In this document: positions 1 to 64,000 of the stretch, piece after piece
Layout of the letters: every line of letters begins with the position of its first letter
How positions within the stretch are numbered: position 1 is the first letter of the stretch
Source: Polaromonas sp.
Lineage (GTDB): Bacteria; Pseudomonadota; Gammaproteobacteria; Burkholderiales; Burkholderiaceae_C
Assembly: GCF_012927415.1 (NCBI RefSeq)
Contig: NZ_JABBPF010000015.1
Span: forward strand, 20,213 to 84,212
Direction of reading: 5' to 3'
Length of the DNA: 64,000 nucleotides
Position numbers and translations under genes: made by a program
Notes under the pieces: model-generated
What the model was told of the DNA's origin: nothing
Database searches by the model: none
The model's input: only the letters and a program-made list of their open reading frames with translations

Positions 1-52
1 GAAAACCAATATTGAAGAGCGCCTGACGCAATGAATAAGCTGGGTTTCCCGT

Positions 53-58
53 TATAAT
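53..58 (+). promoter_or_regulatory. possible -10 hexamer (TATAAT) for the tRNA-His gene
   Basis: Perfect TATAAT about 10 nt upstream of the tRNA 5' end. No convincing -35 at 17-bp spacing. Confidence 0.3.
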
Positions 59-67
59 TGAGAACGC

Positions 68-144
68 GGTGGCTGTAGCTCAGTTGGTAGAGTCCAGGAT
101 TGTGATTCCTGTTGTCGTGGGTTCGAGCCCCATCAGCCACCCCA
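68..144 (+). tRNA. tRNA-His (anticodon GTG), with G-1 and encoded CCA
   Basis: Cloverleaf read by eye: G-1 + acceptor GTGGCTG/CAGCCAC, anticodon stem CAGGA/TCCTG with loop TTGTGAT, T-arm GTGGG-TTCGAGC-CCCAT, discriminator C, CCA. Confidence 0.95.
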
Positions 145-147
145 AGT
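96..147 (+). repeat. attL: 52-bp direct repeat (3' part of tRNA-His), identical copy at 22487-22538
   Basis: aggattgtgattcctgttgtcgtgggttcgagccccatcagccaccccaagt occurs at both positions. Confidence 0.9.
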
Positions 148-160
148 ACAGTATAGAAAG

Positions 161-189
161 CCTACTATTAATTCGATAGTAGGTTTTTT
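161..189 (+). terminator. rho-independent terminator after the reconstituted tRNA-His (island-borne copy)
   Basis: Stem cctactat/atagtagg, 7-nt loop, then TTTTTT. Confidence 0.7.
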
Positions 190-200
190 CTTGTCTGTAC

Positions 201-222
201 GATGTAAGGGCGGATGTAAGAC
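201..222 (+). repeat. GATGTAAG tandem (gatgtaagggcggatgtaagac), putative arm-type integrase binding sites, left arm
   Basis: Identical 22-mer at 22338-22359 near the other island end, in the same orientation. Confidence 0.55.
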
Positions 223-249
223 GATTTTGGAATCGAGCTCCTATCCCAA

Positions 250-762
250 TCACTTACACCCCAGTTTTTTACACTCCGTCTGCAGAGTGTCCAAAGCCTC
301 TTTCAATTCCCTGTCCTTTGTATCGCACACTGACACGTGAGCCGCAAGCTCGCTCGTCACTGAGGCACGATGCACTGTCCCCGCCAGGGTCTGGCTAGAA
401 CGGTTTTTTTCGTAGTCCAGTTTCCTCGTCCGTTGCTCGCACCCCTGCCTGTTATTGAGTACATCGGCCTGTGCTTTGGGAATCCACAATTCCTGTAAAT
501 CCCGTGTGCGGCGCTCCGTCTGGCTTTGGCTTACCAACCCCTCAATTCTTTGCGCTTCTGTAAGGGGTTTAGCCCCTGACGGGCTGACTGGCTGGCGCGG
601 CGCTTGTCCAGATGCCGGCCGAACGCTTATTGCTTCACCCTTGCCCAGGCACGGAGCATCTTGAAAACTGACCTTGCCGTCAGCCTCGGTGCATTTGTTG
701 ATGGCCCACGCTGGCGCGTGAAGTAAAACGACAGCTACGAAAAGGCACATATTTTTGCTCAT
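250..762 (-). CDS. secreted DUF4124-like protein
   Basis: Signal peptide (…LLHAPAWA) followed by INKCTEADGKVSFQDAPC, which resembles the DUF4124 signature. GAGGGA RBS upstream of the ATG. Confidence 0.55.
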   Translation of the reverse strand: MSKNMCLFVAVVLLHAPAWAINKCTEADGKVSFQDAPCLGKGEAISVRPASGQAPRQPVSPSGAKPLTEAQRIEGLVSQSQTERRTRDLQELWIPKAQADVLNNRQGCEQRTRKLDYEKNRSSQTLAGTVHRASVTSELAAHVSVCDTKDRELKEALDTLQTECKKLGCK

Positions 763-804
763 GAATTCCCTCTATTAATTTATTGTGGTGCAACCTCGGA
801 CAGC

Positions 805-825
805 AAAAAACCCGCACGTGGCGGG
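805..825 (-). terminator. rho-independent terminator after the 849-1887 operon
   Basis: Minus strand reads cccgc-cacgt-gcggg followed by TTTTTT, 24 nt after the stop at 849. Confidence 0.6.
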
Positions 826-848
826 CTAGCTGGGCACGGCTGTAGGCA

Positions 849-1349
849 CTAACTCAGCCCTAACCGACGGTGAAACTCCTTTGCAAAGTCGGAGACTTGA
901 TTGGAAAGCTCGGCGTCTCCGCATGCGATAGACGCAAACCCAGATGCTGCCAGGGTCCGGTGGAAGAAGTTTGTTAACTCTTGTCGATGGGCGTCTTCGG
1001 CTTCGGTACCAAGCATTCCAGCAACTTGAAATTTTCGTGGCTGACCGACGTACATATCCATGATGTGTGGTGATGCGCCATGCACATAACCTGAATAGAG
1101 CTTGCTAATCGATCTTAGCGTCTCCACCACCGTACTTTGGTCGTGCGGGGGTGACGCTTGTCGTGCAAGGTAGGCATAAATTTGTTGTCGCGCAATCGTT
1201 GGACGTTTCTGCGTTGACGCTAGAGCCGAATCTTCATCAAATTCTTCTTCATAGAACGCCTCCAAATATTTTGTGTGTAGTGGCGTTACGTCATTGTTTA
1301 TGAGAGCAAATGATAAAAATGTGATGTCATCATTCAACTCGTCAAGCAT
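849..1349 (-). CDS. hypothetical protein (C-terminal part of a possibly split gene)
   Basis: 166-aa ORF. It overlaps the upstream ORF by 16 nt. See the frameshift finding. Confidence 0.5.
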   Translation of the reverse strand: MLDELNDDITFLSFALINNDVTPLHTKYLEAFYEEEFDEDSALASTQKRPTIARQQIYAYLARQASPPHDQSTVVETLRSISKLYSGYVHGASPHIMDMYVGQPRKFQVAGMLGTEAEDAHRQELTNFFHRTLAASGFASIACGDAELSNQVSDFAKEFHRRLGLS

Positions 1350-1585
1350 TCGTTGGAGCGCACCTGCTCTTGAAAAAATCCCTTATCCATCAGTAGGCGA
1401 GTCGCGTGAAGTGTGCTCACTGCACGGACTAGTTTTTGAACAATCGCTTGCTGAATTGTTTTTTCCTGGTATCGAAAAACAAAAGAATTTTGGAACGGTA
1501 CCTTGCTAGGTGCGGGCACGTTCATTGCAAGTTGTTGTGCTGTGTGCGCCAGTTTGGCAAGGGCAAGGTCGTAACATTGATTCAT
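1334..1585 (-). CDS. hypothetical protein (N-terminal part of a possibly split gene)
   Basis: 83-aa ORF. ATGA overlap with the upstream 101-aa ORF. A T6 run lies in the region where both frames are open. Confidence 0.45.
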   Translation of the reverse strand: MNQCYDLALAKLAHTAQQLAMNVPAPSKVPFQNSFVFRYQEKTIQQAIVQKLVRAVSTLHATRLLMDKGFFQEQVRSNECLTS

Positions 1586-1887
1586 ACAGTGGCACCTGCA
1601 AGCACTTCGGCTTCATCCACGCGTTCCCAGTCCGTCAAGTCGTTTGACAATTCCCGCTCGGTGATGCCGTGGTTGGCTGCATACAGTCTCACGCATTTCA
1701 TGAACGTCACGGCCCGGCTGCCTTCAGGGTCCATCAGCGTGCTGTGCGCGCCACTGCTGCATGTCGCCAAGCCGATTATTTCGGCCAGGTCGCGAATGTC
1801 GGGGTGGTGGGCTTCGGTGTACGCGGCCAAAGAAAACGGGGCGCAAGTGGCGAACGGGTTTTCGGGATTCAGCATGTTGAAGTCCAA
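1582..1887 (-). CDS. hypothetical protein
   Basis: 101-aa ORF (TTG start at 1887; an ATG alternative at 1875). Its stop overlaps the next start (ATGA). Confidence 0.45.
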   Translation of the reverse strand: MDFNMLNPENPFATCAPFSLAAYTEAHHPDIRDLAEIIGLATCSSGAHSTLMDPEGSRAVTFMKCVRLYAANHGITERELSNDLTDWERVDEAEVLAGATV

Positions 1888-1980
1888 GTGAGTAAAGTTG
1901 CTGGAAGGCAGAATTTTTAGTCTCTGCGCCCATTTCGGGGCGACTCGTCACTTAACATTGTGTCGCCCCATCGCCCCTAA

Positions 1981-2913
1981 ATGAAGCAAAGAAAACCCTC
2001 GCCGCGCACACGAGCTAGAAATAAGACCCACCTGCTGTACACCTTGCTGGCACTGGTGCTTGGCCTGTCGTGCCATTCGTGCGCAGAAATTCCGTCCAGG
2101 CAGGAGGTTGTCGCTGCCGGCGCAAGTCTGGAGGTGCTGCTCAAGGGGCTGGGAGTTGCGGTACGCCAGCAAGCGGACGCTGTTGATAGGGCTCCCATCA
2201 GTGTTCCCGACGCTAGGTTGCCTACAGCCGATGCCGCATCGGCATTCGCCGCTTGTCGCCAATTCTTTGCTGCGGGCGCGCCGCCGATCGTTGCACCACG
2301 CCCGACGCACCGTGCCCTGTGCTACGACGCCTTTGCCATCCTGCATTCGGGCGAAAGCAAAACGGCGGTCTATGTTGCGGAAAAGCTCAACCGCGCCTCT
2401 GTGCTAGATGCCAACGAAACCCGAACCAACAAGTTCTACGCCGACGCCAGGCTGCGGGCAGCTGAGCGGGCAACGCTGGTCGACTACAAGGGCAGCGGCT
2501 TTGACCGGGGCCACCTTGCGCCTGCGGGCGACATGCCGACGCCCCAGGCCATGGCCCAGAGCTTTTCGCTGGCCAACATGGTCCCGCAGGCCCCGGAGCA
2601 CAATCGGGGCGCCTGGGCCAAGTCGGTAGAGCTGGCGACGCGGAAATACGCTGCAAGGGCAGTTGGCGATGTGTATGTCATCACCGGCCCGGTCTTTGCA
2701 CCCGATATTGCCCAGAGCCCAAGCATTGGCGCAGGCGAGGTACACGTTCCCAAATACCTGTTCAAGCTCGTCTACGACGAGAGTGCCCACCACGCCTGGG
2801 CGCACTGGCATCTGAACGACAACGCCACCCGTGCCTCCCGACCCATCAGCTACGGCGAATTGGTCCAGCGTACCGGCATTGAATTCCTGCCCGGGGTGCG
2901 CCTGGCAGATTGA
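1981..2913 (+). CDS. DNA/RNA non-specific endonuclease (EndoNS/NucA family), probably exported
   Basis: Motifs GFDRGHLAPAGDM and NMVPQAPEHNRGAW. Hydrophobic N-terminal segment LLYTLLALVLGLSC. Confidence 0.8.
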   Translation: MKQRKPSPRTRARNKTHLLYTLLALVLGLSCHSCAEIPSRQEVVAAGASLEVLLKGLGVAVRQQADAVDRAPISVPDARLPTADAASAFAACRQFFAAGAPPIVAPRPTHRALCYDAFAILHSGESKTAVYVAEKLNRASVLDANETRTNKFYADARLRAAERATLVDYKGSGFDRGHLAPAGDMPTPQAMAQSFSLANMVPQAPEHNRGAWAKSVELATRKYAARAVGDVYVITGPVFAPDIAQSPSIGAGEVHVPKYLFKLVYDESAHHAWAHWHLNDNATRASRPISYGELVQRTGIEFLPGVRLAD

Positions 2914-2980
2914 CGGCGAGTCGAAAGGAAAACCGCCTGAAAGTGGAGGGTGGGAGCTGCGCGGTTCCGCCGGACACCTA

Positions 2981-3000
2981 TACTGTGTATATGAACAGTG
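2981..3000 (+). promoter_or_regulatory. LexA SOS box (TACTGTGTATATGAACAGTG; CTGT-N8-ACAG) overlapping the umuD start codon
   Basis: Direct match to the CTGT-N8-ACAG consensus. The ATG at 2991 lies inside the box. Confidence 0.8.
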
Positions 3001-3431
3001 TTTTACAGTCCAGCGGCCCGGTGCCAGTTTCCGATACGCCACTGCTGGTCCAGTTGTTCCTCGGCCGCATTTGCGCCGGGTTTCCGTCTCCCGCAGAAGA
3101 CCTGGGCGCCCAGCGCATTGACCTGACCCGGGTGCTTATCACGCACCCCCAAGCCACCTACCTGTTGCGCGCCCGGGGCCACTCGATGGTCGAAGCAGGC
3201 ATTTTCGACAACGACATCCTGGTGGTGAACCGCGCATTGACCGCCCGGCATAAACAGATCGTCGTGGCCGTGGTGGACGGCGACTTCACCGTCAAGCAGC
3301 TGCACCTGCTGGCCGGGCGCATCAGGCTCAAGGCTGCCAACCCGACCTTTGCCGACATCGTGCCCAAGGAAGGCCAGCTGCTTGAAGTCTGGGGCGTGGT
3401 CACGGCCAGCATCAAGCAGTTTCCAGTCTAG
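2991..3431 (+). CDS. umuD: translesion polymerase V accessory subunit UmuD (S24 LexA-like peptidase)
   Basis: [10 protein letters not shown]…[12 protein letters not shown]…K in the typical UmuD arrangement. The start was chosen at the ATG within the SOS box; the ORF track starts at 2910. Confidence 0.85.
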
Positions 3432-3442
3432 GGGCTGATGCC

Positions 3443-4741
3443 ATGTTCGCGCTGGTGGACGGAAATAACTTTTATGTAAGCTGCGAGCGTGTCTTTCGCC
3501 CCAGCCTGGCGGGCCAACCGGTCGTGGTCCTCTCAAACAATGACGGCTGCGCCATCGCCAGGTCCAACGAAGCCAAGTCGCTGGGGATCGCCATGGGCGC
3601 GCCTTGGTTTGAGATCGAGCACCTGGCCCAGTCCGCCGGGCTGGTGGCCTTGTCGGCCAATTTTGCCCTGTACGGTGACATGAGCGACCGCATGATGAGC
3701 GTGGCTGCCGGAATGGGACCGGGGCAGGAAATCTACTCCATCGACGAGTCCTTCATTGACCTTGCGGGCGTGCGCGGCAGTCTGCAGGAGCGCGGCCACA
3801 AGGTGCGCGAACGCATCCTGCAGTGGGTCGGGATTCCTTGCGGCATCGGCATCGGCGCCACCAAGACCCTGGCCAAAATGGCCAACCACATTGCCAAGAC
3901 CGCCGAGCGTAAGCCCGGCAGTTATCCGGCATCCCTGGCACAGGTCTGCAACCTGGCGGAGCTGGCACCGGCCGCGCTGGACGAAGTGTTGGCCGCTACA
4001 GCCGTGGGCGAAGTGTGGGGTGTGGGCCAGCGAATTGCTACGCAGTTGAACGAGGCGGGCGTACAGACCGTGCTGGACCTAACCCGGCTGGACCCGGCGA
4101 CGGTTCGCCGGCGCTGGTCGGTGGTGCTGGAGCGCACCGTGCGCGAGTTGCAGGGCATGTCGTGCATTCCACTGGAACTGGCGCCTGCCAATAAGCAGGA
4201 GATTGCCTGTACCCGGTCTTTTGGCTACCCGGTGACAAGCCTGAATGACCTGACGGAAGCGATCACGGAGTTTGCCTGCCGGGGGGCGCACAAGCTGAGA
4301 AGGCAGGGGAGTCTGGCCAACATGGTGCTGGTCTTTATCCGAACCAGTCCCTTCCGGCATTCGCCCCAGTACAGCTGCTCGATGAGCATTCCGCTGCGCC
4401 GGCCCAGTGCGCACAGCGCCGTCATCGTTTCTGCTGCACTTGCGGGGTTGCGCGCAATTTACCGGCCGGGTTACCAGTTTGCCAAGGCCGGCGTGATGCT
4501 GCTGGAGCTGCAGGCGAACTTGGTGTTGCAGGACGAACTTGATTTGGAGCCAGATGAGGCACCCGAACAGGCCGGGCTCATGACCGCGCTGGATGCTCTA
4601 AATCAGCGCTATGGACGAGGCACGGTAAAGCTGGCCAGCGCTGGGCTGGGAGGTGACCGGCGTCTTTGGTCAATGAAGCAGGAACGACTTACGCCGGGGT
4701 ACACGACCTGCTGGGCGGATATGCCAGTGGTGCGGGCGTAG
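3443..4741 (+). CDS. umuC: Y-family DNA polymerase V catalytic subunit UmuC
   Basis: N-terminus [20 protein letters not shown]…[10 protein letters not shown] is typical of UmuC. Gene follows umuD. Confidence 0.9.
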
Positions 4742-5169
4742 CGGGCGTCGAATGCTGACTTGCTGGTAGGTGAGTTGGACGATCACACTTCAGTGACAAA
4801 TGCCGATGTGGTGGCTTTTTTCTGCCCCCAGCCTACAGGCAAACGCATTTGCTGATGTTGAATTTATACAAAGGAGAGATACTTTCCCCGCGTGAAATAC
4901 CGCGTGGTTTGTGGTGTGATGACGAGCTAGACTTTGGGGCCGCTGCGCCTCGTTTTATCAGTGTGTGTATCGCTAGTGGAGGCGGATTCGCCGACTCGGT
5001 TAGCGAGGCGTTTAAACAGCCGCTTTAGACCTGCAAGGGGGTACAGCAGTTTGCGGTTTGCTTGCTCCAAACCGGTCGTTGCGGATAACCAGATTCAACC
5101 CACATTCGTTGAAGGTGGGTTGAATAAGCTAGCATCGACTTTAAGCGGCCAGATATTTGAGAGGAAAGT

Positions 5170-5787
5170 ATGAATTTGAGTGGTGTGACTTCAAAGGTCG
5201 CAGCGTTTGTCGTGGAAAACAAGCGGATGCTGAGCATTTTTGCGTTTGCCCTCGGTATCTTTGCTTGGACAAACTGGTACTTTTCTGCTCCTAAACAGTT
5301 CGAGCGTTTCGCAGAAAAAGTCACTTACCAAGTATTCACCAGAGATATGCTCCTCTCCGCGTTAAAGGCACTACCCGACAAGACTACGGGCGGTGAAGAC
5401 GAGCCTAGTATCCATTGTGTTGGCGTGACATGCGCCGTGAAAATGGAGGTGACGTTTTATACGGACATCCTGAACGATAAAGACCCGAACAGTCGAATCA
5501 TTTCCTATTCGGTAACAGCAAGGTATTTTCCTCAAAATGTATTTTTCGGGCAGTCTCAATTGCTGCCCCAAAAAATCATGTGGACAGAGCGCGCTTGGGA
5601 ATGGGTCGTTGCAATTAAGTACCCCTCGGACAGCTCCAAAAATCTTTACTTTTACGGAAATTGGGCAGACCTCAACAACGTTCCTGTAGCAGATGGCAAT
5701 TTCTTCTACAACCAACTGTCGGCTATAGGTTCCAACATGTATAGAGGCTCCACCAGAGAGCTTGATAGCCTCAAGCAGAGCCTTTAA
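5170..5787 (+). CDS. hypothetical membrane-anchored protein (orphan, low-GC region)
   Basis: 205-aa ORF with one N-terminal TM helix (MLSIFAFALGIFAWTNWYF). GAGAGGAAAG RBS before the ATG. Confidence 0.5.
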   Translation: MNLSGVTSKVAAFVVENKRMLSIFAFALGIFAWTNWYFSAPKQFERFAEKVTYQVFTRDMLLSALKALPDKTTGGEDEPSIHCVGVTCAVKMEVTFYTDILNDKDPNSRIISYSVTARYFPQNVFFGQSQLLPQKIMWTERAWEWVVAIKYPSDSSKNLYFYGNWADLNNVPVADGNFFYNQLSAIGSNMYRGSTRELDSLKQSL

Positions 5788-6266
5788 TGACATCTAGCAC
5801 GAGCCGTCCCGGTTTTTGAGGGGAGGGTCTAACTTTTGGGAATATGGGCCTCCCGGAACCGCCCGGTGTAGGCGTCTAAACCGCAAGGGGAATTTCCGTC
5901 AATCAAGCAAGATTGAATAGCCGCTTCGCCGTGTCAGAACGGAAGGAAATTGGACTGCCAATTGGCGGGTATTCGCGACCGTCGGCTTCCGCTGCATTGC
6001 CGAAGTACCTCCCGCTCCGTTACAGACCGTCAATCTGAACGACTGCTTTGGAGAAAATTGACCGTCGGCCCCAGACTGGAAGCGGTCCTTCGTACATCGT
6101 CAGGCTCGGTCTGATTTAAGACATTGCTGACAAACCGACTCCTCAATTCATCGCCTCAAAGCCGACATTCAAGTGCTCTCGAAATCGAATCTCTGATGAC
6201 CGAATTACCTTAGCCAGAACCGTTTTCGTCGCGCTTAATGCAAATGCCGCGAAGGAACCACTTCGT

Positions 6267-6395
6267 AAGCAACTGGCCAAGTCATATTGAGTTCGTATGC
6301 GGTTCGCTTCGAATTAGACGTCAACCGTCCAACTTTCGGGGGTCAGTTCATGGCTGATGCCTCATACGAACTCAATATGACTTTGCCAGTTGCTT
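6267..6395. repeat. long inverted repeat: 33-nt arms (1 mismatch) with a 63-nt spacer
   Basis: aagcaactggccaagtcatattgagttcgtatg (6267-6299) against catacgaactcaatatgactttgccagttgctt (6363-6395). It lies 15 nt downstream of the stop of the 811-aa gene. Confidence 0.85.
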
Positions 6396-6409
6396 ATAGT
6401 CGAACGCCA

Positions 6410-8845
6410 CTATTCCTCGTCGTAATCAAACTTACGCAAAGTGATGGACTCATCGGCCCTCCGCTGCTCACTATCGCGCATGGACTCAAGCTGAGAGATG
6501 TACTTAGCAGCAAAGCTTCGGACGCGCTCGTTGGGATCTTGAAGCCAGTCGAGCACTTCACGGCGCTTCTCGTCATACGCCTCCGTCATCCCGTATTCAC
6601 CTGAGACGACGCCGGTATTCTGAAGAGCGATCTCGACTTCGGCGACGACTGGGCTGCTCCTGGGCAAACGCTTGATGAGTTCCTTTGCGACGGGTTGGAT
6701 GAAGGCCTCCCCGTTGTAGGCGCGCAGTACACCAGCCGCGAAGTCGAGCTCAATATCTCTACCTTCGCGAACTAGACGCACAAGTTCTGCTTGGAAGCCT
6801 TCAGAGAACTGTGGAAAGATCGCCTGTAGCAGTTTCGCGCCTCTGAACTCGAAGAGAGACGCGTCCTCGGCGTAGCAGTCCAACACTTTCTCGATCACCA
6901 TTTTTGGGTCGCTGGAGAGGCTGTCTTGCAACGTGTGGAACTGGTAGGGTAGTTCCTCGTACTCTCCGCCTGCCTTTTCGGCAAAGGCCGCAACGTGCTG
7001 CGCTGGCTCATACAGCCGATCGCAGAGGAACTCGACGACCACTCGAGGTTCGCGCTCCGCGATAGCGGCAAGCACATCCTCAGCTTGGTAGTCGATCTGC
7101 GGCAAGAGGCTTAGGTTTCTCAGTACCACGCGGCGCTCCTCGGGCGAGAACTCGGCAACCATTTCCGTCGCCTCTTTTCGGAACCAAATTTCTCTGACCC
7201 AGCCCGCATCGCCAAGCTCGGTAAGACGAGGCAAAGCTCGCAGGAACAACGCCTTCAGCTCGCCGCGTTCCTCTTCCTTTGCCGACCTGCCGATGGCCAC
7301 AGATGCGACTTGGCGCATGACAAAAGCGTCGCGAAGCGCGGTTGCCTTTTCTAACAGCCTTCCCAAGATGCCAGCATCGACATCTTTAGTCGACAAGAAA
7401 ACCTTTGCGCAGGCGTAGAGAAACGACGTCTCGTCTGCACGGGCCTCGGCGATCCACTTCAGTATGAGCGGAAGGAGCTCCTCCCGCTTCTCGCCGTCCC
7501 AGAGTCCGCGAAGTATCGGTATAAGGAATCTTGAGACCTGTTCGGACTCCTCGACGAGAAGATCCAACGCGAACTCTGGGTAGGTGGTCGCCACCTCCGC
7601 AAGGAATTCATAGAAGACAGGGAAGGTCGCTAGGTCATTGGACTCAGTCTGAGCAAATCTCAGAATCCTGCGACGCCATACATCGAACCCTTCGGCTGAA
7701 ACGCGAGCGGCAATGACACGGGCTTCCTTGCGCCTGGATTCTTGAGAACCCAGCGTGTAGGAGTCATCCCGCCTGTCCTTTGACCAATCTCCGAAGATTC
7801 CCTCAAAACCGACCAGCGTCTTGTAGATGGCGTACTCTCCACTGGAGTCGATGACCGCCTTCGTCTCAAGCGCCGCTGCTCTTACCCCTGCGGAGGCGCT
7901 GTGGAAATGAATCCAATAGCTGTCATGCTCAAGCTTCTGGACGACTTGCAGGTCTTCTTCCGCTTTGGCAATGTCACCAAAGAACCCGAGAACCTCCCTA
8001 GCATTTGCGGAGATCATGTCCGAAAACGCCTTGTCGACGACGCCTCTGCCATCCCCTCGCGCAGCCGCATTCATCGCTCTGATGACAGACAACTTATGCG
8101 ACTTGGTCTCAACGAGTTTGTAGAGCCTTTTGACGAGAGCGATGCTTCGCTTGCGGACCTCGACGACGCCTTGATCAGCCGGGACTACAGCGCGGGACAG
8201 AGTCACCGCCGTCGACGACCAGTTTGCCGACTCCATGGAGGGTGAAAGTAGGCCCTCAATTAGAGTAAGAACGCCACGCAGGTGGTTCCTCAGCTCCTCA
8301 TCAGTTTGCTTTTCAAGGGTGTCGATGACCAGAAGCTGAGGCATCGAGCCGATCCCTCTGCCACCGGGAGTGCCATCACCGAAGTACACGGAGATGTTGT
8401 ACTTGGCCAGGCCGCTCAGATCTGACGATGCCGTCTTGCGCACGGACTCTTCTTCATGTGTCGAAGCCCAAAGCAGGCTCTCGACAACGGCCGACGTCTC
8501 CAAATAACGCAGCGCATTGAGCAGGTCGATGCCTTTGGAAATCAAGCTGTAAGCGTTGCGGTACCGGGAAATAGCCGTTAGCTGCGCTCCATATTCATCC
8601 GAATGCATCAGAGGCCGAGTCTCAACAGTACGAATGAAGCTATCTGCGGCAGACACGACGTCCTTGCTTCGTCGGGACCCTACCGTGAGCAGCACATCCA
8701 AGCTGAACTCAAGGGCTTCGTACTCAGTCCTTTCAGCAAGGGTTGTAAATGCCTGCTCGCACGCACGCGCGATCGCTTCATCCGCTGCAGGGGTGTTTGA
8801 TTGAGCCAAGCGCCCAAGGACTTTGATACGCGTCGCGGAGTCCAC
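6410..8845 (-). CDS. large all-helical HEAT/ARM-like repeat protein, function unknown
   Basis: 811-aa ORF with a GTG start 4 nt after the stop of the PIN-like gene. HEAT-like segment DPNERVRSFAAKYI. No catalytic motif recognised. Confidence 0.6.
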   Translation of the reverse strand: MDSATRIKVLGRLAQSNTPAADEAIARACEQAFTTLAERTEYEALEFSLDVLLTVGSRRSKDVVSAADSFIRTVETRPLMHSDEYGAQLTAISRYRNAYSLISKGIDLLNALRYLETSAVVESLLWASTHEEESVRKTASSDLSGLAKYNISVYFGDGTPGGRGIGSMPQLLVIDTLEKQTDEELRNHLRGVLTLIEGLLSPSMESANWSSTAVTLSRAVVPADQGVVEVRKRSIALVKRLYKLVETKSHKLSVIRAMNAAARGDGRGVVDKAFSDMISANAREVLGFFGDIAKAEEDLQVVQKLEHDSYWIHFHSASAGVRAAALETKAVIDSSGEYAIYKTLVGFEGIFGDWSKDRRDDSYTLGSQESRRKEARVIAARVSAEGFDVWRRRILRFAQTESNDLATFPVFYEFLAEVATTYPEFALDLLVEESEQVSRFLIPILRGLWDGEKREELLPLILKWIAEARADETSFLYACAKVFLSTKDVDAGILGRLLEKATALRDAFVMRQVASVAIGRSAKEEERGELKALFLRALPRLTELGDAGWVREIWFRKEATEMVAEFSPEERRVVLRNLSLLPQIDYQAEDVLAAIAEREPRVVVEFLCDRLYEPAQHVAAFAEKAGGEYEELPYQFHTLQDSLSSDPKMVIEKVLDCYAEDASLFEFRGAKLLQAIFPQFSEGFQAELVRLVREGRDIELDFAAGVLRAYNGEAFIQPVAKELIKRLPRSSPVVAEVEIALQNTGVVSGEYGMTEAYDEKRREVLDWLQDPNERVRSFAAKYISQLESMRDSEQRRADESITLRKFDYDEE

Positions 8846-8849
8846 TGCG

Positions 8850-9914
8850 TCAGTCCCCGAAACCGTTGAGCGCGATCATGGCGGGCACTGCTTGTTGAAT
8901 CGCCTTGTTCAACAGATCGCCCGCTACAGCGAGATAGTTGTGGCCCGTATCCCGTATCAGGCCGGCCAACGCTAAACGCTCAAGGGCATTTCTAGCCGCA
9001 TCAGCGGCCACACCAGATTCCACAAGCATATTGATGACCGCCTGTTTGCCTGTCCGTTCCAAAAATCCAACGAATCCGAGCGCCTTGATGTCGATGAGAC
9101 CAAGATGTTTTGTACGGGCCGCCAGCAGGGCTTCCATTTCGCCGGGTTCGACAATTACTTGTTGAGGTGTAACCACGGCAGGGTCCAAGGGCAGCACTGG
9201 CACGATCCGCTCAGTCTTCATGTACGCCTGAACCAGAGGGTGTTCTCCCATAGGCATGTCATCGGGGCCCATGGCAGCGAGGTCAGAAAATCGAGTCTTC
9301 AGCGCCTCGACCAGAGGATTCAGTCCCATTTCTGCGGTGGTGCTGAAAGCCGTGAGCACCAATCCCCTGGATTGAGCCTCCTTCTTAAGACCAGTTGCAA
9401 GAGCGCCTTTTTCGAAAAATCCGACCTCGTCACGAGACACGAATAGCACCTCTGAGCCGCGTGGGAGTGTCAGCATGCTTTCCCAAATGAGGCAATCCTT
9501 ATATCCATGGTCCGATTTTGAAGTCGGGCGCCTATTCTCGATCGTGCGATCGGATGCAGCAACTTTTAGCTCAGGTGTCGTTGGAATGATATGGATGATG
9601 TCTTCGAGTTGCTCCAAGATCTCAAGAGCCTGGGCTTCCCCGAACTGAGATTTGGGAAGCAGCTCAAACAAGTCATAGCCACAAAGCGTCTTTAGTCTAT
9701 GCAGTTCTTTCACAGCCTTCGGGAGTACCTCGTCTCCGGAAAGCGTAAATTGCTTGATGTACTCCATGCGCAGGACTTCTGGCATCAGAAGTTTGGCTTT
9801 CTTGGCGCGCAGCATATCAATGAGTAGTGGCCCACCTTTCTTGCGAAAAAGGTGAGCATCGCGCGCCCCCACGTTCGTGTCACACAGGACGTAAAGTTGT
9901 CCGTTATCCGCCAT
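8850..9914 (-). CDS. PIN-like (DUF4935-type) nuclease-domain protein with a C-terminal winged-helix-like region
   Basis: Acidic-residue pattern VLCDTNV … MPEVLRMEY … KDCLIWES … FVSRDE. The C-terminus (GFLERTGKQAV…LERLALAGLIRDTG) looks wHTH-like. Confidence 0.6.
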   Translation of the reverse strand: MADNGQLYVLCDTNVGARDAHLFRKKGGPLLIDMLRAKKAKLLMPEVLRMEYIKQFTLSGDEVLPKAVKELHRLKTLCGYDLFELLPKSQFGEAQALEILEQLEDIIHIIPTTPELKVAASDRTIENRRPTSKSDHGYKDCLIWESMLTLPRGSEVLFVSRDEVGFFEKGALATGLKKEAQSRGLVLTAFSTTAEMGLNPLVEALKTRFSDLAAMGPDDMPMGEHPLVQAYMKTERIVPVLPLDPAVVTPQQVIVEPGEMEALLAARTKHLGLIDIKALGFVGFLERTGKQAVINMLVESGVAADAARNALERLALAGLIRDTGHNYLAVAGDLLNKAIQQAVPAMIALNGFGD

Positions 9915-9916
9915 AT

Positions 9917-10090
9917 CTATCCATTTGAAAGTCTAGATCGAATTGTAGGAGCGAACGATATATAACCAAACGCATCATCAGTAGCGTCAATCAGCGGTAA
10001 GTCCAACTGTCGACTAAAAGCGATCTTCGGCCCTTCGGAATTCAACGCATATAAGCGGTCGATCAAACGCCTGGAGTCGGGAGTGATCAT
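9917..10090 (-). CDS. possible 57-aa ORF immediately upstream of the PIN-like gene
   Basis: Own translation: MITPDSRRLIDRLYALNSEGPKIAFSRQLDLPLIDATDDAFGYISFAPTIRSRLSNG. The stop lies 2 nt before the PIN ATG. No clear RBS. Confidence 0.2.
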   Translation of the reverse strand: MITPDSRRLIDRLYALNSEGPKIAFSRQLDLPLIDATDDAFGYISFAPTIRSRLSNG

Positions 10091-10172
10091 GAGAAACTGG
10101 CCAAGTGATCGACCATGGCGCTAACAACGCGATTCGTCCGACTGTGGTGTTCTGCGGTGCTTCATGCTTCAA

Positions 10173-13100
10173 CTACACTGGGGTATACGGGCAGATTGTG
10201 GAGAAGTCGCAACGCGTGCAATGGTTGCCAACGGCTGGACTGTTGTTTCCGGTGGCGAAACGCAATGCGGCCTTGTATGACTTGGTCATCTCGATTGCCC
10301 TAGTACCGGGAATTGCGTCCGTCTTGTCCGAAAGCACATGGTGAAGTGAAATGGACGCAGGCCCGGGAAGGCTCAACCCCTGCAGCAACGGCTTCATGAT
10401 GGTCGTGTACTCACTGATGCCACGGCGAGAGAATCTTAGAATTGCATACTCGGTACCGCCGTCGATTCCCGGTATCCGAAAGCCCCAGGGCATCTGCAGC
10501 GTCAATCCGCCGATGACAGCCGACGCCTGCGCGAATGTGCCATCTCGCTTCTGCAGCGCGCGAACCTGAGACTTACCTCGTCTCAGCGCGAAAATCGCGT
10601 CCCTCCACAGGGAGGGATCTTCGAGCCGGGATGGCAACTTTCGGGCTATCCACTCATCTTCCAACGCGCTTTCTGGGGCGCTTTTGACCCTCGAGGAGAA
10701 CGCCTTGAGCGCATCCATCACCGCCCATCTGGCCCGCAGGGATGTGTCGATGTCAGATTCGCTCTGCAACTCCAAAACGCGGTTGTACCAGTACCGCAGC
10801 GAACAAGTCGCGTAGATGTAGAAATCCTCGAACGTAATTGCCGTCGGCTGCGCAAACGCCCCGCTCGAGACGCTCTTCGCCTTGGTTATTGTGGGGCCCG
10901 TGTACGTCTTGAGCTGGAACTTCTTGGGGTAGTGGTTTAGCTGAGGCGCAGTCGAGTTCCTGAACTTGGTGTCCTGGTAGAGGTAGAGGTGGCGCTTTGC
11001 TCTGGATACCGCGACGTAAAGCAAGTTGTTCCGTTCTACTGACGCCTCAAACTTATAGTCGTCCAGGCTGCTGCCAAGCACTTCCGGTGGGACGATGTCG
11101 AGAATTCCATCAGGGCTCCAACTCGGTGCTTGGCTTCCGTAGCTATCAGAGCTCACGAAGCCTACATGCACGGCCTCAAACTCTAGCCCCTTACTGCCAT
11201 GAACCGTCATAACTTGGACACCGTCGAGCACACCGGCTTCAGGGGGGAGTTCGCGCTGACCTTGGGAATCGCCAATTTTCTGGCGCAAGCGCTGGCGCAA
11301 GAGATACCGGGACAGTCGCGCCTCCTTCATTTCCCCATCACCGTTTCTCACGCTGTAGGCGAACTGCCAAAGAGCGATGCGGGTTACCCAAGCTCGGACG
11401 CTTGTGTCCGCGAAGGACGGGAGGCCGAGGTGCTGCTCCAGTAAGAGGTCGCAAATGAAGGTCCATGGATTAGAGCCATGCTGGAACTTTCCTATGAGCT
11501 TGCGGAGATTGGCCGTCACCTCAAGGCCGCGAGAGCTCATGCCAGACGGCGGGGAGTGAATCCATCGGCCTCGCTGGAAGGTCAAGTCGTTCTCGGCAGC
11601 GTTTAGGAGAACCTCCACGTCAGCCAGCGGCATGTTGAGGGCTGGAATGCCCGATAGGCCAATTAAGGCCTTTGGGCGACGCTCAACGAGAAGCTGAATG
11701 AGGCAGAGCAAGTGCTTCACCTCAGCCCGGGCGGTCAGGTCACCGATGTAGATAATGGGAATGCCCGCATGCTCAAGTAGTTCTGCGGCCCGCTCTACAT
11801 CGCTAGTCTTGCGGCAGAGGATGGCCTGGTGACCAAACGGCACCCCACTGGCCTGTAGTTCGCGAATGCGTTCGGAGACCGCTCCGAGAATTGCATCGCT
11901 CTCGCTGCTGCTGACAACGACGGGCATTACGCCCGATGCTCCATTGGTTGCGAAGACCTCATCCAGCTTCAAAGAACTTTGCAGAACATGCTCGCGGCCA
12001 ATCTGTTGAGTGAGGTCGACGACCTCTTGCGAGCTTCTTCTGTTGTACGTTAAAGGGTAGCGCTGGATTGCGGTCCCACCAGCGTGGGCCTTGAATTCGG
12101 TTTCAAACTTCAGTAGGCTTTTTAGCGAAGCACCCCGCCAGTGGTGGATGGCCTGCCGAACATCTCCAACTACCCAGATGTGCTTCTTGTAAGCCAACTG
12201 GCGTAGCAACTCGACCATGGCCCGCGTGACGTCCTGGTACTCGTCCACCAGAACGTACTCGAATCGATCGACTAGTTCTGCGAATGGCGTTCGGTCTTCT
12301 CGGAGGGCATATGCAGGCTTCGAGATGAGGTCTACGAAGTCAACAGTCTGGCGTTCCTTGAGCAGCGTCTCGTACAGTTCGAAAAGTGTGGCCACATCAA
12401 GGCGTTTCTGCTGAAGCTCCTCATCCTCGACCTTGTTCTCTTTAACGAAATACCTGTAGGCCGCTGGGGTAACTAACTCCTCTTTGAGTCGCGTGATTCC
12501 GCTGACAACAGGGCCAAGCCAGTCATATGGGTCTTCCACGCGCAAGAAGTGGGTGAGTTCCACTTGAGGTAAAGCCTTGACCATGGTGGTCATTGAGTTA
12601 ATAAAGTCTGAAACGTGAAGGTTTGAGTCAAAACTGAAATGCTGGTGATACTTTCTCAGGAACTCCAGCCCAAACGAATGGAAGGTGCCTGCCCAAATCG
12701 CGGAGGCATCCGTAATCCCCGCGTTACGCAGTCGCTCAACTAATTCGAACGCCGCCTTGTTGGTAAACGTGAGAACCAGAATCTGGCTCGGATGGACCTG
12801 CTTCTCTTCCACCAGGTACTTCACTCGGTGGATGAGAGTCGTCGTCTTACCAGTGCCTGGCCCGGCCACCACGTTAGCGGCTCGCTCTGGGGCCCTCGCT
12901 GCGGCGAGCTGGTCGGGACTCGGTTCGCTTAGTGGACTCGCCGTAACCGTCGCTTCAGGAAGCAGCAGCCCGTCGAGCATCTGCTGCCGGACGAACTCCA
13001 ATGGGATGCCCAGTTCCGTAGCAGTCTCTGCAGGCCCCTTACCGGCCATAGCAAATTGACGGGCGACATCTCGCGGTAGTAACAACTCGCGCGCGAACAA

Positions 13101-13505
13101 ATTTGCTTGGAGCTCCTGCCTCTCCCGTGCCCCGTAGGCTTCAACTTTGAGAACAGCTGGACTGCCAGCGCTGCCTAGCAGTGTTTTCAGGTAGGCAACG
13201 GTAGTTGCCGGCTTTGCTGCGTCAAGAAAGTAGTGCCCGAGTTCGTGTGCGACAAGGCCACAAAACTCAGCACTCCACGCATCAACTTCCGAGCTCACGT
13301 AAATGAACATTTGCTCCCGCTGGAGTACGGCAGTTCCACCGCCTAAGTCGGCGTAAGACGGCGGTACTTGCTCAATCGCAATGTTCAGGACGGATTCGAC
13401 TTTGTGTAAGAGGTCCTTTGCCGTAACGGCGGCGTGCGCAAGCGAGGGCTCCAGGTTGGCTCTGGTTGCATGGGCTTCATTTCGAGCGCGCTGGAACGGG
13501 TTCAT
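10173..13505 (-). CDS. fusion protein: ImmA/IrrE (M78) metallopeptidase + UvrD/PcrA-type SF1 helicase + C-terminal Cas4/AddB-like Cys4 nuclease-fold domain
   Basis: Peptidase motifs: AHELGHYF and ANLFARELLLP. Helicase motifs: AGPGTGKTT, VLVDEYQD, GDVRQAIHHWRGA, TVHGSKGLEFEAVHV, YVAVSRAKRHLYL. C-terminal cysteines: YATCSLRYWY … CTRCDFSTIC (C…CX2CX5C). Confidence 0.8.
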   Translation of the reverse strand: MNPFQRARNEAHATRANLEPSLAHAAVTAKDLLHKVESVLNIAIEQVPPSYADLGGGTAVLQREQMFIYVSSEVDAWSAEFCGLVAHELGHYFLDAAKPATTVAYLKTLLGSAGSPAVLKVEAYGARERQELQANLFARELLLPRDVARQFAMAGKGPAETATELGIPLEFVRQQMLDGLLLPEATVTASPLSEPSPDQLAAARAPERAANVVAGPGTGKTTTLIHRVKYLVEEKQVHPSQILVLTFTNKAAFELVERLRNAGITDASAIWAGTFHSFGLEFLRKYHQHFSFDSNLHVSDFINSMTTMVKALPQVELTHFLRVEDPYDWLGPVVSGITRLKEELVTPAAYRYFVKENKVEDEELQQKRLDVATLFELYETLLKERQTVDFVDLISKPAYALREDRTPFAELVDRFEYVLVDEYQDVTRAMVELLRQLAYKKHIWVVGDVRQAIHHWRGASLKSLLKFETEFKAHAGGTAIQRYPLTYNRRSSQEVVDLTQQIGREHVLQSSLKLDEVFATNGASGVMPVVVSSSESDAILGAVSERIRELQASGVPFGHQAILCRKTSDVERAAELLEHAGIPIIYIGDLTARAEVKHLLCLIQLLVERRPKALIGLSGIPALNMPLADVEVLLNAAENDLTFQRGRWIHSPPSGMSSRGLEVTANLRKLIGKFQHGSNPWTFICDLLLEQHLGLPSFADTSVRAWVTRIALWQFAYSVRNGDGEMKEARLSRYLLRQRLRQKIGDSQGQRELPPEAGVLDGVQVMTVHGSKGLEFEAVHVGFVSSDSYGSQAPSWSPDGILDIVPPEVLGSSLDDYKFEASVERNNLLYVAVSRAKRHLYLYQDTKFRNSTAPQLNHYPKKFQLKTYTGPTITKAKSVSSGAFAQPTAITFEDFYIYATCSLRYWYNRVLELQSESDIDTSLRARWAVMDALKAFSSRVKSAPESALEDEWIARKLPSRLEDPSLWRDAIFALRRGKSQVRALQKRDGTFAQASAVIGGLTLQMPWGFRIPGIDGGTEYAILRFSRRGISEYTTIMKPLLQGLSLPGPASISLHHVLSDKTDAIPGTRAIEMTKSYKAALRFATGNNSPAVGNHCTRCDFSTICPYTPV

Positions 13506-13511
13506 TGCGTC

Positions 13512-14516
13512 TCAGACTCCGAAGTCAAGAAGAGCCTTGGCGTCATCAGCAGGCAGATTTAGCGACTTCACTGCGGCGGTCCAAGTTGTGGGTGCTGTCG
13601 AGAGCATTGGCTTTCCAGCTTTCGCCTTAAACGCAGGCACCAATCTGCGGTCAAAACTGCCTCGGAATAATGTCGACAGCAGAGACTCAGGAGCCTCAAA
13701 GGCCCCCGCAAGTCTGGAGAGCAACTTCCTCGGAGCTCGTACATTTCCGACAAGGATGCTCGAGACAAGAGGGGTGGCAACAGGCTGAAGTTCAAGCTTC
13801 GAAACCAGATTGCGTATCGCGGCGCCCTTGCAACTGGAGACCCTTGGCTCGAGAGCGGCCAGCAGCTTCTGCATAGCAAGTCCGTGGGCTGCGCATAGCA
13901 CGGCTAGCTCGGAGACTGACTTCTCATACTCCTTGGCAGTTGACCGGAAGCGAACAGCATGGCCTGGGTCCAAACGAATCATTACCTGCTCAGTATTCGA
14001 ATCGTGCCACTCATGTAGTTCTTGACGAAGCGTTTCGAATAGCGAAGTCGAGCTCGCATAGAGCGACCTTGCAACGAAGTCTTCAAATCCAAAAACAACG
14101 AATCGTCGGCACACATCTGCAAAGCTCGTCGCTTCTGAGGACGCTATCGAATTGAGATGCTTCTTGAGGCTCAAAGGCAATGTAGCCCCGAGAGTCTGCT
14201 GCCTTGTCTTGGACAAAGAGCGCTCGGACGAGGGAGGATTGGTTTCGCTGGCGTTCATTCGAACAGTTGCTCTTAGCTCGGCGGTGGACGTGAGAAAGGA
14301 GGCAAGGTCAACGAGCGCCTGCCGAATCGCTTCGTTGGGAGAAGTGGCCGACACCTGACGCTTCCCAACGCCAGCAATTTCGTAGGAGACAGCTACACCT
14401 CCTTCAGCCTGTGGCTCCAGTTGGGCCGTTCGAAGAATGTTAGAGAATGTGTCTGGGAGCCGAGACAAGAGCACTTGCCCTTGATCAAGGGCAACCGGGT
14501 CGAGTGTGGTTTGCAT
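13512..14516 (-). CDS. hypothetical protein, translationally coupled to the peptidase-helicase fusion
   Basis: ORF runs 13512-14579. The start was preferred at ATG 14516 (GGAAGG RBS), which leaves an 89-bp divergent intergenic region. Its stop is 6 nt before the next ATG. Confidence 0.5.
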   Translation of the reverse strand: MQTTLDPVALDQGQVLLSRLPDTFSNILRTAQLEPQAEGGVAVSYEIAGVGKRQVSATSPNEAIRQALVDLASFLTSTAELRATVRMNASETNPPSSERSLSKTRQQTLGATLPLSLKKHLNSIASSEATSFADVCRRFVVFGFEDFVARSLYASSTSLFETLRQELHEWHDSNTEQVMIRLDPGHAVRFRSTAKEYEKSVSELAVLCAAHGLAMQKLLAALEPRVSSCKGAAIRNLVSKLELQPVATPLVSSILVGNVRAPRKLLSRLAGAFEAPESLLSTLFRGSFDRRLVPAFKAKAGKPMLSTAPTTWTAAVKSLNLPADDAKALLDFGV

Positions 14517-14605
14517 TTGCGCCTTCCATGACTGCGGGGCGTACGCGAGCCCCTTAACACTAGTATAGACAAATATCAAGAATGTATCAATCCCGCGGAG
14601 ATTTT

Positions 14606-15640
14606 ATGACTGCACCGAAGCTGGCAGCGGCCATCAGGGCCGCTGCCACAGCTTGGGAAAAGGCTACCACCTTTGACCAACGAACATACGCCCTGGCTTG
14701 CCCCGGTGAGCTCGCTGACATCCTGGGCAAGGCTGTCGAGGAAGCTCTGGAAAGCGCGGGCGAGGACCCGATGGCGATTCGTCAGGAAGTCATCGCGGCG
14801 CCCTTCGTTCTGCTTGCCGGAGTGTTCGAACCCGGTGAATTGCCTGAAACGCCAGAATGGTTCACTCCGGTTCCGGACGCTGGTGGCACTCAAATGGGAC
14901 GTGCTGCGGCGACTGCTGCGCATGGATTCCTTGGCATGGAGACCGTGTCATATGGGTCAGAGAATAGCGGTGAATTGTTCGTCAGCCTGACGGCGATTCC
15001 GGGCAAGGGTAAGTATGCGCGCAAGTCGCAGGGAGGGCTGCGCGGGCACACGGATGCGGTGAGCTTTCCGTTCAACGGGGAAACAGACGCTTCAAACTCG
15101 CGAATCGCACCTTCGCCGGACCTGGTGACTTTGGTCGGGCTGCGAAATCCGAGGGCCGTGCCGACGACGGTGATGGTGCTCGACGAGGCCTTAGACAAGC
15201 TGTCGCCTGAGGACGTCCACGAATTGAAGCAGGGGCAGTTTTCCATCGGGTCGCAAACCACTTTCCTAGAAGGTATGAGCGACATCCTGGGGGATGTGCA
15301 CACGGCCATTGATGAGCCGGTCCTCAAGGACGCGGCCTTCGGCACAATTGTTCGTTTCAGCCACTCCAATGTTTTCTCGACTGAGTCTGGCGGGGCGGCA
15401 GAGACGGCTGCTGAGAATTTTGCGAAGGCCTGCGGCGAAGTCGCCAAGCCCGTGGCTATCGAGCCCGGTGACGTCCTGCTCGTCAGCAATCGGCGTTGCC
15501 TGCACGGTCGCGGCGAGGTGGGTGACGATATCGGCGGGCATTCTAGATGGCTGCTGCGGACCTACGCGTTGGATACGTCGGAGCTGGATGACAGCCGGCG
15601 ACACCTCGGAGATCAGCCTCCTCACGTGCTTTTCCCTTAA
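14606..15640 (+). CDS. Fe(II)/2-oxoglutarate-dependent oxygenase, clavaminate-synthase/TauD-like
   Basis: HxD (LRGHTDAVS), distal His and Arg (NRRCLHGRGE … SRWLLRTY). The start was preferred at ATG 14606 (GGAG RBS); the ORF track starts at 14582. Confidence 0.6.
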   Translation: MTAPKLAAAIRAAATAWEKATTFDQRTYALACPGELADILGKAVEEALESAGEDPMAIRQEVIAAPFVLLAGVFEPGELPETPEWFTPVPDAGGTQMGRAAATAAHGFLGMETVSYGSENSGELFVSLTAIPGKGKYARKSQGGLRGHTDAVSFPFNGETDASNSRIAPSPDLVTLVGLRNPRAVPTTVMVLDEALDKLSPEDVHELKQGQFSIGSQTTFLEGMSDILGDVHTAIDEPVLKDAAFGTIVRFSHSNVFSTESGGAAETAAENFAKACGEVAKPVAIEPGDVLLVSNRRCLHGRGEVGDDIGGHSRWLLRTYALDTSELDDSRRHLGDQPPHVLFP

Positions 15641-15875
15641 CTGGACGCGTTAATGATGCATCTGTACGGCCACGGCTTCCGTTTTTCTTGAACTCGCTGG
15701 TTTTGGTTTGCAGAGCCTCAAGCTCGGCATTGAGGCGGTCAAATGCTGACGCGGCATCTTTGCGGGCATGGTCGAGATTGTCAATTTCATGGGACAGGGC
15801 GCCGACTCTTTCGGCACCGTCGGTTACTACGCTGAGTTTTAGCTTTACGTCTCGGCTGTTGCGGCTAGCGGTCAT
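15543..15875 (-). CDS. hypothetical coiled-coil protein
   Basis: 110-aa ORF starting 2 nt after the stop of the 270-aa gene. Its 3' end overlaps the convergent oxygenase gene by ~98 nt, and the tail looks non-native. Confidence 0.4.
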   Translation of the reverse strand: MTASRNSRDVKLKLSVVTDGAERVGALSHEIDNLDHARKDAASAFDRLNAELEALQTKTSEFKKNGSRGRTDASLTRPVKGKAREEADLRGVAGCHPAPTYPTRRSAAAI

Positions 15876-15877
15876 GC

Positions 15878-16690
15878 TTACCCCGCATCCTGTTCAGCCA
15901 CGGCCGCTTCGGCACACGCCAGTTGGCGCACCATGATGTTTACGTCAGGCTCGTCGAATTGTCGGCCGCACGCATCGGCGGTAGTTTGGTGGTGGTGCCA
16001 GGCAGACGCAAATTCGTGCGATGCCAGGTGCAGCGCTCGCCCTGTAAGGTCGGCTGCAGCTTCTGCTTGCTCATGCTTTGCATCAGCGAGCTTTAACGCG
16101 CATTCGGCAAGGGCTTCCTGCGCATCCAGCAGTTCAGCCGCAGCTGCCTCTTGCGCCAGGGTCAGCGCGTCCAGTCGGTCACGGCTGACAGACGGCAGCG
16201 TGCCCGCCTTGCCAGCCTTTATCTGCGATAGCACTGCACTGGCCGCATCACTTTTAGCCCTGTCGAGCGCCAGCGCTTCCGTGGCCACCAGAATTTCGAT
16301 TTCGGCATGTATTGATTGGGCGATGCCTACGGCGTTTTGGGCAGCGTCGGCCAGCGGTGCCAATTCTGCAATTGCTGTTTGTGCCTGTGATGCTCGGACA
16401 TCTGCGTTCAACATGCGGTTGAGGTGGTCGATGTCACGGGTGACGCAAGCTATTTCCCGCTCGGCGTCGATACGGTGCTGCCGGGCCTGTTGCTGCTCGG
16501 AGTTCAGCGCTAACAGCTGCCGCTCTGCAGCGCCCAATGCTTGAATCGGATAATTTACTGCCTTAAAAGTATCAACTTGGGCAGCGGTGCGGCCTTCACG
16601 CTTAATGCTTCCGGGCAGGTCCAAGTGCTTGATCTGTTGTTGGAGAGTGACGATTTCTGCCTGGATAGTTGGGTGCTGTGAATTTTTCAT
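15878..16690 (-). CDS. hypothetical Ala/Gln-rich coiled-coil protein
   Basis: 270-aa ORF with an AAGGA RBS. Heptad-like A/Q/E/L-rich sequence throughout. Confidence 0.55.
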   Translation of the reverse strand: MKNSQHPTIQAEIVTLQQQIKHLDLPGSIKREGRTAAQVDTFKAVNYPIQALGAAERQLLALNSEQQQARQHRIDAEREIACVTRDIDHLNRMLNADVRASQAQTAIAELAPLADAAQNAVGIAQSIHAEIEILVATEALALDRAKSDAASAVLSQIKAGKAGTLPSVSRDRLDALTLAQEAAAAELLDAQEALAECALKLADAKHEQAEAAADLTGRALHLASHEFASAWHHHQTTADACGRQFDEPDVNIMVRQLACAEAAVAEQDAG

Positions 16691-16705
16691 GGGTGAAATC
16701 CTTAA

Positions 16706-16927
16706 TTAGAAAAGGTCGCGTGAATCGGCAGCTGATCCAGAGCTTAGCCAAGCCTGAAGCTCTGATATTCGAATGAACGTCAAATTCCCTATGTGGATTG
16801 ACCGAAAGGGAATCTGGCCCGTGGACAGGGCTGCTCGAAAGCTTTCGGCAGTGAGGCCAGCCATGCGGGCGGCAGCAGCCAGGCGAAGTAGCCCGCTGGC
16901 TGGAATTTGAGAGTGATCGATTTGCAT
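16706..16927 (-). CDS. AlpA/excisionase-family HTH DNA-binding protein
   Basis: 73 aa. LLRLAAAARMAGLTAESFRAAL…IPF…FIRISELQAWL resembles the HTH_17/AlpA pattern. Confidence 0.55.
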   Translation of the reverse strand: MQIDHSQIPASGLLRLAAAARMAGLTAESFRAALSTGQIPFRSIHIGNLTFIRISELQAWLSSGSAADSRDLF

Positions 16928-17236
16928 ATCCAGATAATGAGGCCGACTAGTGATTCAATGACTGCGGCACAATTTCGCCTCCTTCAAAGCAGATACGGGT
17001 GCTTAGGCTGACTTCACCTTCAATGCGCACAGTTACTACCCTATGTGACCCGGTATGGGGCAGGGTTGCGCGCTGTACGGAACCGAAAAAATGTAAGGTC
17101 TGAACTAATCAGGTTTGAGATTTTTGAAACTTGCGATGGTTGCGCCTCTTTGCCCCCGCATGCTCGTTCCGAGCCCCTAGGGTCCCCGTCGGCTTTGCAA
17201 CCCGCAGGAAAACACAAAAGCGGACGCACGACTTGG

Positions 17237-17521
17237 TCAGCGTGGGTGTGCGGCCAGCGTGAGCATGTGCTGGCTGGGTCGTGTACGTGATAAGGTCAGC
17301 ATCCATGCACCAGCATGGGCGTGGCTACTCCGGGATATCTCGGTACAGCGGAGTGGGGGGGGCGCTGGTGAGCGATTGGCACGTCCTGCTCGATCCTTCC
17401 GCATCAGGCGTTGCCACAAGCGCTGGAGTTCGTCAACGGGCAGGTGGGTCCAGAGCGTGGGTGTGGTCACCCGGGTAATGCCGAACCGTTTGTAGAACTC
17501 TGCGCGTTCTTCTTCATTCAT
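17237..17521 (-). CDS. small hypothetical protein
   Basis: 94-aa ORF with AGGAG 6 nt upstream of the ATG. The C-terminal half is low-complexity. Confidence 0.4.
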   Translation of the reverse strand: MNEEERAEFYKRFGITRVTTPTLWTHLPVDELQRLWQRLMRKDRAGRANRSPAPPPLRCTEISRSSHAHAGAWMLTLSRTRPSQHMLTLAAHPR

Positions 17522-17582
17522 GATCGACTCCTAGTTGTGCAGCACCAGGCCTGCTGGCCTTGGCATCCAATATAGCGGCGGG

Positions 17583-17785
17583 GGTGGAACACTGGAACAC
17601 ATGGAATGGTAGTTTTCCTACCTTTACCTTTTGCCCCAGGCTGTCCCTTGTGGTTTTTTTTAACTACTTCAATTAGTTTTAATAAAAGAAGTGTTCCATG
17701 TGTTCTACCCCGCCAGAACCCGCATGGATAGGGGCTTTGGATGGAACCGACAGAAGTGGTCCGCTTGCGTTCCATGTGTTCCACC
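17583..17785. repeat. iteron-like repeats TTCCATGTGTTC(C/T)A (3 copies, one inverted) flanking an AT-rich stretch; putative origin or operator
   Basis: Motif at 17593-17606 (inverted), 17694-17707 and 17770-17783. AT-rich segment at 17651-17690. Confidence 0.6.
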
Positions 17786-17791
17786 TATCCG

Positions 17792-20128
17792 TCAGAAAAG
17801 TGAAGGCGGCAAGAAGCCGCGCTTTTTCACACCGTGGACCCGCTTGTTCACATAGGTATAACCTTGTCGTATAAGCGACTTTTTGACCCTTGCCAGTTGT
17901 TGTTTCGCTATTTGCGAATTGGGCAAGCACAATGCCTCCCTCAGCACCTCTCCCGCAGTCAAAAACTCGCGCTCAAACGGCGTGCGGTTTCCTGCAAAGT
18001 CGGGTTCGCGAAGCCATTTATGGATGACGTTATCCCACTCATCATGCTCGGCAAAGGTCGCGTGCTCGTCTTCTGCCAGGCGTTCTGCTTGTTGGTGAAG
18101 CACGCCATGTGCTTTAAATTGTTCCCGCGCTTCTGCCCATAATTGATCTCTGTCGCGCGCGATAGCGTCGGGGTCACACATCCCACATTGAAACGGTAGC
18201 CATCTACGGTTGCCGGTTTCATCGGCCAGAAAATCATCTTTATTGGTTGTGCCAAAGAACATGTTCCTGCGCCTGTATCGCACGGTCCATTCCTTATATT
18301 TGGGTGTCCATTCCTCATGTGATCGGGTGATGAAGGATTTGATGTATTCGGCATCTCGCGAACTGAGCCCCTTTAATTCGTCGAGCTCGATAATCAATTT
18401 CCCGCGCATGATGCGGGCCAGATCGTCGTCTCGGCTGCTAAGGTCAATCGCGGTGTAAAAATCAGGTGCTGGCACCAGCGCAGCCACCGCCGACGACTTC
18501 CGCATACCCTGCGCTCCAACGGCAATAGGCACCATGTCGCACTTGATCCCGGGCTGCAGCACACGCCCCGCCGCCGCGGTCCAGAAGTACAGGCCCACAG
18601 CGCACGCGTACGGGGTGTCGGCTACGCAGAAATAGGTCTGTAGGAACCGTTCAATCCTCGGTTTTCCGTCCCACTGCGCCCTGTCAAGCCAATGCTGAGC
18701 AGAGTCAAACGAATTCGCTTCGGCGACATACGCGACAACATCGCGGATTAATTCCTTGCTGATGCTCTGAAATCTGCCACGCTCCAGGCGAAGGCACAAC
18801 TCTGTGTAGTCTGTGTCCTTGAGTGATCTCCAACCCTCGGTGCCGTTTTCAGCGAGCATCGTTTCATCTCTGAACTCGTCATGCCGTAATTGATAACCGC
18901 ATATATCTGGACGGCTGAGTGCTTGAAGGATGTTGTCTTTTGACGCCTTGATATCGCCCGTAGTCGTATTGCGTTGGAATGCAGGCCAGGCTTCTGTCTC
19001 GTTAGGTGCAGGCAGGTTGTCGGGCAAACCGTCTGCTGTCGGTGCGTTCCATTCAGGATTCAATTTGTACGCCATGTCGTACAGCGTGCCGCGCGTTATG
19101 CGTTTTCCTTCCTTGTTGTCTCGGCATCTATCCCACGTCGCCCGAGTGGGGCGCCTACCGGCGTTTACGGGGTTCTGGCCTTCCCATTCTTTGAAAAGGT
19201 CGAAAGCTTCTTCATCGCCTCCACTGGCCTCATGTGTGGCAAACAGCAAATTGCGCCATGTATCGTAATTTGTTGCGGCGCTTGTGGTGCTTAGTTCGGT
19301 TGCCAGTGGCGCCACGGCCGCCAACGCTCGTGCGATTTTTTCGATAGGGTCAGGTGGTGCGAGTTCGGCCATCTCAAGTTCATGGACTGGTTGTGCCAAT
19401 TGCGGGACGCCATCCGACACCTGCCAGGCCATGCGCGGTGCTGACTCAGGAATCGCGGCTGCCAGGCATAGGTCGAATTCGTCTACCAGCGGCTCGCTTT
19501 TGTTCCAAAATGGCAAGATTGCCATGTTCCCATTGCTCCCAGGGCCAGAAGCATTTAAGCGTTCTTGCTTGGGGAAAATCTCAACTTGGCCAGCAGCTAT
19601 GCCGCCTGTGCCTTCGCTGAACCCTTCAATAGCAAGTACCGTGACCAATGTGCGCCGAACGCTGTACGCGTCCTGCAGCGTGTCCCATATCATCCAAAGA
19701 TGAATACCTGCGCCACCGGACGATCGGAATGCGGTAGGGCGCAAACACGTATTCTTCAGGCCAGCGCAGAGCCGTTCGGCGGTTAGCAGCATGTCATCGA
19801 ATGTGGTTTCGCCGTTGTGGCTGTCCAGGTCCAGAAGTGCAATCTTCGTGGTGGACTGGCCGGGCGACATTAGCCCAATACCGCAACCCCTGCGACCGTC
19901 GAGATGCGCGTCGATATGCTTTTCCGTAAGCGGGTAATCGGCCCATTTCGGGATAGCGCCATGATCTTTACACGCACATCGATCCTGTCGGGCGCGCTCG
20001 GTAAGGGCCCGCAGTAATTCACGTTTATGCTTTTTCGAGAAAGTCTCCCGACTATTCAATAAATTCCCTTTATCGTCTGTCGAGTTCGTGTTTTCGTCGG
20101 CAGACGCTGCTTCAGTGAGTGGAGTCAC
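17792..20128 (-). CDS. replication protein: AEP prim-pol + PriCT-like + VirE-type P-loop domain
   Basis: ALLDLDSH and SSGGAGIHLW (AEP motifs). NYDTWRNLLFATHEASGG (PriCT-like). GAQGMRKSS Walker A and IIELDEL Walker B in a VirE-like C-terminus. GTG start with AGGAAA RBS. Confidence 0.8.
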   Translation of the reverse strand: MTPLTEAASADENTNSTDDKGNLLNSRETFSKKHKRELLRALTERARQDRCACKDHGAIPKWADYPLTEKHIDAHLDGRRGCGIGLMSPGQSTTKIALLDLDSHNGETTFDDMLLTAERLCAGLKNTCLRPTAFRSSGGAGIHLWMIWDTLQDAYSVRRTLVTVLAIEGFSEGTGGIAAGQVEIFPKQERLNASGPGSNGNMAILPFWNKSEPLVDEFDLCLAAAIPESAPRMAWQVSDGVPQLAQPVHELEMAELAPPDPIEKIARALAAVAPLATELSTTSAATNYDTWRNLLFATHEASGGDEEAFDLFKEWEGQNPVNAGRRPTRATWDRCRDNKEGKRITRGTLYDMAYKLNPEWNAPTADGLPDNLPAPNETEAWPAFQRNTTTGDIKASKDNILQALSRPDICGYQLRHDEFRDETMLAENGTEGWRSLKDTDYTELCLRLERGRFQSISKELIRDVVAYVAEANSFDSAQHWLDRAQWDGKPRIERFLQTYFCVADTPYACAVGLYFWTAAAGRVLQPGIKCDMVPIAVGAQGMRKSSAVAALVPAPDFYTAIDLSSRDDDLARIMRGKLIIELDELKGLSSRDAEYIKSFITRSHEEWTPKYKEWTVRYRRRNMFFGTTNKDDFLADETGNRRWLPFQCGMCDPDAIARDRDQLWAEAREQFKAHGVLHQQAERLAEDEHATFAEHDEWDNVIHKWLREPDFAGNRTPFEREFLTAGEVLREALCLPNSQIAKQQLARVKKSLIRQGYTYVNKRVHGVKKRGFLPPSLF

Positions 20129-20244
20129 GGTAGTTTCCTGTGTTTTGTTCTTACAGCCCTTAGGTCGCAGCGCCTGAAGGCTTTTCTTTTGGGTATGCGA
20201 ACGGCGCTAGGCAGCGTCGTCGTTTCGTCGCGCTGCACGCGCAG

Positions 20245-20454
20245 TTAGGCCACGCCCAGCACACGCTTGATATCAGCGACGGGCCAGGCAAGTCGGCCAG
20301 AAATACGGATGGGATTCACAGCGCCATCCTGATAGACAGCCCAGCAGCGTAAAGTTTGCGGACGGCGGTTCAGGTAATAAGCAGCGGCGGCAGTGTCCAC
20401 TGTTGGACGGGTAACAGATTCCAGAGTTGGAAACTGCGTAATTGCGTTTGTCAT
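20245..20454 (-). CDS. AlpA-like/HTH_17 DNA-binding protein
   Basis: 69 aa. AAAYYLNRRPQTLRCW…IRISGRLAWPVADIKRVL. GGGAG RBS. Confidence 0.55.
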   Translation of the reverse strand: MTNAITQFPTLESVTRPTVDTAAAAYYLNRRPQTLRCWAVYQDGAVNPIRISGRLAWPVADIKRVLGVA

Positions 20455-20565
20455 TCAGAGGCTCCCATTCGTGTTGATGAAAGCGAGTTTCCTTTTTGCC
20501 CGTGCTGATTGATACCCCAAATGTCCGGTGTGTCTATAGAAAGACTGAAGCGCACAACCCATGCA

Positions 20566-20979
20566 CTACTTTTTAGATAGGCGGTCTATCCGCTTACGCG
20601 CTGTATTGTCATCAACTGCATCATGCAGTGACCCGTCGATACGTGCCGTATGGATTGCACCGGCTTTTGTGTAACCCTCAAAACCTTGAAGTACTGTGGC
20701 AACTTCTGCAAATGCACGGTGATGCTCGTACTTTCCACTTAGACCCGCTGCCCTTAAAACCGCATCAGCCCGGCGTGCAGTGGGGGCAGTTTTGCCTCCC
20801 GCTGCCAGTAGGCACCGTGCAAGTTCTCGCATGAACAGCATGTCATCGGTGTCCGTCCCGCCGTCCGCCACACGCTGCAGTACTGTCTCTACTACATTGC
20901 GGTTCGGTGTGTGGTCGGCTTGACGGTCTTGGTGCCAAAGCGCGTCCAAGGCTTTTACAACTTCTTCATCATCGATCAT
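20566..20979 (-). CDS. hypothetical protein
   Basis: 137-aa ORF overlapping the integrase stop by 4 nt. Confidence 0.45.
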   Translation of the reverse strand: MIDDEEVVKALDALWHQDRQADHTPNRNVVETVLQRVADGGTDTDDMLFMRELARCLLAAGGKTAPTARRADAVLRAAGLSGKYEHHRAFAEVATVLQGFEGYTKAGAIHTARIDGSLHDAVDDNTARKRIDRLSKK

Positions 20980-22307
20980 GCTGCCACCACGCGAATCGCA
21001 CCGGCTAGTGCGTTGGCATCGAACACAATCCCAGCCTGTTCCAGAATCCAGGCTTCAATCTTTTCGTGGTGAACCCGAAGCAGTTCCAGCGGACGCACGG
21101 TGTAATGCTTCTCGGCAGTGGCGCTGGGTTTGTGCCCTTGAATTTGTGCCACCACGCCAACGGGAACTTCAAGCCACTCGGTCAGGCTCTTGAAGGAACG
21201 GCGAAGGCCGTGCAAAGTCAGCCCTTCAAGGCCAGCAGCCTTGCACGCGCGGGTGTGTGGGTTGTTTGGCTCAGTGAGGCAGCCGGTTGCGCTCGTGTGG
21301 CTTGGAAACACCCATTCATTGCGGCGGGGCAGGGCAGACAGTAGGAGCAGCATGTATGGCGTTGCAGGTATCTCGCGGGTTCCGTCTACCTTGTCCCGGA
21401 TGCTGATTCCCTTCCATTGGGTGTTCACATCCTTCCAGCGCAGCGCCAAAACTTCCCCGGGCCTCGCGCCAGTGAGCAACATCATTTGCAGGCAGGCGGC
21501 AATTACCGGGTTCTGTATCTGTTGCACGACGGCAAACCATGCGGTCAATTGCCCACGCTGGAGAACGTCTGATTTAGTCCCGGCCTTGCCCAGCGCTTCG
21601 CGGGCTTTCTTGGTTTTGGCTGGGTTTTTTGCAGGCAGCAGTCCAGCGTACGCAGGCTGTTCACCGCACCACGTCAAGAATACGGTCAGCAGTCGCCATG
21701 CAAGCCGGGCAGATGATGGACGGGCTTTGCCTTCAATAGCAGCCCAGCGTTCGATTGTGGCTTGATCAAGGTCTTTTAGTCGTAGCGGCATCAGGCCAGC
21801 CAGCGGCCCCGGCTTTGTCAGATGCTTGCCGCCTCCACGACGGCCAGATGGCAGTCCCCCAGCTTTGGCCTTGTCCATATGGTCGCGGAAGTGCAGGTCA
21901 CCCCAAAACTGTCGGCGCTCTTCAATGTATGTGGCCCAAACCTCGCCTACGGTCAGGGCTGATACCTTGTCGGCTTCCACTTTGGCGGCGGCTGCGGCCT
22001 GCTTAGTTGTCGTCGCTACTACAGCATCGCGCTTTAGGTCGCGGGGGTCTTTACCCTCATCTATCAGGCGTTGAAGCTCTCGGGTCTTTTCTTGAGCTTG
22101 AGGAATGCTCCAAGCAGAGGTGGAACCTATGGTGATACGGATGCTTTTTTGCTTGAACTCTCCTTGAAACACATAGGCAGGTTTCCCGGCCGGCGTTGCT
22201 CTAAGCCCCAGCCCCGGCGCTGTCACGTCCCACAGAAAAATCTGAGGCTTATCAGTCAGACATTTGAACGCGGCAACCCGGCCAGCGGTGAATGCAATCT
22301 TTGCCAT
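20976..22307 (-). CDS. int: tyrosine site-specific integrase (P4-type, DUF4102 N-terminal arm-binding domain)
   Basis: N-terminus LWDVTAPGLGLRATPAGKPAYVFQ… is DUF4102-like. C-terminal catalytic region TGARPGE…HGLRRSF…GHKPSATAEKHY. Confidence 0.9.
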   Translation of the reverse strand: MAKIAFTAGRVAAFKCLTDKPQIFLWDVTAPGLGLRATPAGKPAYVFQGEFKQKSIRITIGSTSAWSIPQAQEKTRELQRLIDEGKDPRDLKRDAVVATTTKQAAAAAKVEADKVSALTVGEVWATYIEERRQFWGDLHFRDHMDKAKAGGLPSGRRGGGKHLTKPGPLAGLMPLRLKDLDQATIERWAAIEGKARPSSARLAWRLLTVFLTWCGEQPAYAGLLPAKNPAKTKKAREALGKAGTKSDVLQRGQLTAWFAVVQQIQNPVIAACLQMMLLTGARPGEVLALRWKDVNTQWKGISIRDKVDGTREIPATPYMLLLLSALPRRNEWVFPSHTSATGCLTEPNNPHTRACKAAGLEGLTLHGLRRSFKSLTEWLEVPVGVVAQIQGHKPSATAEKHYTVRPLELLRVHHEKIEAWILEQAGIVFDANALAGAIRVVAA

Positions 22308-22322
22308 GTCTAACCCTTTGCG

Positions 22323-22359
22323 CCCTTACATCGCCAGGATGTAAGGGCGGATGTAAGAC
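22323..22359. repeat. GATGTAAG repeats next to int (one inverted + two direct), putative arm-type sites, right arm
   Basis: cccttacatc (inverted copy) followed by gatgtaagggcggatgtaagac, which is identical to 201-222. Confidence 0.55.
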
Positions 22360-22486
22360 AATTTGCTGAATATTGACCTATTTCAATCAACATTCAAACC
22401 GGGAAATGTTCGCTATAGTTGGTCTAACACGTTGATTTAAAACAATTATACCTACATCAATCAACAGTGAAAAATATTAAAAAGTT

Positions 22487-22538
22487 AGGATTGTGATTCC
22501 TGTTGTCGTGGGTTCGAGCCCCATCAGCCACCCCAAGT
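22487..22538 (+). repeat. attR: displaced native 3' part of tRNA-His (52-bp direct repeat)
   Basis: Identical to 96-147. Confidence 0.9.
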
Positions 22539-22550
22539 TTAGTGAAAAAA

Positions 22551-22579
22551 GCCTGCTATCAGTTCAATAGCGGGCTTTT
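22551..22579 (+). terminator. native tRNA-His terminator hairpin
   Basis: gcctgctat-cagttca-atagcgggc followed by TTTT. Confidence 0.65.
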
Positions 22580-22916
22580 CCATTTGATGACCTTGTAGGC
22601 GATCTCTAGGTAACTTGATTAAATACAGCGCCAGCACTAAATAAAAGAAAAATAAAAGAAAAACCCAACGTGAAGAGCCTGATTATTTGCGGCAAGTTTT
22701 ACGCTCCGAATAAGGTCCGTAGTTCAATTCAGGCAGGAACCGTCAAAGTAGTTACAAGGCTCACGGTTGTTTTTCCAAGAAATGCAATGAATGCCGCAAG
22801 TTCTTTCTACACCGTTGATCGCCTGCGCTGAACGAACGAACGATTGAGCACTCCATCAACAATAGATTGGATATGTGCTCGATAACTTGCTGGAAGACCC
22901 GGATCCGGTATTTCGC

Positions 22917-23663
22917 TTAAGGCAGGTGTGCAGCCCGGCTGTCCAGTGGCGCCACAAAAGAGTTGTTAAGCTGCCAGGCGCCCGCGCCAAAGTCACTTTC
23001 AAAATGCTGACTTTCCGGACTGTTGACCGACTCTGGCGCATTGTCCTGAGCAAGCGCGCCCAGCTCGTTGGCGCGGTTGTTGCGCTGCAGGTTGATGGCT
23101 GTGTGCAGTTTTTCACGCGCCGCAGCTATGGTGGCGCCATCACTTTCCGAGTCTCCGGCTACCTGCGGCATTTCCCCCAAAAACTCGATGCGAATTTCTT
23201 CCATCGTAGGCAGGTTGTGGGAATTGACTACGCAGTAAGCAATGCCGCACTGCGACAGTAGCGTGAGTTTGAGTTGCCGGTTGCTTCTTGATATGCCGTG
23301 TGCCCGGGGAACATCCACGCAACCCACCACACGACCATCCGCCGCGCAGATATTGAAGGTGCAATATACACCGCTGAGCAGTTGATACCAGTGGGCACCA
23401 CTTTCCCTTGAGCGGGGAAGTGTGAAGCGCGTCACGGGAATTTTGATCATGATGTGGTGATCATAAAAAACCTTGCTTAGCCACACCCATACCTTGCACT
23501 CCTCGGTATTGGCTATCACGCGGGAATGAAGCGGCCAGCGCTTGGGAATGCGCTTGCGCCTGCGGGCCAGCACTTTCGCCCGCCACGCAAAAGCGAGAAA
23601 GCCGCCGATCAACCCAACGGTTGCAGCCAAAACGGTGAACACCCACGCTGAAGATGAGTTCAT
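22917..23663 (-). CDS. membrane-anchored protein, possibly DUF2726 (nuclease-fold) family
   Basis: N-terminal TM helix + RRRKR. The core (ECKVWVWLSKVF…IMIKIPVTRF…CVDV) resembles DUF2726. Assignment from memory only. Confidence 0.4.
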   Translation of the reverse strand: MNSSSAWVFTVLAATVGLIGGFLAFAWRAKVLARRRKRIPKRWPLHSRVIANTEECKVWVWLSKVFYDHHIMIKIPVTRFTLPRSRESGAHWYQLLSGVYCTFNICAADGRVVGCVDVPRAHGISRSNRQLKLTLLSQCGIAYCVVNSHNLPTMEEIRIEFLGEMPQVAGDSESDGATIAAAREKLHTAINLQRNNRANELGALAQDNAPESVNSPESQHFESDFGAGAWQLNNSFVAPLDSRAAHLP

Positions 23664-24010
23664 GAAGCACTCCCATATTCATACTGTTACTTAATGTAAA
23701 CCAGGGCCAGCATATTGCGGTGGGCTTAATCGACAAAGTTTCGATTCTTGCAGACTTGTTTTAAACCGGCGAGCCAGACAGGTGACAGCTCCGCTGTACG
23801 CCACGACGCCAGCAAGTGGACGGAAAAAGATAGTGGCGGTGGGGGCCTTGCAATGCGTTTGTCATCACCCAAGCCCGAACATGATGATTGGGTTGTAAGG
23901 GGGATGTAAAAATAAGTGACAAGTGTTGCTTGTTCGGCACTGTTAAACAAGTCCACACGCCGGTCTGCAGGCAAGTGGTGGGGCGTGGACGGCCCGGCGA
24001 CAATAAGACG

Positions 24011-24763
24011 ATGGCGAACACACATATGAAATTGCAGGAAATTCTTTTCTCTCAAGGTTTTGGCACGCGGCGCATCTGTTCGGGTCTGGTTCAGCAAGGG
24101 TTTGTGGCCGTGGCAGGTGTTGTGTGCACCGAGCCCGCCGCAGAATTCGTGGCTGATAACCTGCATTTCACTGTGCAGGATGTAGCGTGGCAATACCATG
24201 AGAAAGCGTATTTGATGCTTTACAAGCCGGCTGGCTACGAATGCTCGCAAAAGCCCAGCACTTACCCCAGCATCTACACCCTGTTGCCTGCACCGATTCG
24301 TCAGCGCGGTGGCGGCGCGGCGGCCGGCGTACAGGCGGTGGGGCGACTCGATCAGGATACGACGGGCCTGTTGCTGCTGTCGGACGACGGCAAGTTCATT
24401 CACCGCATGAGCTCACCCAAGCATCATGTGCCTAAAGTCTATGACGTGACAGCCAAGCATGCGGTGGACGACAAACAGCTTCAAAAGCTGCTTGCGGGCG
24501 TGGTGCTGGACGATGACCCGAAGCCGGTCCGGGCTGCTGCCTGCGCGCAGACCGGAGAGTTGCAGCTCAGCTTGACACTGACTGAAGGCAAGTACCATCA
24601 GGTCAAGCGCATGATTGCCGCTGTGGGAAACCGGGTGGATGCACTGCACCGTTCGCGCATCGGCGGGCTGGCCCTACCGGCTGACCTCAGGCCGGGTGAA
24701 TGGCGCTGGTTGACGGTGCAGGATATGGTCGCTATTTCCACCGCACGTCCGCTTACGGCGTGA
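24011..24763 (+). CDS. pseudouridine synthase, RsuA/RluB family (S4 domain + catalytic GRLDxDTTGLLLL)
   Basis: GRLDQDTTGLLLLSDDG and PKVYDV motifs. Start is ATG 24011 or 24026; the ORF track starts at 23888. Confidence 0.85.
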   Translation: MANTHMKLQEILFSQGFGTRRICSGLVQQGFVAVAGVVCTEPAAEFVADNLHFTVQDVAWQYHEKAYLMLYKPAGYECSQKPSTYPSIYTLLPAPIRQRGGGAAAGVQAVGRLDQDTTGLLLLSDDGKFIHRMSSPKHHVPKVYDVTAKHAVDDKQLQKLLAGVVLDDDPKPVRAAACAQTGELQLSLTLTEGKYHQVKRMIAAVGNRVDALHRSRIGGLALPADLRPGEWRWLTVQDMVAISTARPLTA

Positions 24764-25052
24764 CCTAGTCGGCGTCACTTATGCGAAGAGACACAGAATA
24801 TGCGCCAGGAGCGCTGTGCCGGGCTGTCAGTTTCCTAAAATAATGGAAAATGGTCTGCTGTCCAGGTATATTCGTCACCTACTGCTATAAAAAAAATAGC
24901 AAAAGTTTTTTCTTCAAGGCAGATGTGTACTGTTGTCGCAGATAAATTATTTACCAAGCGCGCAGAAGCAGGGCGCGTTTGTTAGTTTGCCCGTCGGTTG
25001 GGCGTCGCGGCACGCATACACTAGTCGACCGACCCTTGAAAGATTCTTTTTT

Positions 25053-26081
25053 GTGAATGTTTTCCCCCGTTTTTTGGCCGCCGGCCTGTGCGCTGTTACC
25101 GGCCTGATAAGCTTGCCTTTGCTGGCGCAACTGGCGACGCCATTGCCTGTTTCCGGCGTTCAAGTTACCGCGACTATGACTCCGGTGTTTGTGCTCAACT
25201 CGTTAGATAATAGTGTCAGCGTCATCAATCCGGTGAACTGGTCTGAAATCAAGCGAATCGACACTGGCAAGCAGCCGCATCACCTCTACTTCACACCCGA
25301 CGAAAAGTCGGTGATCGTGGCCAATGCACTGTCAGATTCGCTGACCTTCATTGACCCGAAAACCGCCGAAGTGCAGCGCACAGTGCGCGGTGTGCTTGAT
25401 CCCTATCAGTTGCGGTTTTCTCCCGACATGAAATGGTTTGTAACGGCTGCGAATCGGCTGAACCACATTGACATTTACCGCTGGGACGGCAGCGAGATGA
25501 CCTTGGCCAAGCGGGTGTCCACAGGCAAAACGCCCAGCCATTTGTGGATTGATAGCAAAAGCAGCACGATTTATTCCACCATGCAGGACAGCGACGAGTT
25601 GATTGCGGTCGATCTGGCCCAGCAGGCCGTGAAGTGGCGCATCAAAACCGGTCCCATGCCGGCCGACGTGTTCGGTACGGCGGACGACAAATTCATGCTG
25701 GTGGCTCTTACGGGTAGCGACGCGGTCGAGGTTTATGACGTGGCGGGCAAGGAGCCCAAGCGCGTCAAGGTCATCAAGACCGCGGCCGGCGCCCATGCGT
25801 TCCGCGCCTTCGGCGACAAACGGCATCTGCTGGTGAGTAACCGTGTCGCCAACACCATCAGCAGAATTGATCTGCAGACGCTGGAGGTGGTGGATAACTA
25901 CCCGGCGCCCGGCGGGCCTGACTGCATGGACGTGAGCCGCGACGGCAAGCAGATTCTGGTGACCTCGCGCTGGATTCGCAGGCTTACGATTATTGACGTT
26001 GCCACCCGAAAGGTGGTGCGCCAGGTCAACGTTGGGAGGAGTCCTCATGGCGTCTGGACGCTGGATCACGCGCCGCGTTAA
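25053..26081 (+). CDS. YVTN-family beta-propeller repeat protein (exported)
   Basis: Repeated …D.S..VID… blades (NSVSVINP, DSLTFIDP, ELIAVDL, RLTIIDV). GTG 25053 gives a signal-peptide-like N-terminus. The start is uncertain (ORF opens at 24933). Confidence 0.7.
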   Translation: MNVFPRFLAAGLCAVTGLISLPLLAQLATPLPVSGVQVTATMTPVFVLNSLDNSVSVINPVNWSEIKRIDTGKQPHHLYFTPDEKSVIVANALSDSLTFIDPKTAEVQRTVRGVLDPYQLRFSPDMKWFVTAANRLNHIDIYRWDGSEMTLAKRVSTGKTPSHLWIDSKSSTIYSTMQDSDELIAVDLAQQAVKWRIKTGPMPADVFGTADDKFMLVALTGSDAVEVYDVAGKEPKRVKVIKTAAGAHAFRAFGDKRHLLVSNRVANTISRIDLQTLEVVDNYPAPGGPDCMDVSRDGKQILVTSRWIRRLTIIDVATRKVVRQVNVGRSPHGVWTLDHAPR

Positions 26082-26925
26082 ACCGGCCTCACTTGCTATT
26101 TTTGTAATAGCTGCTTGTATAGATTCTTCTAGGGCTACAGGCTATTTCGACAATAAAATCACGCAAACTGCAGCCTGCAAGCCGGTTTACCTGACGCTGG
26201 ACACCGGCCACATGGAAGTGGCGCCCATGGTGGCCGAAATACTGAACCGGCATCAGGCCAAGGTTACCTTTTTTGCCGCCAATGAGCGTACCAAAACTGG
26301 CGACGGCAGTCTGGGCGCGTACTGGGCCAGCTGGTGGAAGGCACGCGCTGCGGAGGGCCACGAGTTTGCCTCCCACACCTACGATCACACCTATTGGCGC
26401 GCCGATGTGCCGGGAGCGCCCGGGAAGGCAACGCAATTCCGGATGCGTCCCTCGGCAGGGCCTTTTGAGGGCAGAGACCTGACCTGGACCGCGCGGCAAT
26501 ACTGCGAAGAAATCGGCCATGCCAGCACACGGCTGCAGGAAATTACGGGTAAAAAACCACTGCCGCTTTTCCGCGCGCCAGGCGGCAAAACTTCGCCGCA
26601 ATTGTTGGCCGCGGCCAAGGCCTGCGGTTATGACCATGTGGGCTGGTCGCCTGCGGGCTTTCTGGGCGATGAATTGCCCAGCGACCAATATCCCAACGAC
26701 ACGCTCCTGAAAAAGGCATTGAAAAGTATCCAGCCCGGTGATATTTTGCTGGCGCACATCGGCATCTGGTCACGCAAGGACCCTTGGGCGCCGGCGGTGC
26801 TGGAGCCCCTGATTACCGGTTTGCAGTCGCGTGGTTTCTGTTTTAAAACCCTGCGCGAACACCCCCAATACAAGACGTGGATTGAAGCGCAGCCTGGCTT
26901 GACTACGCTTCAGCCGGCAAGATAG
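26047..26925 (+). CDS. polysaccharide deacetylase (NodB-type) family protein
   Basis: LTLDTGH … HTYDH … RAPGG motifs. ATG 26047 is preceded by GGGAGGAG. Overlaps the 3' end of the upstream gene. Confidence 0.8.
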   Translation: MASGRWITRRVKPASLAIFVIAACIDSSRATGYFDNKITQTAACKPVYLTLDTGHMEVAPMVAEILNRHQAKVTFFAANERTKTGDGSLGAYWASWWKARAAEGHEFASHTYDHTYWRADVPGAPGKATQFRMRPSAGPFEGRDLTWTARQYCEEIGHASTRLQEITGKKPLPLFRAPGGKTSPQLLAAAKACGYDHVGWSPAGFLGDELPSDQYPNDTLLKKALKSIQPGDILLAHIGIWSRKDPWAPAVLEPLITGLQSRGFCFKTLREHPQYKTWIEAQPGLTTLQPAR

Positions 26926-26927
26926 AC

Positions 26928-27896
26928 ATGATGGACTGGTTGGCCAATACTTTTTCACGGGTGCAGGCGTGGCTGTTTGAAGGGCTGGTAGAGCCCGTCA
27001 TGTTTGTTCTGGGCATCGGCAACTTCCTGGAGGACGCGTATGCGGCCACCGCCTGGTTTCTGGTGGGCATGATTCAGATCATCGTTCTGTTGGCCGTGGT
27101 AGGCCCCTTGCAGCGTTGGCGGCCAATCGAGGTAATGGATTCGCCGAATGACCGCGCGAGCATACGCGTGGATATTCTTTACACGCTGATTCACCGGCTG
27201 GGGCTGTTCCGTCTTGCCCTGTTCTTCAGCGTGCAACCCTGGTTTGACGAAGCTTTCGGCGCGTTGCGCACCGCTGGCTTTGGCACCTTTCACCTTGACC
27301 AGCTGTGGCCCGGGGTGACTGACAGCGCGTTGGTCAGTTTCGTGATTTACCTGGTGATGTTTGACTTCCTTGCCTACTGGGCGCACCGCGGGCAGCACCA
27401 GCTGGCGTGGTGGTGGCAGCTGCATTCACTGCACCATTCGCAGCGGCAAATGACGATGTGGAGCGACAACCGCAATCACCTGCTTGACAGCATTCTGATC
27501 GATAGCATCATCGTGGTGGTGGCCCAACTCATTGGCGTGCCACCAGGGCAATTCATCGTCATCGTCGCCCTGACCCAGCTCAGCGAGAGCTTCCAGCACG
27601 CCAATGTACGGGTCTGGTTTGGCCGGCTGGGCGAGCGGCTCTGGGTCAGCCCGCGCTTTCACCGGCTGCATCACAGCATTGGCATCGGGCATGAAAGCAA
27701 AGGTCCGGCAACACTGGGGGGCCACAACTTTGGCGTACTGCTGCCGTGCTGGGATATTCTTTTTGGCACGGCCAATTTCGAACAGCGCTATGACGCCACC
27801 GGCATACGCGATCAGATCGAAAACAAGCGCGATTACGGCCGTGGTTTCTGGTCCCAGCAGTGGCTGGGGATGAAGCGACTGTTTGGACGTGCATGA
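26928..27896 (+). CDS. fatty acid hydroxylase/sterol desaturase superfamily membrane protein
   Basis: His boxes HRGQH, HSLHH, HRLHH. Multiple TM segments. Confidence 0.85.
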   Translation: MMDWLANTFSRVQAWLFEGLVEPVMFVLGIGNFLEDAYAATAWFLVGMIQIIVLLAVVGPLQRWRPIEVMDSPNDRASIRVDILYTLIHRLGLFRLALFFSVQPWFDEAFGALRTAGFGTFHLDQLWPGVTDSALVSFVIYLVMFDFLAYWAHRGQHQLAWWWQLHSLHHSQRQMTMWSDNRNHLLDSILIDSIIVVVAQLIGVPPGQFIVIVALTQLSESFQHANVRVWFGRLGERLWVSPRFHRLHHSIGIGHESKGPATLGGHNFGVLLPCWDILFGTANFEQRYDATGIRDQIENKRDYGRGFWSQQWLGMKRLFGRA

Positions 27897-28025
27897 AATT
27901 TGGCTCCATGGCTCTTCAATTCGGGTCACTCCCTGGGCCCAGGGACCATTTTTTTCCCGGGAGCGGACCGGCGGGAAAATGCCTTGTCCAGCAGTCGGCC
28001 GGACATTGGCGTTATCCTTGTTCCT

Positions 28026-28952
28026 ATGAGTAAGCTTCTCGATTCTTTCTGGAGGGCTGTGATGTACTGCTTGCACCCACGCGTCATTGCGCTGTCGGTG
28101 CTGCCGGTCGTCATCATGGGCGTCCTGTTCCTCGGCCTCGGCTATTTCTTTTGGGAAAGCGCGCTTGGGGCGGTGCGCAGTAACCTTGAAAGCTACGAGC
28201 TGGTCAACACCATGATCCGCTGGCTGGAGGGCTTGGGGTTGAGCAATCTCCATCTGGTACTGGCGCCCGCGCTGCTGCTGTTTCTGGCGATTCCCGTGAT
28301 CGTCATCACCACGCTGCTCTTTGTGGCGATGTTCATGACACCCGCTATGGTGGCGTTGGTGGCCGATCGGCGCTTTCCGCAACTGGAGCGCAAAAAAGGC
28401 GGTTCCTTTCTAACCAGCGTGGCTTGGTCGCTCGGCTCGACTGTGCTGGCCGCCATTGCATTACTGGTGTCGATTCCTCTGTGGCTGATACCGCCACTGA
28501 TCTTGCTTCTGCCGCCGCTGATCTGGGGCTGGCTGACCTACCGGGTCATGTCCTACGATGCCATGGTGGAGCACGCCAGCAGCGATGAACGGCGCCAGAT
28601 TTTCAGGGAGAACAGGCTTCCTTTGCTGAGTATCGGCGTCTTGAGCGGTTATCTCGGGGCCGCGCCCAGTCTGCTGTGGGCATCAGGCGCCATGTTTGTT
28701 GCCATGGCGCCTCTTCTGGTGCCCATTGCAATCTGGATTTACACTTTGGTGTTTGCCTTTTCATCGCTCTGGTTTGCCCATTACACTTTGGCGGCACTGG
28801 AGCAGCTTCGCAAAAAAAATAGCGCTGACGTCCAGTATTTATCGGCACATGTTGCTACAAAATTAATAGTAAGCCCACCGGTTTCCGAATCCTTGCCCGA
28901 GCCGTTGCGCCGCATTGGCTCGCTGGGCGGACGCTCCGGCTCACCGTCCTGA
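28026..28952 (+). CDS. multi-pass membrane protein, EI24/CysZ-like
   Basis: Start at ATG 28026 (MSKLLDSFW…). Several TM helices. Family assignment from memory. Confidence 0.5.
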   Translation: MSKLLDSFWRAVMYCLHPRVIALSVLPVVIMGVLFLGLGYFFWESALGAVRSNLESYELVNTMIRWLEGLGLSNLHLVLAPALLLFLAIPVIVITTLLFVAMFMTPAMVALVADRRFPQLERKKGGSFLTSVAWSLGSTVLAAIALLVSIPLWLIPPLILLLPPLIWGWLTYRVMSYDAMVEHASSDERRQIFRENRLPLLSIGVLSGYLGAAPSLLWASGAMFVAMAPLLVPIAIWIYTLVFAFSSLWFAHYTLAALEQLRKKNSADVQYLSAHVATKLIVSPPVSESLPEPLRRIGSLGGRSGSPS

Positions 28953-28969
28953 ATCAACACCTTCCCGAC

Positions 28970-29794
28970 ATGACCACACACTTCGGACTCGTCATCATCG
29001 GCGACGAAATTCTCTCTGGCAAACGGGTCGACAAACACCTGCCCAAAACCATAGAACTGCTGGCTGAACGTGGTTTGCAACTAACCTATGCCGAGTACGT
29101 GGGTGACGATCCGGGACGCATTACCGCCACGCTGGCACGTGTTTTTGCCGCTGCGCGCGAATCGGGCGATGTCGTGTTCTCCACGGGCGGCATTGGTGCC
29201 ACGCCGGACGACCACACCCGGCAGTGCGCGGCCCGAGCCCAGGGGCTTGAGCTGGCGCTGCATCCCGAGGCCAAATTGCTTATAGAAGACCGCATGCGCG
29301 ATACCGCCAAGGAGCAGGGTGTTGCCTTTGAGCCTGACCGCCATGACAACATCCATCGTCTGAACATGGGGGTATTTCCAGTCGGTGCCGCGATTATTCC
29401 TAATCCGTACAACAAGATTCCGGGCTTCAGCTGCCAAGCGGGGAAGGGCGCGGTACATTTCTTGCCCGGTTTTCCCGTGATGGCCTGGCCGATGATGGAG
29501 TGGGTGCTGGATCAGCGTTATGCTTTCCTGCACCAAAAGTCAGCTTACCTTGAAAAATCGGTGATCGTACCCGGTGCGATGGAAGCCACATTGACGCCGC
29601 TCATGCTTGCGATTGAAGCTGCTCATGCGGGCGTGAAAGTCTTCAGCCTGCCCAGTGTGGACCACCCCGAATTCGGCCGCCATATTGAACTTGGAGTTAA
29701 AGGCACACCCGAAGCGGTCAACCCCGCCTATGTTGAATTGTTGTCAGGATTGAAGGGGCTCAAGCTGAAGCTTGGCCCTGAATTGGTGCGCTGA
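28970..29794 (+). CDS. CinA-N-terminal-like molybdopterin-binding (MoCF_biosynth) domain protein
   Basis: FGLVIIGDEILSGKRVDKH… and STGGIGATPDDHT. Confidence 0.65.
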   Translation: MTTHFGLVIIGDEILSGKRVDKHLPKTIELLAERGLQLTYAEYVGDDPGRITATLARVFAAARESGDVVFSTGGIGATPDDHTRQCAARAQGLELALHPEAKLLIEDRMRDTAKEQGVAFEPDRHDNIHRLNMGVFPVGAAIIPNPYNKIPGFSCQAGKGAVHFLPGFPVMAWPMMEWVLDQRYAFLHQKSAYLEKSVIVPGAMEATLTPLMLAIEAAHAGVKVFSLPSVDHPEFGRHIELGVKGTPEAVNPAYVELLSGLKGLKLKLGPELVR

Positions 29795-29799
29795 TCAAA

Positions 29800-29842
29800 C
29801 GCACTTTACGGGTGCGCGGCCATGTTGCACGTTTGTGGTGCG
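29800..29842 (+). promoter_or_regulatory. two NtrC-type enhancer sites (GCAC-N7-GTGC)
   Basis: CGCACTTTACGGGTGCG (29800-29816) and TGCACGTTTGTGGTGCG (29826-29842), ~120-160 bp upstream of the sigma-54 promoter. Confidence 0.55.
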
Positions 29843-29957
29843 TCAATTTTCGGCTATTTCGAAATTTAGCATCAGCAAAAAGTCGGAGAGCGATCGGCCA
29901 GCGACACAATCACGGCACAATCAGGGGCTTGGTCAAAAACTGAATAGCGCCTGTCTT

Positions 29958-29973
29958 TGGCACAGAAAGTGCA
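29958..29973 (+). promoter_or_regulatory. sigma-54 (-24/-12) promoter of glnA
   Basis: TGGCAC-agaaa-GTGCA against the consensus TGGCAC-N5-TTGCA, 55 nt upstream of the glnA ATG. Confidence 0.7.
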
Positions 29974-30028
29974 TTCATCAAGCCTGAATAGAGATTTTTC
30001 AACCACCCACCCAGCACAGGAGATTCTG

Positions 30029-31444
30029 ATGGCAAAGACCGTCGCAGACGTCATGACAATGGTCAAGGAAAACGAAGTCAAGTTTGTTGACTTCCGCTTC
30101 ACGGACACCCGGGGTAAAGAGCAGCACGTGACCGTGCCTGTGTCTCATTTCACTGAAGACAAGTTCGCCTCGGGCCATGCGTTCGATGGATCATCCATTG
30201 CCGGCTGGAAGGGCATCGAGGCCTCGGACATGCAGTTGATGCCTGACCCCAACACGGCCAACATCGACCCTTTCTTTGAAGAAACGACGTTGCTCCTGAG
30301 CTGCGACGTGGTCGAGCCCAGCGACGGCAAGGCCTATGATCGTGATCCACGCTCCATCGCCAAGCGCGCTGAAGCCTACCTCAAGGCGTCCGGCCTGGGC
30401 GACACCGCCTACTTCGGACCAGAACCAGAGTTCTTCATTTTTGACGACGTGCGCTGGAATACCGACATGTCGGGCACCTTCTTCAAGATTGACGAGTACG
30501 AAGCGCCCTGGAATTCCGGCACCAAGCTCGAAGGTGGCAACCGCGGCCATCGTCCGACCGTCAAGGGTGGCTATTTCCCCGTTCCACCAGTGGACAGCAC
30601 GCAGGACATGCGCGCCGAGATGTCGCTGATTCTCGAGTCCCTGGGTATTCCAGTCGAAGTATTCCACCATGAAGTTGCTGGCCCGGGCCAGAACGAGATT
30701 GGCACCAAATTCAGCACGCTGGTCGAGCGCGCCGACTGGACCCAGCTCATGAAGTACGTGGTGCATAACGTGGCCAATGCCTACGGCAAGACCGCCACCT
30801 TCATGCCCAAGCCAATCGTCGGCGACAACGGCTCCGGCATGCATGTGCACCAGTCGATCTGGAAAGACGGCAAAAACCTATTTGCCGGCGATGGCTATGC
30901 CGGTTTGTCGGACTTCGCGCTTTATTACGTCGGTGGCATCATCAAGCACGCGCGAGCGCTGAACGCCATCACCAACCCGGGAACCAACAGCTACAAGCGT
31001 CTGGTTCCTGGTTACGAAGCGCCTGTCAAGCTGGCATATTCGGCCAAAAACCGCTCGGCTTCCATTCGTATTCCGTATGTGGCCAACCCCAAGGGTCGCC
31101 GCATTGAAGCGCGTTTCCCTGATCCACTGATGAATCCCTACCTCGGCTTTGCGGCCCTGATGATGGCCGGTCTGGATGGCGTGGAAAACAAGATCCATCC
31201 AGGCGAAGCCGCCACCAAGGACCTCTACCACCTGCCGCCCGAGGAAAATGCGCTGATTCCAACCGTCTGCCACAGCCTGGACCAGGCGCTGGATTGCCTC
31301 AATGAGGACCGTGGCTTCCTGACCAAGGGCGGCGTTTTCACCGACAGCATGCTCGACGCTTACATCGAGCTCAAAATGGGTGAAGTGACGCGTTTGCGCC
31401 AGGCGACGCACCCGATCGAGTTCGAGATGTATTACTCCCTGTAA
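30029..31444 (+). CDS. glnA: glutamine synthetase type I
   Basis: Full-length GSI-like sequence (…[16 protein letters not shown]…, …GSGMHVHQS…, …[13 protein letters not shown]…). AGGAG RBS. Confidence 0.95.
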
Positions 31445-31496
31445 AAGTTGATTTTCGTTTCCCGGCTGATCATTTTTTGAATTGGCCGGCTGTAAG

Positions 31497-31524
31497 AAAG
31501 GACGGCGCCGGCCGTCCTTTTTTT
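31497..31524 (+). terminator. rho-independent terminator after glnA
   Basis: aaaggacggc-gccg-gccgtccttt followed by TTTT. Confidence 0.8.
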
Positions 31525-31641
31525 ATGGGAAACAAAGTTATGGCCGCGCCGATTTTGTATTTTTGCCGCTTTGCCGCATACTCGAGCACCACCCCGACCC
31601 CGATAAGGCACTGAAGGCAGCCTACAGGCTGGCAGTTGACT

Positions 31642-32154
31642 ATGAAACACCGTTTATTCTTATCCCTTACTTCCCTGTTGCTGGCTTGTGCCGGTGGTGC
31701 GGCTTCGGCGCAACAGATTTACCGTTGTGCCGGCGTGGCTGGTGGAGCGCCTGAATACATCAACAACGCCAAGGACGCCCAGAGTCGCAATTGCAAGCTG
31801 GTTTCTGGCGGCAACGTTACGGTGGTGCAAGGCTCGCCCGTGGCAAAAGTGCCGCCGCGCGTGGCGCCAAATGCTGGTTCAAGCAGCCCTCGCACCGAAA
31901 GTGGTCCGGAACAACGTGTGCGCGACAGCGACTCGCGCAGCATCCTTGAATCGGAGCTGAAAAAGGTCGAAGCCAAACTTGCCGATCAGCAAAAAGAGTA
32001 CAACAACGGAGAGCCTGAAAAACAGGGCATAGAGGGGCGCAATTACCAGCGTTACCTTGACCGTGTGGCTGATCTCAAAGACAGCATCGCGCGCAACCAA
32101 AGCGATATAGCAGGTCTTAAACGCGAAATTTCCCGGCTGCCCACCGCAAATTGA
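31642..32154 (+). CDS. secreted DUF4124-like protein
   Basis: Signal peptide, then QQIYRCAG…EYINN. C-terminal charged coiled segment. Confidence 0.55.
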   Translation: MKHRLFLSLTSLLLACAGGAASAQQIYRCAGVAGGAPEYINNAKDAQSRNCKLVSGGNVTVVQGSPVAKVPPRVAPNAGSSSPRTESGPEQRVRDSDSRSILESELKKVEAKLADQQKEYNNGEPEKQGIEGRNYQRYLDRVADLKDSIARNQSDIAGLKREISRLPTAN

Positions 32155-32191
32155 GCGCGGCTTCCAACCCGTCTACGCCAGAATACAGGCG

Positions 32192-33289
32192 TTGAACAAG
32201 GCTCACATTCCTACAGCTTCATCAGCTCCTCCGAAAACCGGTTCCCTGCGTTTTCAGGCCTTTGACCTGCTGGCCACGCTGGTGGCAGTGGTTCAGACGG
32301 ATGGTTGCGTGGTGTTTGCCAATGCAGCGCTGGAAGACGCGCTGGGGACTTCGCGACGCACCATCGAAGGCTCGCAGCTACCCGACTGTTTTACCGAACC
32401 CCTGATCCTCAAACACGCCTTGGAGGGGGCTGGCAGCAATGAATTTGCCGCCTTGCGTTATGACGCCTGGCTCAGACGCCTGAACCACGAGCCCTTGCCG
32501 GTGCATGTGGTGGTGGCGCAAACCGATACGCCGGGCGAGGCGATTGTGGAGCTGTTGCCACTGGAGCAGCAGGCCAAGCAGGATCGTGAAGAGCGCCTGA
32601 TGGATCAGGCCCAGGCCAACAAGGAGTTGATTCGCAACCTGGCGCATGAAATCAAGAACCCGTTGGGCGGCATCCGTGGCGCGGCGCAGTTGCTGCAGAT
32701 GGACATCAGCAAGGATCTGACCGAATATACCCAAGTTATTATCCATGAGGCGGACCGCCTGCAGACCCTGGTTGATCGCCTGCTTGCGCCGCACCGTCGC
32801 CCCCATCTTGTGGGCGATGTGAATATCCACGAGGTGTGCGAGCGGGTGCGTTCGCTGATTCTGGCGGAGTTCCCCAAGGGACTTCGGGTCACGCGGGACT
32901 ACGACACCTCGATTCCCGAATTCCGGGGTGACCGGGAACAGCTGATTCAGGCCGTGCTCAACATTGCCCACAACGCTGCCCAGGTACTGGCCGAGCGCAC
33001 TGCGGCGGGCGATGCGCAGATTACTTTCAGGACGCGGATCGCACGCCAGGTCACTTTTGGCAAGCAGCGCTATCGCCTGGCACTGGAATTGCATGTGATT
33101 GACAATGGACCGGGCGTGCCGGACTCCATCAAAGACCGAATTTTCTATCCCCTGGTGTCAGGGCGTGACGGCGGTTCGGGGTTGGGCCTGACATTGGCGC
33201 AAACTTTTGTCCAGCAACACCACGGTTTGATTGAGTGCGACAGCGTCCCTGGCCGCACAGATTTCAAGTTGCTGATTCCTCTGCCCTGA
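32192..33289 (+). CDS. ntrB: nitrogen regulation sensor histidine kinase NtrB
   Basis: H-box NLAHEIKNPLGGIRGAAQLL. N/G boxes. Located upstream of ntrC. TTG start. Confidence 0.9.
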   Translation: MNKAHIPTASSAPPKTGSLRFQAFDLLATLVAVVQTDGCVVFANAALEDALGTSRRTIEGSQLPDCFTEPLILKHALEGAGSNEFAALRYDAWLRRLNHEPLPVHVVVAQTDTPGEAIVELLPLEQQAKQDREERLMDQAQANKELIRNLAHEIKNPLGGIRGAAQLLQMDISKDLTEYTQVIIHEADRLQTLVDRLLAPHRRPHLVGDVNIHEVCERVRSLILAEFPKGLRVTRDYDTSIPEFRGDREQLIQAVLNIAHNAAQVLAERTAAGDAQITFRTRIARQVTFGKQRYRLALELHVIDNGPGVPDSIKDRIFYPLVSGRDGGSGLGLTLAQTFVQQHHGLIECDSVPGRTDFKLLIPLP

Positions 33290-33336
33290 AATCTGTCCTT
33301 TTTTTCAGTTAAACGTTAGTACTAAAGGACAAGAAC

Positions 33337-34860
33337 ATGAAGCCGATCTGGATTGTTGACGATGACCAGTCCATCAGGTTTGTTCTGGAAAAGGCCTTGC
33401 TCCGCGAGAACCTGCCGACGCGCAGTTTCACCAACCCGCGTGAAGTGCTGGCCGCGCTCGAAAGTGCCACCGAAGAAGACGGGCCGCAAATTCTCGTCAG
33501 CGACATCCGTATGCCTGGCGGCTCCGGCCTGGACCTGCTCGAAAAAGTCAAGTTGAAGTTGCCCGGCCTGCCGGTGATCATCATGACCGCGTTCTCCGAC
33601 CTTGACAGCGCCGTGTCGGCCTTTCAAGGCGGCGCCTTCGAATACCTGCCCAAGCCGTTTGACCTGCCCAGGGCGGTCGAGCTCATTCGCCGCGCTGTCG
33701 AAGAAAGCCAGCGCGAGGAGGTAGCCGAAGAGCGCATGGCCGCAGCGCCTGAAATGCTGGGCCAGGCACCAGCGATGCAGGACGTTTTTCGCGCCATAGG
33801 CCGCCTTAGCCAGAGTATGGTGACGGTGATGATCACCGGCGAATCAGGCTCGGGCAAGGAACTGGTGGCGCGCGCACTGCACAAACATTCACCACGCGCT
33901 AACGGGCCGTTCATTGCCATCAATACGGCAGCCATCCCGAAAGATCTTCTGGAAAGCGAGTTGTTCGGCCACGAGCGCGGTGCCTTCACTGGCGCGCAGA
34001 CACTGCGGCGCGGTCGTTTTGAGCAGGCCGATGGCGGAACTCTTTTTCTCGATGAAATCGGTGACATGCCGTTTGACCTTCAGACCCGGCTGCTCAGGGT
34101 ACTCAGCGACGGCCACTTTTATCGCGTGGGCGGTCACAACTCGGTCAAGGCCAACGTGCGCGTGATAGCAGCCACCCACCAGGACCTGGAGCAGCGCGTC
34201 AAGGAAGGCAGCTTTCGGGAAGACCTGTTTCACCGCCTCAACGTGATTCGCCTGCGCCTGCCGGCCCTGCGCGAGCGGCGCGAGGATGTTTTTATGCTGA
34301 CGCGGCATTTTTTGCAGCAAAGTGCCAGCCAGTTGGGCGTGGAGCCCAAACGTATTTCAGACGCCGCCTTGCAGCGGCTGAGTCATTTCGCGTTTCCCGG
34401 CAATGTGCGTCAGCTTGAAAATATCTGTCACTGGCTGACTGTAATGGCACCCGCCCAGGTGATTGAGCCCAAAGACCTGCCGCCTGAAGTGTTGAGCGCT
34501 GCGCCTCTGGACAGTCAGACCCCAGCGCGGTTCGAAGCAACGGAGATTGCCAAGCCCGAAGCCGCAAGGACAGCAGAACAGCTGCCGTCTGCGCACATGC
34601 CCGAGGCGCCTGCCGGCCTGGACCGCGGTGTTGGCGGGCAAACCCTGGCCGTGTGGGAGATTGGGCTGGAAGCCGAGGCTCTAGCTTTGCTAGCCTCTGG
34701 GCGCAGCGATGTATGGGATGTGCTGACGCGGCGCTTTGAATCCCGGCTGATCCAGACCGCACTGGCCAATACGCACGGCCGCCGCATTGAGGCGGCACAC
34801 AAGCTTGGGATTGGGCGCAACACCATCACGCGCAAGATCCAGGAGTTAAATCTTGAATGA
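33337..34860 (+). CDS. ntrC: sigma-54-dependent response regulator NtrC
   Basis: Receiver domain (…VSDIRMPG…), AAA+ domain (GESGSGKE, GAFTGA, DEIGDM), C-terminal Fis-type HTH. Confidence 0.95.
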   Translation: MKPIWIVDDDQSIRFVLEKALLRENLPTRSFTNPREVLAALESATEEDGPQILVSDIRMPGGSGLDLLEKVKLKLPGLPVIIMTAFSDLDSAVSAFQGGAFEYLPKPFDLPRAVELIRRAVEESQREEVAEERMAAAPEMLGQAPAMQDVFRAIGRLSQSMVTVMITGESGSGKELVARALHKHSPRANGPFIAINTAAIPKDLLESELFGHERGAFTGAQTLRRGRFEQADGGTLFLDEIGDMPFDLQTRLLRVLSDGHFYRVGGHNSVKANVRVIAATHQDLEQRVKEGSFREDLFHRLNVIRLRLPALRERREDVFMLTRHFLQQSASQLGVEPKRISDAALQRLSHFAFPGNVRQLENICHWLTVMAPAQVIEPKDLPPEVLSAAPLDSQTPARFEATEIAKPEAARTAEQLPSAHMPEAPAGLDRGVGGQTLAVWEIGLEAEALALLASGRSDVWDVLTRRFESRLIQTALANTHGRRIEAAHKLGIGRNTITRKIQELNLE

Positions 34861-35495
34861 CGCAGGGTTGCAGCACACCTGCGACCGGCCCACTATGCTG
34901 CTATTTGTATAGCAAGAAAGTTCTGTTGGTCAACGGTCTGACCCGATCGTCGGGCCTGTAAACGGGTTCCACCATCACTGCAGTGCGTCATTAAGCCAGC
35001 CCGTTTTTGCGCGGAAGTTCGTCGATAACGCAGCTTTGAAGCCGCTTGGCATGAGTGCTTAGCTGACCCGGCGACGGTCAATCGGCGCCTGAAAGTACAG
35101 CCACTCGTCGGCGCGTCAGCAATGGGCTAGTGCACGCGAGCCATCGAAAAACCACATTGTTTACAGTTGCCGCGACATTGAGGTACGGACGCTGGCCGGC
35201 CGAAGTCTGCCGCATGCCGTGCTGTTGTTCCTTGACCATCTCGAGCAACGCCTGTCCGGCCAGTGCTAGGCGGTGGGGGTCTGGTGCTTTGACGCCACAT
35301 TGTTGCCCGTTCGACTTTGACAAATCATCAACAGGCAGTTGCATATGTCCGCCCGTTCTGGTTTGCTGTTTTGGCAAGGAAACGTTGCAAAATCTCTGGT
35401 TGTGATAAGGCTAAAGTCTTCATATGATGCCTCCAAACCTGACCTTTTTGGCAACTTCGGGGATATCGCTGGCCCCATCCATCAAGGAAATTCAC

Positions 35496-36270
35496 ATGCG
35501 TTTTTTGTTCAATTGCCTCCGCATGCTGGGTTCTGCCTTGCTGGTCGGCGCATCTGCGGTCAGCCAGGCGCAGGCCTGGCCCGAGAGACCGGTACGGCTT
35601 GTGGTGCCTTTTTCCCTTGCCTTACGACTCCATCAAGGATTTCACGCCGATTGCGCATCTGGCCGACGCCGCGAGTGTGCTGCTGGTGACACCGTCGCTG
35701 CCGGTGAAAATGGTGGCTGAGTTGATAGACTATGCCAAAAAACACCCCGGTCAACTTAACTACGCCGGCAGCGGCAACGGAACCATCGTGCATCTGACGA
35801 TCGAAGCCTTCAAGGCCCAGCTGGCGTTTTCATCACCGATGTGCCCTACAAAGGTACGGCACTGGCGATTCCGGACGTGATTGCCGGCTCGGTGCAAGTG
35901 CTGATCGATGCCATTGCGTCGGGTATGCCGCATGTCAAGAGCGGTCGCCTGCGCGCACTGGCCGTCACCGGAGCCAAGCGTTCCGCCCTGGCGCCCGAAC
36001 TGCCGACCGTTGCCGAGACGGTCTTCCAGGTTTCTCTTCAGTGACCTGGTTCGGACTTTATGCACCGCGCGTCATGAAGCCTGAATGGGTGGGGCGTTTG
36101 CACGACGCGTTCGAAAAAGCTGCCCACGGCCCGATATGTTGGAAAGTCTGGGCAAACTCGGCGTGGAACCCGCCCTGCTGGGCTCACCCGCACAGTTTGC
36201 CGCGATAGTGTCTGCCGACAGCCAACGCTGGGCGCGCATCATTCGCGACCGTAAGATAACCCTGAAATGA
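35496..36270 (+). pseudogene. decayed Bug/TctC-family periplasmic binding protein gene (internal deletion + several frameshifts)
   Basis: Bug-like pieces lie in different frames: signal peptide + WPERPVRLVVPFS; YDSIKDFTPIAHLA…GQLNYAGSGNGT; PYKGTALAIPDVIAG…GRLRALAVTGAKRS; and …LGVEPALLGSPAQFAA…. The PGGxxD segment is missing. Confidence 0.8.
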
Positions 36271-37886
36271 AAAACTTACCGATGCCTGATTCATCCACCA
36301 TGAACTTCACCAATCCTTACCCTTCCGCCCGTTCTGCCGTGCTGGGGCGCAACGTTGTGAGCACCTCGCAACCACTCGCTGCACAGGCCGGCCTGCGCAT
36401 GCTGCTGGCCGGTGGAAATGCGGTGGATGCCGCCATCGCCACGGCGATGGCCTTGACCGTCGTCGAGCCGACCGGTTGCGGGCTCGGCAGCGATGGTTTT
36501 GCCATGGTTTGGGATGGCAAGGAACTGCACGGGCTGAACGCCTCAGGCCGTTCGCCTGCAGCTTGGTCCGCCGACCGCTTTGTCGGCCACGGCGCCATGC
36601 CCGACAAAGGCTGGGACGCCGTCACCGTACCCGGCGCGGTTTCCGCCTGGAGCACACTTTCGCGCCGTTTCGGCCGCCTGCCGTTTGCCGATCTGGCCAG
36701 GCCCGCCATTGACTATGCGCGCAACGGCTTTCCTGTATCGCCCGTCATCGCGCATTTGTGGGCGATGGGCGGTGCGCGGCTGGGCGACCAGCCCGGCTTT
36801 GCCGAATGCTTTTTACCCGGCGGCCGCGCGCCTCATGCCGGCGAGGTGTTTCGCAGCGAGGCCCATGCGAGCACGCTCGAAGCCATTGCCGACAGCCATG
36901 GCGAGGCGTTTTACCGCGGTGCGCTTGCCCAAAGCATCGCGGCACATGCCCGGGCGCATGGCGCGGTGCTGACCGAGGACGATCTGGCGAACCACCGCGC
37001 CGACTGGTGCGGCACGCTGGCGCAGCCTTTTGCCGGTTCAGTGGTCCACGAACTGCCACCGAACGGGCAGGGCATTGCCGCCCTCATGGCGCTGGGCATG
37101 ATGCAAACCCTGGGTGTTGGCAAGCAGCCGCTCGACCACATCGATACAGTGCATCTGTCGATCGAGGCGATGAAGTTCGCGCTGGCCGACCTGCACCGGT
37201 ACAACGCTGACAGAGACGCGATGCAGGTCTCGCCCAACGCGCTGCTGGACCCGGCCTACTTGGCCGAGCGCGCCAGACTGATTGACCGCAACCGTGCCAG
37301 CGACCCCGGCCACGGTAGGCCCAAGCCGGGCGGCACCGTCTACGTTGCAGCGGCGGATGCCTCCGGGATGATGGTTTCCTTCATTCAGTCCAACTACATG
37401 GGCTTTGGTTCGGGCATTGTCGTGCCCGGGACGGGCATCAGTCTGCAGAACCGGGGGCATGGTTTTTCCCTGGAGCGGGGGCATGCCAACCAAGTTGGGC
37501 CCGCCAAGCGTCCGTCGCACACCATCATCCCGGCGTTCGCCATGCATGCCGATGGAACGCCGCAAATGGCGTTCGGTGTGATGGGTGGACCGATGCAGTC
37601 GCAGGGTCATGTGCAAATGGCTTTGCGCGTGCTGCATTACGCGCAGAATCCTCAGGCTGCAGCTGACGCCCCCCGCTGGCGCATGACTGGCGGCCGTCAG
37701 GTGGCGGTCGAGCCAGGCTTTGACGCCGGTGTGGCGAGCGAGCTTGCTGCGCGCGGGCATGAGGTCACTGTCGAGTCTGGCAGCGGCGTGTTCGCATTCG
37801 GGGGCGCGCAACTGGTGCTCAGGCAGGGCGACGCCTACATTGCAGGCTCAGACCCGCGCAAGGACGGCCAGGCCGTGGCGTTTTAA
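36267..37886 (+). CDS. ggt: gamma-glutamyltransferase family protein
   Basis: GGN…AA…A motifs. Probable nucleophile region PGGTVYVAAAD. GFGSGIVVPGTGISLQNRG. Confidence 0.85.
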   Translation: MKNLPMPDSSTMNFTNPYPSARSAVLGRNVVSTSQPLAAQAGLRMLLAGGNAVDAAIATAMALTVVEPTGCGLGSDGFAMVWDGKELHGLNASGRSPAAWSADRFVGHGAMPDKGWDAVTVPGAVSAWSTLSRRFGRLPFADLARPAIDYARNGFPVSPVIAHLWAMGGARLGDQPGFAECFLPGGRAPHAGEVFRSEAHASTLEAIADSHGEAFYRGALAQSIAAHARAHGAVLTEDDLANHRADWCGTLAQPFAGSVVHELPPNGQGIAALMALGMMQTLGVGKQPLDHIDTVHLSIEAMKFALADLHRYNADRDAMQVSPNALLDPAYLAERARLIDRNRASDPGHGRPKPGGTVYVAAADASGMMVSFIQSNYMGFGSGIVVPGTGISLQNRGHGFSLERGHANQVGPAKRPSHTIIPAFAMHADGTPQMAFGVMGGPMQSQGHVQMALRVLHYAQNPQAAADAPRWRMTGGRQVAVEPGFDAGVASELAARGHEVTVESGSGVFAFGGAQLVLRQGDAYIAGSDPRKDGQAVAF

Positions 37887-38138
37887 AGTCAAGGGAATAG
37901 CGCCGATTCTGTTTGTCCAATTGCTCGCGTTGGGCTGCCTGCTCCGGCTTTCTCACCGGCTTGCTGCGCCCGCGCGTTCGCCTGCCTCCTGTTCGTGTTG
38001 GCGGCCTTCATGACGAGCCGGGACTTGCAGCCTGACTGCACAGCGGGACCCGCGCTGGAGTTTCGGAAAGTGATCCGGTCAAAACCTGGTGAAAATTGGC
38101 GTTTTATCAGGCACCACGCGAGAAAGCAGATACTTTTT

Positions 38139-38921
38139 TTATAGAGAAACGAGTTCCAGAACGACAGGTACATGATCGCTGGGCCGCTCGTTCTTTCGCG
38201 GCAGCTTGTCGATGACGCAACTGCGAACCTGTGGTTTGAGCGCTTCGCTGACCAGAATGTGGTCAATTCGCAGGCCGCGGTTGCGCCGGAACGCCATCTC
38301 CCGGTAATCCCACCACGAGTAGCTTTTCTCGGGCTGCTCAAACATCCGGAAGGCATCGCTCAAACCCAGGTCAATCAGCGCCTGAAAGTGCTGGCGCTCT
38401 TCGGTGGTGTGGTGGATGGTTTCGCGCAAGCCTTGCGGGTCATAGGTGTCGCGGTCATCCACGGTGATGTTGAAGTCGCCGAGCAGTATCAGTTTCGGGT
38501 GCGCCGCGAGTTCTTCGCGCAGCCAGTCGCGCAGGCCGTCCAGCCATTTCATCTTGTACGCAAACTTCTCTGTTGCCGGCGCCTGGCCGTTGACAAAATA
38601 GCCGTTGATGACGCGCAACTCGCCAGCGGGTGTGTCCAGCGTGGCGGCAATCACGCGTGACTGCTCGTCACTAAAGCCCTGAATGTTTTTCACGATGCCG
38701 CGCGCTGGCGTCTTGCTCAAAATCGCGACGCCGTTGTAGGTTTTCTGGCCGAACACCGCGCTCTGGTAGCCAGCTTCCTTTAGCTCCTTCAGCGGAAACT
38801 TGTCATCGCTGAGTTTGAGTTCCTGCAGGCACAGCGCATCGACCGGGTGCGTCGCGAGCCAGTCAAGCACCTGCGGCAGCCGCACCGCCAGTGAATTTAC
38901 GTTCCAGGTGGCAATTTTCAT
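38139..38921 (-). CDS. xthA: exodeoxyribonuclease III
   Basis: MKIATWNVNSL…, CLQELK, …DYR…RIDHIL. Start taken at ATG 38921. Confidence 0.9.
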   Translation of the reverse strand: MKIATWNVNSLAVRLPQVLDWLATHPVDALCLQELKLSDDKFPLKELKEAGYQSAVFGQKTYNGVAILSKTPARGIVKNIQGFSDEQSRVIAATLDTPAGELRVINGYFVNGQAPATEKFAYKMKWLDGLRDWLREELAAHPKLILLGDFNITVDDRDTYDPQGLRETIHHTTEERQHFQALIDLGLSDAFRMFEQPEKSYSWWDYREMAFRRNRGLRIDHILVSEALKPQVRSCVIDKLPRKNERPSDHVPVVLELVSL

Positions 38922-38964
38922 TGTTTTAGCGCTTAGGTCCAATCAGAATCGGCATGAGTAGCTA

Positions 38965-39555
38965 TTAAATATGTAGCGCCGCAAGAGCGCCCAGCACCAG
39001 CCCGACCCCGGCTAGCGCAAACATGCCGTACTCCAGCCACTTCTTGCGCGTTAGCAGGGCAATCGCTGCCAGGGCAATCGAGACCTGCAGCACGGTCGTG
39101 GCTTGTGCCCAGCGGTGGTGCTGGTGCATTTGCTCGTCGGACGATTTGTCCCAGACGGTGGCCTCGCTTTCCAGTTTCTCGGCGGCCACCGTGATTTCGT
39201 TTTTCTCTTTTTCGTAACGGTCAATCTTGCCCTGGTAGGCGACCTTTTTGTCTTCGGGCGCCAGGTCCCGGGCAAATTCGGACAGCGACTGCTTGGTACT
39301 TTTGGCTTGAAAAAAGTTCCATTGGTTGGACGCTTCGGTCTTCTTGATGGCGGCGTTGTTTTTGTAAAGGCCAGCATTGGCTTGCGTGGCGCCACCCTGG
39401 TAGGAAAACAAAGCCCCCACCGTGGCGATGATGGCGGTGACGACCGCAATCTGCGCGATCATGCCGCCCTTGTCGGGTCCGTCATGTGCGCCCTGCGCGG
39501 CGTGCTCCAGTTCATGATCGTGCGGCCCGTGTACGTGAAATTCTTGTCCAGACAT
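38965..39555 (-). CDS. DUF4337-like membrane protein
   Basis: His-rich N-terminus, TM helix, KKTEASNQWNFFQAKSTKQ, C-terminal TM helices. Confidence 0.55.
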   Translation of the reverse strand: MSGQEFHVHGPHDHELEHAAQGAHDGPDKGGMIAQIAVVTAIIATVGALFSYQGGATQANAGLYKNNAAIKKTEASNQWNFFQAKSTKQSLSEFARDLAPEDKKVAYQGKIDRYEKEKNEITVAAEKLESEATVWDKSSDEQMHQHHRWAQATTVLQVSIALAAIALLTRKKWLEYGMFALAGVGLVLGALAALHI

Positions 39556-39556
39556 A

Positions 39557-40054
39557 TTAATTTTCCGATTGTTTTTGGTAAGTGACGAAACTGAATTTCA
39601 GGCCTGTGGTGGATATGTGATCTTCGCGCGCCACTGCTCCCCATTGGCGGCCAAGCGGCGGCGCAAACGCGTCGCCTTCGAAGTTACGGTCAATTTCCGT
39701 GACTTCTACACGGTCTGCAAGAGGCTCGGCCTGGGCGTAGATTTGCGCACCGCCCACGACCCAGACTTCTTCAGCCCGCGCGCACAGTTCAAGTGCTCTG
39801 GCCAGGCTTGAGGCCGCTGCAGCGCCCGCTGCGTGCCAGTCGGGCTGCCGGGTGATGACGACATTGTCGCGACCGGGAAGGGGACGGAATTTGGGCGGGA
39901 GTGAATCCCAGGTCTTGCGTCCCATGATGACGGGATGGCCCAGGGTCAGGCGTTTGAAATGCGCCAGGTCTTCCGGCAGGTGCCAGGGCATGGCGTTGTT
40001 GTTGCCAATCACGCCGTTGGCGGCGCGGGCGTAAATCAGATTGATGCGGGGCAT
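39557..40054 (-). CDS. folA: dihydrofolate reductase
   Basis: LIYARAANGVIGNNNAMPWHLPEDLAHFKRLT…GRKTWDSLP. Confidence 0.9.
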   Translation of the reverse strand: MPRINLIYARAANGVIGNNNAMPWHLPEDLAHFKRLTLGHPVIMGRKTWDSLPPKFRPLPGRDNVVITRQPDWHAAGAAAASSLARALELCARAEEVWVVGGAQIYAQAEPLADRVEVTEIDRNFEGDAFAPPLGRQWGAVAREDHISTTGLKFSFVTYQKQSEN

Positions 40055-40067
40055 GATGGCGGGCCAG

Positions 40068-40901
40068 TCAAACCGCCACCGGCGCCTTGATGGCCGGGTG
40101 GTGTTGATAGTCCAGAAATTCGAAGTCTTCGAACTGATAGTCGAAGATTGAAGCCGGCTTGCGCCTGATCTGCAGCATCGGATAGGGCAGGGGCGCGCGG
40201 CTCAGTTGCAGTGCTACCTGTTCCTGGTGGTTGCTGTAGATGTGGCAATCGCCGCCGGTCCAGATGAAGTCACCCACATCCAGGTCGCACTGCTGCGCCA
40301 CCATGTGCGTGAGCAGGGCATAACTGGCGATGTTGAAAGGCACGCCGAGAAAAATATCGGCGCTGCGCTGGTAGAGCTGGCAGCTGAGCTTGCCCGGCTG
40401 GCCAGCCACTTCAGACGGGGCCACATAAAACTGGAAGAAGGCATGGCAGGGCATCAACGCCATCTTGTCCAGATCAGCCACGTTCCACGCGCTGACGATG
40501 ATGCGGCGCGAGTCGGGGTTGGTCATGAGCGCCTTGATGACCTCTGCAATCTGGTCAATGTGGCCGCCATCGGGCGTCGGCCAGCTGCGCCACTGCACGC
40601 CATAGACCGGGCCCAAGCTGCCGTCTTCTCGCGCCCATTCGTCCCAGATGCTGACGCCGCGCTCTTTCAGCCAGTTGTTGTCGCTTGAGCCCTGCAAAAA
40701 CCACAGTAGCTCATGAACGATGGACTTGACGTGAACCTTTTTGGTCGTGACCAGCGGGAAACCTTCGTTCAGGTCAAAGCGCATCTGGTAGCCAAACACG
40801 CTTTTGGTTCCAGTGCCGGTGCGGTCGGCTTTGAACACGCCCTGCGCGGCGACATGGCGCATGAAATCTTCGTATTGGGAGCGGACAGGGCGGTCGGACA
40901 T
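40068..40901 (-). CDS. thyA: thymidylate synthase
   Basis: …DRTGTGT…, [10 protein letters not shown], …[12 protein letters not shown]…. The ATG at 40901 shares one nt with the ccdB stop (TGATG). Confidence 0.95.
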
Positions 40902-41215
40902 CAATAGCCTCCAAACAGGGTGTCGAGCGCGTTCTGGATGACAGCGCTCTGATTGGCAAGGCTGGCGAGGGGGCGAAGGAGATCACTGGAAGGAATTGCA
41001 CCGATGGCGGCGGTATTCATGATCAGGGCTTGACCTTGCAAGTCAAGCTCTGGGTTCAGGTCGCGCACCGATGCTGAGCGGAAACGGCCTGCGTCATGCA
41101 GGGGAACCATGACACGGGTGTCGACTTCGAGAAAGTTGTTTTGCACGTCCAGCAAGTAGGGCGTGGTGGTACGCTCGTTCGCGTCAGGATTGTTGTACAC
41201 GTCGTATCGGGCCAT
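40901..41215 (-). CDS. ccdB: CcdB-family toxin (gyrase poison family)
   Basis: 104 aa. YDVY…[11 protein letters not shown]…TRVMVPL… and C-terminal …ALDTLFGGY parallel F-plasmid CcdB. Confidence 0.7.
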
Positions 41216-41218
41216 GGC

Positions 41219-41488
41219 TCAGCCCTTTTGGCCGTCACCAAGACTGCGTGCGAAGCTGCGGTACTTCGCCAACGGCAGTCCTTCTTGCGCGATTCGCTGG
41301 TTGTAGGCGTCCATCGCCTCGCGATTGTCATCGCGCCACTTTCCCCAATAACGTCGTTTGACCTCTTCAGCCAGCAGAGCGTCGACAGTTTGCGAAACAT
41401 TCATGCCCAACTCGCGGGCCAGCTCCAGCACTTTCGAGTTCAGTGAAAGATTGGTAGCCTTTTTGGCGCCATTCTTCAAGTTCGGCAT
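41219..41488 (-). CDS. ccdA: CcdA-family antitoxin
   Basis: 89 aa. NLSLNSKVLELARELGMNVSQTVDALL…W…NREAMDAYN. Located 3 nt upstream of ccdB. Confidence 0.7.
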   Translation of the reverse strand: MPNLKNGAKKATNLSLNSKVLELARELGMNVSQTVDALLAEEVKRRYWGKWRDDNREAMDAYNQRIAQEGLPLAKYRSFARSLGDGQKG

Positions 41489-41515
41489 GACGGTACTCCA
41501 TGAAACATGCGCGGA

Positions 41516-43018
41516 TTATATGCGCACGATTCGCCCCGGATTCATGATGTTTTGCGGATCGAGCGCCTCTTTAACAGCGCGCATCATCGATAGCGCTACC
41601 GGCGATTTGTAGCGTGGCAGCTTGTCGGTTTTAAGGCTGCCAACGCCGTGTTCGGCCGAGATGGAGCCGTCAAAACGGGCTACCGAGTCATACACCAGTG
41701 TGTTGACGTTTTCTTCCTGCTCATTGAGAAAGGCCCTGGCGTCGCTGCCTTCAGGGGCCTGCACGTTGTAATGAAGATTGCCGTCGCCCAGGTGGCCGAA
41801 GTTCACCAACCGCACGCCGGCAATATTTTTCTGCAGCAGGGCATCGGTGTCGGTCACAAACTGCGGAATGTGCGAGACCGGAATGGAAATGTCGTGCTTG
41901 ATATTCAGGCCTTCCTCGGCCTGCGCCAGCGGAATGCTCTCGCGGATGTGCCACAGGCTCGCAGCCTGCGTCAGGTTTTCGGCCACCACGGCATCACTGA
42001 CGCAACCCTGCTCAAAGGCGGTTTCCAGCAGCCGCTCGAATTGGGCGCGCGCATGGACCTCGGATTCGTGATCGGAGTTTTCAAGCAGCACGCAATAAGG
42101 GGGCCCCACGCTCTGCACTGCGTTGGGTTCGCTGCTCCCCGATGTTGCCGTACCTTGCTCGGGGCGGTCCGGCGGCGCGGCAGGCGCTTCGAAAAACGGC
42201 ACGCGCAGCTGGGCAAAGTGTTTGTCCACCAGGCTCAGCGCAAACTGCCCCATGACTTCAAACCCCGTCAGGCCCGCGCCCAGGTGCTGGTGCGACAGGC
42301 CGAGCAGGGCGACGGCGGCTTCCATCGACGGCACTGCAGCCCAGGCCGTCAGCCGGGCTGCGGGCTGCGGGTAGAGCTTCAGCGTGGCGGCGGTGATGAT
42401 GCCCAGCGTGCCCTCGCTGCCGATGAACAGGTCGCGCAGGTCGTAGCCGGTATTGTCCTTGCGCAGCCCCGACAGCCCATGCCAGATTTCGCCCTGCGCT
42501 GTGACCACTTCCAGCCCCAGGCACAAATCGCGCGCATTGCCATAGCGCACCACCTGCGTGCCACCGGCGTTGGTCGCCAGATTGCCGCCAATCGTGCAGC
42601 TGCCTTCGGCGGCCAGGCTCAAGGGGAAAAGAAAGCCGGCCTTTTCGGCTGCATCCTGTAGGTTTTGCAGGATGCAGCCGGCTTCGACCGTCACCGTGAG
42701 GTTGGCCGCATCCATAGCGCGCACGGCGTTCATGCGCTGCAGGCTCAGCACGACTTGCGTGCCTGATTCATCCGGCACGGAGCCGACGGCCAGGCCGGTG
42801 TTGCCGCCTTGCGGCACCAGGCTCACGCCGGCAGCAGCGCAGGCCTTGACGATGGCGGCCACTTCCGCCGTGTTGCCGGGGCGTGCCACTGCCAGTGCCT
42901 TGCCATGGGCGCGCTTGCGCCAGTCCTGCGTGTAAGCGCTCAGGTCGCCACCTGTCAGCAGATTCGCCTGGCCGGTGATTTGCGCGAGGGTTTGCAGAAA
43001 ATCGTCGGTTCGGGTCAT
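41516..43018 (-). CDS. FAD-binding oxidase (GlcD / D-2-hydroxyacid dehydrogenase family)
   Basis: FAD_binding_4-like N-terminus (VARPGNTAEVAAIV…LVPQGGNTGL) and C-terminal SAEHGVG motif. Confidence 0.85.
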   Translation of the reverse strand: MTRTDDFLQTLAQITGQANLLTGGDLSAYTQDWRKRAHGKALAVARPGNTAEVAAIVKACAAAGVSLVPQGGNTGLAVGSVPDESGTQVVLSLQRMNAVRAMDAANLTVTVEAGCILQNLQDAAEKAGFLFPLSLAAEGSCTIGGNLATNAGGTQVVRYGNARDLCLGLEVVTAQGEIWHGLSGLRKDNTGYDLRDLFIGSEGTLGIITAATLKLYPQPAARLTAWAAVPSMEAAVALLGLSHQHLGAGLTGFEVMGQFALSLVDKHFAQLRVPFFEAPAAPPDRPEQGTATSGSSEPNAVQSVGPPYCVLLENSDHESEVHARAQFERLLETAFEQGCVSDAVVAENLTQAASLWHIRESIPLAQAEEGLNIKHDISIPVSHIPQFVTDTDALLQKNIAGVRLVNFGHLGDGNLHYNVQAPEGSDARAFLNEQEENVNTLVYDSVARFDGSISAEHGVGSLKTDKLPRYKSPVALSMMRAVKEALDPQNIMNPGRIVRI

Positions 43019-43410
43019 GGCAGGCTCGTCGCTGCAGCGTCGGAGGCGGGCGAGTTTTTAAGGCGTATGCGCACATGCAGCGCGCAGGCTGTGAAAAGCA
43101 GCAGGCACAGCAGCACTTCCAGCATGGCGAGGTAGTTGCCCGGTGGGCGGTCACTCCAGGCGCGCGTTGCGCCTTCAGTAAAGTAAATCCACACCATCAG
43201 GCTGACCCAGCGGTAGGTGTACATGCGGTTTTTCAGAATGCCGGCCAGGGGAATGCACAGCGGGAGCACCTTGAGCGCCAGAAGCGATCCGCCAGGCCGT
43301 ATCGGCGCCAGCCACATTTCCCAGGCCAGACCCAGGACGATCAGCCCGCCCAGGCTGCCCAGGGCCAGCCAGCGTGTCATTTCAATCCGGTTTGTTTTGT
43401 TCATGTTCAT
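43015..43410 (-). CDS. DUF2069-like membrane protein
   Basis: 131 aa from ATG 43410, with 4 TM helices. ATGA overlap with the downstream oxidase gene. The longer ORF-track N-terminus was rejected. Confidence 0.55.
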   Translation of the reverse strand: MNMNKTNRIEMTRWLALGSLGGLIVLGLAWEMWLAPIRPGGSLLALKVLPLCIPLAGILKNRMYTYRWVSLMVWIYFTEGATRAWSDRPPGNYLAMLEVLLCLLLFTACALHVRIRLKNSPASDAAATSLP

Positions 43411-43437
43411 AAGAGTGTCAATGGCATGATACCGGGG

Positions 43438-44652
43438 ATGAAATTTCAGCAGTCTTTGCAGGCTTTGCTCGACGAGCTGTCGCATTTTCCCTGGCGCGAT
43501 ACCGCCATTACCCTGCGCCAGCGTTTTCGTGAAGACCATATGGGCCTGACCGCCAGCAGCCTGACCTTTACCACTTCGATTGCGCTGGTGCCCTTCTTTA
43601 CAGTCGCGCTGGCGATTTTTACCGCCTTCCCGATGTTTTCGAAGCTGCAGGGCGCGTTGAAGAACTGGCTCGTCCAGAGCCTGATTCCCGACAACATTGC
43701 CCGCCAGGTGCTGGGTTACCTGACCCAGTTCAGCCTGCAAGCCAGCAAACTGGGCGGTGCCGGTCTGGCGGTGCTGCTGGTCACGGCCATTGCTCTGATT
43801 CTGACTATAGACCGCACCCTGAACGGCATCTGGCGCGTGAGAAAACCCCGGCCGCTGGCGCAACGGGTGCTGATTTACTGGGCTGCCATCACGCTCGGGC
43901 CGTTGGTGCTGGCAGTCAGTCTGGCGGTTACGTCGTATGTGGTTTCAGCCTCCAGCGGGCTGGTGGGCGCCTTGCCCATCAGCCTGCGTTTTTTGCTGGA
44001 CCTGGCCCAGTTTTTTCTGGTCGTCAGCGGCATGGCTGCCTTGTACCGCTACGTTCCCAACACCTACGTCAAATGGGCGCATGCTTTCGCTGGCGGTGTG
44101 TTTGTTGCCGCGGGTATTGAAATTGGCAAGAAAATACTGGGCATCTATCTGGCTGCGGTGCCGACCTACTCCCTTGTTTACGGTGCCTTTGCCGCCTTGC
44201 CAATCCTGCTGGTCTGGATTTATGTGTCATGGGTCATCGTGCTGATGGGCGCAGTCATTACGGCGTACCTGCCCAGCTTGCTGGCCGGCGTTTCGCGACG
44301 CGGCAGTGCCCATGGCTGGCTGTTTCAGTTGTCCATTGAAATCCTGCAGCATCTGGACAAGGCTCGTGCTACCGCACGAATTGGCGTGAGCGCCGCGCAA
44401 TTGGCAGCACTGCTTGACGTGGACGTGCTGCAGCTGGAGCCGGTGCTGGAAACGCTGGTAGAGCTGGACTGGGTTGGCCAGCTCAACGATGCCCAGGGGC
44501 AGGCCGAGTCGCGCTATCTGCTTTTGGTCAACCCCGATGCGACCGCGCTGGAGCCTCTGATGCAGCTGTTGCTGCTGGACAAGGCGCAATCGGTCGGCAA
44601 TTTATGGGAAAAAGCCCGCTGGTCCCAGATTCGTCTGCGCGATGCGCTATGA
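43438..44652 (+). CDS. YihY/BrkB family membrane protein
   Basis: Start at ATG 43438 (MKFQQSLQALLD…). LTASSLTFTTSIALVPF… is typical of the YihY family. Confidence 0.8.
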   Translation: MKFQQSLQALLDELSHFPWRDTAITLRQRFREDHMGLTASSLTFTTSIALVPFFTVALAIFTAFPMFSKLQGALKNWLVQSLIPDNIARQVLGYLTQFSLQASKLGGAGLAVLLVTAIALILTIDRTLNGIWRVRKPRPLAQRVLIYWAAITLGPLVLAVSLAVTSYVVSASSGLVGALPISLRFLLDLAQFFLVVSGMAALYRYVPNTYVKWAHAFAGGVFVAAGIEIGKKILGIYLAAVPTYSLVYGAFAALPILLVWIYVSWVIVLMGAVITAYLPSLLAGVSRRGSAHGWLFQLSIEILQHLDKARATARIGVSAAQLAALLDVDVLQLEPVLETLVELDWVGQLNDAQGQAESRYLLLVNPDATALEPLMQLLLLDKAQSVGNLWEKARWSQIRLRDAL

Positions 44653-44732
44653 AAAACGCGCGCTCATAAGGGTCCAGGCATCCGTAATCCGCCATCCGCC
44701 TACCTGCCACCAAGCCCTGAATTCACATCCAC

Positions 44733-45128
44733 ATGAGCCACCTGCCTGCACCAGCCATTATTCCGCCGGAGCCCGTTCCCACCTGGGTAATCTGCCTGTG
44801 TGCGGACTGGTGCGGCCTTTGCCGCGACTACCGGGGCGTGGTCGAGGACATGGCGGCCCGCTACCCTTCGGTCCGGTTTGTCTGGCTGGACATTGAAGAC
44901 CAGGCAGACCTGGTCGGTGATCTGGACGTGGAGACTTTCCCCACGGTGCTAATGGCCGATGCGCGAGGCACCTGGTTTTTTGGCCCCTTGCCGCCGCAGC
45001 CACAAAACCTGGCGCGACTGCTTGACTCGCTGGCTCGCTCAGGCCTTCAGGCACAGCCCCATTCCACCGTCACGCGGCAGTTGCTGGGCGCCGTGCAGAC
45101 AGCGCCTGCGTTCTGGGTCAAGGACTGA
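44733..45128 (+). CDS. thioredoxin-fold protein (WCGLC active site)
   Basis: CADWCGLCRDY motif. Confidence 0.75.
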   Translation: MSHLPAPAIIPPEPVPTWVICLCADWCGLCRDYRGVVEDMAARYPSVRFVWLDIEDQADLVGDLDVETFPTVLMADARGTWFFGPLPPQPQNLARLLDSLARSGLQAQPHSTVTRQLLGAVQTAPAFWVKD

Positions 45129-45536
45129 ACTTTCGCGCTGCGGCACCCGGCAGTTTCGCCGTTTTTGCACGAAAATTGCTTGTTGTCGATGTTTTATCGC
45201 TGTTGTTTGCTATGGTATTAATAGCGAGCAGGGCCGTCGCTTGACTGGAAAATCAGCGCTGTGGTGGATGGCGATTCATCGGCAAGACCGGGTGTAAGTC
45301 TTGTAAGGCGCTTTTACAGCGCGCTCTTCACACCTTGCCCGCCACCGGTGCCAGTGCTACAAACTCAGCTGCTGTATGGCTTTCTGTACTGAGCCTGTCA
45401 TCACCGTCAGAGGCCAAGGCGTGGGCTGTCCTGCGTTGCATCGGCCATTGCGCAATCGCCTTTTCCGGCCAGCGTATCGGGACCGCCGCTGGCCGGTTTG
45501 ATGTCCGAGGTCCCAGTTTCCACAAGGAGAATAATC

Positions 45537-45830
45537 ATGAGGACGTATATTGCACTTTCCAGCTTTACCGATCAGGGTATTCGCAGCGTCAAGGAAACCT
45601 TAAAACGCGCGGATGCCGTCAAGGAAGCGGCCAAAAAGTTCGGCGCCAGCATGACCCAGATCTACTGGACGCTCGGCAAATACGATCTGGTCGTGACCCT
45701 CGAAGCACCGGATGACGAGTCGGCCACGGCTTTCGCGCTGGCCATCGCTGGCGGGGGCAATGTCCGCATGCAGACTTTGCGCGCCTTTACCAAGGACGAG
45801 ATGACCGGAATTCTCGGCAAGATGGCCTAG
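45537..45830 (+). CDS. GYD domain protein
   Basis: MRTYIALSSFTDQG…YWTLGKYDLV. AAGGAGA RBS. Confidence 0.75.
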   Translation: MRTYIALSSFTDQGIRSVKETLKRADAVKEAAKKFGASMTQIYWTLGKYDLVVTLEAPDDESATAFALAIAGGGNVRMQTLRAFTKDEMTGILGKMA

Positions 45831-45970
45831 CCTGCCCCATTTTCCCCAGTGACTTGCGGGGCCGCTGGACGTCATCGGCGAGGATTTTGCCTTGCCGTCA
45901 TTGGGCGTAGGTCGTGCCCCGGTACTTTCTTGTTTTGTTTATCAGCACTTCATTCGTCAGGAGAACTTTC

Positions 45971-46238
45971 ATGGCCAGTTTCCTGCTCATCCGACACAAG
46001 GTCAGCGACTTTTCGCAATGGACGCGCGGCTACGACGCTCACCTGCCAAAATGCGTTGAGGCTGGTCTTACGGAAAAGTACCTGCTTCGCGACGCTCAGG
46101 ATCCCAACGAAGGCATCCTCCTTTTTGAGGCACAGGACCGTAGTCGTTCCAAGGCCTTGTCGAGTCCGCGGATCTGAGGGAAACATGCAGAAAGTTGGCG
46201 TCGTGGATAAACCGGACCTCCACTTCCTCAACGGCTGA
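45971..46238 (+). pseudogene. small alpha/beta-barrel-type protein gene, apparently disrupted by two 1-nt frameshifts
   Basis: MASFLLIRHKV…ILLFEAQDRSRSKAL in one frame, LVESADLRET in a second frame, MQKVGVVDKPDLHFLNG in a third frame. Confidence 0.45.
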
Positions 46239-46607
46239 GCGCGCAATTTGCGCCAACTCGGCGACGCAAGGTATCTGATTTTGCGGCGTACGTGGGCACC
46301 ATTCGGGTTCCCTGGCCCCCCTTGCGGGTTAACCCAAAAAATGGGTCGCCAGGTGCCCCAACATCAGGGCTTTTCCCCGCTGACTCTTGAAGCCTGCCCA
46401 TGCGGTCATGTTTTGACGCCAAAAGCCGGGCGCCTGTCGGTGCGTCGATTTTGCAAGCCGATGCGGGTCGCCCTGCCTTGCATGCGGCTACAACTTTGAG
46501 TTAGGATGAATTTCGGTTTACCCGGGATGTCAGGGAAAAACTCAAGCGATCCGCATCCCGATATTCTGCAGAAATGCAGACTCATTTCGCTGCAAGGAAA
46601 ACGCAAT

Positions 46608-46958
46608 ATGCAAATCCACACCCATACCGACAAGAATATCGAGGGTGGCGAGAGGCTGGGCCTCCATGTCCAGACCCTGCTTCAAGCCAAACTGAGCCGC
46701 TTTCGCGAAAACATCACCCGCGTGGAGGCCCACTTGAGTGGCGAGAGCAGTCAAAAAGTCCGCACGGACAGCAAAAAGTGTGTGCTGGAGGCCAGGCCTG
46801 CAGGAATGCAGCCGCTGGTGGTGACGCATGTTGCAGAAACGCTTGACCACGCCATCAGTGGCGCAGCCGAGAAAATGGAGCGGTTGCTTGACGGCACCTT
46901 TGGTCAGCTTCATGATTTGAAAGGGCGAACCGCGACGGTCGGTGAGCAGCTTGACTGA
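46608..46958 (+). CDS. HPF/RaiA-like ribosome-associated protein
   Basis: MQIHTHTDKNIEG…ITRVEAHL…K.CVLEARPAG…V.H….LD.AI..A..K… pattern. Family assignment from memory. Confidence 0.5.
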   Translation: MQIHTHTDKNIEGGERLGLHVQTLLQAKLSRFRENITRVEAHLSGESSQKVRTDSKKCVLEARPAGMQPLVVTHVAETLDHAISGAAEKMERLLDGTFGQLHDLKGRTATVGEQLD

Positions 46959-47051
46959 GCAATTTTCCCTCTCTGTGGACTGATGGCGCAGGCTCCACCT
47001 TTCACTGAAAGGGTGGCCTGCCGTGTCAACGGCAGGCTCAGGGCTTACGGC

Positions 47052-47873
47052 TCAGGGCTTGAGAAAATCCCGAATCGCAAACAGCGTTTCGTCCGGCGCT
47101 TCGCTCATCTGGTGGTGGCCGACAGGCAGACTGGCAATTTGAACTGACTTGCCCGCGTTTCGGGCTGCGGTGACCAGGCTCTGAGCCGCTTTGGGCTGCG
47201 TCATCTGATCTTGTGCGCCCAGCACAAACAGAACTGGACAGGTGATTTGCTGAATTGCTTGCTCGCCATTGGCGTAGCTGTCGCAGGCCTTGAAACCGCG
47301 GTGAAACACATTGACCTTGGGGTTGCCGGCCAGCACACGGCGACCCAATGCCATACTGGCTCCATACACCCACGTGCCAGCAGCGACTGCTGAAGACGGA
47401 GGCGCCAGTGTGCTGCGAGAGAAAACATTGACCAGGCGCAGGGCCTTCAAAGGCTCGTTGAGCGAACTGTCGAGCAGTGCTTGAGAAACCTTCATCGGGA
47501 AGGCGGTGCCAACCAGCACGAGATGGCTGACGCGATCCTTCAGCTTAGACGCGGCTTCCAGCGCGATCAGCGAACCCCAGCTATGGCCGATCAGCGCTGC
47601 GCGCTGCAAGCCTGCCGCCTGCAGCAGCGCCATCACAAAGTCAGCCCCTTCTTCCACAGTGGACGGCGCTTCGCCTTCGCTGCGGCAGTGTCCCGGCAGG
47701 TCCACGGCCAGCACATTCCAGCCGTGGTGCGCCAGATAGCGCGTTTGCAAAATCCAGACGCTGTGGTCGTGCAGCACGCCGTGAATGAAAACCGCAGTGG
47801 GCTGGCTGGCATCGAAAACTTTGCCGCCGGTGTAGCAGTAGGTTTTGTGGCCGTTGACGGTGAGATGCATCAT
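47052..47873 (-). CDS. alpha/beta hydrolase
   Basis: GHSWGS nucleophile elbow. Overlaps the metY stop (ATGA). Confidence 0.75.
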   Translation of the reverse strand: MMHLTVNGHKTYCYTGGKVFDASQPTAVFIHGVLHDHSVWILQTRYLAHHGWNVLAVDLPGHCRSEGEAPSTVEEGADFVMALLQAAGLQRAALIGHSWGSLIALEAASKLKDRVSHLVLVGTAFPMKVSQALLDSSLNEPLKALRLVNVFSRSTLAPPSSAVAAGTWVYGASMALGRRVLAGNPKVNVFHRGFKACDSYANGEQAIQQITCPVLFVLGAQDQMTQPKAAQSLVTAARNAGKSVQIASLPVGHHQMSEAPDETLFAIRDFLKP

Positions 47874-49171
47874 GCAGCTGCCTTTTCTGCCGTTTTCAGG
47901 GCGCGCTTGAGGTCGTCAATCAGGTCGTCCGGGTCTTCGAGTCCGATGGAAAGACGAATCGTACCCTGCGAAATTCCCGCGCTGGCGAGCGCTTCATCGC
48001 TCATGCGGAAATGCGTGGTGCTGGCGGGGTGAATCACCAGGCTACGGCAGTCGCCGACGTTGGCCAGGTGGCTGAACAGCTTCAGTCCGTCCACGAAAGC
48101 CTTGCCCTGTTCGCGGCTGCCCTTGAGGTCAAAGCTGAACACCGAGCCGGCACCGCGCGGCAGCAGTTTTTTGGCCAGCGCATGGCTGGCATGCGACTCC
48201 AGCAAGGGATGGCCCACGCGCGACACAAAGGGCTGGCGGGACAGAAACGCAACGATTTTTTCAGTGTTGCCCATGTGGCGCGCCATGCGCAGCGGCAGCG
48301 TTTCAATACCCTGCAAGATCAGCCACGCAGTGTGCGGACTCATGCAGGCGCCAAAGTCGCGCAGGCCTTCGCGGCGCGCGCGCAGCAGGAAAGCACCCAC
48401 GGTGCTTTCCTCGCTGAAGACCATGTTGTGAAAGCCGTCGTAAGGTGCGGTCAATTCGGCAAACTTGCCTGACTTGTCCCAGTCAAAACTGCCGCCATCG
48501 ACCACGATGCCGCCGATGACAGTGCCATGGCCGCTCAGGAATTTGGTGGCCGAGTGATAGACCAGATCAGCGCCAAGATCGAAGGGCTTGATGAGCCAGG
48601 GCGAGGTCAGCGTGGAGTCGACCAGCAGCGGCACGCCCGCTTCATGGGCCATGGCCGACACCGTGGGGATATCCAGCACCTCCAGGCCCGGGTTGCCGAC
48701 GGTTTCGCCGAAAAACAGCTTGGTATTGGGCTGCACGGCCGTGCGCCAGCCGTCGATGTCGCCAGGTTTGACAAAGGTGGTGGCTATGCCGAAGCGGCGC
48801 ATCGTGTAATGCAGCAGGTTCTGCGAGCCACCGTACAGCGCGGTGCTGGCGACGATGTGCGAGCCAGCACCCATCAGCGTGGCAATGGAGAGGTGCAGCG
48901 CGGCCTGGCCGCTGGCAGTGGCGATCGCACCTATGCCACCTTCCAATGCCGATACGCGCTGCTCCAGCACCGCATTGGTCGGGTTGCTCAGACGCGAATA
49001 AACATGACCGCCGCGTTCCAGGTTGAAGAGGCTGGCAGCGTGGTCGCTCGATTCGAACACGAAGGAAGTGGTGAGGTGAATCGGCACGGCGCGCGCGCCA
49101 GTGGCCGGGTCGGGTGCAGCGCCAGCGTGCAGCGCCAGCGTGTCAAAACCAGGATCTGAATAACCGGGCAT
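47870..49171 (-). CDS. metY: O-acetylhomoserine aminocarboxypropyltransferase (sulfhydrylase)
   Basis: Cys/Met PLP-enzyme family. SATKFLSGHG (PLP lysine). Typical N-terminus …FDTLALHAG…. Confidence 0.9.
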   Translation of the reverse strand: MPGYSDPGFDTLALHAGAAPDPATGARAVPIHLTTSFVFESSDHAASLFNLERGGHVYSRLSNPTNAVLEQRVSALEGGIGAIATASGQAALHLSIATLMGAGSHIVASTALYGGSQNLLHYTMRRFGIATTFVKPGDIDGWRTAVQPNTKLFFGETVGNPGLEVLDIPTVSAMAHEAGVPLLVDSTLTSPWLIKPFDLGADLVYHSATKFLSGHGTVIGGIVVDGGSFDWDKSGKFAELTAPYDGFHNMVFSEESTVGAFLLRARREGLRDFGACMSPHTAWLILQGIETLPLRMARHMGNTEKIVAFLSRQPFVSRVGHPLLESHASHALAKKLLPRGAGSVFSFDLKGSREQGKAFVDGLKLFSHLANVGDCRSLVIHPASTTHFRMSDEALASAGISQGTIRLSIGLEDPDDLIDDLKRALKTAEKAAA

Positions 49172-49403
49172 GGGTTCGTTTCCAGTTCAAAAAAGACAAA
49201 TAAAAACGTCGCGGGATGGCGCTTAAATGCCCAGGGACGGGCCAGTGACGAGCTAGGGAGGTGGTTGAAATCGTTACATCGGCTGAGGAGATTGTGGGCT
49301 ATATTTGAAGTTGGTTCGAGTCGACATTCCCGGTGCAGCAATTTGTCCGGGCCATGAAAAAAAGCTGGCAGAACCATCTGGCAGAGCAACCGAGGAGAAA
49401 GCG

Positions 49404-49859
49404 ATGAAGGTTCTTGACATTCTGCGCGTGAAAGGCAACACGCTTTACACCGTCCAGCCGGACGAACCCCTGGCCACGGCGGCCAAGATCATGGCCGAAA
49501 AAGATATCGGCTCACTGGTCGTCATGGAGCATGGTGACCTGGTCGGCATGCTGACTTTTCGTGAGGTGATTCTTTGCCTCGTTAACAATGGCGGCGAAAT
49601 CGGCGGGACGCTGGTGCGAAAGGCTATGGACGACCACCCGCTGACCTGCACCTCCGAAACCGACATGGACGAGGTGCGCCGCATGATGCTGGACCGCCAT
49701 GCGCGTTACATGCCGGTGATGAACCAGAAGATGCTGATGGGCGTGATCAGTTTTTACGATGTCGCCAAGGCCGTGGTGGACAGCCAGAATTTTGAAAACA
49801 AGATGCTCAAAGCCTATATCCGCGACTGGCCCGCAGAGGAAGACGGCAAGGACGGCTGA
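49404..49859 (+). CDS. CBS domain pair protein
   Basis: Two CBS repeats (…[20 protein letters not shown]…; …RYMPVM….[10 protein letters not shown]). GAGGAG RBS. Confidence 0.8.
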
Positions 49860-49897
49860 GCCGCCGGCCTGCCGCGCGCTCTGGGATAATCCATCCC

Positions 49898-50995
49898 ATG
49901 AGCGGCAATACTTTTGGAAACCTCTTCGCAGTCACCAACTTTGGTGAATCCCACGGCCCGGCCATTGGCTGCGTAATCGATGGCTGTCCGCCGGGCATGC
50001 TGCTCGGCGAGTCCGATATCCAGCGTGACCTGGACCGGCGCCGTCCGGGTACCAGCCGCCACGTCACGCAGCGCGATGAACCCGACGCAGTTGAAATCCT
50101 GTCGGGCGTGTACCAGGGCAAGACCACCGGCACGCCGATTTGCCTGCTGATAAAAAACACCGACCAGCGCAGCAAGGACTACGGCAACATCCTTGAAACC
50201 TTTCGCCCTGGACACGCAGACTACACCTACCTGCACAAATACGGTCTGCGCGACCCGCGCGGCGGTGGCCGGTCATCCGCCCGTCTGACGGCGCCAATGG
50301 TCGCGGCCGGTGCCGTGGCCAAAAAATGGTTGCTTGAAAAGTACGGCACGACGTTTCGCGGCTGCATGACGCAGATTGGCGACATTGTGATTCCTTTCGA
50401 GTCCTGGGATCATGTTTCCCACAACCCGTTTTTTGCGCCGGCGGCCGACGTATCAAATCTTGAGACTTACATGGATCACCTGCGCAAGGCCGGTGATTCA
50501 TGCGGTGCGCGCATTCGCGTCACCGCTGCAGGGGTGCCAGTGGGCTTGGGCGAGCCGCTATTCGACAAGCTTGATGCCGATATTGCCTTTGCCATGATGG
50601 GTATCAACGCCGTCAAGGGCGTGGAAATAGGCGCAGGTTTTGCCAGCGTCATGCAGCGCGGCACCACCCATGGCGATTCGCTGTCGCCCGGCGGCTTCAT
50701 GTCGAACAACGCTGGTGGCGTGCTGGGCGGCATCAGTACCGGGCAGGCCCTGGAAGTGTCGATTGCGATCAAGCCAACGAGCTCCATCATCACGCCGCGC
50801 CAGTCGATAGATACCGCTGGTCATCCAGCCGAAGTGGTGACCAAAGGCCGCCACGATCCCTGCGTGGGGATTCGCGCGACCCCGATTGCCGAGGCGCTGC
50901 TGGCGCTGGTGGTGATGGAACACGCGCTGCGCCACCGCGCACAGAACGCTGATGTGCGGGTCAGCACGCCCGACATCATGAACCAGCGAGCTTGA
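49898..50995 (+). CDS. aroC: chorismate synthase
   Basis: [18 protein letters not shown]…RRPG.SR…RSSAR. Confidence 0.95.
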
Positions 50996-51333
50996 TTTCA
51001 GTTGGCCGCTCCCAGAAGGAACGGTTTATGATGAAATCGGCAGTATGTCCAGTAAGTATGGCATTGTGGTGCTATTGAATAAATAGCAATATGGGTGCGC
51101 GAAAAGTCTTTAAAAAATGCCGCCGCCTTGCTGCATGTGAGTGACGTTGCCCTTGTTCAGTCCAGCCTTCGGCAAGACCGGCATTCAGGTAGGGCGTGCC
51201 AGCGGTGCGGTGGGTAGGGGAATGGCGTAGCCGCGCTATTGCAGATTAACCTGAACACCTGCTCCGACCTCCGGGGATTGGTTTTTGAAACGTCGCACCG
51301 GCAAACGGATCAATACAAGGAAAGCACGAGGTC

Positions 51334-51738
51334 ATGAGGATGAGTGATTACGACAAAGGCATGGTCAACCGGCGCCGGGTACTTGGTGATGCATGGGTAG
51401 ACAAGGCGGAGGCTGGCGGCAATGCTTTCAATGGCGAATTCCAGGATCTGATCACGCGCTATGCATGGCACGAAATCTGGGGACGCCCCGCCCTCGGTGA
51501 CAAAACGCGGCGCCTGATGGTGCTGTCCACCATGATCGCGCTGAAGGCCCACGAGGAATTTGCCTTGCATGTGCGCGCCGCGCTGGGTGGTCCGCCGGAG
51601 TCCCGGCTCACGCCAGCGGACATAAAGGAAGTGATCTTGCAGGCGGCCATTTATTGCGGCGTCCCCGCCGCCAACCATGCGTTTGCAGTGGCGGGCGAAA
51701 TTCTGCGTGAAAAAGGCCTTTTGGCCGCCGCAGATTGA
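51334..51738 (+). CDS. pcaC: carboxymuconolactone decarboxylase family protein (PcaC-like)
   Basis: …RRRVLGDAWVD… …WHEIWGRP.L..KTR.L… pattern. Confidence 0.75.
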   Translation: MRMSDYDKGMVNRRRVLGDAWVDKAEAGGNAFNGEFQDLITRYAWHEIWGRPALGDKTRRLMVLSTMIALKAHEEFALHVRAALGGPPESRLTPADIKEVILQAAIYCGVPAANHAFAVAGEILREKGLLAAAD

Positions 51739-51746
51739 ACAAGACC

Positions 51747-52532
51747 ATGCACAAACCCGTCTTGAACTGGACCCGGGAGGGTCAGGGCCCGCTGGTGGTT
51801 TTAAGCCACGCGCTGGGTTGCGACCTGGGTATGTGGGACAGCGTGAGCGCCTTGCTGAAAAATCAATACACCGTCTTGCGGTATGACCACCGCGGCCATG
51901 GTCAATCCGAAGCACCGCCCGGGCCCTACAACATCGACCTTTTTGCAGATGATGCCGCCAACCTGATTGCCAGCCAGGCAGCAGGTCCGGTGCATTTTGT
52001 CGGGCTGAGTCTGGGCGGCATGACCGCGCAGGCCCTGGCGGCCAGGTATCCAGAGAGGGTTCAAAGCATCGTGCTGGCCAATTCGGCCAGCTGGTACGAC
52101 GGTGCCGCGCGCGCCATGTGGCGGGCCCGCGTCGATACGGTGGTGGCGCAGGGTGTCGCAGCGATTGCCGACGGCGCCATGCAGCGCTGGTTTACTGCGG
52201 AATTCCGGGCCGATAGTGGCGGCGCGCGGTGCGTGGCAGCCTTGCGGAGCCGGTTGGAAAAAACAGACGCTGCCGCTTATGCGGCGAGTTGCGGGGCGGT
52301 CGCGAGCATCGACTTTCGCGCCAGCAACCAAAGTATCCGTTGTCCGGCGCTGGTGATAGGCGGCACGCGTGATGAAGCTGCACCGCTGGCGATGTCGCAA
52401 GCCATTGCCGACAGCATTGCGGGCGCGCAGTTGCGCACAATGGCGGCGGCCCACCTCAGTGCCGTGGAGCAGCCTGAAGCCTTCGTCCAATTGCTGGAGC
52501 CTTTTCTTCGGGGCATGCAGCAAGCCGGCTGA
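51747..52532 (+). CDS. pcaD: 3-oxoadipate enol-lactonase-like alpha/beta hydrolase
   Basis: GLSLGG nucleophile. Adjacent to the PcaC-like gene. A TTG alternative start at 51735 overlaps the pcaC stop. Confidence 0.7.
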   Translation: MHKPVLNWTREGQGPLVVLSHALGCDLGMWDSVSALLKNQYTVLRYDHRGHGQSEAPPGPYNIDLFADDAANLIASQAAGPVHFVGLSLGGMTAQALAARYPERVQSIVLANSASWYDGAARAMWRARVDTVVAQGVAAIADGAMQRWFTAEFRADSGGARCVAALRSRLEKTDAAAYAASCGAVASIDFRASNQSIRCPALVIGGTRDEAAPLAMSQAIADSIAGAQLRTMAAAHLSAVEQPEAFVQLLEPFLRGMQQAG

Positions 52533-52633
52533 TGCCGTTGAGCGGCGCGGCGCGGCTGCGCCAGCGGATAATCAGGGCGCTGTTGGCCGGCATGCGCGAC
52601 CTGGAATCCGATCACACACTGAAAGACTCTGTC

Positions 52634-53089
52634 ATGAAAACAGCCCTTGTCCTGAATGGTCCCAACCTCAATTTACTAGGGATGCGAGAACCCGCCGTGT
52701 ACGGCTCGCAAACGCTGGCTGACGTGGAGGCGCTGTGTTTAAAGGCCTGCGCCGCCCACGGTTTCAAGCTCGATTTTCGCCAGAGTAACCATGAGGGCAT
52801 ACTGATCGAGGCGATTCATGACGCAGGGCGAGCCGAGGCGGCCGGCACACTGGCGGGTGTAGTGCTCAACGCTGGCGCCTACACGCACACCAGCGTAGCG
52901 TTGCACGACGCCATCAAGGGGTCTGGTGTGACGTTGATTGAACTGCACATCAGCAACGTGCATGCGCGTGAGGCGTTTCGCCATCATTCCTATATTTCAC
53001 CCGTCGCCAAGGCCGTGGTGGCCGGGTTTGGCATCAAAGGTTATGCCCTGGCAATCGCGGGTCTGGCTGAGCTGACACAGACAGTCTGA
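52634..53089 (+). CDS. aroQ: type II 3-dehydroquinate dehydratase
   Basis: VLNGPNLNLLG.REP..YG … NAGAYTHTSVA..DA. Confidence 0.9.
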   Translation: MKTALVLNGPNLNLLGMREPAVYGSQTLADVEALCLKACAAHGFKLDFRQSNHEGILIEAIHDAGRAEAAGTLAGVVLNAGAYTHTSVALHDAIKGSGVTLIELHISNVHAREAFRHHSYISPVAKAVVAGFGIKGYALAIAGLAELTQTV

Positions 53090-53129
53090 CTCACTTGAGT
53101 GAACTTCCGAAGCCTGCAGGCGCTGACGC

Positions 53130-53534
53130 ATGCCACCCCTGAAGTTTCTGGTGGACGAGCGCGAGGTGGAATTCAGTGCCATCCGGGCGCAGGGTGCGGG
53201 CGGGCAAAACGTCAACAAGGTTTCCAGCGCGGTGCATCTGCGCTTTGACATCGCGGCCTCGTCGCTGCCCGAAGAGATTAAAAGCCGTCTGCTGGCCCTT
53301 AGCGACAATCGCATCACGCAGGAAGGCGTACTGGTTCTGAAGGCGCAGCAGCATCGAACGCAGGAGATGAACCGAAGTGATGCCCTCGCGCGCTTGCAGG
53401 AAGTGGTCGATGGTGTCTCCAATCCGCCCAAAGCCAGGCGCGCGACCAAGCCAAGCTACGGTTCCAGACAGCGCCGCCTGGAAGGTAAAAGCCAGCGGTC
53501 GGCCACCAAGGCGCTGCGCGGAAAGCTGCGGTGA
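53130..53534 (+). CDS. arfB: alternative ribosome-rescue factor ArfB (peptidyl-tRNA hydrolase, GGQ)
   Basis: RAQGAGGQNVNKVSSAVHLRFD and a basic C-terminal tail. Confidence 0.85.
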   Translation: MPPLKFLVDEREVEFSAIRAQGAGGQNVNKVSSAVHLRFDIAASSLPEEIKSRLLALSDNRITQEGVLVLKAQQHRTQEMNRSDALARLQEVVDGVSNPPKARRATKPSYGSRQRRLEGKSQRSATKALRGKLR

Positions 53535-53981
53535 GGCCTTTTCCTGGAATGGCGCCCGAGAGCCTTACGCCAGCCCGGTTGTCCGAACGCGCCAGAGTGC
53601 TGCATGGTCGTGTGTTCGATCAGATCGTCCCGCTGATGGCTCCCTCAGCTAGCTGGAGGGCAGGCAGTTGGGGGTTGGTCATGGCGTGGTGGACCAAGTG
53701 ATTCCGGTAGTCAGTGCCCGCGCCATCCGCAACGCGGTCCGTGCGTTGCCGAATACGCTGCGCTAAAGCGAATTTCACAATGCTCGCGAAGTCACCAGCG
53801 ACAAATTGGTGCAACCTATGCAGTGGCTGCAGGACCTGGCGGCATAGTCAATGTCAGATGATTGTTGGACCAGCGGGTTTCGTCAGTCTCCGGTTCCTGG
53901 CCGGCGGCTGCGAATCTGATAGCCTATGCAGCGCAGGATGCGTGGCAGTTGCCCGTGCGGCAGCCCCAATGAAAGCAGGTC

Positions 53982-54875
53982 ATGGAATTGAATCGGGAAA
54001 TCATCACCACAGCACCTCGCCCCGCAGCCACCGTGGTGATGCTGCGAGACGTGGCTGCGGGACTGCAGGTGTTTCTGATGAAACGCCACAGCCGGTCCGA
54101 CGTGCTGGGCGGGGCCTATGTGTTTCCGGGAGGTAAGGTCGATGCGGCGGATGCCGAGCTTGACATGGCGGCTCATCTGGACCAACCCCTGCGCCGGCTG
54201 CATGCCACGCTGAACGAGGCCGACATCAGCGAGCGCACGGCTGGCGGGCTGTATGTGGCGGCATTGCGGGAAACTTTCGAAGAGTCCGGTGTGCTATTTG
54301 CCCAGCAGGCCACCAGGCAAACGCTTGATTCTGCAGACTGGCTCTCGCGGGCAGCTGCGTTGCTGCGCGCAGGTCATGCTTTCAACACGGTGCTGGCGCA
54401 GACGGGGCTGCGCATGCAGACCCGGAGTATCGTGCCCTGGTCACGCTGGATCACGCCGACCGCGCCCTCAGTGATGAATAAACGATTTGACACCCGATTT
54501 TTTGTGGCTGCCATGCCGCCAGGTCAGGTAGCGCGCCACGACAACTTTGAAACCACCGAAAGTATCTGGCTCAGCCCGCGAACGGCGCTTGAACAATACT
54601 GGTCTGGCCAGATCGATCTGGCTCCGCCTCAGATCATGAGCCTGGCGCACCTGTCGCGTCATGCCGATGTGCGCAGCGTGCTGGCGGCGGCGGGTATCCG
54701 GCCGCCGCCGGTGATCCAGCCTGAGCCTTTTGAGCTTGAGGGCAGCAGGGTGATTTGCTATCCGGGTGATGCATGCCATTCGGTGCGTGAGCAGGCGCTT
54801 CCCGGTCCCACCCGTTTGTGTTACCGCAACAAGCGTTTTGAGCCCGTCGACGGCTTTGATGCCCTGTTTCTGTAA
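53982..54875 (+). CDS. NUDIX hydrolase
   Basis: Nudix box PGGKVD…AALRETFEESGV. Confidence 0.8.
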   Translation: MELNREIITTAPRPAATVVMLRDVAAGLQVFLMKRHSRSDVLGGAYVFPGGKVDAADAELDMAAHLDQPLRRLHATLNEADISERTAGGLYVAALRETFEESGVLFAQQATRQTLDSADWLSRAAALLRAGHAFNTVLAQTGLRMQTRSIVPWSRWITPTAPSVMNKRFDTRFFVAAMPPGQVARHDNFETTESIWLSPRTALEQYWSGQIDLAPPQIMSLAHLSRHADVRSVLAAAGIRPPPVIQPEPFELEGSRVICYPGDACHSVREQALPGPTRLCYRNKRFEPVDGFDALFL

Positions 54876-54911
54876 TGGCTCTGGGCACTGGCCGCTGGGC
54901 ATAAACAAGAT

Positions 54912-55787
54912 ATGAGTCGATTGACAGAACCGGCGTTGCCCGCTGAAGCGCAAGCGCTTTTGCTTCTCGCTACCCGCGCAGAAACACCTGGCGGATCAGG
55001 CGTTGTAGTCTGGCACCGTTGGGGTGAACAAAGCTGCAGGCAATGTCTCTCGCCCGTCGTGCTTTTTCATGGCGGTAGCGGCAGCTGGACGCACTGGCTG
55101 CGCAATATTCCTGCGCTGGTCCAGTCGGGACGCGAGGTGCTTGTGCCCGACTTGCCGGGTTTTGGTGATTCGGCCATGCCCTTGTTCGGCACCGATGCTG
55201 ATGCAGTGCCTGAACCGATCGAGCAGGGTCTGAAAATTCTGCTTGGTCATCGCGCGTGTGATCTGGTGGGCTTTTCGTTCGGCGGCATGGTGGCAGGTTT
55301 TATCGCCGCGCAGTTTCCGTCGCGCGCCAGTCAGTTGGTTCTGGTTGGGGCGCCCGGGCTGGGCATAGCGCCAGAGAAGGCCATCCGGCTGAGTTCCTGG
55401 CGGCACCTGCCTGAGCTGGCCCAGCGCGATGCCGTTCATCGCAGCAACCTGGCGGCGCTAATGCTCTATCGTCCGGAGGCGATAACCGAGCTGGCCTTGC
55501 GCCTGCATGTGGCCAACTTGCTGCGCGACCGCATGAAAGGGCGTAGTCTTTCGCGCACTGACTTGCTGGCTCGACGCTTGGCACAGGTGCGTTGCCCCGT
55601 TGATGCCATTTACGGCAATGAAGATGCGCTTTACAGGGGCCGCATGCAGGCCCTTGAGCCCGCCCTGCGGCAGGCCGTTGGTTTCGCATCACTCAGGCTG
55701 ATTGAACGGGCAGGCCACTGGGTTCAGTTCGAGCGGGCTGACGCCTTCAATGAGGCGCTTCTCTCAGTGCTTGGCCCGGACTTGTAG
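54912..55787 (+). CDS. alpha/beta hydrolase
   Basis: HGGSGSW … GFSFGG. Confidence 0.75.
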   Translation: MSRLTEPALPAEAQALLLLATRAETPGGSGVVVWHRWGEQSCRQCLSPVVLFHGGSGSWTHWLRNIPALVQSGREVLVPDLPGFGDSAMPLFGTDADAVPEPIEQGLKILLGHRACDLVGFSFGGMVAGFIAAQFPSRASQLVLVGAPGLGIAPEKAIRLSSWRHLPELAQRDAVHRSNLAALMLYRPEAITELALRLHVANLLRDRMKGRSLSRTDLLARRLAQVRCPVDAIYGNEDALYRGRMQALEPALRQAVGFASLRLIERAGHWVQFERADAFNEALLSVLGPDL

Positions 55788-55790
55788 TCG

Positions 55791-55820
55791 GCGCGGGTTT
55801 TTTTGGCCGCGCTTATTTTT
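55791..55820. terminator. possible bidirectional terminator between convergent genes
   Basis: gcgcgg-N10-ccgcgc, T-rich on both sides. Confidence 0.4.
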
Positions 55821-56223
55821 CGATTCCCAGCAGTTCGACTTCAAAAGTCAGCGTTGCGTTGGGTGGAACGACACCGCCAGCGCCGCGATCGCCATAGGCG
55901 GTGGCTGGCGGACAGGTCAATGTTGCCTTGCCTCCGACCTTTATTTTTTGCATGCCTTCGGTCCAGCAGGGTACGACGCGGTTGAGCGGGAAGGTGGCGG
56001 GCGTGCCTCGCTTGAAGGAACTGTCAAATTCCTTGCCATCGGCAAGCGTGCCGCGGTAATGGACACGCACGGTGTCCGACGCCTTGGGCTGAGGGCCGTT
56101 ACCGTCCACCTCATGGACAATTTTTACGCCCGAGGCCAGTGTTTCTGAAGGTGCTGCGGCAAACGCGGTGCCGGTAATCAGCAGGGTAACGTTCAGGGCA
56201 AGCAAGGTCTTTGTGATTTTCAT
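55813..56223 (-). CDS. FKBP-type peptidyl-prolyl isomerase (exported)
   Basis: Signal peptide. VHYRGTLADGKEFDSS…F.L…VI.GW.EG…GGK…P…AYG. Confidence 0.85.
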   Translation of the reverse strand: MKITKTLLALNVTLLITGTAFAAAPSETLASGVKIVHEVDGNGPQPKASDTVRVHYRGTLADGKEFDSSFKRGTPATFPLNRVVPCWTEGMQKIKVGGKATLTCPPATAYGDRGAGGVVPPNATLTFEVELLGIEK

Positions 56224-56349
56224 TGTGAATGGGGTTAGGCAGGTAAGGTGAGTGATTGATGGGCCAGCGCACTGAAGTTGTGCTGCTGAATTATCCCCAT
56301 CTTGCGAGAACCACTGTTACGAAACGCTACAGCGCGGCGTGTTGCTGAA

Positions 56350-59244
56350 TCAGGCGTAGTCGCCGACCGGCACGCAGCTGCAAGACAGATTGCGGTCGCC
56401 ATAAACATTGTCCACCCGGCCGACTGGCGGCCAGTACTTGACCTGCTTCAACGTGGCCAGCGGGAAGCCGCCGATTTCGCGGGAATAGGGTCGTTCCCAG
56501 TCGGCGCCCATCAGGCTGGTGACGGTGTGCGGCGCGTGCTTGAGTGGGTTGTTGTCTTGCGGCCAATGCCCGTCTTCGATTTTGCGAATCTCCTGACGAA
56601 TGGCAATCATGGCGTTGATGAAGCGGTCCAGCTCGGCCAGAGTTTCGCTCTCCGTGGGTTCCACCATCAGCGTGCCGGGCACCGGGAAGCTCAAGGTCGG
56701 CGCATGAAAACCGTAGTCCATCAGGCGTTTGGCAACGTCTTCGGCGCTCACCCCGCTGCTGTCCTTGAGCGATCGCAGATCAAGTATGCATTCGTGCGCA
56801 ACATGGCCATTTTCGCTGGCGTAGAGCGTCGGATAGTGATCTTTCAGGCGCGAACTGATGTAGTTGGCGCTCAAAATAGCCACCTCGGTAGCCTGCTTCA
56901 GGCCTTCGGGGCCCATCATGCGGCAGTACATCCAGCTGATCGGCAAAACCGCCGCATTGCCCAAAGGTGCTGCCGAGATCGCCCCCACGCCATTCACTGG
57001 CAGGCCCGCGGTGGCATGGCCAGGCAGATAGGGCACGAGATCCGCCACCACGCACACCGGACCCACGCCCGGCCCGCCGCCGCCATGTGGAATGCAGAAG
57101 GTTTTGTGCAGGTTCAGGTGGCTCACATCGCCGCCAAATTCCCCGGGTGCCGCCACGCCCACCAGTGCATTCATGTTGGCCCCGTCCACATAGACCCGTC
57201 CGCCGTGTGAATGCACCAGCTGGCAGAGTTCCTTGACGTGAATTTCAAACACGCCGTGCGTGCTGGGATAGGTGATCATCACGCAGGCCAAATGGGCGCT
57301 ATATTGCTCGCACTTGGCCTTAAGGTCGGCCATGTCCACATTGCCACTGGCATCGCAGGCGGTCACCACGACCTGCAGCCCGGCCATCTGCGCGCTTGCC
57401 GGATTGGTGCCATGGGCGCTAGCCGGGATCAGGCAAATATGGCGGTGGCTTGAACCGTTGGCATCGTGATAGGCCTTGATGGCCAGCAGGCCGGCGTATT
57501 CGCCCTGCGAACCGGCATTGGGCTGCAGACTGATGCCGGCATAACCCGTGGCCTGGCACAGCCAGTCGCGCAATTGCTGGTCGAGTTCGGCGTAGCCTTG
57601 CAGCTGGTCCTGCGGCGCGAACGGGTGAATATCGGCAAACTCGGGCCAGGTGATGGGAATCATCTCGCTGGTCGCATTGAGCTTCATGGTGCAACTACCC
57701 AGCGGAATCATGCTGCGGTCCAGTGCCAGGTCCTTGTCGCCCAGCATGCGGATGTAGCGCAGCATCCCTGTTTCGGAATGGTGGGAATTGAACACCGGAT
57801 GCGTCAGGAATTTACTGGTGCGGCGCAAGTCGGACGGAATCAGCGACTCAATGCCTTTTTCGAAGGCGCTGACCACAGGCACGGTCTGGCCGGGTTGGGC
57901 AAAGAAGGACCACAGTAGCTCGATATCGCTGCGGCTGGTGGTTTCGTCCAGCGACACACCCAGGTGATTATTTAACCTGAAACGCAAGTTAGTCCTTGAT
58001 TGACGGGCACGTTCAGCTATTAAATTAGTAGCATCCCCCGTCTTGATCGTGACCGAATCAAACACGCCAGAGTTGGTTATTTCGTAACCCAGCGTCTGCA
58101 GGCCGCGCACAAAAATGGCGGTGTAAGCGGCGACGCGCTCGGCAATGCGTTTCAGTCCCAGCGGGCCATGATAGACCGCATACATGCTCGCCATGACGGC
58201 GGGAAGCACTTGCGCGGTGCAGATGTTGGAAGTGGCTTTTTCACGCCGGATATGCTGCTCGCGGGTTTGCAGCGCCAGCCGATAGGCGGGGTTTCCGTGC
58301 GCATCCACGCTGACGCCGACCAAGCGGCCCGGCAGCGAGCGTTTGAACTCGTCGCGGCAAGCCAGGTAGGCCGCGTGCGGGCCGCCATTGCCCATCGGCA
58401 TGCCAAACCGCTGCGTGCTGCCGAGCACGATGTCGGCATCCCATTCGCCCGGTGGTGCCAGCAAGGTCAGCGCCAGCAGGTCAGCCGCCACGCAAAGTGC
58501 GGCACCGTCGGCGTGTGCCTGGCCAGCCAGCGGCCGCAGGTCATGAATGCTGCCGGTGGTGGCCGGGTATTGCGCCAGCACGCCGAAGTAGCCACCCTCG
58601 GCCATCAGCTGCGGCACGGTGGCTAGCGCGGTGCTCACCTTGACCTCGATGCCCAGCGGCTTGGCGCGGGTCTGGATGACTTCAAGAGTCTGCGGATGGC
58701 AATCACCTGCCACGATGAAGACATTGCTTTTGCTCTTCACAATGCGTTTGGCCAGTGTCATGGCTTCGGCGGCTGCGGTGGCTTCGTCAAGCATTGACGC
58801 ATTGGCAACGGCCATGCCGGTGAGATCGCACACCATGGTCTGGAAGTTGAGCAGCGCCTCAAGTCGACCTTGTGAAATTTCAGCCTGATAAGGCGTGTAG
58901 GCGGTGTACCAGGCTGGGTTTTCCAGCACGTTGCGCAAGATGACGCCGGGCGTGAAGGTGCCGTAGTAACCCTGGCCGATAAAGCTCTTGAACACCTGAT
59001 TCTTCGCCGCCATCGCCTTGAGCTGCCTGAGCGCTGCGGCTTCCGTCACCGGTGGCGCGATGACCATGGCGCTGCTTCGCGCAATCGAGCGCGGCACTAT
59101 CCCGTCGATCAGTGACCGGCGCGAGGCCGCACCCACCACGCTGAGCATGTGGACTTCGTCCTGCTCGTCGATGCCGATGTGGCGCGCAATGAATTCGGAG
59201 GGGTTTTCAAGCTCGCCGAGCGGCTTGGCGGATTGCATCAACAT
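56350..59244 (-). CDS. gcvP: glycine dehydrogenase (decarboxylating), P protein
   Basis: 964 aa, full-length GcvP-like (…[16 protein letters not shown]…, …[16 protein letters not shown]…). Confidence 0.95.
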
Positions 59245-59276
59245 AGAGCGGTCTTGTGTAAGGCAGTGGCAAAAAA

Positions 59277-59648
59277 TCAGGCGGCAGCCGAATAAGTCGT
59301 GTAGCTGGTTTCGTCCATCAGGGCGTCGAGCTGGATCGGATCGGACAGCTTGACCTTGAAAAACCAGCCCCCGCCCAGCGGGTCGCTGTTGGCCAGGGAA
59401 GGATCGGCGCGCAGGGCCTCGTTGACCTCAATGACTTCGCCATTGACCGGCATGTAGACGTCGGCCGCAGCCTTGACTGACTCCACTACGCCGGCGGTGT
59501 CTTTTTGCGCGAAGACGGTGCCCACGGCGGGCAGCTCGACAAACACCACATCGCCCAGCGCGTCTTGCGCATGCACGGTGATGCCGACGGTAGCCGTGTC
59601 GCCGTCAATCTTGAGCCATTCGTGGTCTTCGGTGTATTTGACAGTCAT
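59277..59648 (-). CDS. gcvH: glycine cleavage H protein
   Basis: …[12 protein letters not shown]… lipoyl-lysine motif. Confidence 0.95.
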
Positions 59649-59699
59649 GGGGTTCTCCGCAGGTTCGATGAATTGGAAATGAAACGGTAAAAAACGAAA

Positions 59700-60866
59700 T
59701 CAGCCGCGATAGTAGCGGCTGGGGACAAAAGGCGTGGCCGTCACTTCCATGGTTACCGGTTTGCCGCGCACCATGGCATTAAGTCGGCTGCCGACGGCGG
59801 AAAATTCCGGTTTCACATAGCCCAGGGCGACCGGCCGGTTGATGCTGGGGCCGAGCAGCCCGCTGGTGACTTCACCGATGGGCATGCCGTCCGTACTTTG
59901 CAGCTCCGTCTGGTCGCGAACCGGAATTCGCTCTAGGGCCATCAAGCCGACACGTTTTCTAGTCAAAGTGGTGACTGGGTGGTCCAGCTGGGCAAGAATT
60001 TTTTCAGCACCCGGAAAACCGCCGGTCCGCGCGCCGCCCGTGCGACGGACTTTCTGGATGGCCCAGTTCAGGCTGGCTTCTACCGGCGTGGTGCTGGCGT
60101 CGATATCGTGGCCGTAAAGGCACAAGCCGGCTTCCAGGCGCAGCGAATTGCGCGCGCCCAAGCCGACGGGTTTGACCTCGGGCTGCGCCAAGAGCGAGCG
60201 GGCCAGGGCAAGAGCCTGCGAGGCGTGCACGGAAATTTCAAAGCCGTCTTCCCCGGTGTAGCCGCTGCGGGTCAGGAAGCAGTCGCAGCCCGCTACTGTG
60301 AAGCGGCCGCCGCTCATGAAGACCAGTTTTTCAACGCCGGGCGCCAGTCGCTGCAAGGCGTTCACGGCCTGCGGTCCCTGCAATGCCAGCAGCGCCATCC
60401 CGGGCAGCGGAATGACCTCACAGCGAGCGCCGATTTTTTGCTGGATATGGGCAATATCGCCGACCTTGCAGGCACCGTTAACGACGATAAACAAGTCGCC
60501 ACCATTGGCGTAATCGCGGTTGAAAAACATCAGGTCGTCGATGATGCCGGCGTTTTCATTGAGCAGCAGGCCGTAGCGCTGCCTGCCAGCGGCCAGGTCG
60601 ATCACGTCCACCGGCATCAGGCTCTCCAGCGCGGCGGCTGAATCACGCCCGACCAGGCGCAGTTGGCCCATGTGCGACACATCAAACAGACCGGCGGCGC
60701 TGCGTGTGTGCAGATGCTCGGCCATCAGCCCTGCGGGGTATTGCACCGGCATGGAGTAACCGGCAAACGGCACCATGCGCGCACCGAGTTCCAGATGCAA
60801 GTCATGCAGGGGGGTCTGTAGAAGATCTTGCGGCGTGGCAGGGGGGGTAGGCGCTGGATCGGACAC
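59700..60866 (-). CDS. gcvT: aminomethyltransferase, T protein
   Basis: …TPL.DLH..LGA+MV.FAGY.MPVQY…. Position in the gcvTHP operon. Confidence 0.9.
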   Translation of the reverse strand: MSDPAPTPPATPQDLLQTPLHDLHLELGARMVPFAGYSMPVQYPAGLMAEHLHTRSAAGLFDVSHMGQLRLVGRDSAAALESLMPVDVIDLAAGRQRYGLLLNENAGIIDDLMFFNRDYANGGDLFIVVNGACKVGDIAHIQQKIGARCEVIPLPGMALLALQGPQAVNALQRLAPGVEKLVFMSGGRFTVAGCDCFLTRSGYTGEDGFEISVHASQALALARSLLAQPEVKPVGLGARNSLRLEAGLCLYGHDIDASTTPVEASLNWAIQKVRRTGGARTGGFPGAEKILAQLDHPVTTLTRKRVGLMALERIPVRDQTELQSTDGMPIGEVTSGLLGPSINRPVALGYVKPEFSAVGSRLNAMVRGKPVTMEVTATPFVPSRYYRG

Positions 60867-60920
60867 TGGCGTTCTCCGGGGGCAAACATGGATCCATGGT
60901 CAACAAACCATGCGCTGCCC

Positions 60921-61133
60921 CTGCTGTCCACTTTACCTGAGAGATTCGCCTGGCGATGCAGGTTTGCTCCTTCGGTGGGCCGCTTTGAAAGCGACCTCTC
61001 TCCAGTAGGGAACGCCCTCAGGCGCTGTGCGCTGGAGGGCGGTTGCCAGTCCTTTTGCCTGAGCGTTCAGTGCACCATTGAGGGTGACACATGCGCCTTC
61101 GGCGGTTTTCGTGGTGAAAACTCTCTCCTGACC
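60921..61133 (-). ncRNA. tandem glycine riboswitch (two aptamers) in the gcvT leader
   Basis: Minus strand, aptamer 1: CAGGAGAGAG…CCGCCGAAGGCGCA…CTCAGGCAAAAGGAC. Aptamer 2: CTGGAGAGAG…CCCACCGAAGGAGCAAACC…TCTCAGGTAAAGTGGACAG. Confidence 0.9.
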
Positions 61134-61514
61134 GGCCGAGTGTAACGGATGCAGTGCCATCTGTTCGCTGCCTCAGTCAATCCAGAGTCTGAACTCCCGC
61201 AGAGAGCGGCTGCCGTCAGCCACCAGCCAACAGGCCTGTCGGCGCTTTTCACGCGCTTTTGCGCCAAGTTTTAGCATAGCGCAGCCTCAGTCGGTTTTGC
61301 GCAGCGGCGGGAATCGCCTTAAAGCAGGGGAAAACCCTAGAAATAGTCGCAAAAATGACCGACGCAAAAATTATTTTTGAACTTTTCGACGCGGCCATGC
61401 TTAACCTGATCGTCGTCCGGGCGGAGAGTAAAAAGTGGCAGTAGACTTCGCTAGGCGGTTGGGCGGCACTCCATCGTGGAACTCTACCCAATGGCTTCAC
61501 AACGAGGAGACAAC

Positions 61515-62831
61515 ATGGAAATAAATTCGCGTGCTAGTGGGGGGGAGGCAAGTTCAGTTCCAGACAGCTTTGAGACTGCGACCTACAACAAGGTTGGGTG
61601 GCGTTTAATCCCTTTTTTGCTGATTTGTTATGTGGTGGCTTACCTTGACCGCGTCAATGTTGGCTTCGCCAAGCTGCAGATGCTGCAAGACCTGAAATTC
61701 AGCGAGACGATTTATGGCCTGGGTGCGGGCATCTTTTTTATTGGCTACTTCCTGTTCGAAGTCCCGAGCAACGTGATCCTGCATCGGGTCGGCGCTCGTG
61801 TGTGGATCGCGCGCATCATGGTGACCTGGGGGGTGATTTCTGCGGGCATGATGTTTGTTGAGTCTGCAACCAGTTTTTATGTGATGCGTTTCCTGCTCGG
61901 TGTGGCCGAGGCAGGGTTCTTTCCCGGCATCATTTTGTATCTCACTTACTGGTATCCGGCAGCCCGCCGCGCCCGCATGACCGCACTTTTCATGAGCGCG
62001 ATTGCGTTGTCAGGCGTGATTGGTGGCCCGTTGTCTGGCTGGATCATGCAAAGCTTTGCGGGTGTCAACGGCTTGAAGGGCTGGCAATGGCTCTTCATTC
62101 TGGAAGGTCTGCCCTCAGTCCTCGTGGGCATCGTCACCTTTTTCTATCTTGATGACAGCATCAAACAAGCCAAATGGCTGACGAGCGAGGAAAAAGCGTT
62201 GTTGGAGCGCAATATCGTCGTGGAAAACACCGGCAAGCAGGATCTGTCAATTCGCGCCGTGTTTGCTGACCCACGCGTTTGGTTGATGAGCCTGATTTAC
62301 TTCACCTTCGTGATGGGGCTTTACGGTGTCAGCTTCTGGTTGCCGACGATCATCAAGGCCACTGGTGTGAAAGACGCGCTGCAGATCGGTTTCTTGACTG
62401 CGATTCCTTATGGCTCTGCGGTGGTCGCGATGATTCTGGTGTCTCGCAGTGCTGACCGTAGTCGTGAACGGCGCTGGCACATTGCCATTCCCGCGCTGCT
62501 GGGCGCTGCCGGCCTGGTGCTCAGTGCTGTTTGGGGGCAAAGCACGGTATTGGCCATGACTGCCTTGACCGTGGCAACCATGGGCATCCTCACGACCCTG
62601 CCCTTGTTCTGGAGCCTGCCGACGGCGTTTCTTGCCGGTACCGGCGCAGCCGCGGGAATAGCACTGATTAACTCCCTCGGAAATCTCGCTGGGTTTGTCA
62701 GCCCGTTTCTGGTCGGCTGGCTGAAGGACCTGACTCAAACCACGAACACTGGCATGTACATGCTGGCTGGCTCGATGGTGCTGGGTGCGCTGCTGACACT
62801 GAGCGTGCCGGCGCGGCTTGTCAACAAATAG
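61515..62831 (+). CDS. MFS transporter (anion:cation symporter-like)
   Basis: 12-TM pattern. …YLDRVNVGFA… …GARVWIARIMVTWG…. GAGGAGA RBS before ATG 61515. Confidence 0.8.
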   Translation: MEINSRASGGEASSVPDSFETATYNKVGWRLIPFLLICYVVAYLDRVNVGFAKLQMLQDLKFSETIYGLGAGIFFIGYFLFEVPSNVILHRVGARVWIARIMVTWGVISAGMMFVESATSFYVMRFLLGVAEAGFFPGIILYLTYWYPAARRARMTALFMSAIALSGVIGGPLSGWIMQSFAGVNGLKGWQWLFILEGLPSVLVGIVTFFYLDDSIKQAKWLTSEEKALLERNIVVENTGKQDLSIRAVFADPRVWLMSLIYFTFVMGLYGVSFWLPTIIKATGVKDALQIGFLTAIPYGSAVVAMILVSRSADRSRERRWHIAIPALLGAAGLVLSAVWGQSTVLAMTALTVATMGILTTLPLFWSLPTAFLAGTGAAAGIALINSLGNLAGFVSPFLVGWLKDLTQTTNTGMYMLAGSMVLGALLTLSVPARLVNK

Positions 62832-62838
62832 CCCTGGA

Positions 62839-63864
62839 TTACGGTTGCCGCGCGAATGTCGCGGCAGCCGGATTTTCGCGCAGGTATTCGTCAATGATGT
62901 CATCGAAGCTTTCACTGGCCAGCAGACCCAGAGCGCCGGCACGAGCTGCGTTGATGTGTGCAGGCCAGCTGGTGACGATTTTCTGAATCACCGGGTCGGG
63001 TGTCCAGTCGATTAGTGCGGTCGCGGCAATGCCGGCGACGCGCTCCAGCGCCGCGGCCATTTCGCCCCCGGGGGTTTTGAGCGCCGGCAGATTGACGGCG
63101 CTACGGGCGCCCCACTCGGCGTCGCTCGCTTGCGCGGCGCGTATCAGGCCTTCAATGGTGCGGGCGGGCGACGACAGCGCCACGGCGGTTTCCGGCGGCA
63201 CCGGGCAGGATGCCCTCAGACCCACCAGCGGTTCGCGGATCATGCCGCTCAGAAAGCTGGACGCCGCGCCATTGGGCTTGCCGGGCCTTACGCTGACGGT
63301 CATCAGGCGAACGTTGCGGCCGCGGATGAAACCTTTGCGGGCGTAATCGGCCACCAGTTGCTCACCGATGAATTTCTGGATGCCGTAGCTGTTTTGCGGC
63401 GTCGGCAAAGTACGGTCGTCAATCACGGCGGGCAGCGGTTGCTCGGGCGAATTACCGAAGACCGCCAGCGAACTGGCAAACACCACGGTAGGACAGGTTT
63501 TCAAGGCGCGGCAGGCTTGCAGCAATGCGCGCGTGGCGTCCAGATTGCTCCGCATGCCGAGATCAAAATCCGCCTCGCACTCACCGCTGACAGCCGCCGC
63601 AAGATGAAAAATGATAGCGTCTTGTGACCGTATTACCTGGACCCCAGCCGTATTTCGTTCAAAAAGCAGGTTGAGGTCACCGATCACGGCGCGGATGCGC
63701 GGCTCATTGGCCAGATCCGCCGGGGGCGCCACCCGGTCAACCAGCGTAATGCTCTGGATGGTTTGCGGGGCGTTGCCGGCAAGCGAAAATTCCTCCTGCG
63801 CAAGCAGCTGGCGGGCCAGCCTCGCGCCCAGAAACCCGGCGCCGCCGGTGATCACGATGTTCAT
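62839..63864 (-). CDS. NAD-dependent epimerase/dehydratase family protein (DenD-like sugar-acid dehydrogenase?)
   Basis: MNIVITGGAGFLG Rossmann motif. Start taken at ATG 63864 with AGGAGA RBS. Confidence 0.7.
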   Translation of the reverse strand: MNIVITGGAGFLGARLARQLLAQEEFSLAGNAPQTIQSITLVDRVAPPADLANEPRIRAVIGDLNLLFERNTAGVQVIRSQDAIIFHLAAAVSGECEADFDLGMRSNLDATRALLQACRALKTCPTVVFASSLAVFGNSPEQPLPAVIDDRTLPTPQNSYGIQKFIGEQLVADYARKGFIRGRNVRLMTVSVRPGKPNGAASSFLSGMIREPLVGLRASCPVPPETAVALSSPARTIEGLIRAAQASDAEWGARSAVNLPALKTPGGEMAAALERVAGIAATALIDWTPDPVIQKIVTSWPAHINAARAGALGLLASESFDDIIDEYLRENPAAATFARQP

Positions 63865-64000
63865 GGTGAGTGTGTCTCCTGGTGAGTCAGTGGAGCGGAA
63901 TCCGTTCACGGTGCAGTCTAGCGCGAGCAGAGTCCGGTTAGCCGCTCCCGCGCTTGCGGGCGCATGGAAACCCGGAACTCCAGGTTCTCCAGGTTGACAG

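Follow-up and report, generated by a model that had tools for sequence, protein, structure and literature searches.

The window, a stretch of 64,000 nucleotides of Polaromonas sp. DNA, contains two adjacent genes on the minus strand, one for a PIN-type nuclease carrying a winged-helix domain and one for an 811-aa solenoid protein. We lean toward reading this pair as an NTPase-free immune or conflict module of two genes, with the solenoid as the putative sensor or regulator and the PIN protein as the putative toxic component. The two genes travel together as a mobile cassette into unrelated flanks, and relatives of the solenoid are combined with other enzymes of known toxicity; a function of the pair in defense is what we infer. 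No named system and no paper describing a pair of this kind was found.

Organization of the locus

The gene for the PIN effector (positions 8850 to 9914, 354 aa, ATG start) precedes that for the solenoid (6410 to 8845, 811 aa, GTG start). The junction between both (8846 to 8858) is composed of a Shine-Dalgarno-like GGGGA motif (8854 to 8858) within the 3' end of the PIN gene, the TGA stop codon of this gene (8850 to 8852), a 4-nt spacer, CGCA (8846 to 8849), and the GTG at 8845, a geometry that suggests translational coupling. Upstream of the PIN gene and on the same strand, a 57-aa open reading frame (ORF; 9917 to 10090) ends with a TAG stop codon 2 nt before the PIN ATG, and a gap of 258 nt separates the PIN gene from the gene for an M78-UvrD-nuclease helicase of 1110 aa (10173 to 13505). 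A hairpin with 37-nt arms (6266 to 6302 and 6360 to 6396), 95% complementary and with a fold z of −9, is located 3' of the solenoid gene. The coordinates of the PIN, solenoid and 57-aa ORFs, the 4-nt junction, and the 258-nt gap given in the initial annotation of this DNA all agree with the ORF data.

The PIN–winged-helix effector protein

The 354-aa protein scored 52.6 bits with the Pfam family PIN_12 (PF16289, formerly DUF4935), above the cutoff of 32 (E = 9.8e-14), and its residues 12 to 166 aligned to positions 4 to 172 of the 172 profile positions. Per-domain conservation, Pfam, and the structural model divide the protein into the PIN_12 (DUF4935) nuclease domain at residues ~1 to 208, a variable, disordered linker at residues ~210 to 258 (218 to 252 in the model), and a C-terminal winged-helix domain at residues ~259 to 350. 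Residues D12, N14, E51, D140, E145, and D162 were invariant in 58 homologues of 32 to 86% identity. In the AlphaFold model (pLDDT, 83.5), D12 is placed after strand 1, E51 in the helix following strand 2, D140 at the start of the helix preceding strand 4, and D162 after strand 4. The four acidic PIN positions that had been recognized from the letters alone (D12, E51, D140, and D162) are invariant and located within the modeled PIN fold, so that the misalignment named beforehand as a possible refutation did not appear.

A Foldseek search with the PIN-fold part of the model returned VapC toxins as top PDB matches with a probability of 1.0, and the winged-helix part matched MarR-type regulators, in line with the winged-helix-like C terminus predicted before. 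This domain could bind DNA instead of the solenoid. No PADLOC, NCBIfam, or PHROGs model matched the PIN protein. The 2017 classification of PIN domains lists DUF4935/PIN_12 as a family of unknown function that is usually monocistronic; PIN domains of the VapC group are typically RNases (Matelska 2017, PMC5499597).

The 811-aa solenoid protein

The model of the 811-aa protein (pLDDT, 89.4; pTM, 0.72) is a HEAT/ARM-like all-alpha superhelix, in which 44 of the 46 secondary-structure elements are helices and a single beta-hairpin is located at residues 203 to 220. Pfam yielded no domain that passed its threshold, and comparison to the PADLOC, NCBIfam, and PHROGs models gave no match. The lone Pfam HEAT match (PF02985; residues 764 to 786) was below threshold with 20.5 bits versus a cutoff of 23.5, and it takes in the repeat DPNERVRSFAAKYI that had been pointed out in the initial annotation. 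The all-helical, HEAT-like character proposed there is visible as an all-alpha solenoid in the model and as a sub-threshold match in Pfam. No NTPase family was matched in Pfam, NCBIfam, or PADLOC, and the all-alpha model has no Rossmann-like core; the Foldseek check recommended for this protein yielded a generic HEAT/ARM solenoid. A STAND/NLR-like (Avs) sensor was rejected, since these searches gave no central P-loop NTPase (NACHT/NB-ARC) between effector and repeats.

The solenoid has 216 close homologues, and its family comprises 1,363 clusters at 50% identity. An alignment of 66 sequences contained 91 invariant positions, with conservation along the whole length. The protein is proposed to be a sensor or regulator.

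The Foldseek search gave 145 PDB matches at an E value of ≤1e-3, and the best 50 of these were all HEAT/ARM-type scaffolds, such as SF3B1, CRM1, CAND1, and importins, with TM-scores of 0.2 to 0.28, low values that indicate a generic likeness. Eukaryotic scaffolds (SF3B1, CRM1, importins) at the top of this ranking would fit a housekeeping pair for RNA processing or regulation, in which the PIN protein would be an RNase for processing and the HEAT protein would serve as a scaffold, comparable to eukaryotic ribosome or spliceosome factors. We regard this explanation as very improbable: the matches on which it draws are generic, the match of the solenoid to a housekeeping family that had been named beforehand as a possible refutation did not turn up, and the patchy distribution, unrelated flanks, mobile-element location, and exchange of toxic effectors around the solenoid described below all speak against it.

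Conservation of the pair and limits of the cassette

The survey comprised ~71 loci, drawn from genomes, metagenomes, and viral contigs. Wherever the DNA upstream of a standalone solenoid gene could be read, an effector gene ended between −7 and +12 nt from the solenoid start; this range applied to the metagenome loci, and the gap was between −11 and +4 nt in distant loci. In 11 of 11 species genomes, the PIN and solenoid genes were adjacent and in the same order, with an identical spacing of 4 nt. Adjacency was also kept in distant branches, for instance, in Bradyrhizobium, with 38% identity of the PIN protein and 43% identity of the solenoid. The identities of both proteins to the window pair varied together (r = 0.92; 34 loci). 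A failure of the two genes to co-occur had been named beforehand as a possible refutation; they were found together in every locus that could be checked. The distribution is patchy: in 185,579 species genomes, the search patterns used retrieved 13 loci. The flanking genes differed from locus to locus, in every one of them.

To derive the limits of the cassette, the window was compared by blastn to 25 loci, with the two closest relatives among them. Alignments began at positions 9914 to 9951 and ended at 6398 to 6426, so that homology is limited to 9951 to 6398. It reached out to 9951 in the three closest loci and stopped at 9914 to 9930 in most others. With the closest relatives, the upstream limit is 37 nt 5' of the PIN ATG, a leader (9915 to 9951, minus strand) that forms the upstream edge of the mobile cassette, and the downstream limit is the solenoid stop codon. 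The cassette therefore leaves out the 57-aa ORF, the hairpin, and the helicase gene.

These limits also decide on a larger unit, suggested at the outset, that would extend from 6410 to 14516 and contain a 355-aa ORF, the M78-UvrD-nuclease helicase, the 57-aa ORF, the PIN protein, the solenoid, and the closing hairpin. All genes share one strand and are separated by small gaps (258 nt and 6 nt), none of which contains a strong terminator, and 3' of the last gene there is a strong hairpin. Nevertheless, the helicase, the 355-aa ORF, and the 57-aa ORF were found in none of 108 related loci, and DNA homology to the closest relatives ends on both sides of the pair, so that the larger unit is already contradicted as a conserved one and its chances are minimal. 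The closing hairpin exists with its 37-nt arms, but homology stops at 6398 and it occurs in this window only; likewise, the 57-aa ORF is present at its position, but neither element is kept even in relatives of 84 to 86% identity. Support for the smaller unit of a nuclease effector plus a repeat sensor or scaffold has become strong by co-occurrence, cassette movement, and effector exchange.

Genomic setting

The pair in the window belongs to the cargo of an island of 22.4 kb that is inserted in tRNA-His and, besides its att repeats, carries genes for an integrase and a VapE/AEP primase. Neighbors in other loci were integrase or transposase fragments, a 1004-aa protein with a reverse-transcriptase domain (RVT_1), and genes for Mrr, ScoMcrA/HNH, and SNIPE; PADLOC matches among the neighbors were PDC-M27ABC, MADS, DolB, ZacC, and DrmD. 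Three loci came from IMG/VR viral contigs, and a conjugative element of Legionella carries one RelA_SpoT-solenoid fusion as cargo. Many neighbors of the pair are ordinary housekeeping genes, for instance, for TonB receptors, LysR regulators, AcrB, and ribonucleotide reductase, and the Bradyrhizobium pair is located amid core metabolic genes. An enrichment in defense islands is therefore not claimed.

Effector exchange around the solenoid

The gene upstream of the solenoid encoded a PIN_12 protein in the majority of the loci (34 by a local HMM and 27 by Pfam), a PIN/PIN_4 protein in 2, and a SIR2_2 protein in 5. The SIR2 partners in two loci, L080 and L090, matched the C-terminal winged-helix domain of the PIN effector with E values of 1e-11 and 4e-14, respectively, so that in at least two SIR2_2 loci the winged-helix tail is constant while the enzymatic head differs. 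Among the best 149 cluster representatives, 26 had a RelA_SpoT domain and 8 a DUF4365 nuclease domain fused to the N terminus of the solenoid. SIR2, toxSAS-like RelA/SpoT, PD-(D/E)XK, and PIN domains are known toxic effectors of defense systems, and the pairing of solenoid relatives with such other toxic enzymes suggests an unnamed immune or conflict system similar to Olokun and DSR2.

A broader interpretation is possible, and we put it forward tentatively: the solenoid may represent an unnamed superfamily of NTPase-free immune receptors, with at least 1,363 clusters and OloA of the Olokun system as a distant branch, in which one solenoid senses invaders directly and controls at least four unrelated effectors. 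These would be the PIN_12 nuclease, the SIR2 NADase-type, the RelA/SpoT toxSAS-type, and the DUF4365 PD-(D/E)XK nuclease effectors, either fused to the solenoid or recruited via a dedicated winged-helix adaptor domain.

Comparison with known systems

In canonical VapBC modules, the DNA-binding domain is on the small antitoxin, not on the toxin, and the antitoxin gene comes first. The window pair shares with them a PIN fold nearest to VapC toxins with four conserved acidic residues and a tightly coupled bicistronic arrangement. It differs by the lack of a small upstream antitoxin, by the size of the PIN protein, 354 aa including its own winged helix compared to ~130 aa of a VapBC PIN toxin, and by an 811-aa partner encoded downstream. 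Membership in VapBC was rejected because the sole upstream ORF, that of 57 aa, is kept in no relative. The pair might still be an addiction module resembling toxin-antitoxin systems, which stabilizes islands, plasmids, or prophages without an immune role, with the solenoid as antitoxin and the winged helix for autoregulation. Such a module would agree with the constant location on or near mobile DNA, the movement as a cassette, the VapC-like fold, the tight coupling of the genes, and the presence of a domain of the DNA-binding type. It is nevertheless quite unlikely, because 811 aa conserved from end to end are far beyond what is needed for neutralization, the gene order and the placement of the DNA-binding-type domain differ from those of VapBC, and the fusions of toxin and solenoid in a single polypeptide are closer in design to sensor-toxin fusions like CapRel and DSR2. 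With toxin and solenoid in one polypeptide, a differential decay of the antitoxin is impossible.

In CapRel-type fused toxSAS systems, the sensor is a small pseudo-zinc-finger domain, whereas the RelA/SpoT heads of the solenoid relatives are fused to a solenoid of ~700 aa; the likeness is in the autoinhibitory sensor logic, and the module in the window is encoded by two genes, with PIN in place of RelA/SpoT. These RelA/SpoT heads matched the PADLOC candidate PDC-S33 (best E value, 1.9e-16). DSR2 is an immune protein without an NTPase; its alpha-solenoid domain detects a phage protein and governs the toxic enzyme domain (PMC11850899, PMC11087589). A SIR2_2 effector is also found as the partner of some relatives of the window solenoid. 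In DSR2, however, the SIR2 domain is N-terminally fused in one polypeptide, whereas the window effector is a PIN_12 protein from a separate gene and the SIR2_2 proteins of the solenoid relatives are also separately encoded, with a winged-helix tail in at least two loci. A profile of 23 diverse solenoid members found no relevant PDB chain at an E value of ≤10, and no DSR2 chain was among the top 50 Foldseek matches of the 811-aa model; the resemblance would be a functional analogy.

Cosus (Brc24), an integron-cassette protein with a domain labeled “PIN12” by its authors, defends against phage, and mutation of the predicted PIN12 residues weakened this defense (bioRxiv 10.1101/2024.07.02.601719). 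The likeness to the window effector is by description and label, which may not equal Pfam PIN_12 (PF16289), and Cosus is a small single-gene system with neither a solenoid partner nor a winged-helix tail.

Olokun (OloA/OloB) was reportedly described by Millman et al. in 2022. It is composed of the adaptin-like OloA and the nuclease OloB, which form a 2:2 complex, reportedly held via a non-catalytic domain of OloB, and cleave phage DNA (bioRxiv 10.1101/2025.07.10.664194). Without an added trigger, purified OloAB degraded some phage genomic DNAs, spared Escherichia coli genomic DNA, and only nicked plasmid DNA (bioRxiv 10.1101/2025.07.10.664194). Both systems have two genes, for a nuclease and for a large adaptin/HEAT-like solenoid without an NTPase motif. 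The OloA profile has 596 positions compared to the 811 residues of the window solenoid, and OloB is a PD-(D/E)XK nuclease that carries a helical docking domain at its N terminus, in contrast to PIN_12 with a C-terminal winged helix. The PADLOC OloA model matched 3 of 51 sampled members of the solenoid family, P0325 (2e-8), P0377 (5e-9), and P0300 (1e-3), whose alignment is out of register, a shift that may arise between repeat proteins. It did not match the 811-aa protein of the window at an E value of ≤0.1, and no OloB match was found for the window pair in PADLOC. By these profile matches, OloA appears to be distantly linked to the solenoid family.

This link raises the alternative that an always-assembled complex, similar to that of Olokun, itself recognizes and cuts invading nucleic acid, with the solenoid or winged helix discriminating and the cell surviving. 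The selectivity of OloAB on DNA without a trigger, the OloA matches in the family, and a nuclease-fused winged helix that could bind nucleic acid are consistent with this. We consider it unlikely, albeit less so than an addiction module: VapC-group PIN domains are typically RNases (PMC5499597), and the SIR2 NADase-type and RelA/SpoT toxSAS-type effectors hit host metabolism, not the nucleic acid of the invader, which argues for a toxin released by a sensor over a targeting nuclease.

Proposed mechanism and implications

In the favored two-gene immune or conflict module, both proteins would be produced from a single, translationally coupled transcript. The solenoid would hold the PIN–winged-helix protein in a complex, probably via the winged-helix tail, and, as a large binding surface, may restrain the nuclease until a product of a phage or plasmid is recognized, so that sensing would be a task of the solenoid. 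The PIN domain is predicted to require Mg2+ for its nuclease activity, most likely with RNA as the substrate, as for VapC-type PIN domains. Once released, it may cleave nucleic acid of the cell or of the invader, and the resulting growth arrest or cell death would bring the infection to a halt.

If the pair functions in defense, a widespread family with effector exchange and without an NTPase would join bacterial immunity, the orphan DUF4935/PIN_12 family would gain a function, and the adaptin-like subunit of Olokun would become part of a far larger evolutionary picture. As a domain found on both PIN and SIR2 effectors, the winged-helix tail is a concrete candidate, open to testing, for a portable adaptor that plugs different toxins into one sensor, and the fused RelA/SpoT and nuclease forms are single-gene versions that can be easily tested. 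The window itself would provide a clean example of putative defense cargo on a tRNA-His island.

Organization of the locus and properties of the two proteins

The 354-aa ORF (8850-9914, minus strand) ends with a TGA stop codon, which is followed by four bases and the GTG start codon of the 811-aa ORF (6410-8845, minus strand), with GGGGA preceding the GTG. Upstream, the stop codon of a 57-aa ORF (9917-10090, minus strand) is located 2 nt short of the ATG of the 354-aa ORF, and the end of the gene for a 1110-aa helicase protein is 258 nt distant. An inverted repeat with 37-nt arms (6266-6302 and 6360-6396) starts about a dozen bases beyond the final stop codon, and the hairpin fold yielded a z score of −9 compared to shuffled sequence. 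Re-examination of the ORFs, the junction, the gaps, and the repeat confirmed all coordinates of the initial annotation. Over positions 5800-10400, the promoter scan revealed nothing resembling a sigma-70 consensus, and the sole Rfam match between 5700 and 10400 was a chance hit to a microRNA.

Residues 12-166 of the 354-aa protein matched the Pfam domain PIN_12 (PF16289, formerly DUF4935) above threshold, and D12, N14, E51, D140, E145, and D162 were invariant in an alignment of 58 homologues with 32-86% identity. The structure model based on this alignment (pLDDT 83.5) was composed of a PIN fold, an unstructured and weakly conserved linker (residues 218-252), and a C-terminal winged helix. The top PDB matches of the N-terminal part were VapC toxins, and the C-terminal part matched MarR-type winged helices. 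No match to the 354-aa protein was present in PADLOC, NCBIfam, or PHROGs. The sole systematic treatment of DUF4935 lists the function as unknown and the genes as usually monocistronic (PMC5499597).

For the 811-aa protein, Pfam returned one sub-threshold HEAT repeat (residues 764-786) and no domain above threshold, and NCBIfam, PADLOC, and PHROGs contained no match. The model (pLDDT 89.4, pTM 0.72) was an unbroken alpha-solenoid with one beta-hairpin (residues 203-220), and its likeness to SF3B1, CRM1, CAND1, and importins (TM 0.2-0.28) was generic, as for all such superhelices. An NTPase or catalytic domain was not detectable. Foldseek comparison of the solenoid to the viral predicted structures of BFVD gave nothing below an E value of 1e-3, and a search of the PDB sequences with single sequences and profiles identified no solved relative of either protein. 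Conservation within the solenoid family was highest in the motif TGVVxGEYG close to the C-terminus (residues 744-752, window positions ~6590-6616) and in the beta-hairpin region (residues 203-223, ~8177-8239) with M204, W209, S211, P222, and A223. Both are unlike any known motif for catalysis or nucleotide binding and are candidates for interaction sites. TGVVxGEYG used as a search pattern retrieved 304 metagenome relatives.

Conservation and limits of the cassette

Entries identical to both proteins are annotated from a Polaromonas sp. contig. When a single genome was scanned for each species, 13 loci with a solenoid homologue were identified, in the genera Pseudorhodoferax, Variovorax, Undibacterium, Piscinibacter, Pseudomonas, Parasulfuritortus, Pelomonas, Mitsuaria, Roseateles, and Comamonas, among others. 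This survey of gene-neighbourhood conservation bore out the coupling of the two genes, with the PIN gene located directly before the solenoid gene at a 4-nt spacing in all 11 loci with intact upstream sequence, and an all-against-all comparison of the ORFs from these loci revealed nothing common beyond the pair. Distant PIN homologues (33-39% identity), for example, in one Bradyrhizobium locus and two metagenome contigs, were likewise followed by a gene for a solenoid of about 805 aa, separated by a gap of no more than 4 nt or overlapping by no more than 11 nt; the Bradyrhizobium solenoid was 43% identical to the window protein. The identities of the PIN and the solenoid proteins to the window pair correlated with r = 0.92 across 34 loci. 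An exception was a group of the loci collected for comparison (L007, L008, L010, L016, and L031-L033) with about 60% identity for the solenoid versus about 39% for the PIN protein, and another locus, L034, reached 57% and 59%. As judged from these identities, the PIN gene of the exception group appears to evolve faster or to pass between cassettes.

DNA similarity between the window and 25 loci began no more than 37 nt upstream of the PIN ATG (9951) and ended with the stop codon of the solenoid gene or up to a few bases past it (6398), and the same limits applied to the two closest relatives with 84-86% identity. The helicase, the 355-aa ORF preceding the helicase gene, the 57-aa ORF, a 205-aa ORF, and a TauD-like protein were found by tblastn in none of 108 loci. 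On the basis of these similarity limits and the lack of the window neighbours in all 108 loci, the unit comprises positions 6398-9951, and the sequence comparison places the 57-aa ORF, the hairpin, and the helicase block outside it as local neighbours. A larger unit including the helicase, as considered in the initial annotation, which had suggested that 6410-14516 could be one block closed by the hairpin, is contradicted by these comparative data, since the helicase and the 355-aa ORF accompanied none of the 108 loci. The 57-aa ORF was rejected as a small antitoxin or another part of the cassette because it was not conserved even in relatives with 84-86% identity. The hairpin was rejected as a part or boundary of the cassette because the homology stopped at 6398, outside the hairpin and two bases beyond its outer arm (6360-6396).

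The inverted repeat downstream of the solenoid gene forms a 131-bp element (6266-6396) that occurs once in the window and is missing from the closest relatives. Upstream of the cassette, right after the helicase gene, the outer end of this element recurs as an 18-nt copy, AGAAACTGGCCAAGTGAT, at 10090-10107; this copy was marginally above chance, with 2 of 300 shuffles scoring as high. The element and the 18-nt copy may be the remnant of a small mobile element or recombination site.

Exchange of effectors around a constant solenoid

Exhaustive searching of 1.84 billion cluster representatives with a profile revealed 1,363 solenoid relatives at an E value of ≤1e-3 and 667 at ≤1e-30. Among the best 149 relatives, 97 were standalone proteins of about 800 aa, 26 carried an N-terminal RelA_SpoT domain, and 8 an N-terminal DUF4365 domain, a PD-(D/E)XK nuclease known also from partners of short Argonautes. 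The RelA_SpoT heads matched the PADLOC candidate PDC-S33, and some DUF4365 heads an Argonaute-associated nuclease model. The RelA_SpoT-solenoid fusions were widespread, occurring in Legionella, Fluoribacter, Bradyrhizobium, Deltaproteobacteria, and Acidobacteria. As single genes, they were part of a conjugative element in one case and of an integrative island in another. In the conjugative element, on a Legionella pneumophila contig (L026), the gene for a 1011-aa fusion (8001-11036) is flanked by the relaxase gene on one side and by the ArdC/type IV secretion genes on the other. In Bradyrhizobium (L028), a related fusion is encoded on an island that also contains a BilD_N gene and integrase fragments.

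A metagenome scan contributed 80 further loci with 26-73% identity. The DNA before each solenoid gene was classified by local HMMs, followed by Pfam analysis of 43 proteins missed by the local PIN model. Wherever the sequence upstream of a standalone solenoid gene was readable (about 71 loci), it contained an effector gene, whose end fell in the range from 7 nt inside the solenoid gene to 12 nt ahead of its start. The effector was a PIN_12 protein in at least 61 cases, contained another PIN-clan domain in 2, and was a SIR2_2 protein in 5 or 6. Examples of SIR2_2 genes (~400 aa) before a solenoid gene are those of L063 (3800-5005), L065 (3806-5005), L080 (3593-4795), and L090 (499-1698). The winged-helix HMM matched 34 effector proteins that had been missed by the local PIN-domain HMM, including the SIR2 effectors of L080 (E value of 1e-11) and L090 (4e-14); the SIR2 proteins of L063 and L065 did not match it. 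Classification of the upstream genes and the HMM matches thus indicate that the solenoid is constant and the winged-helix tail is present on PIN_12 and SIR2 effectors, while the head is exchanged. Recurrence of this tail on PIN_12 and SIR2 proteins is the strongest argument that the winged helix would be the piece contacting the solenoid. Exchange of enzymatic heads around a constant module is typical of immune and conflict systems. Conservation of the pair, mobility of the cassette, and effector exchange support the core interpretation of the initial annotation, a nuclease effector combined with a large repeat protein, and a housekeeping role of the pair is contradicted by the comparative data.

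In locus L079 (602-3934 and 3943-5001), a divergent PIN-like gene and the solenoid gene directly follow the gene for a 1111-aa protein, which by eye is similar to a DUF499/BrxC-type ATPase.

Genomic context

A 22.4-kb island integrated in tRNA-His makes up the beginning of the window and carries the cassette as cargo. An exact 52-nt direct repeat (96-147 and 22487-22538) delimits the island, as the 3' part of the tRNA gene is repeated at 22487 (52 nt exact, 93 nt at 87%; 69-147 and 22487-22579). A second direct repeat of 27 nt (201-227 and 22338-22364) just inside each end may be an integrase arm site. Island genes encode a tyrosine integrase (20976-22307, minus strand), a VapE/AEP primase (17792-20128), an excisionase-like HTH protein (HTH_17; 16706-16927), UmuDC, and a non-specific endonuclease. 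The 1110-aa protein (10173-13505, minus strand) contains an M78/IrrE-type peptidase domain together with a UvrD-type helicase matching the GajB and DRT-associated helicase models of PADLOC, and its C-terminal part gave a weak PD-(D/E)XK match. Its gene is preceded by the 355-aa ORF (13512-14579, minus strand), which matches no family. By their sequences, these two look like a separate defence candidate, and their genes were never located beside the PIN-solenoid pair in the 108 loci. Divergent from the 355-aa ORF and also within the island cargo is the gene for a 352-aa Fe(II)/2-oxoglutarate dioxygenase-like protein (14582-15640, plus strand) with weak TauD, arginine-hydroxylase, or clavaminate-synthase-like matches.

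A umuC gene is convergent to the solenoid gene in the window (3443-4741, plus strand) and in the unrelated IMG/VR contig L023 (4151-5428, minus strand), with 42% identity of UmuC, which points to similar UmuDC-carrying elements as carriers of the cassette. Three loci are located on IMG/VR viral contigs. Neighbours of mobile-element or defence type elsewhere included integrase and transposase fragments, a 1004-aa RVT_1 (reverse-transcriptase-domain) protein, Mrr, ScoMcrA/HNH, and SNIPE, as well as PADLOC matches to PDC-M27ABC, MADS, DolB, ZacC, DrmD, and DpdE, and many other neighbours were ordinary housekeeping genes. This context with its mixed neighbours is compatible with defence, short of proof.

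Relation to known systems and possible mode of action

The closest named system is Olokun, which is composed of the adaptin-like OloA and the PD-(D/E)XK nuclease OloB; both assemble via a non-catalytic OloB domain into a 2:2 complex of ~278 kDa, which cleaves some phage DNAs in vitro (bioRxiv 10.1101/2025.07.10.664194). The partnership of a solenoid and a nuclease is of the same kind, although the nuclease in the window is a PIN_12 instead of a PD-(D/E)XK protein. Three proteins of the solenoid family matched the PADLOC OloA model (2e-8, 5e-9, and 1e-3), and the 811-aa protein of the window did not; distant homology of the solenoid family to OloA is plausible from these matches. The best mechanistic analogue of the pair is the defence-associated sirtuin DSR2 (PMC11850899, PMC11087589), and comparison of the solenoid-family profile to the PDB sequences detected no sequence relationship to it. 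A PIN12 domain has also been described by its authors for Cosus, a small integron-cassette protein, and its phage protection was weakened by mutation of the predicted PIN residues (bioRxiv 10.1101/2024.07.02.601719). Literature searches for DUF4935, PF16289/PIN_12, and PIN together with HEAT, adaptin, or solenoid returned no description of a PIN_12-solenoid pair, and as far as could be found, the system is unnamed in the literature and in curated libraries.

In the most likely mechanism, the two proteins would be co-translated and form a complex in which the solenoid grips the effector by its winged-helix tail and holds it silent. An invader-derived molecule on the solenoid surface would then release or activate the PIN nuclease, which would cut RNA, possibly DNA, and infection would be aborted. 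The analysis demonstrated the identities of the domains, the coupled genes, the mobile cassette, and the swapping of effectors; assembly of the complex, its trigger, the substrate, and the outcome are inferred. The main alternative is an Olokun-like complex that attacks the invader nucleic acid directly. An addiction role of the toxin-antitoxin type is less likely because the solenoid is large and conserved and because single-chain fusions exist. The preferred reading of a triggered effector would make the pair an NTPase-free solenoid sensor combined with a toxic effector, related in its logic, and perhaps in its ancestry, to Olokun and DSR2.

What the first reader, a model, noticed from the sequence alone, without database searches (positions are those of the whole stretch)
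10173..14579. Coupled gene pair: unknown 334-aa protein + 1110-aa ImmA/IrrE-peptidase-UvrD-helicase-Cas4-like Fe-S domain fusion (candidate undescribed conflict/defence module)
Seen in sequence: the stop of the 13512-14516 ORF lies 6 nt before the ATG of a 1110-aa ORF. That large ORF concatenates three modules. The first is an M78 ImmA/IrrE metallopeptidase (AHELGHYF, ANLFARELLLP). The second is a complete SF1 UvrD/PcrA motif set (AGPGTGKTT, VLVDEYQD, GDVRQAIHHWRGA, TVHGSKGLEFEAVHV, YVAVSRAKRHLYL). The third is a C-terminal domain with the C…CX2CX5C cysteine arrangement of Cas4/AddB/Dna2 Fe-S nucleases (YATCSLRYWY … CTRCDFSTIC). Where the (D/E)xK motif would be expected, the sequence reads GIDGGTEYAILRFSRRG, so the nuclease may be degenerate. 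Established knowledge: ImmA/IrrE peptidases normally cleave a partner repressor or sensor protein in response to stress or phage cues. UvrD-like helicases combined with nucleases recur in anti-phage systems such as Gabija GajB and Nhi. Inference: the 334-aa upstream protein could be the peptidase substrate or sensor, and the helicase-nuclease the effector. I do not recognise this three-domain architecture or this gene pair as any named system. The pair sits in the cargo part of a satellite-like island.
Basis: partly seen in the sequence, partly recalled or inferred. Interest (0 to 1): 0.85.

Follow-up and report, generated by a model that had tools for sequence, protein, structure and literature searches.

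The report
Helicase-linked protease switch with dioxygenase
The reported gene pair is real, but it is two-thirds of a conserved, mobile three-gene cassette that most likely works as a DNA-sensing helicase–protease switch: the protease would cut a DNA-binding repressor and so turn on a neighbouring amino-acid-hydroxylase-like enzyme. Relatives of the same switch sit in front of known bacterial ubiquitin-like immune operons.

Summary

The interpretation needs revision.
1. The unit has three genes, not two. A divergent TauD/VioC-like Fe(II)/2OG dioxygenase (14606-15640) accompanies the pair in all 9 distinct genomic contexts fetched beyond the window, whose flanks otherwise differ.
2. More distant M78-UvrD-Cas4-like relatives, each preceded by a homologue of the C-terminal half of the 334-aa protein, lie directly upstream of BilABCD (25 loci) or Bub (46 loci) ubiquitin-like operons. 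The helicase protein is therefore the shared front end, and the dioxygenase, Bil or Bub is the exchangeable output.
3. The 334-aa protein models as a TraY-like tandem ribbon-helix-helix DNA binder. An 18-bp TTGATA direct repeat overlaps both divergent promoters and travels with this DNA-binding module elsewhere.

Best reading: a helicase-driven analogue of the CapH/CapP and IrrE/DdrO switches that controls a new candidate effector. I found no description of it in the searchable literature or in PADLOC. No function has been tested.

The parts
10173..13505 (-). 1110-aa M78 peptidase / UvrD-type SF1 helicase / Cas4-like Fe-S domain fusion protein; proposed DNA-sensing protease
   Evidence: ORF. 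Pfam domains. More than 120 full-length homologues. Invariant HExxH, Walker A, DEYQD and four Cys.
12981..13313 (-). M78 (ImmA/IrrE-type) zinc-peptidase domain, residues 65-175, with HELGH at residues 87-91
   Evidence: Pfam PF06114, E 1.2e-9, 38 bits against a cut-off of 22. H87/E88/H91 are kept in 83 of 84 family members and E131 in 84 of 84. PHROG metallo-protease hit.
10974..12917 (-). UvrD/PcrA/Rep-like SF1 helicase core, residues 197-844
   Evidence: Pfam UvrD-helicase E 2e-59, plus UvrD_C. NCBIfam PcrA/Rep/UvrD scores of 128-193 bits are far below the equivalog cut-offs of 911-1168, so it is not a housekeeping orthologue. K220, T221, D421, E422 and Q424 are kept in 84 of 84.
10176..10841 (-). 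C-terminal Cas4/AddB-like PD-(D/E)xK-fold domain with four Cys (C901, C1096, C1099, C1105). Catalytic positions are replaced by PWGF and RFSR.
   Evidence: AF2 model pLDDT 85, pTM 0.77. Foldseek hits: ACE1 Cas4-family E 1.3e-6, SSO0001, EXO5, AdnA, AddB, RecC, Dna2. Motif analysis.
13512..14516 (-). 334-aa partner: N-terminal alpha/beta domain, probable TraY-like tandem ribbon-helix-helix, helical HTH-like region, disordered loop with the invariant FKAxxGKP motif (residues 296-303), and two C-terminal helices. Proposed repressor and protease substrate.
   Evidence: ORF. Sixty-nine homologues, no Pfam, PADLOC, NCBIfam or PHROG hit. AF2 pLDDT 78.6. Foldseek best hits are TraY chains and single-chain Arc. 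hhalign to the c1 family: 98.6% probability, E 5.6e-16.
13506..13511 (-). 6-nt spacer between the partner stop codon (TGA) and the helicase ATG, with a GGAG 11 nt upstream of the ATG; the arrangement suggests translational coupling
   Evidence: Sequence. In 71 related loci the median gap between the partner homologue and the helicase is 1 nt.
14517..14605 (.). 89-bp divergent control region between the partner gene and the dioxygenase gene
   Evidence: The two promoters overlap: on the (-) strand TTGATA-17-TATACT at 14590..14562 (10 of 12 matches), and on the (+) strand TTAACA-18-AAGAAT at 14554..14583 (9 of 12).
14573..14590 (-). 18-bp direct-repeat element TTGATACATTCTTGATAT (two TTGATA copies 11 bp apart); candidate operator overlapping the -35 box of the partner/helicase promoter
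   Evidence: Conserved in 8 aligned intergenic regions. The pattern occurs exactly once per dioxygenase-type locus (not in the two most divergent, L011/L016), is absent from all Bil/Bub-type loci, and is also present upstream of truncated or stand-alone RHH-module homologues. Single match in the window against 0.02 expected.
14536..14553 (.). GC-rich palindrome GGGGC-N8-GCCCC in the 5' leader of the partner/helicase operon; function unknown (second operator or RNA hairpin)
   Evidence: Sequence. Positionally conserved, with varying sequence, in 6 of 8 aligned loci.
14606..15640 (+). 344-aa clavaminate-synthase-like Fe(II)/2-oxoglutarate dioxygenase (TauD/VioC/OrfP-like); proposed regulated output or effector. 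An alternative ATG lies at 14582.
   Evidence: Pfam TauD (weak) and NCBIfam GntD/VioC/CS1 hits below cut-off. Profile against PDB: OrfP 3.6e-15, VioC 4e-13, KDO1 1.8e-12, AsnO 7e-11. Invariant H148 and H300 with near-invariant D150 (facial triad), plus invariant R314. Found with the pair in all close loci.
10098..10115 (-). terminator-like hairpin downstream of the helicase stop codon
   Evidence: consensus scan only.

Best explanation
The locus is a mobile three-gene cassette that works as a DNA-triggered proteolytic switch controlling a dioxygenase.

Proposed mechanism:
1. The 334-aa protein binds, through its tandem ribbon-helix-helix domain, to the TTGATA-N5-TTGATA direct repeat. This repeat overlaps the two back-to-back promoters. 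Binding keeps both its own operon (partner plus helicase) and the divergent dioxygenase gene low.
2. The 1110-aa protein is the sensor. Its UvrD-type motor and its catalytically dead, Fe-S-containing Cas4/AddB-like domain engage abnormal DNA, such as free ends or ssDNA from phage DNA or from damage.
3. This engagement licenses the N-terminal M78 peptidase to cut the partner, probably in the conserved disordered FKAxxGKP loop in front of its last two helices.
4. Cleavage releases repression. The TauD/VioC-like Fe(II)/2OG hydroxylase is then made and acts as the output, probably by hydroxylating a free basic or polar amino acid or a protein side chain. Its substrate is unknown.

What is shown: the domain identities, conservation of catalytic residues in the peptidase, helicase and dioxygenase, loss of nuclease residues, the conserved three-gene unit, the conserved operator-like repeat that travels with the RHH module, and the attachment of related sensor pairs to BilABCD and Bub operons.

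What is inferred: DNA binding by the partner, cleavage of the partner, the nature of the trigger, and the role of the dioxygenase.
For: - **Conserved unit.** The dioxygenase, partner and helicase occur together with unrelated flanks in Cellvibrio, Ralstonia, Comamonas, an Alcanivoracaceae MAG, a Pseudomonadota MAG, two Pseudomonas, B. pseudomallei and a metagenome contig. The flanks include Tn7-like genes, integrases, type I R-M with GmrSD, an OLD-family nuclease, HipA, AbiEi and Shedu SduA_C.
- **Exchangeable output.** Of 87 loci with M78-UvrD relatives, 46 are followed by Bub genes (Multi_ubiq, DUF6791-ThiF, DUF6527), 25 by BilA-D (PADLOC E 1e-59 to 1e-139) and 10 by the dioxygenase. The cassette is on the same strand in 67 of 69 loci, with a median gap of 83 nt. 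Cassette type switches along the helicase tree.
- **Conserved partner.** The partner's residues 155-332 are homologous to the ~200-aa protein that precedes the helicase in 71 loci (hhalign 98.6%, E 5.6e-16), with a median gap of 1 nt. K297 and P303 are conserved family-wide and lie in the pLDDT<50 loop 287-307.
- **DNA binding.** The partner model has two beta-alpha-alpha units, and its best fold hits are TraY and single-chain Arc. The 18-bp repeat overlaps both predicted promoters. It also occurs upstream of the stand-alone RHH-module homologue in L095/L096, where no helicase or dioxygenase is nearby, and of a truncated partner copy in L093/L094.
- **Catalytic residues.** HExxH, Walker A/B and the four Cys are kept in 83-84 of 84 sequences. 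The nuclease D...(D/E)xK is absent in this clade. The dioxygenase keeps H148 and H300 invariant, D150 nearly invariant, plus invariant R314.
- **Precedent.** CapP and IrrE are M78 peptidases activated by ssDNA to cleave the repressors CapH and DdrO. CapH+CapP, CapW and CapK+CapS occupy the equivalent position next to Bub and Bil operons (10.1101/2024.11.21.623953; PMC13373217; 10.64898/2026.05.16.725639; 10.1101/2023.09.26.559546).
Against: - No experiment exists. Cleavage, DNA binding and induction are all inferred.
- The RHH assignment rests on a moderate model (pLDDT 78.6) and weak Foldseek E-values (0.05-0.1, although probability 1.0 and target TM 0.6-0.67).
- The conserved TTGATA repeat could be conserved simply as promoter sequence.
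- The partner has no Pfam XRE HTH, unlike CapH, DdrO and ImmR.
- In the Bil/Bub-type relatives an extra sigma70-r4/LuxR-like gene is present, and the C-terminal domain keeps PD(D/E) and K/R. The ancestral protein may therefore have been an active nuclease with a role of its own.
- Bub operons have not been shown to defend against phage (10.1101/2024.11.21.623953).
- Nothing indicates the dioxygenase's substrate. It might act on DNA repair or on the other two proteins instead of being an effector.
Confidence: 0.5

Rival explanations
1. The helicase-protease protein is itself the effector, as in a Gabija GajB-, Nhi- or AddAB-like anti-phage motor. The 334-aa protein is its inhibitor or antitoxin, or a phage-sensing adaptor that the M78 domain removes. 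The dioxygenase is an accessory.
For: The helicase core scores well against PADLOC GajB and RTasHel models (E about 1e-53). The architecture (SF1 motor plus C-terminal RecB-family domain) is that of AddA, AdnB and RecB. Distant relatives keep PD(D/E) and a K/R in the nuclease motifs. The contexts look like defence islands.
Against: Both acidic residues and the lysine of the nuclease motifs are missing in all 13 sequences of the window's clade. No GajA/OLD partner is part of the conserved unit. The PADLOC hits cover only the generic UvrD core (residues 194-601). The same protein family is linked to three unrelated enzyme cassettes, including a complete BilABCD system, which is hard to explain if the helicase were the killing component.
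Confidence: 0.2
2. The cassette is a DNA-damage repair or tolerance module carried by mobile elements. The helicase processes lesions or breaks, and the 2OG dioxygenase repairs or modifies damaged substrates in an AlkB-like manner. The M78/partner pair provides only damage-inducible control.
For: IrrE/DdrO control repair genes (PMC12828697; PMC10904395). The window island also carries umuD/umuC. In B. pseudomallei the cassette lies next to Ada/Ogt-type and Oxygenase-NA genes. Helicase motifs are intact.
Against: The dioxygenase belongs to the free-amino-acid hydroxylase branch (OrfP, VioC, CmnC, KDO1, AsnO), not to AlkB-like nucleic-acid oxygenases. The distribution is sporadic and borne on mobile elements, with different flanks each time. 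Sister helicases are tied to Bil immune operons. NCBIfam scores are far below the UvrD/PcrA/Rep equivalog cut-offs.
Confidence: 0.12
3. The pair is an ImmA/ImmR-type life-cycle switch of the island itself. DNA damage or helper-phage DNA is sensed by the helicase, the repressor is cleaved, and the satellite-like island is induced. The dioxygenase is unrelated cargo.
For: ImmA/ImmR modules control ICE and prophage induction (10.64898/2026.05.16.725639, introduction; 10.1101/2022.05.11.491493). The window island has integrase, AlpA-like HTH and primase-VapE genes.
Against: The cassette occurs as cargo in very different elements (Tn7-like transposons, several unrelated integrase islands, a chromosome region). 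It is always found with the dioxygenase and never next to the integrase or excisionase. The operator-like repeat occurs only once in the window, in its own promoter. Neither the INPHARED phage records nor the best 80 IMG/VR matches contain the fusion.
Confidence: 0.08

Closest known systems
CapH + CapP (CBASS/Bil/Bub-associated HTH repressor and ssDNA-activated M78 peptidase; Lau et al. 2022, bioRxiv 10.1101/2022.04.27.489752; 10.64898/2026.05.16.725639)
   Same: Both have an M78 zinc peptidase encoded next to a small DNA-binding protein at the promoter of an inducible immune or stress operon. Relatives of the present pair occupy the upstream position of Bil and Bub operons that CapH+CapP occupies elsewhere. 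A DNA signal is the likely trigger.
   Different: CapP is a protein of three domains (peptidase-HTH-GAF), whereas this is a 1110-aa peptidase-SF1 helicase-Cas4-like Fe-S fusion with no GAF domain. The partner is not an XRE HTH by Pfam. It is a tandem-RHH plus 'c1' module. The genes are co-transcribed with each other and divergent from the output gene. The output is a dioxygenase.
IrrE/PprI + DdrO (Deinococcus) and ImmA + ImmR (ICEBs1 and prophages)
   Same: The same peptidase family (PF06114) and the same logic: a damage-stimulated cut separates the repressor's DNA-binding part from a C-terminal part.
   Different: Those systems control chromosomal repair regulons or mobile-element induction. 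They have no motor domain and no Fe-S domain, and their substrate family differs.
AddAB / AdnAB / RecBCD helicase-nucleases
   Same: All have an SF1 UvrD-like motor followed by a C-terminal RecB-family domain. The four-cysteine Fe-S arrangement resembles AddB, Cas4 and Dna2. The fold matches AdnA, AddB and RecC.
   Different: This is a single polypeptide with no partner subunit. The nuclease catalytic residues are lost (as in RecC's dead nuclease-like domain). It has an added N-terminal peptidase, and it is mobile and sporadic rather than housekeeping.
Gabija GajB and Nhi-type helicase(-nuclease) defence proteins
   Same: A UvrD-family helicase in defence-island contexts. PADLOC GajB models hit the helicase core.
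   Different: There is no GajA. The hits cover only the generic core. The peptidase and Fe-S domains are absent from GajB. The evidence here points to a regulatory rather than an effector role.
VioC / OrfP / CmnC / KDO1 / AsnO clavaminate-synthase-like amino-acid hydroxylases
   Same: The dioxygenase shares the HxD/E...H...R iron/2OG site and gives profile matches at E 1e-11 to 4e-15.
   Different: It scores far below the NCBIfam equivalog cut-offs (48 against 345). It is not in a biosynthetic gene cluster. It forms a tight family of about 344 aa that was found next to the helicase pair in every context inspected.
BilABCD and Bub ubiquitin-like conjugation operons
   Same: Homologues of the helicase-protease and of the partner's C-terminal half are encoded immediately upstream of these operons.
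   Different: No Bil or Bub genes are in this window. The dioxygenase takes their place.

Membership tests
Peptidase M78 (ImmA/IrrE, Pfam PF06114) | Profile match above the Pfam gathering score | tested here: met
   33.5 bits in the whole protein and 38.4 bits for residues 1-199 alone, against a cut-off of 22.
Peptidase M78 (ImmA/IrrE, Pfam PF06114) | HExxH zinc site and a downstream conserved Glu | tested here: met
   H87, E88 and H91 are kept in 83 of 84 sequences and E131 in 84 of 84. The assignment of E131 as a metal ligand is inferred.
CapH+CapP / IrrE+DdrO / ImmA+ImmR regulator pairs | Peptidase has the peptidase-HTH-GAF architecture (CapP, IrrE) | tested here: not met
   No GAF or HTH Pfam hit. 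Residues 197-1110 are helicase plus Cas4-like domain.
CapH+CapP / IrrE+DdrO / ImmA+ImmR regulator pairs | Adjacent substrate is an XRE-family HTH repressor | tested here: not met
   The partner has no Pfam or NCBIfam hit. The model shows a tandem RHH plus a helical region.
CapH+CapP / IrrE+DdrO / ImmA+ImmR regulator pairs | Pair encoded at the promoter of the operon it controls | tested here: met
   The 89-bp region holds overlapping divergent promoters and a conserved repeat. Relatives lie upstream of BilA or BubA, with a median gap of 83 nt. Control itself was not tested.
CapH+CapP / IrrE+DdrO / ImmA+ImmR regulator pairs | DNA-stimulated cleavage of the repressor | not testable with these tools
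   Needs biochemistry.
UvrD/PcrA/Rep housekeeping SF1A helicases | Full helicase motif set | tested here: met
   Pfam UvrD-helicase E 2e-59 and UvrD_C. Invariant motifs.
UvrD/PcrA/Rep housekeeping SF1A helicases | Score above the NCBIfam equivalog cut-off | tested here: not met
   128-193 bits against cut-offs of 911-1168.
Gabija (GajA+GajB) | GajB-type helicase adjacent to a GajA OLD-family ATPase-TOPRIM nuclease | tested here: not met
   GajB models hit only residues ~194-601. None of the four neighbouring proteins scanned (PIN_12, HEAT-like, partner, dioxygenase) is GajA, and no OLD-family gene is part of the conserved unit.
Cas4/AddB/Dna2-type Fe-S PD-(D/E)xK nucleases | C...CX2CX5C cysteine cluster | tested here: met
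   C901, C1096, C1099 and C1105 are kept in 83-84 of 84 sequences. Fe-S binding itself was not tested.
Cas4/AddB/Dna2-type Fe-S PD-(D/E)xK nucleases | RecB-family nuclease fold | tested here: met
   Foldseek: ACE1 1.3e-6, SSO0001 1.8e-5, EXO5, AdnA, AddB, Dna2. TM-scores are only 0.4-0.5.
Cas4/AddB/Dna2-type Fe-S PD-(D/E)xK nucleases | Catalytic D...(D/E)xK residues | tested here: not met
   The window's clade has PWGF and (L/M/I)-R-F-S-R at these positions. Distant relatives keep PD(D/E) and K/R but lack the motif III acid (4 of 71 have one).
Clavaminate-synthase-like Fe(II)/2OG amino-acid hydroxylases | HxD/E...H facial triad and 2OG-binding Arg | tested here: met
   H148 and H300 are invariant and D150 nearly invariant (>=90%) in 22 sequences, with R314 invariant. 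The triad aligns to OrfP HTE...HGR...RWL.
Clavaminate-synthase-like Fe(II)/2OG amino-acid hydroxylases | Orthology to a characterised hydroxylase (equivalog score) | tested here: not met
   GntD 47.9 against 345, VioC 42.1 against 418.6, CS1 41.9 against 450.
Ribbon-helix-helix DNA-binding proteins (TraY-like tandem) | Beta-alpha-alpha units forming an RHH fold | tested here: inconclusive
   Two beta-alpha-alpha units in the model. The best PDB fold hits are TraY (E 0.05-0.1, probability 1.0, target TM 0.6-0.67) and single-chain Arc. No Pfam RHH hit.
Ribbon-helix-helix DNA-binding proteins (TraY-like tandem) | Cognate repeated operator near its own promoter | tested here: inconclusive
   The conserved TTGATA-N5-TTGATA repeat overlaps the -35 box and also accompanies stand-alone homologues of the module. 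Binding was not tested.
Bil / Bub ubiquitin-like systems | Ubl, E2, E1 and JAB or DUF6527 genes in the locus | tested here: not met
   Not found among the proteins scanned in the window's island. Present downstream of related helicases elsewhere.

The most novel reading that the evidence does not exclude
M78-UvrD-Cas4-like proteins and their small 'c1' partners form a large, undescribed class of motor-driven proteolytic sensors. [quoted passage not shown] They couple recognition of DNA ends or ssDNA by a helicase with a dead or variant Fe-S nuclease domain to the induction of exchangeable immune outputs: BilABCD, Bub, and, in this window's clade, an amino-acid-hydroxylase-like Fe(II)/2OG dioxygenase. 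That dioxygenase would be a new kind of inducible anti-phage or stress effector.
Probability: 0.35. Interest if true: 0.85.

Novelty: new variant of a known kind. Interest (0 to 1): 0.72.

Why it matters
How bacterial immune operons are switched on is an open question. Three DNA-damage-responsive regulator classes (CapW, CapH+CapP, CapK+CapS) have been worked out so far. A helicase-coupled M78 protease would add an ATP-driven sensor that could tell DNA ends or replication intermediates apart from passively bound ssDNA.

The sensor is attached to BilABCD, a system reported to defend against phage, and to Bub, whose biological role is still unknown. The association therefore gives a testable handle on when those systems fire.

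In this window's clade the output is a VioC/OrfP-like hydroxylase. I am not aware of any precedent for this enzyme type as a defence or stress effector. Finding its substrate could reveal a new effector chemistry, such as amino-acid or protein hydroxylation, or metabolite depletion.

Practically, anyone cloning this module must include the third gene.

Tried and rejected
- **Named system.** PADLOC, NCBIfam and PHROGs gave only generic helicase or peptidase hits for the large protein and nothing for the partner or the dioxygenase.
- **Literature.** Seven full-text searches and seven papers read turned up no description of an M78-UvrD fusion, its partner, or the dioxygenase cassette. [quoted passage not shown] Their supplements either are not held or do not mention a helicase. 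The Burroughs/Iyer/Aravind 2011 paper I recalled as likely relevant did not surface in the searches and was not read, so prior description there cannot be excluded.
- **Sequence searches against PDB.** Neither the C-terminal domain profile nor the M78 domain gave a meaningful hit. Only the fold comparison worked.
- **Phage origin rejected.** The INPHARED phage records and the best 80 IMG/VR matches contain only generic UvrD helicases, matching from residue ~146-216 onwards.
- **Alternative operator.** I looked for one in the most divergent dioxygenase-type loci (L011, L016) and in L009/L010. Nothing convincing was found.
- **Stand-alone RHH-module homologues.** P0326 is a truncated copy next to an IS66. 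P0330 sits among uncharacterised genes. These were informative only for the co-travelling 18-bp repeat.
- **TTG start at 14579 rejected.** Homologues and the NCBI record start at the ATG, and the TTG lies inside the promoter.
- **Claim not made.** I do not claim that the nuclease domain is inactive across the whole family, because distant members keep PD(D/E) and K/R.

Full report
**1. Checking the observation**

The window has a 1110-aa ORF at 10173-13505 on the minus strand. Directly upstream on the same strand is an ORF at 13512-14579. That upstream ORF is 355 aa from a TTG start, or 334 aa from the ATG at 14516.

The 334-aa version is identical to an NCBI 'hypothetical protein [Polaromonas sp.]'. 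All homologues start at the equivalent methionine. The real gene is therefore 13512-14516, and the finding's end coordinate belongs to the over-extended ORF.

The junction reads GGAGTC-TGA-GACGCA-ATG.

Domain evidence for the large protein:
- Pfam confirms Peptidase_M78 (residues 65-175), UvrD-helicase (197-472, E 2e-59) and UvrD_C. The isolated C-terminal 248 aa just reach the PDDEXK_1 threshold.
- An AlphaFold2 model of residues 851-1110 (pLDDT 85, pTM 0.77) matches Cas4-family proteins (ACE1 E 1.3e-6; SSO0001 1.8e-5), EXO5, AdnA, AddB, RecC and Dna2.
- The four cysteines are invariant.
- The canonical D...(D/E)xK positions read PWGF and RFSR in every member of the window's clade.

The observation, including the 'degenerate nuclease' remark, is confirmed.

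**2. The unit is three genes**

I looked up the contigs that carry homologues of the helicase protein (53-85% identity). In Cellvibrio, Ralstonia, Comamonas and an Alcanivoracaceae MAG, the same ~340-aa partner lies 1-5 nt upstream. A ~344-aa TauD-like gene is transcribed divergently 61-97 bp beyond it. All other neighbours differ.

tblastn over the fetched loci adds a Pseudomonadota MAG and two Pseudomonas genomes. Starting instead from the dioxygenase recovers the same trio in Burkholderia pseudomallei and in a metagenome contig next to a Shedu gene and an integrase.

The flanks are Tn7-like transposition genes, tyrosine integrases, type I R-M with GmrSD, an OLD-family nuclease, HipA, AbiEi and Shedu. 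These are the usual company of defence cargo.

In the window, the cassette lies in an island bounded by a 25-bp direct repeat of the tRNA-His 3' end (120-144 and 22511-22535). The island carries:
- an integrase
- an AlpA-like HTH gene
- an AEP-primase/PriCT/VapE gene
- umuDC
- a NucA-like nuclease
- a PIN_12/HEAT-like pair

**3. The three proteins**

*Large protein.* It keeps HExxH (83 of 84 sequences), a conserved downstream Glu, Walker A/B and the other SF1 motifs (84 of 84), and the four Cys (83-84 of 84) across a broad family. Its NCBIfam scores are five- to nine-fold below the UvrD/PcrA/Rep equivalog cut-offs, so it is not a housekeeping helicase.

*Dioxygenase.* It belongs to the clavaminate-synthase-like amino-acid hydroxylases. 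Profile matches to solved structures are OrfP 3.6e-15, VioC 4e-13, CmnC 9e-13, the lysine hydroxylase KDO1 1.8e-12 and AsnO 7e-11. H148 and H300 of its HxD...H iron site and the 2OG-binding Arg (R314) are invariant, and D150 is nearly invariant. It falls far below any equivalog cut-off. Its family is small and tight: 282 hits, the best 120 all about 344 aa.

*Partner.* It has no hit in any profile library. An exhaustive HMM search finds only 129 representative clusters among 1.84 billion proteins. Its AF2 model (pLDDT 78.6) shows:
- an N-terminal alpha/beta domain
- two consecutive beta-alpha-alpha units
- a helical HTH-like stretch
- a disordered loop (residues 287-307)
- two terminal helices

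The best structural matches are the TraY chains of the F-plasmid relaxosome and single-chain Arc, which are tandem ribbon-helix-helix DNA binders. The statistics are weak (E 0.05-0.1, probability 1.0, target TM 0.6-0.67).

**4. The control region**

With the annotated starts, the partner and dioxygenase genes are separated by 89 bp. A consensus scan finds two overlapping, back-to-back sigma70-like promoters there:
- TTGATA-17-TATACT towards the partner/helicase operon
- TTAACA-18-AAGAAT towards the dioxygenase

Two such sites were found against 0.1 expected.

Aligning eight independent intergenic regions shows an almost invariant 18-bp element, TTGATAYATTNTTGATAY. It consists of two TTGATA copies one helical turn apart, followed by a positionally conserved GC-rich palindrome in the leader.

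Distribution of the element:
- It occurs exactly once in each dioxygenase-type locus, except the two most divergent (L011, L016).
- It occurs nowhere in the Bil/Bub-type loci.
- It occurs once in the 64-kb window, against 0.02 expected.

It also sits 57-74 bp upstream of a truncated partner copy (P0326, cut short beside an IS66) and of a stand-alone homologue of the partner's N-terminal/RHH module (P0330), and around P0330 no helicase or dioxygenase is present. This co-inheritance of a DNA-binding module with a repeat is what one expects of a repressor and its operator. It could also reflect a shared promoter.

**5. The wider family changes the interpretation**

A scan of one genome per GTDB species returned 80 loci whose best matches all contain the M78-helicase fusion. 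I clustered their neighbours, together with the 7 loci fetched earlier.

Seventy-one of the 87 loci have a ~200-aa protein ('c1') ending a median of 1 nt before the helicase gene. Sixty-four also have a ~268-aa sigma70-region-4/LuxR-like protein overlapping c1 by 4 nt.

The genes downstream of the helicase fall into three types:
- BilA, BilB, BilC and BilD in 25 loci (PADLOC E 2e-59 to 1e-139)
- Type I or II Bub genes in 46 loci (Multi_ubiq, DUF6791-ThiF or JAB-ThiF, DUF6527)
- the dioxygenase in 10 loci

In the remaining 6 loci no cassette was detected; in at least two of them the contig ends soon after the helicase gene. The downstream cassette is on the same strand in 67 of 69 cases, a median of 83 nt away.

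A profile-profile comparison shows that residues 155-332 of the window's partner are homologous to the whole of c1 (98.6% probability, E 5.6e-16). The only residues conserved across both families are a Lys and a Pro in the motif [FY]K[AS]xxKP. In the partner model this motif lies in the disordered loop.

On a neighbour-joining tree of the helicases, cassette type follows clades but switches several times. For example, two Bil-type loci nest among dioxygenase-type ones.

The fusion is absent from the INPHARED phage records and from the best 80 IMG/VR matches. It is present on 42 plasmids, annotated only as 'UvrD-helicase domain-containing protein'.

**6. Most likely mechanism**

A constant pair (helicase-protease plus a c1-type partner) placed in front of interchangeable enzyme cassettes is the signature of a regulator, not of an effector. 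[quoted passage not shown]

CapP and IrrE are M78 peptidases that bind ssDNA between their peptidase and GAF domains and then cleave the repressors CapH and DdrO (10.64898/2026.05.16.725639; PMC10904395; PMC12828697). In the present protein, the place of the HTH and GAF domains is taken by an SF1 motor and a Cas4/AddB-like Fe-S domain without catalytic residues. This resembles RecC's dead nuclease-like domain.

I therefore propose the following sequence:
1. The partner represses both promoters through the TTGATA repeats.
2. The helicase/Fe-S module detects DNA ends or ssDNA.
3. The M78 domain cuts the partner at or near the conserved loop.
4. The dioxygenase is induced as the output.

The domain identities, residue conservation, gene linkage and operator-like element are shown. 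Binding, cleavage, the trigger and the dioxygenase's role are inferred. I put this model at about 0.5.

**7. Rival explanations**

- *Helicase as effector* (Gabija/Nhi/AddAB-like), about 0.2. Weakened by the loss of nuclease residues in this clade and by linkage of the family to a complete Bil system.
- *Mobile DNA-repair module*, about 0.12. Weakened by the dioxygenase's affinity to free-amino-acid hydroxylases rather than AlkB-type enzymes.
- *ImmA/ImmR-type island induction switch*, about 0.08. Weakened by the cassette's occurrence as cargo in unrelated element types and by its single operator.

One caveat applies to the main model. Distant relatives keep PD(D/E) and a K/R in the nuclease motifs. 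The ancestral protein may therefore have cut DNA, and Bil/Bub-linked members may still do so.

**8. Novelty and limits**

No profile library names the cassette. Seven full-text searches and seven papers gave no description of the fusion or of its link to Bil, Bub or the dioxygenase.

The library is incomplete. The 2011 comparative-genomics paper I recalled as defining the 6A-6E ubiquitin-like operon classes did not surface in the searches and was not read. The 'CapP' counts in the Bub paper were made by eye from Pfam M78 annotations and could include some of these fusions.

The regulatory logic is of a known kind. The sensor architecture, the partner family and the dioxygenase output are new as far as I could determine. 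I rate it a new variant of a known kind, with interest 0.72.

Noticed in passing
window 6410-9914 (-): A 354-aa PIN_12-domain protein (8850-9914, Pfam E 1e-13, with a weak DUF5817_CT hit) is followed 4 nt later by an 811-aa protein (6410-8845) with only faint HEAT-repeat hits and no PADLOC, NCBIfam or PHROG match. It looks like a second coupled two-gene cargo module of unknown function, immediately downstream of the helicase gene.
   Followed up: partly
window 69-144 and 120-144 / 22511-22535: A tRNA-His gene whose last 25 nt are repeated exactly at 22511-22535. The repeats delimit a ~22.4-kb island with an integrase (20976-22307), an AEP-primase/PriCT/VapE gene (17792-20128) and an AlpA-like HTH_17 gene (16706-16927).
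   Followed up: yes
window 1981-4741 (+): The island cargo also includes a NucA-type non-specific endonuclease (1981-2913), an S24 UmuD-like peptidase (2910-3431) and a UmuC-like Y-family polymerase (3443-4741).
   Followed up: partly
window 14536-14553: A GC-rich palindrome (GGGGC-N8-GCCCC) lies in the 5' leader of the partner/helicase operon. A palindrome of varying sequence occupies the same place in 6 of 8 related loci. It could be a second operator or an RNA hairpin.
   Followed up: partly
L095 6927-7729 (also L096); L093 15-819: A stand-alone 242-aa homologue (P0330) and a truncated 243-aa copy (P0326) of the partner's N-terminal/RHH module carry the same 18-bp TTGATA repeat upstream. 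In L095/L096 there is no helicase or dioxygenase, and the surrounding genes are all uncharacterised. In L093 the copy is cut short beside an IS66.
   Followed up: partly
L009-L087 (e.g. L018 8368-15723; L017 8569-16333); L092 (Xanthomonas pXCV183): M78-UvrD-Cas4-like homologues, preceded by a sigma70-r4/LuxR-like gene and a c1 gene, sit directly upstream of BilABCD (25 loci) or Type I/II Bub operons (46 loci). I did not find this association described.
   Followed up: yes
L092 877-4138; L014 4736-8129; L033 6205-8424: An AAA ATPase plus S8-family peptidase pair recurs a few kb upstream of some Bil-type helicase loci (the S8 peptidase cluster is present in 9 loci). Its relation to the system is unknown.
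   Followed up: no
window 15878-16690 (-): A 270-aa Ala/Gln-rich, probably coiled-coil protein with no Pfam hit lies between the dioxygenase and the AlpA-like gene. A long antisense ORF overlaps it, probably an artefact of composition.
   Followed up: no
L088 1-2100 (B. pseudomallei): In B. pseudomallei the cassette lies next to Ada_Zn_binding, Oxygenase-NA and Ogt-like (DNA_binding_1) genes. This may be a coincidence of insertion site or a hint of a DNA-damage connection.
   Followed up: no
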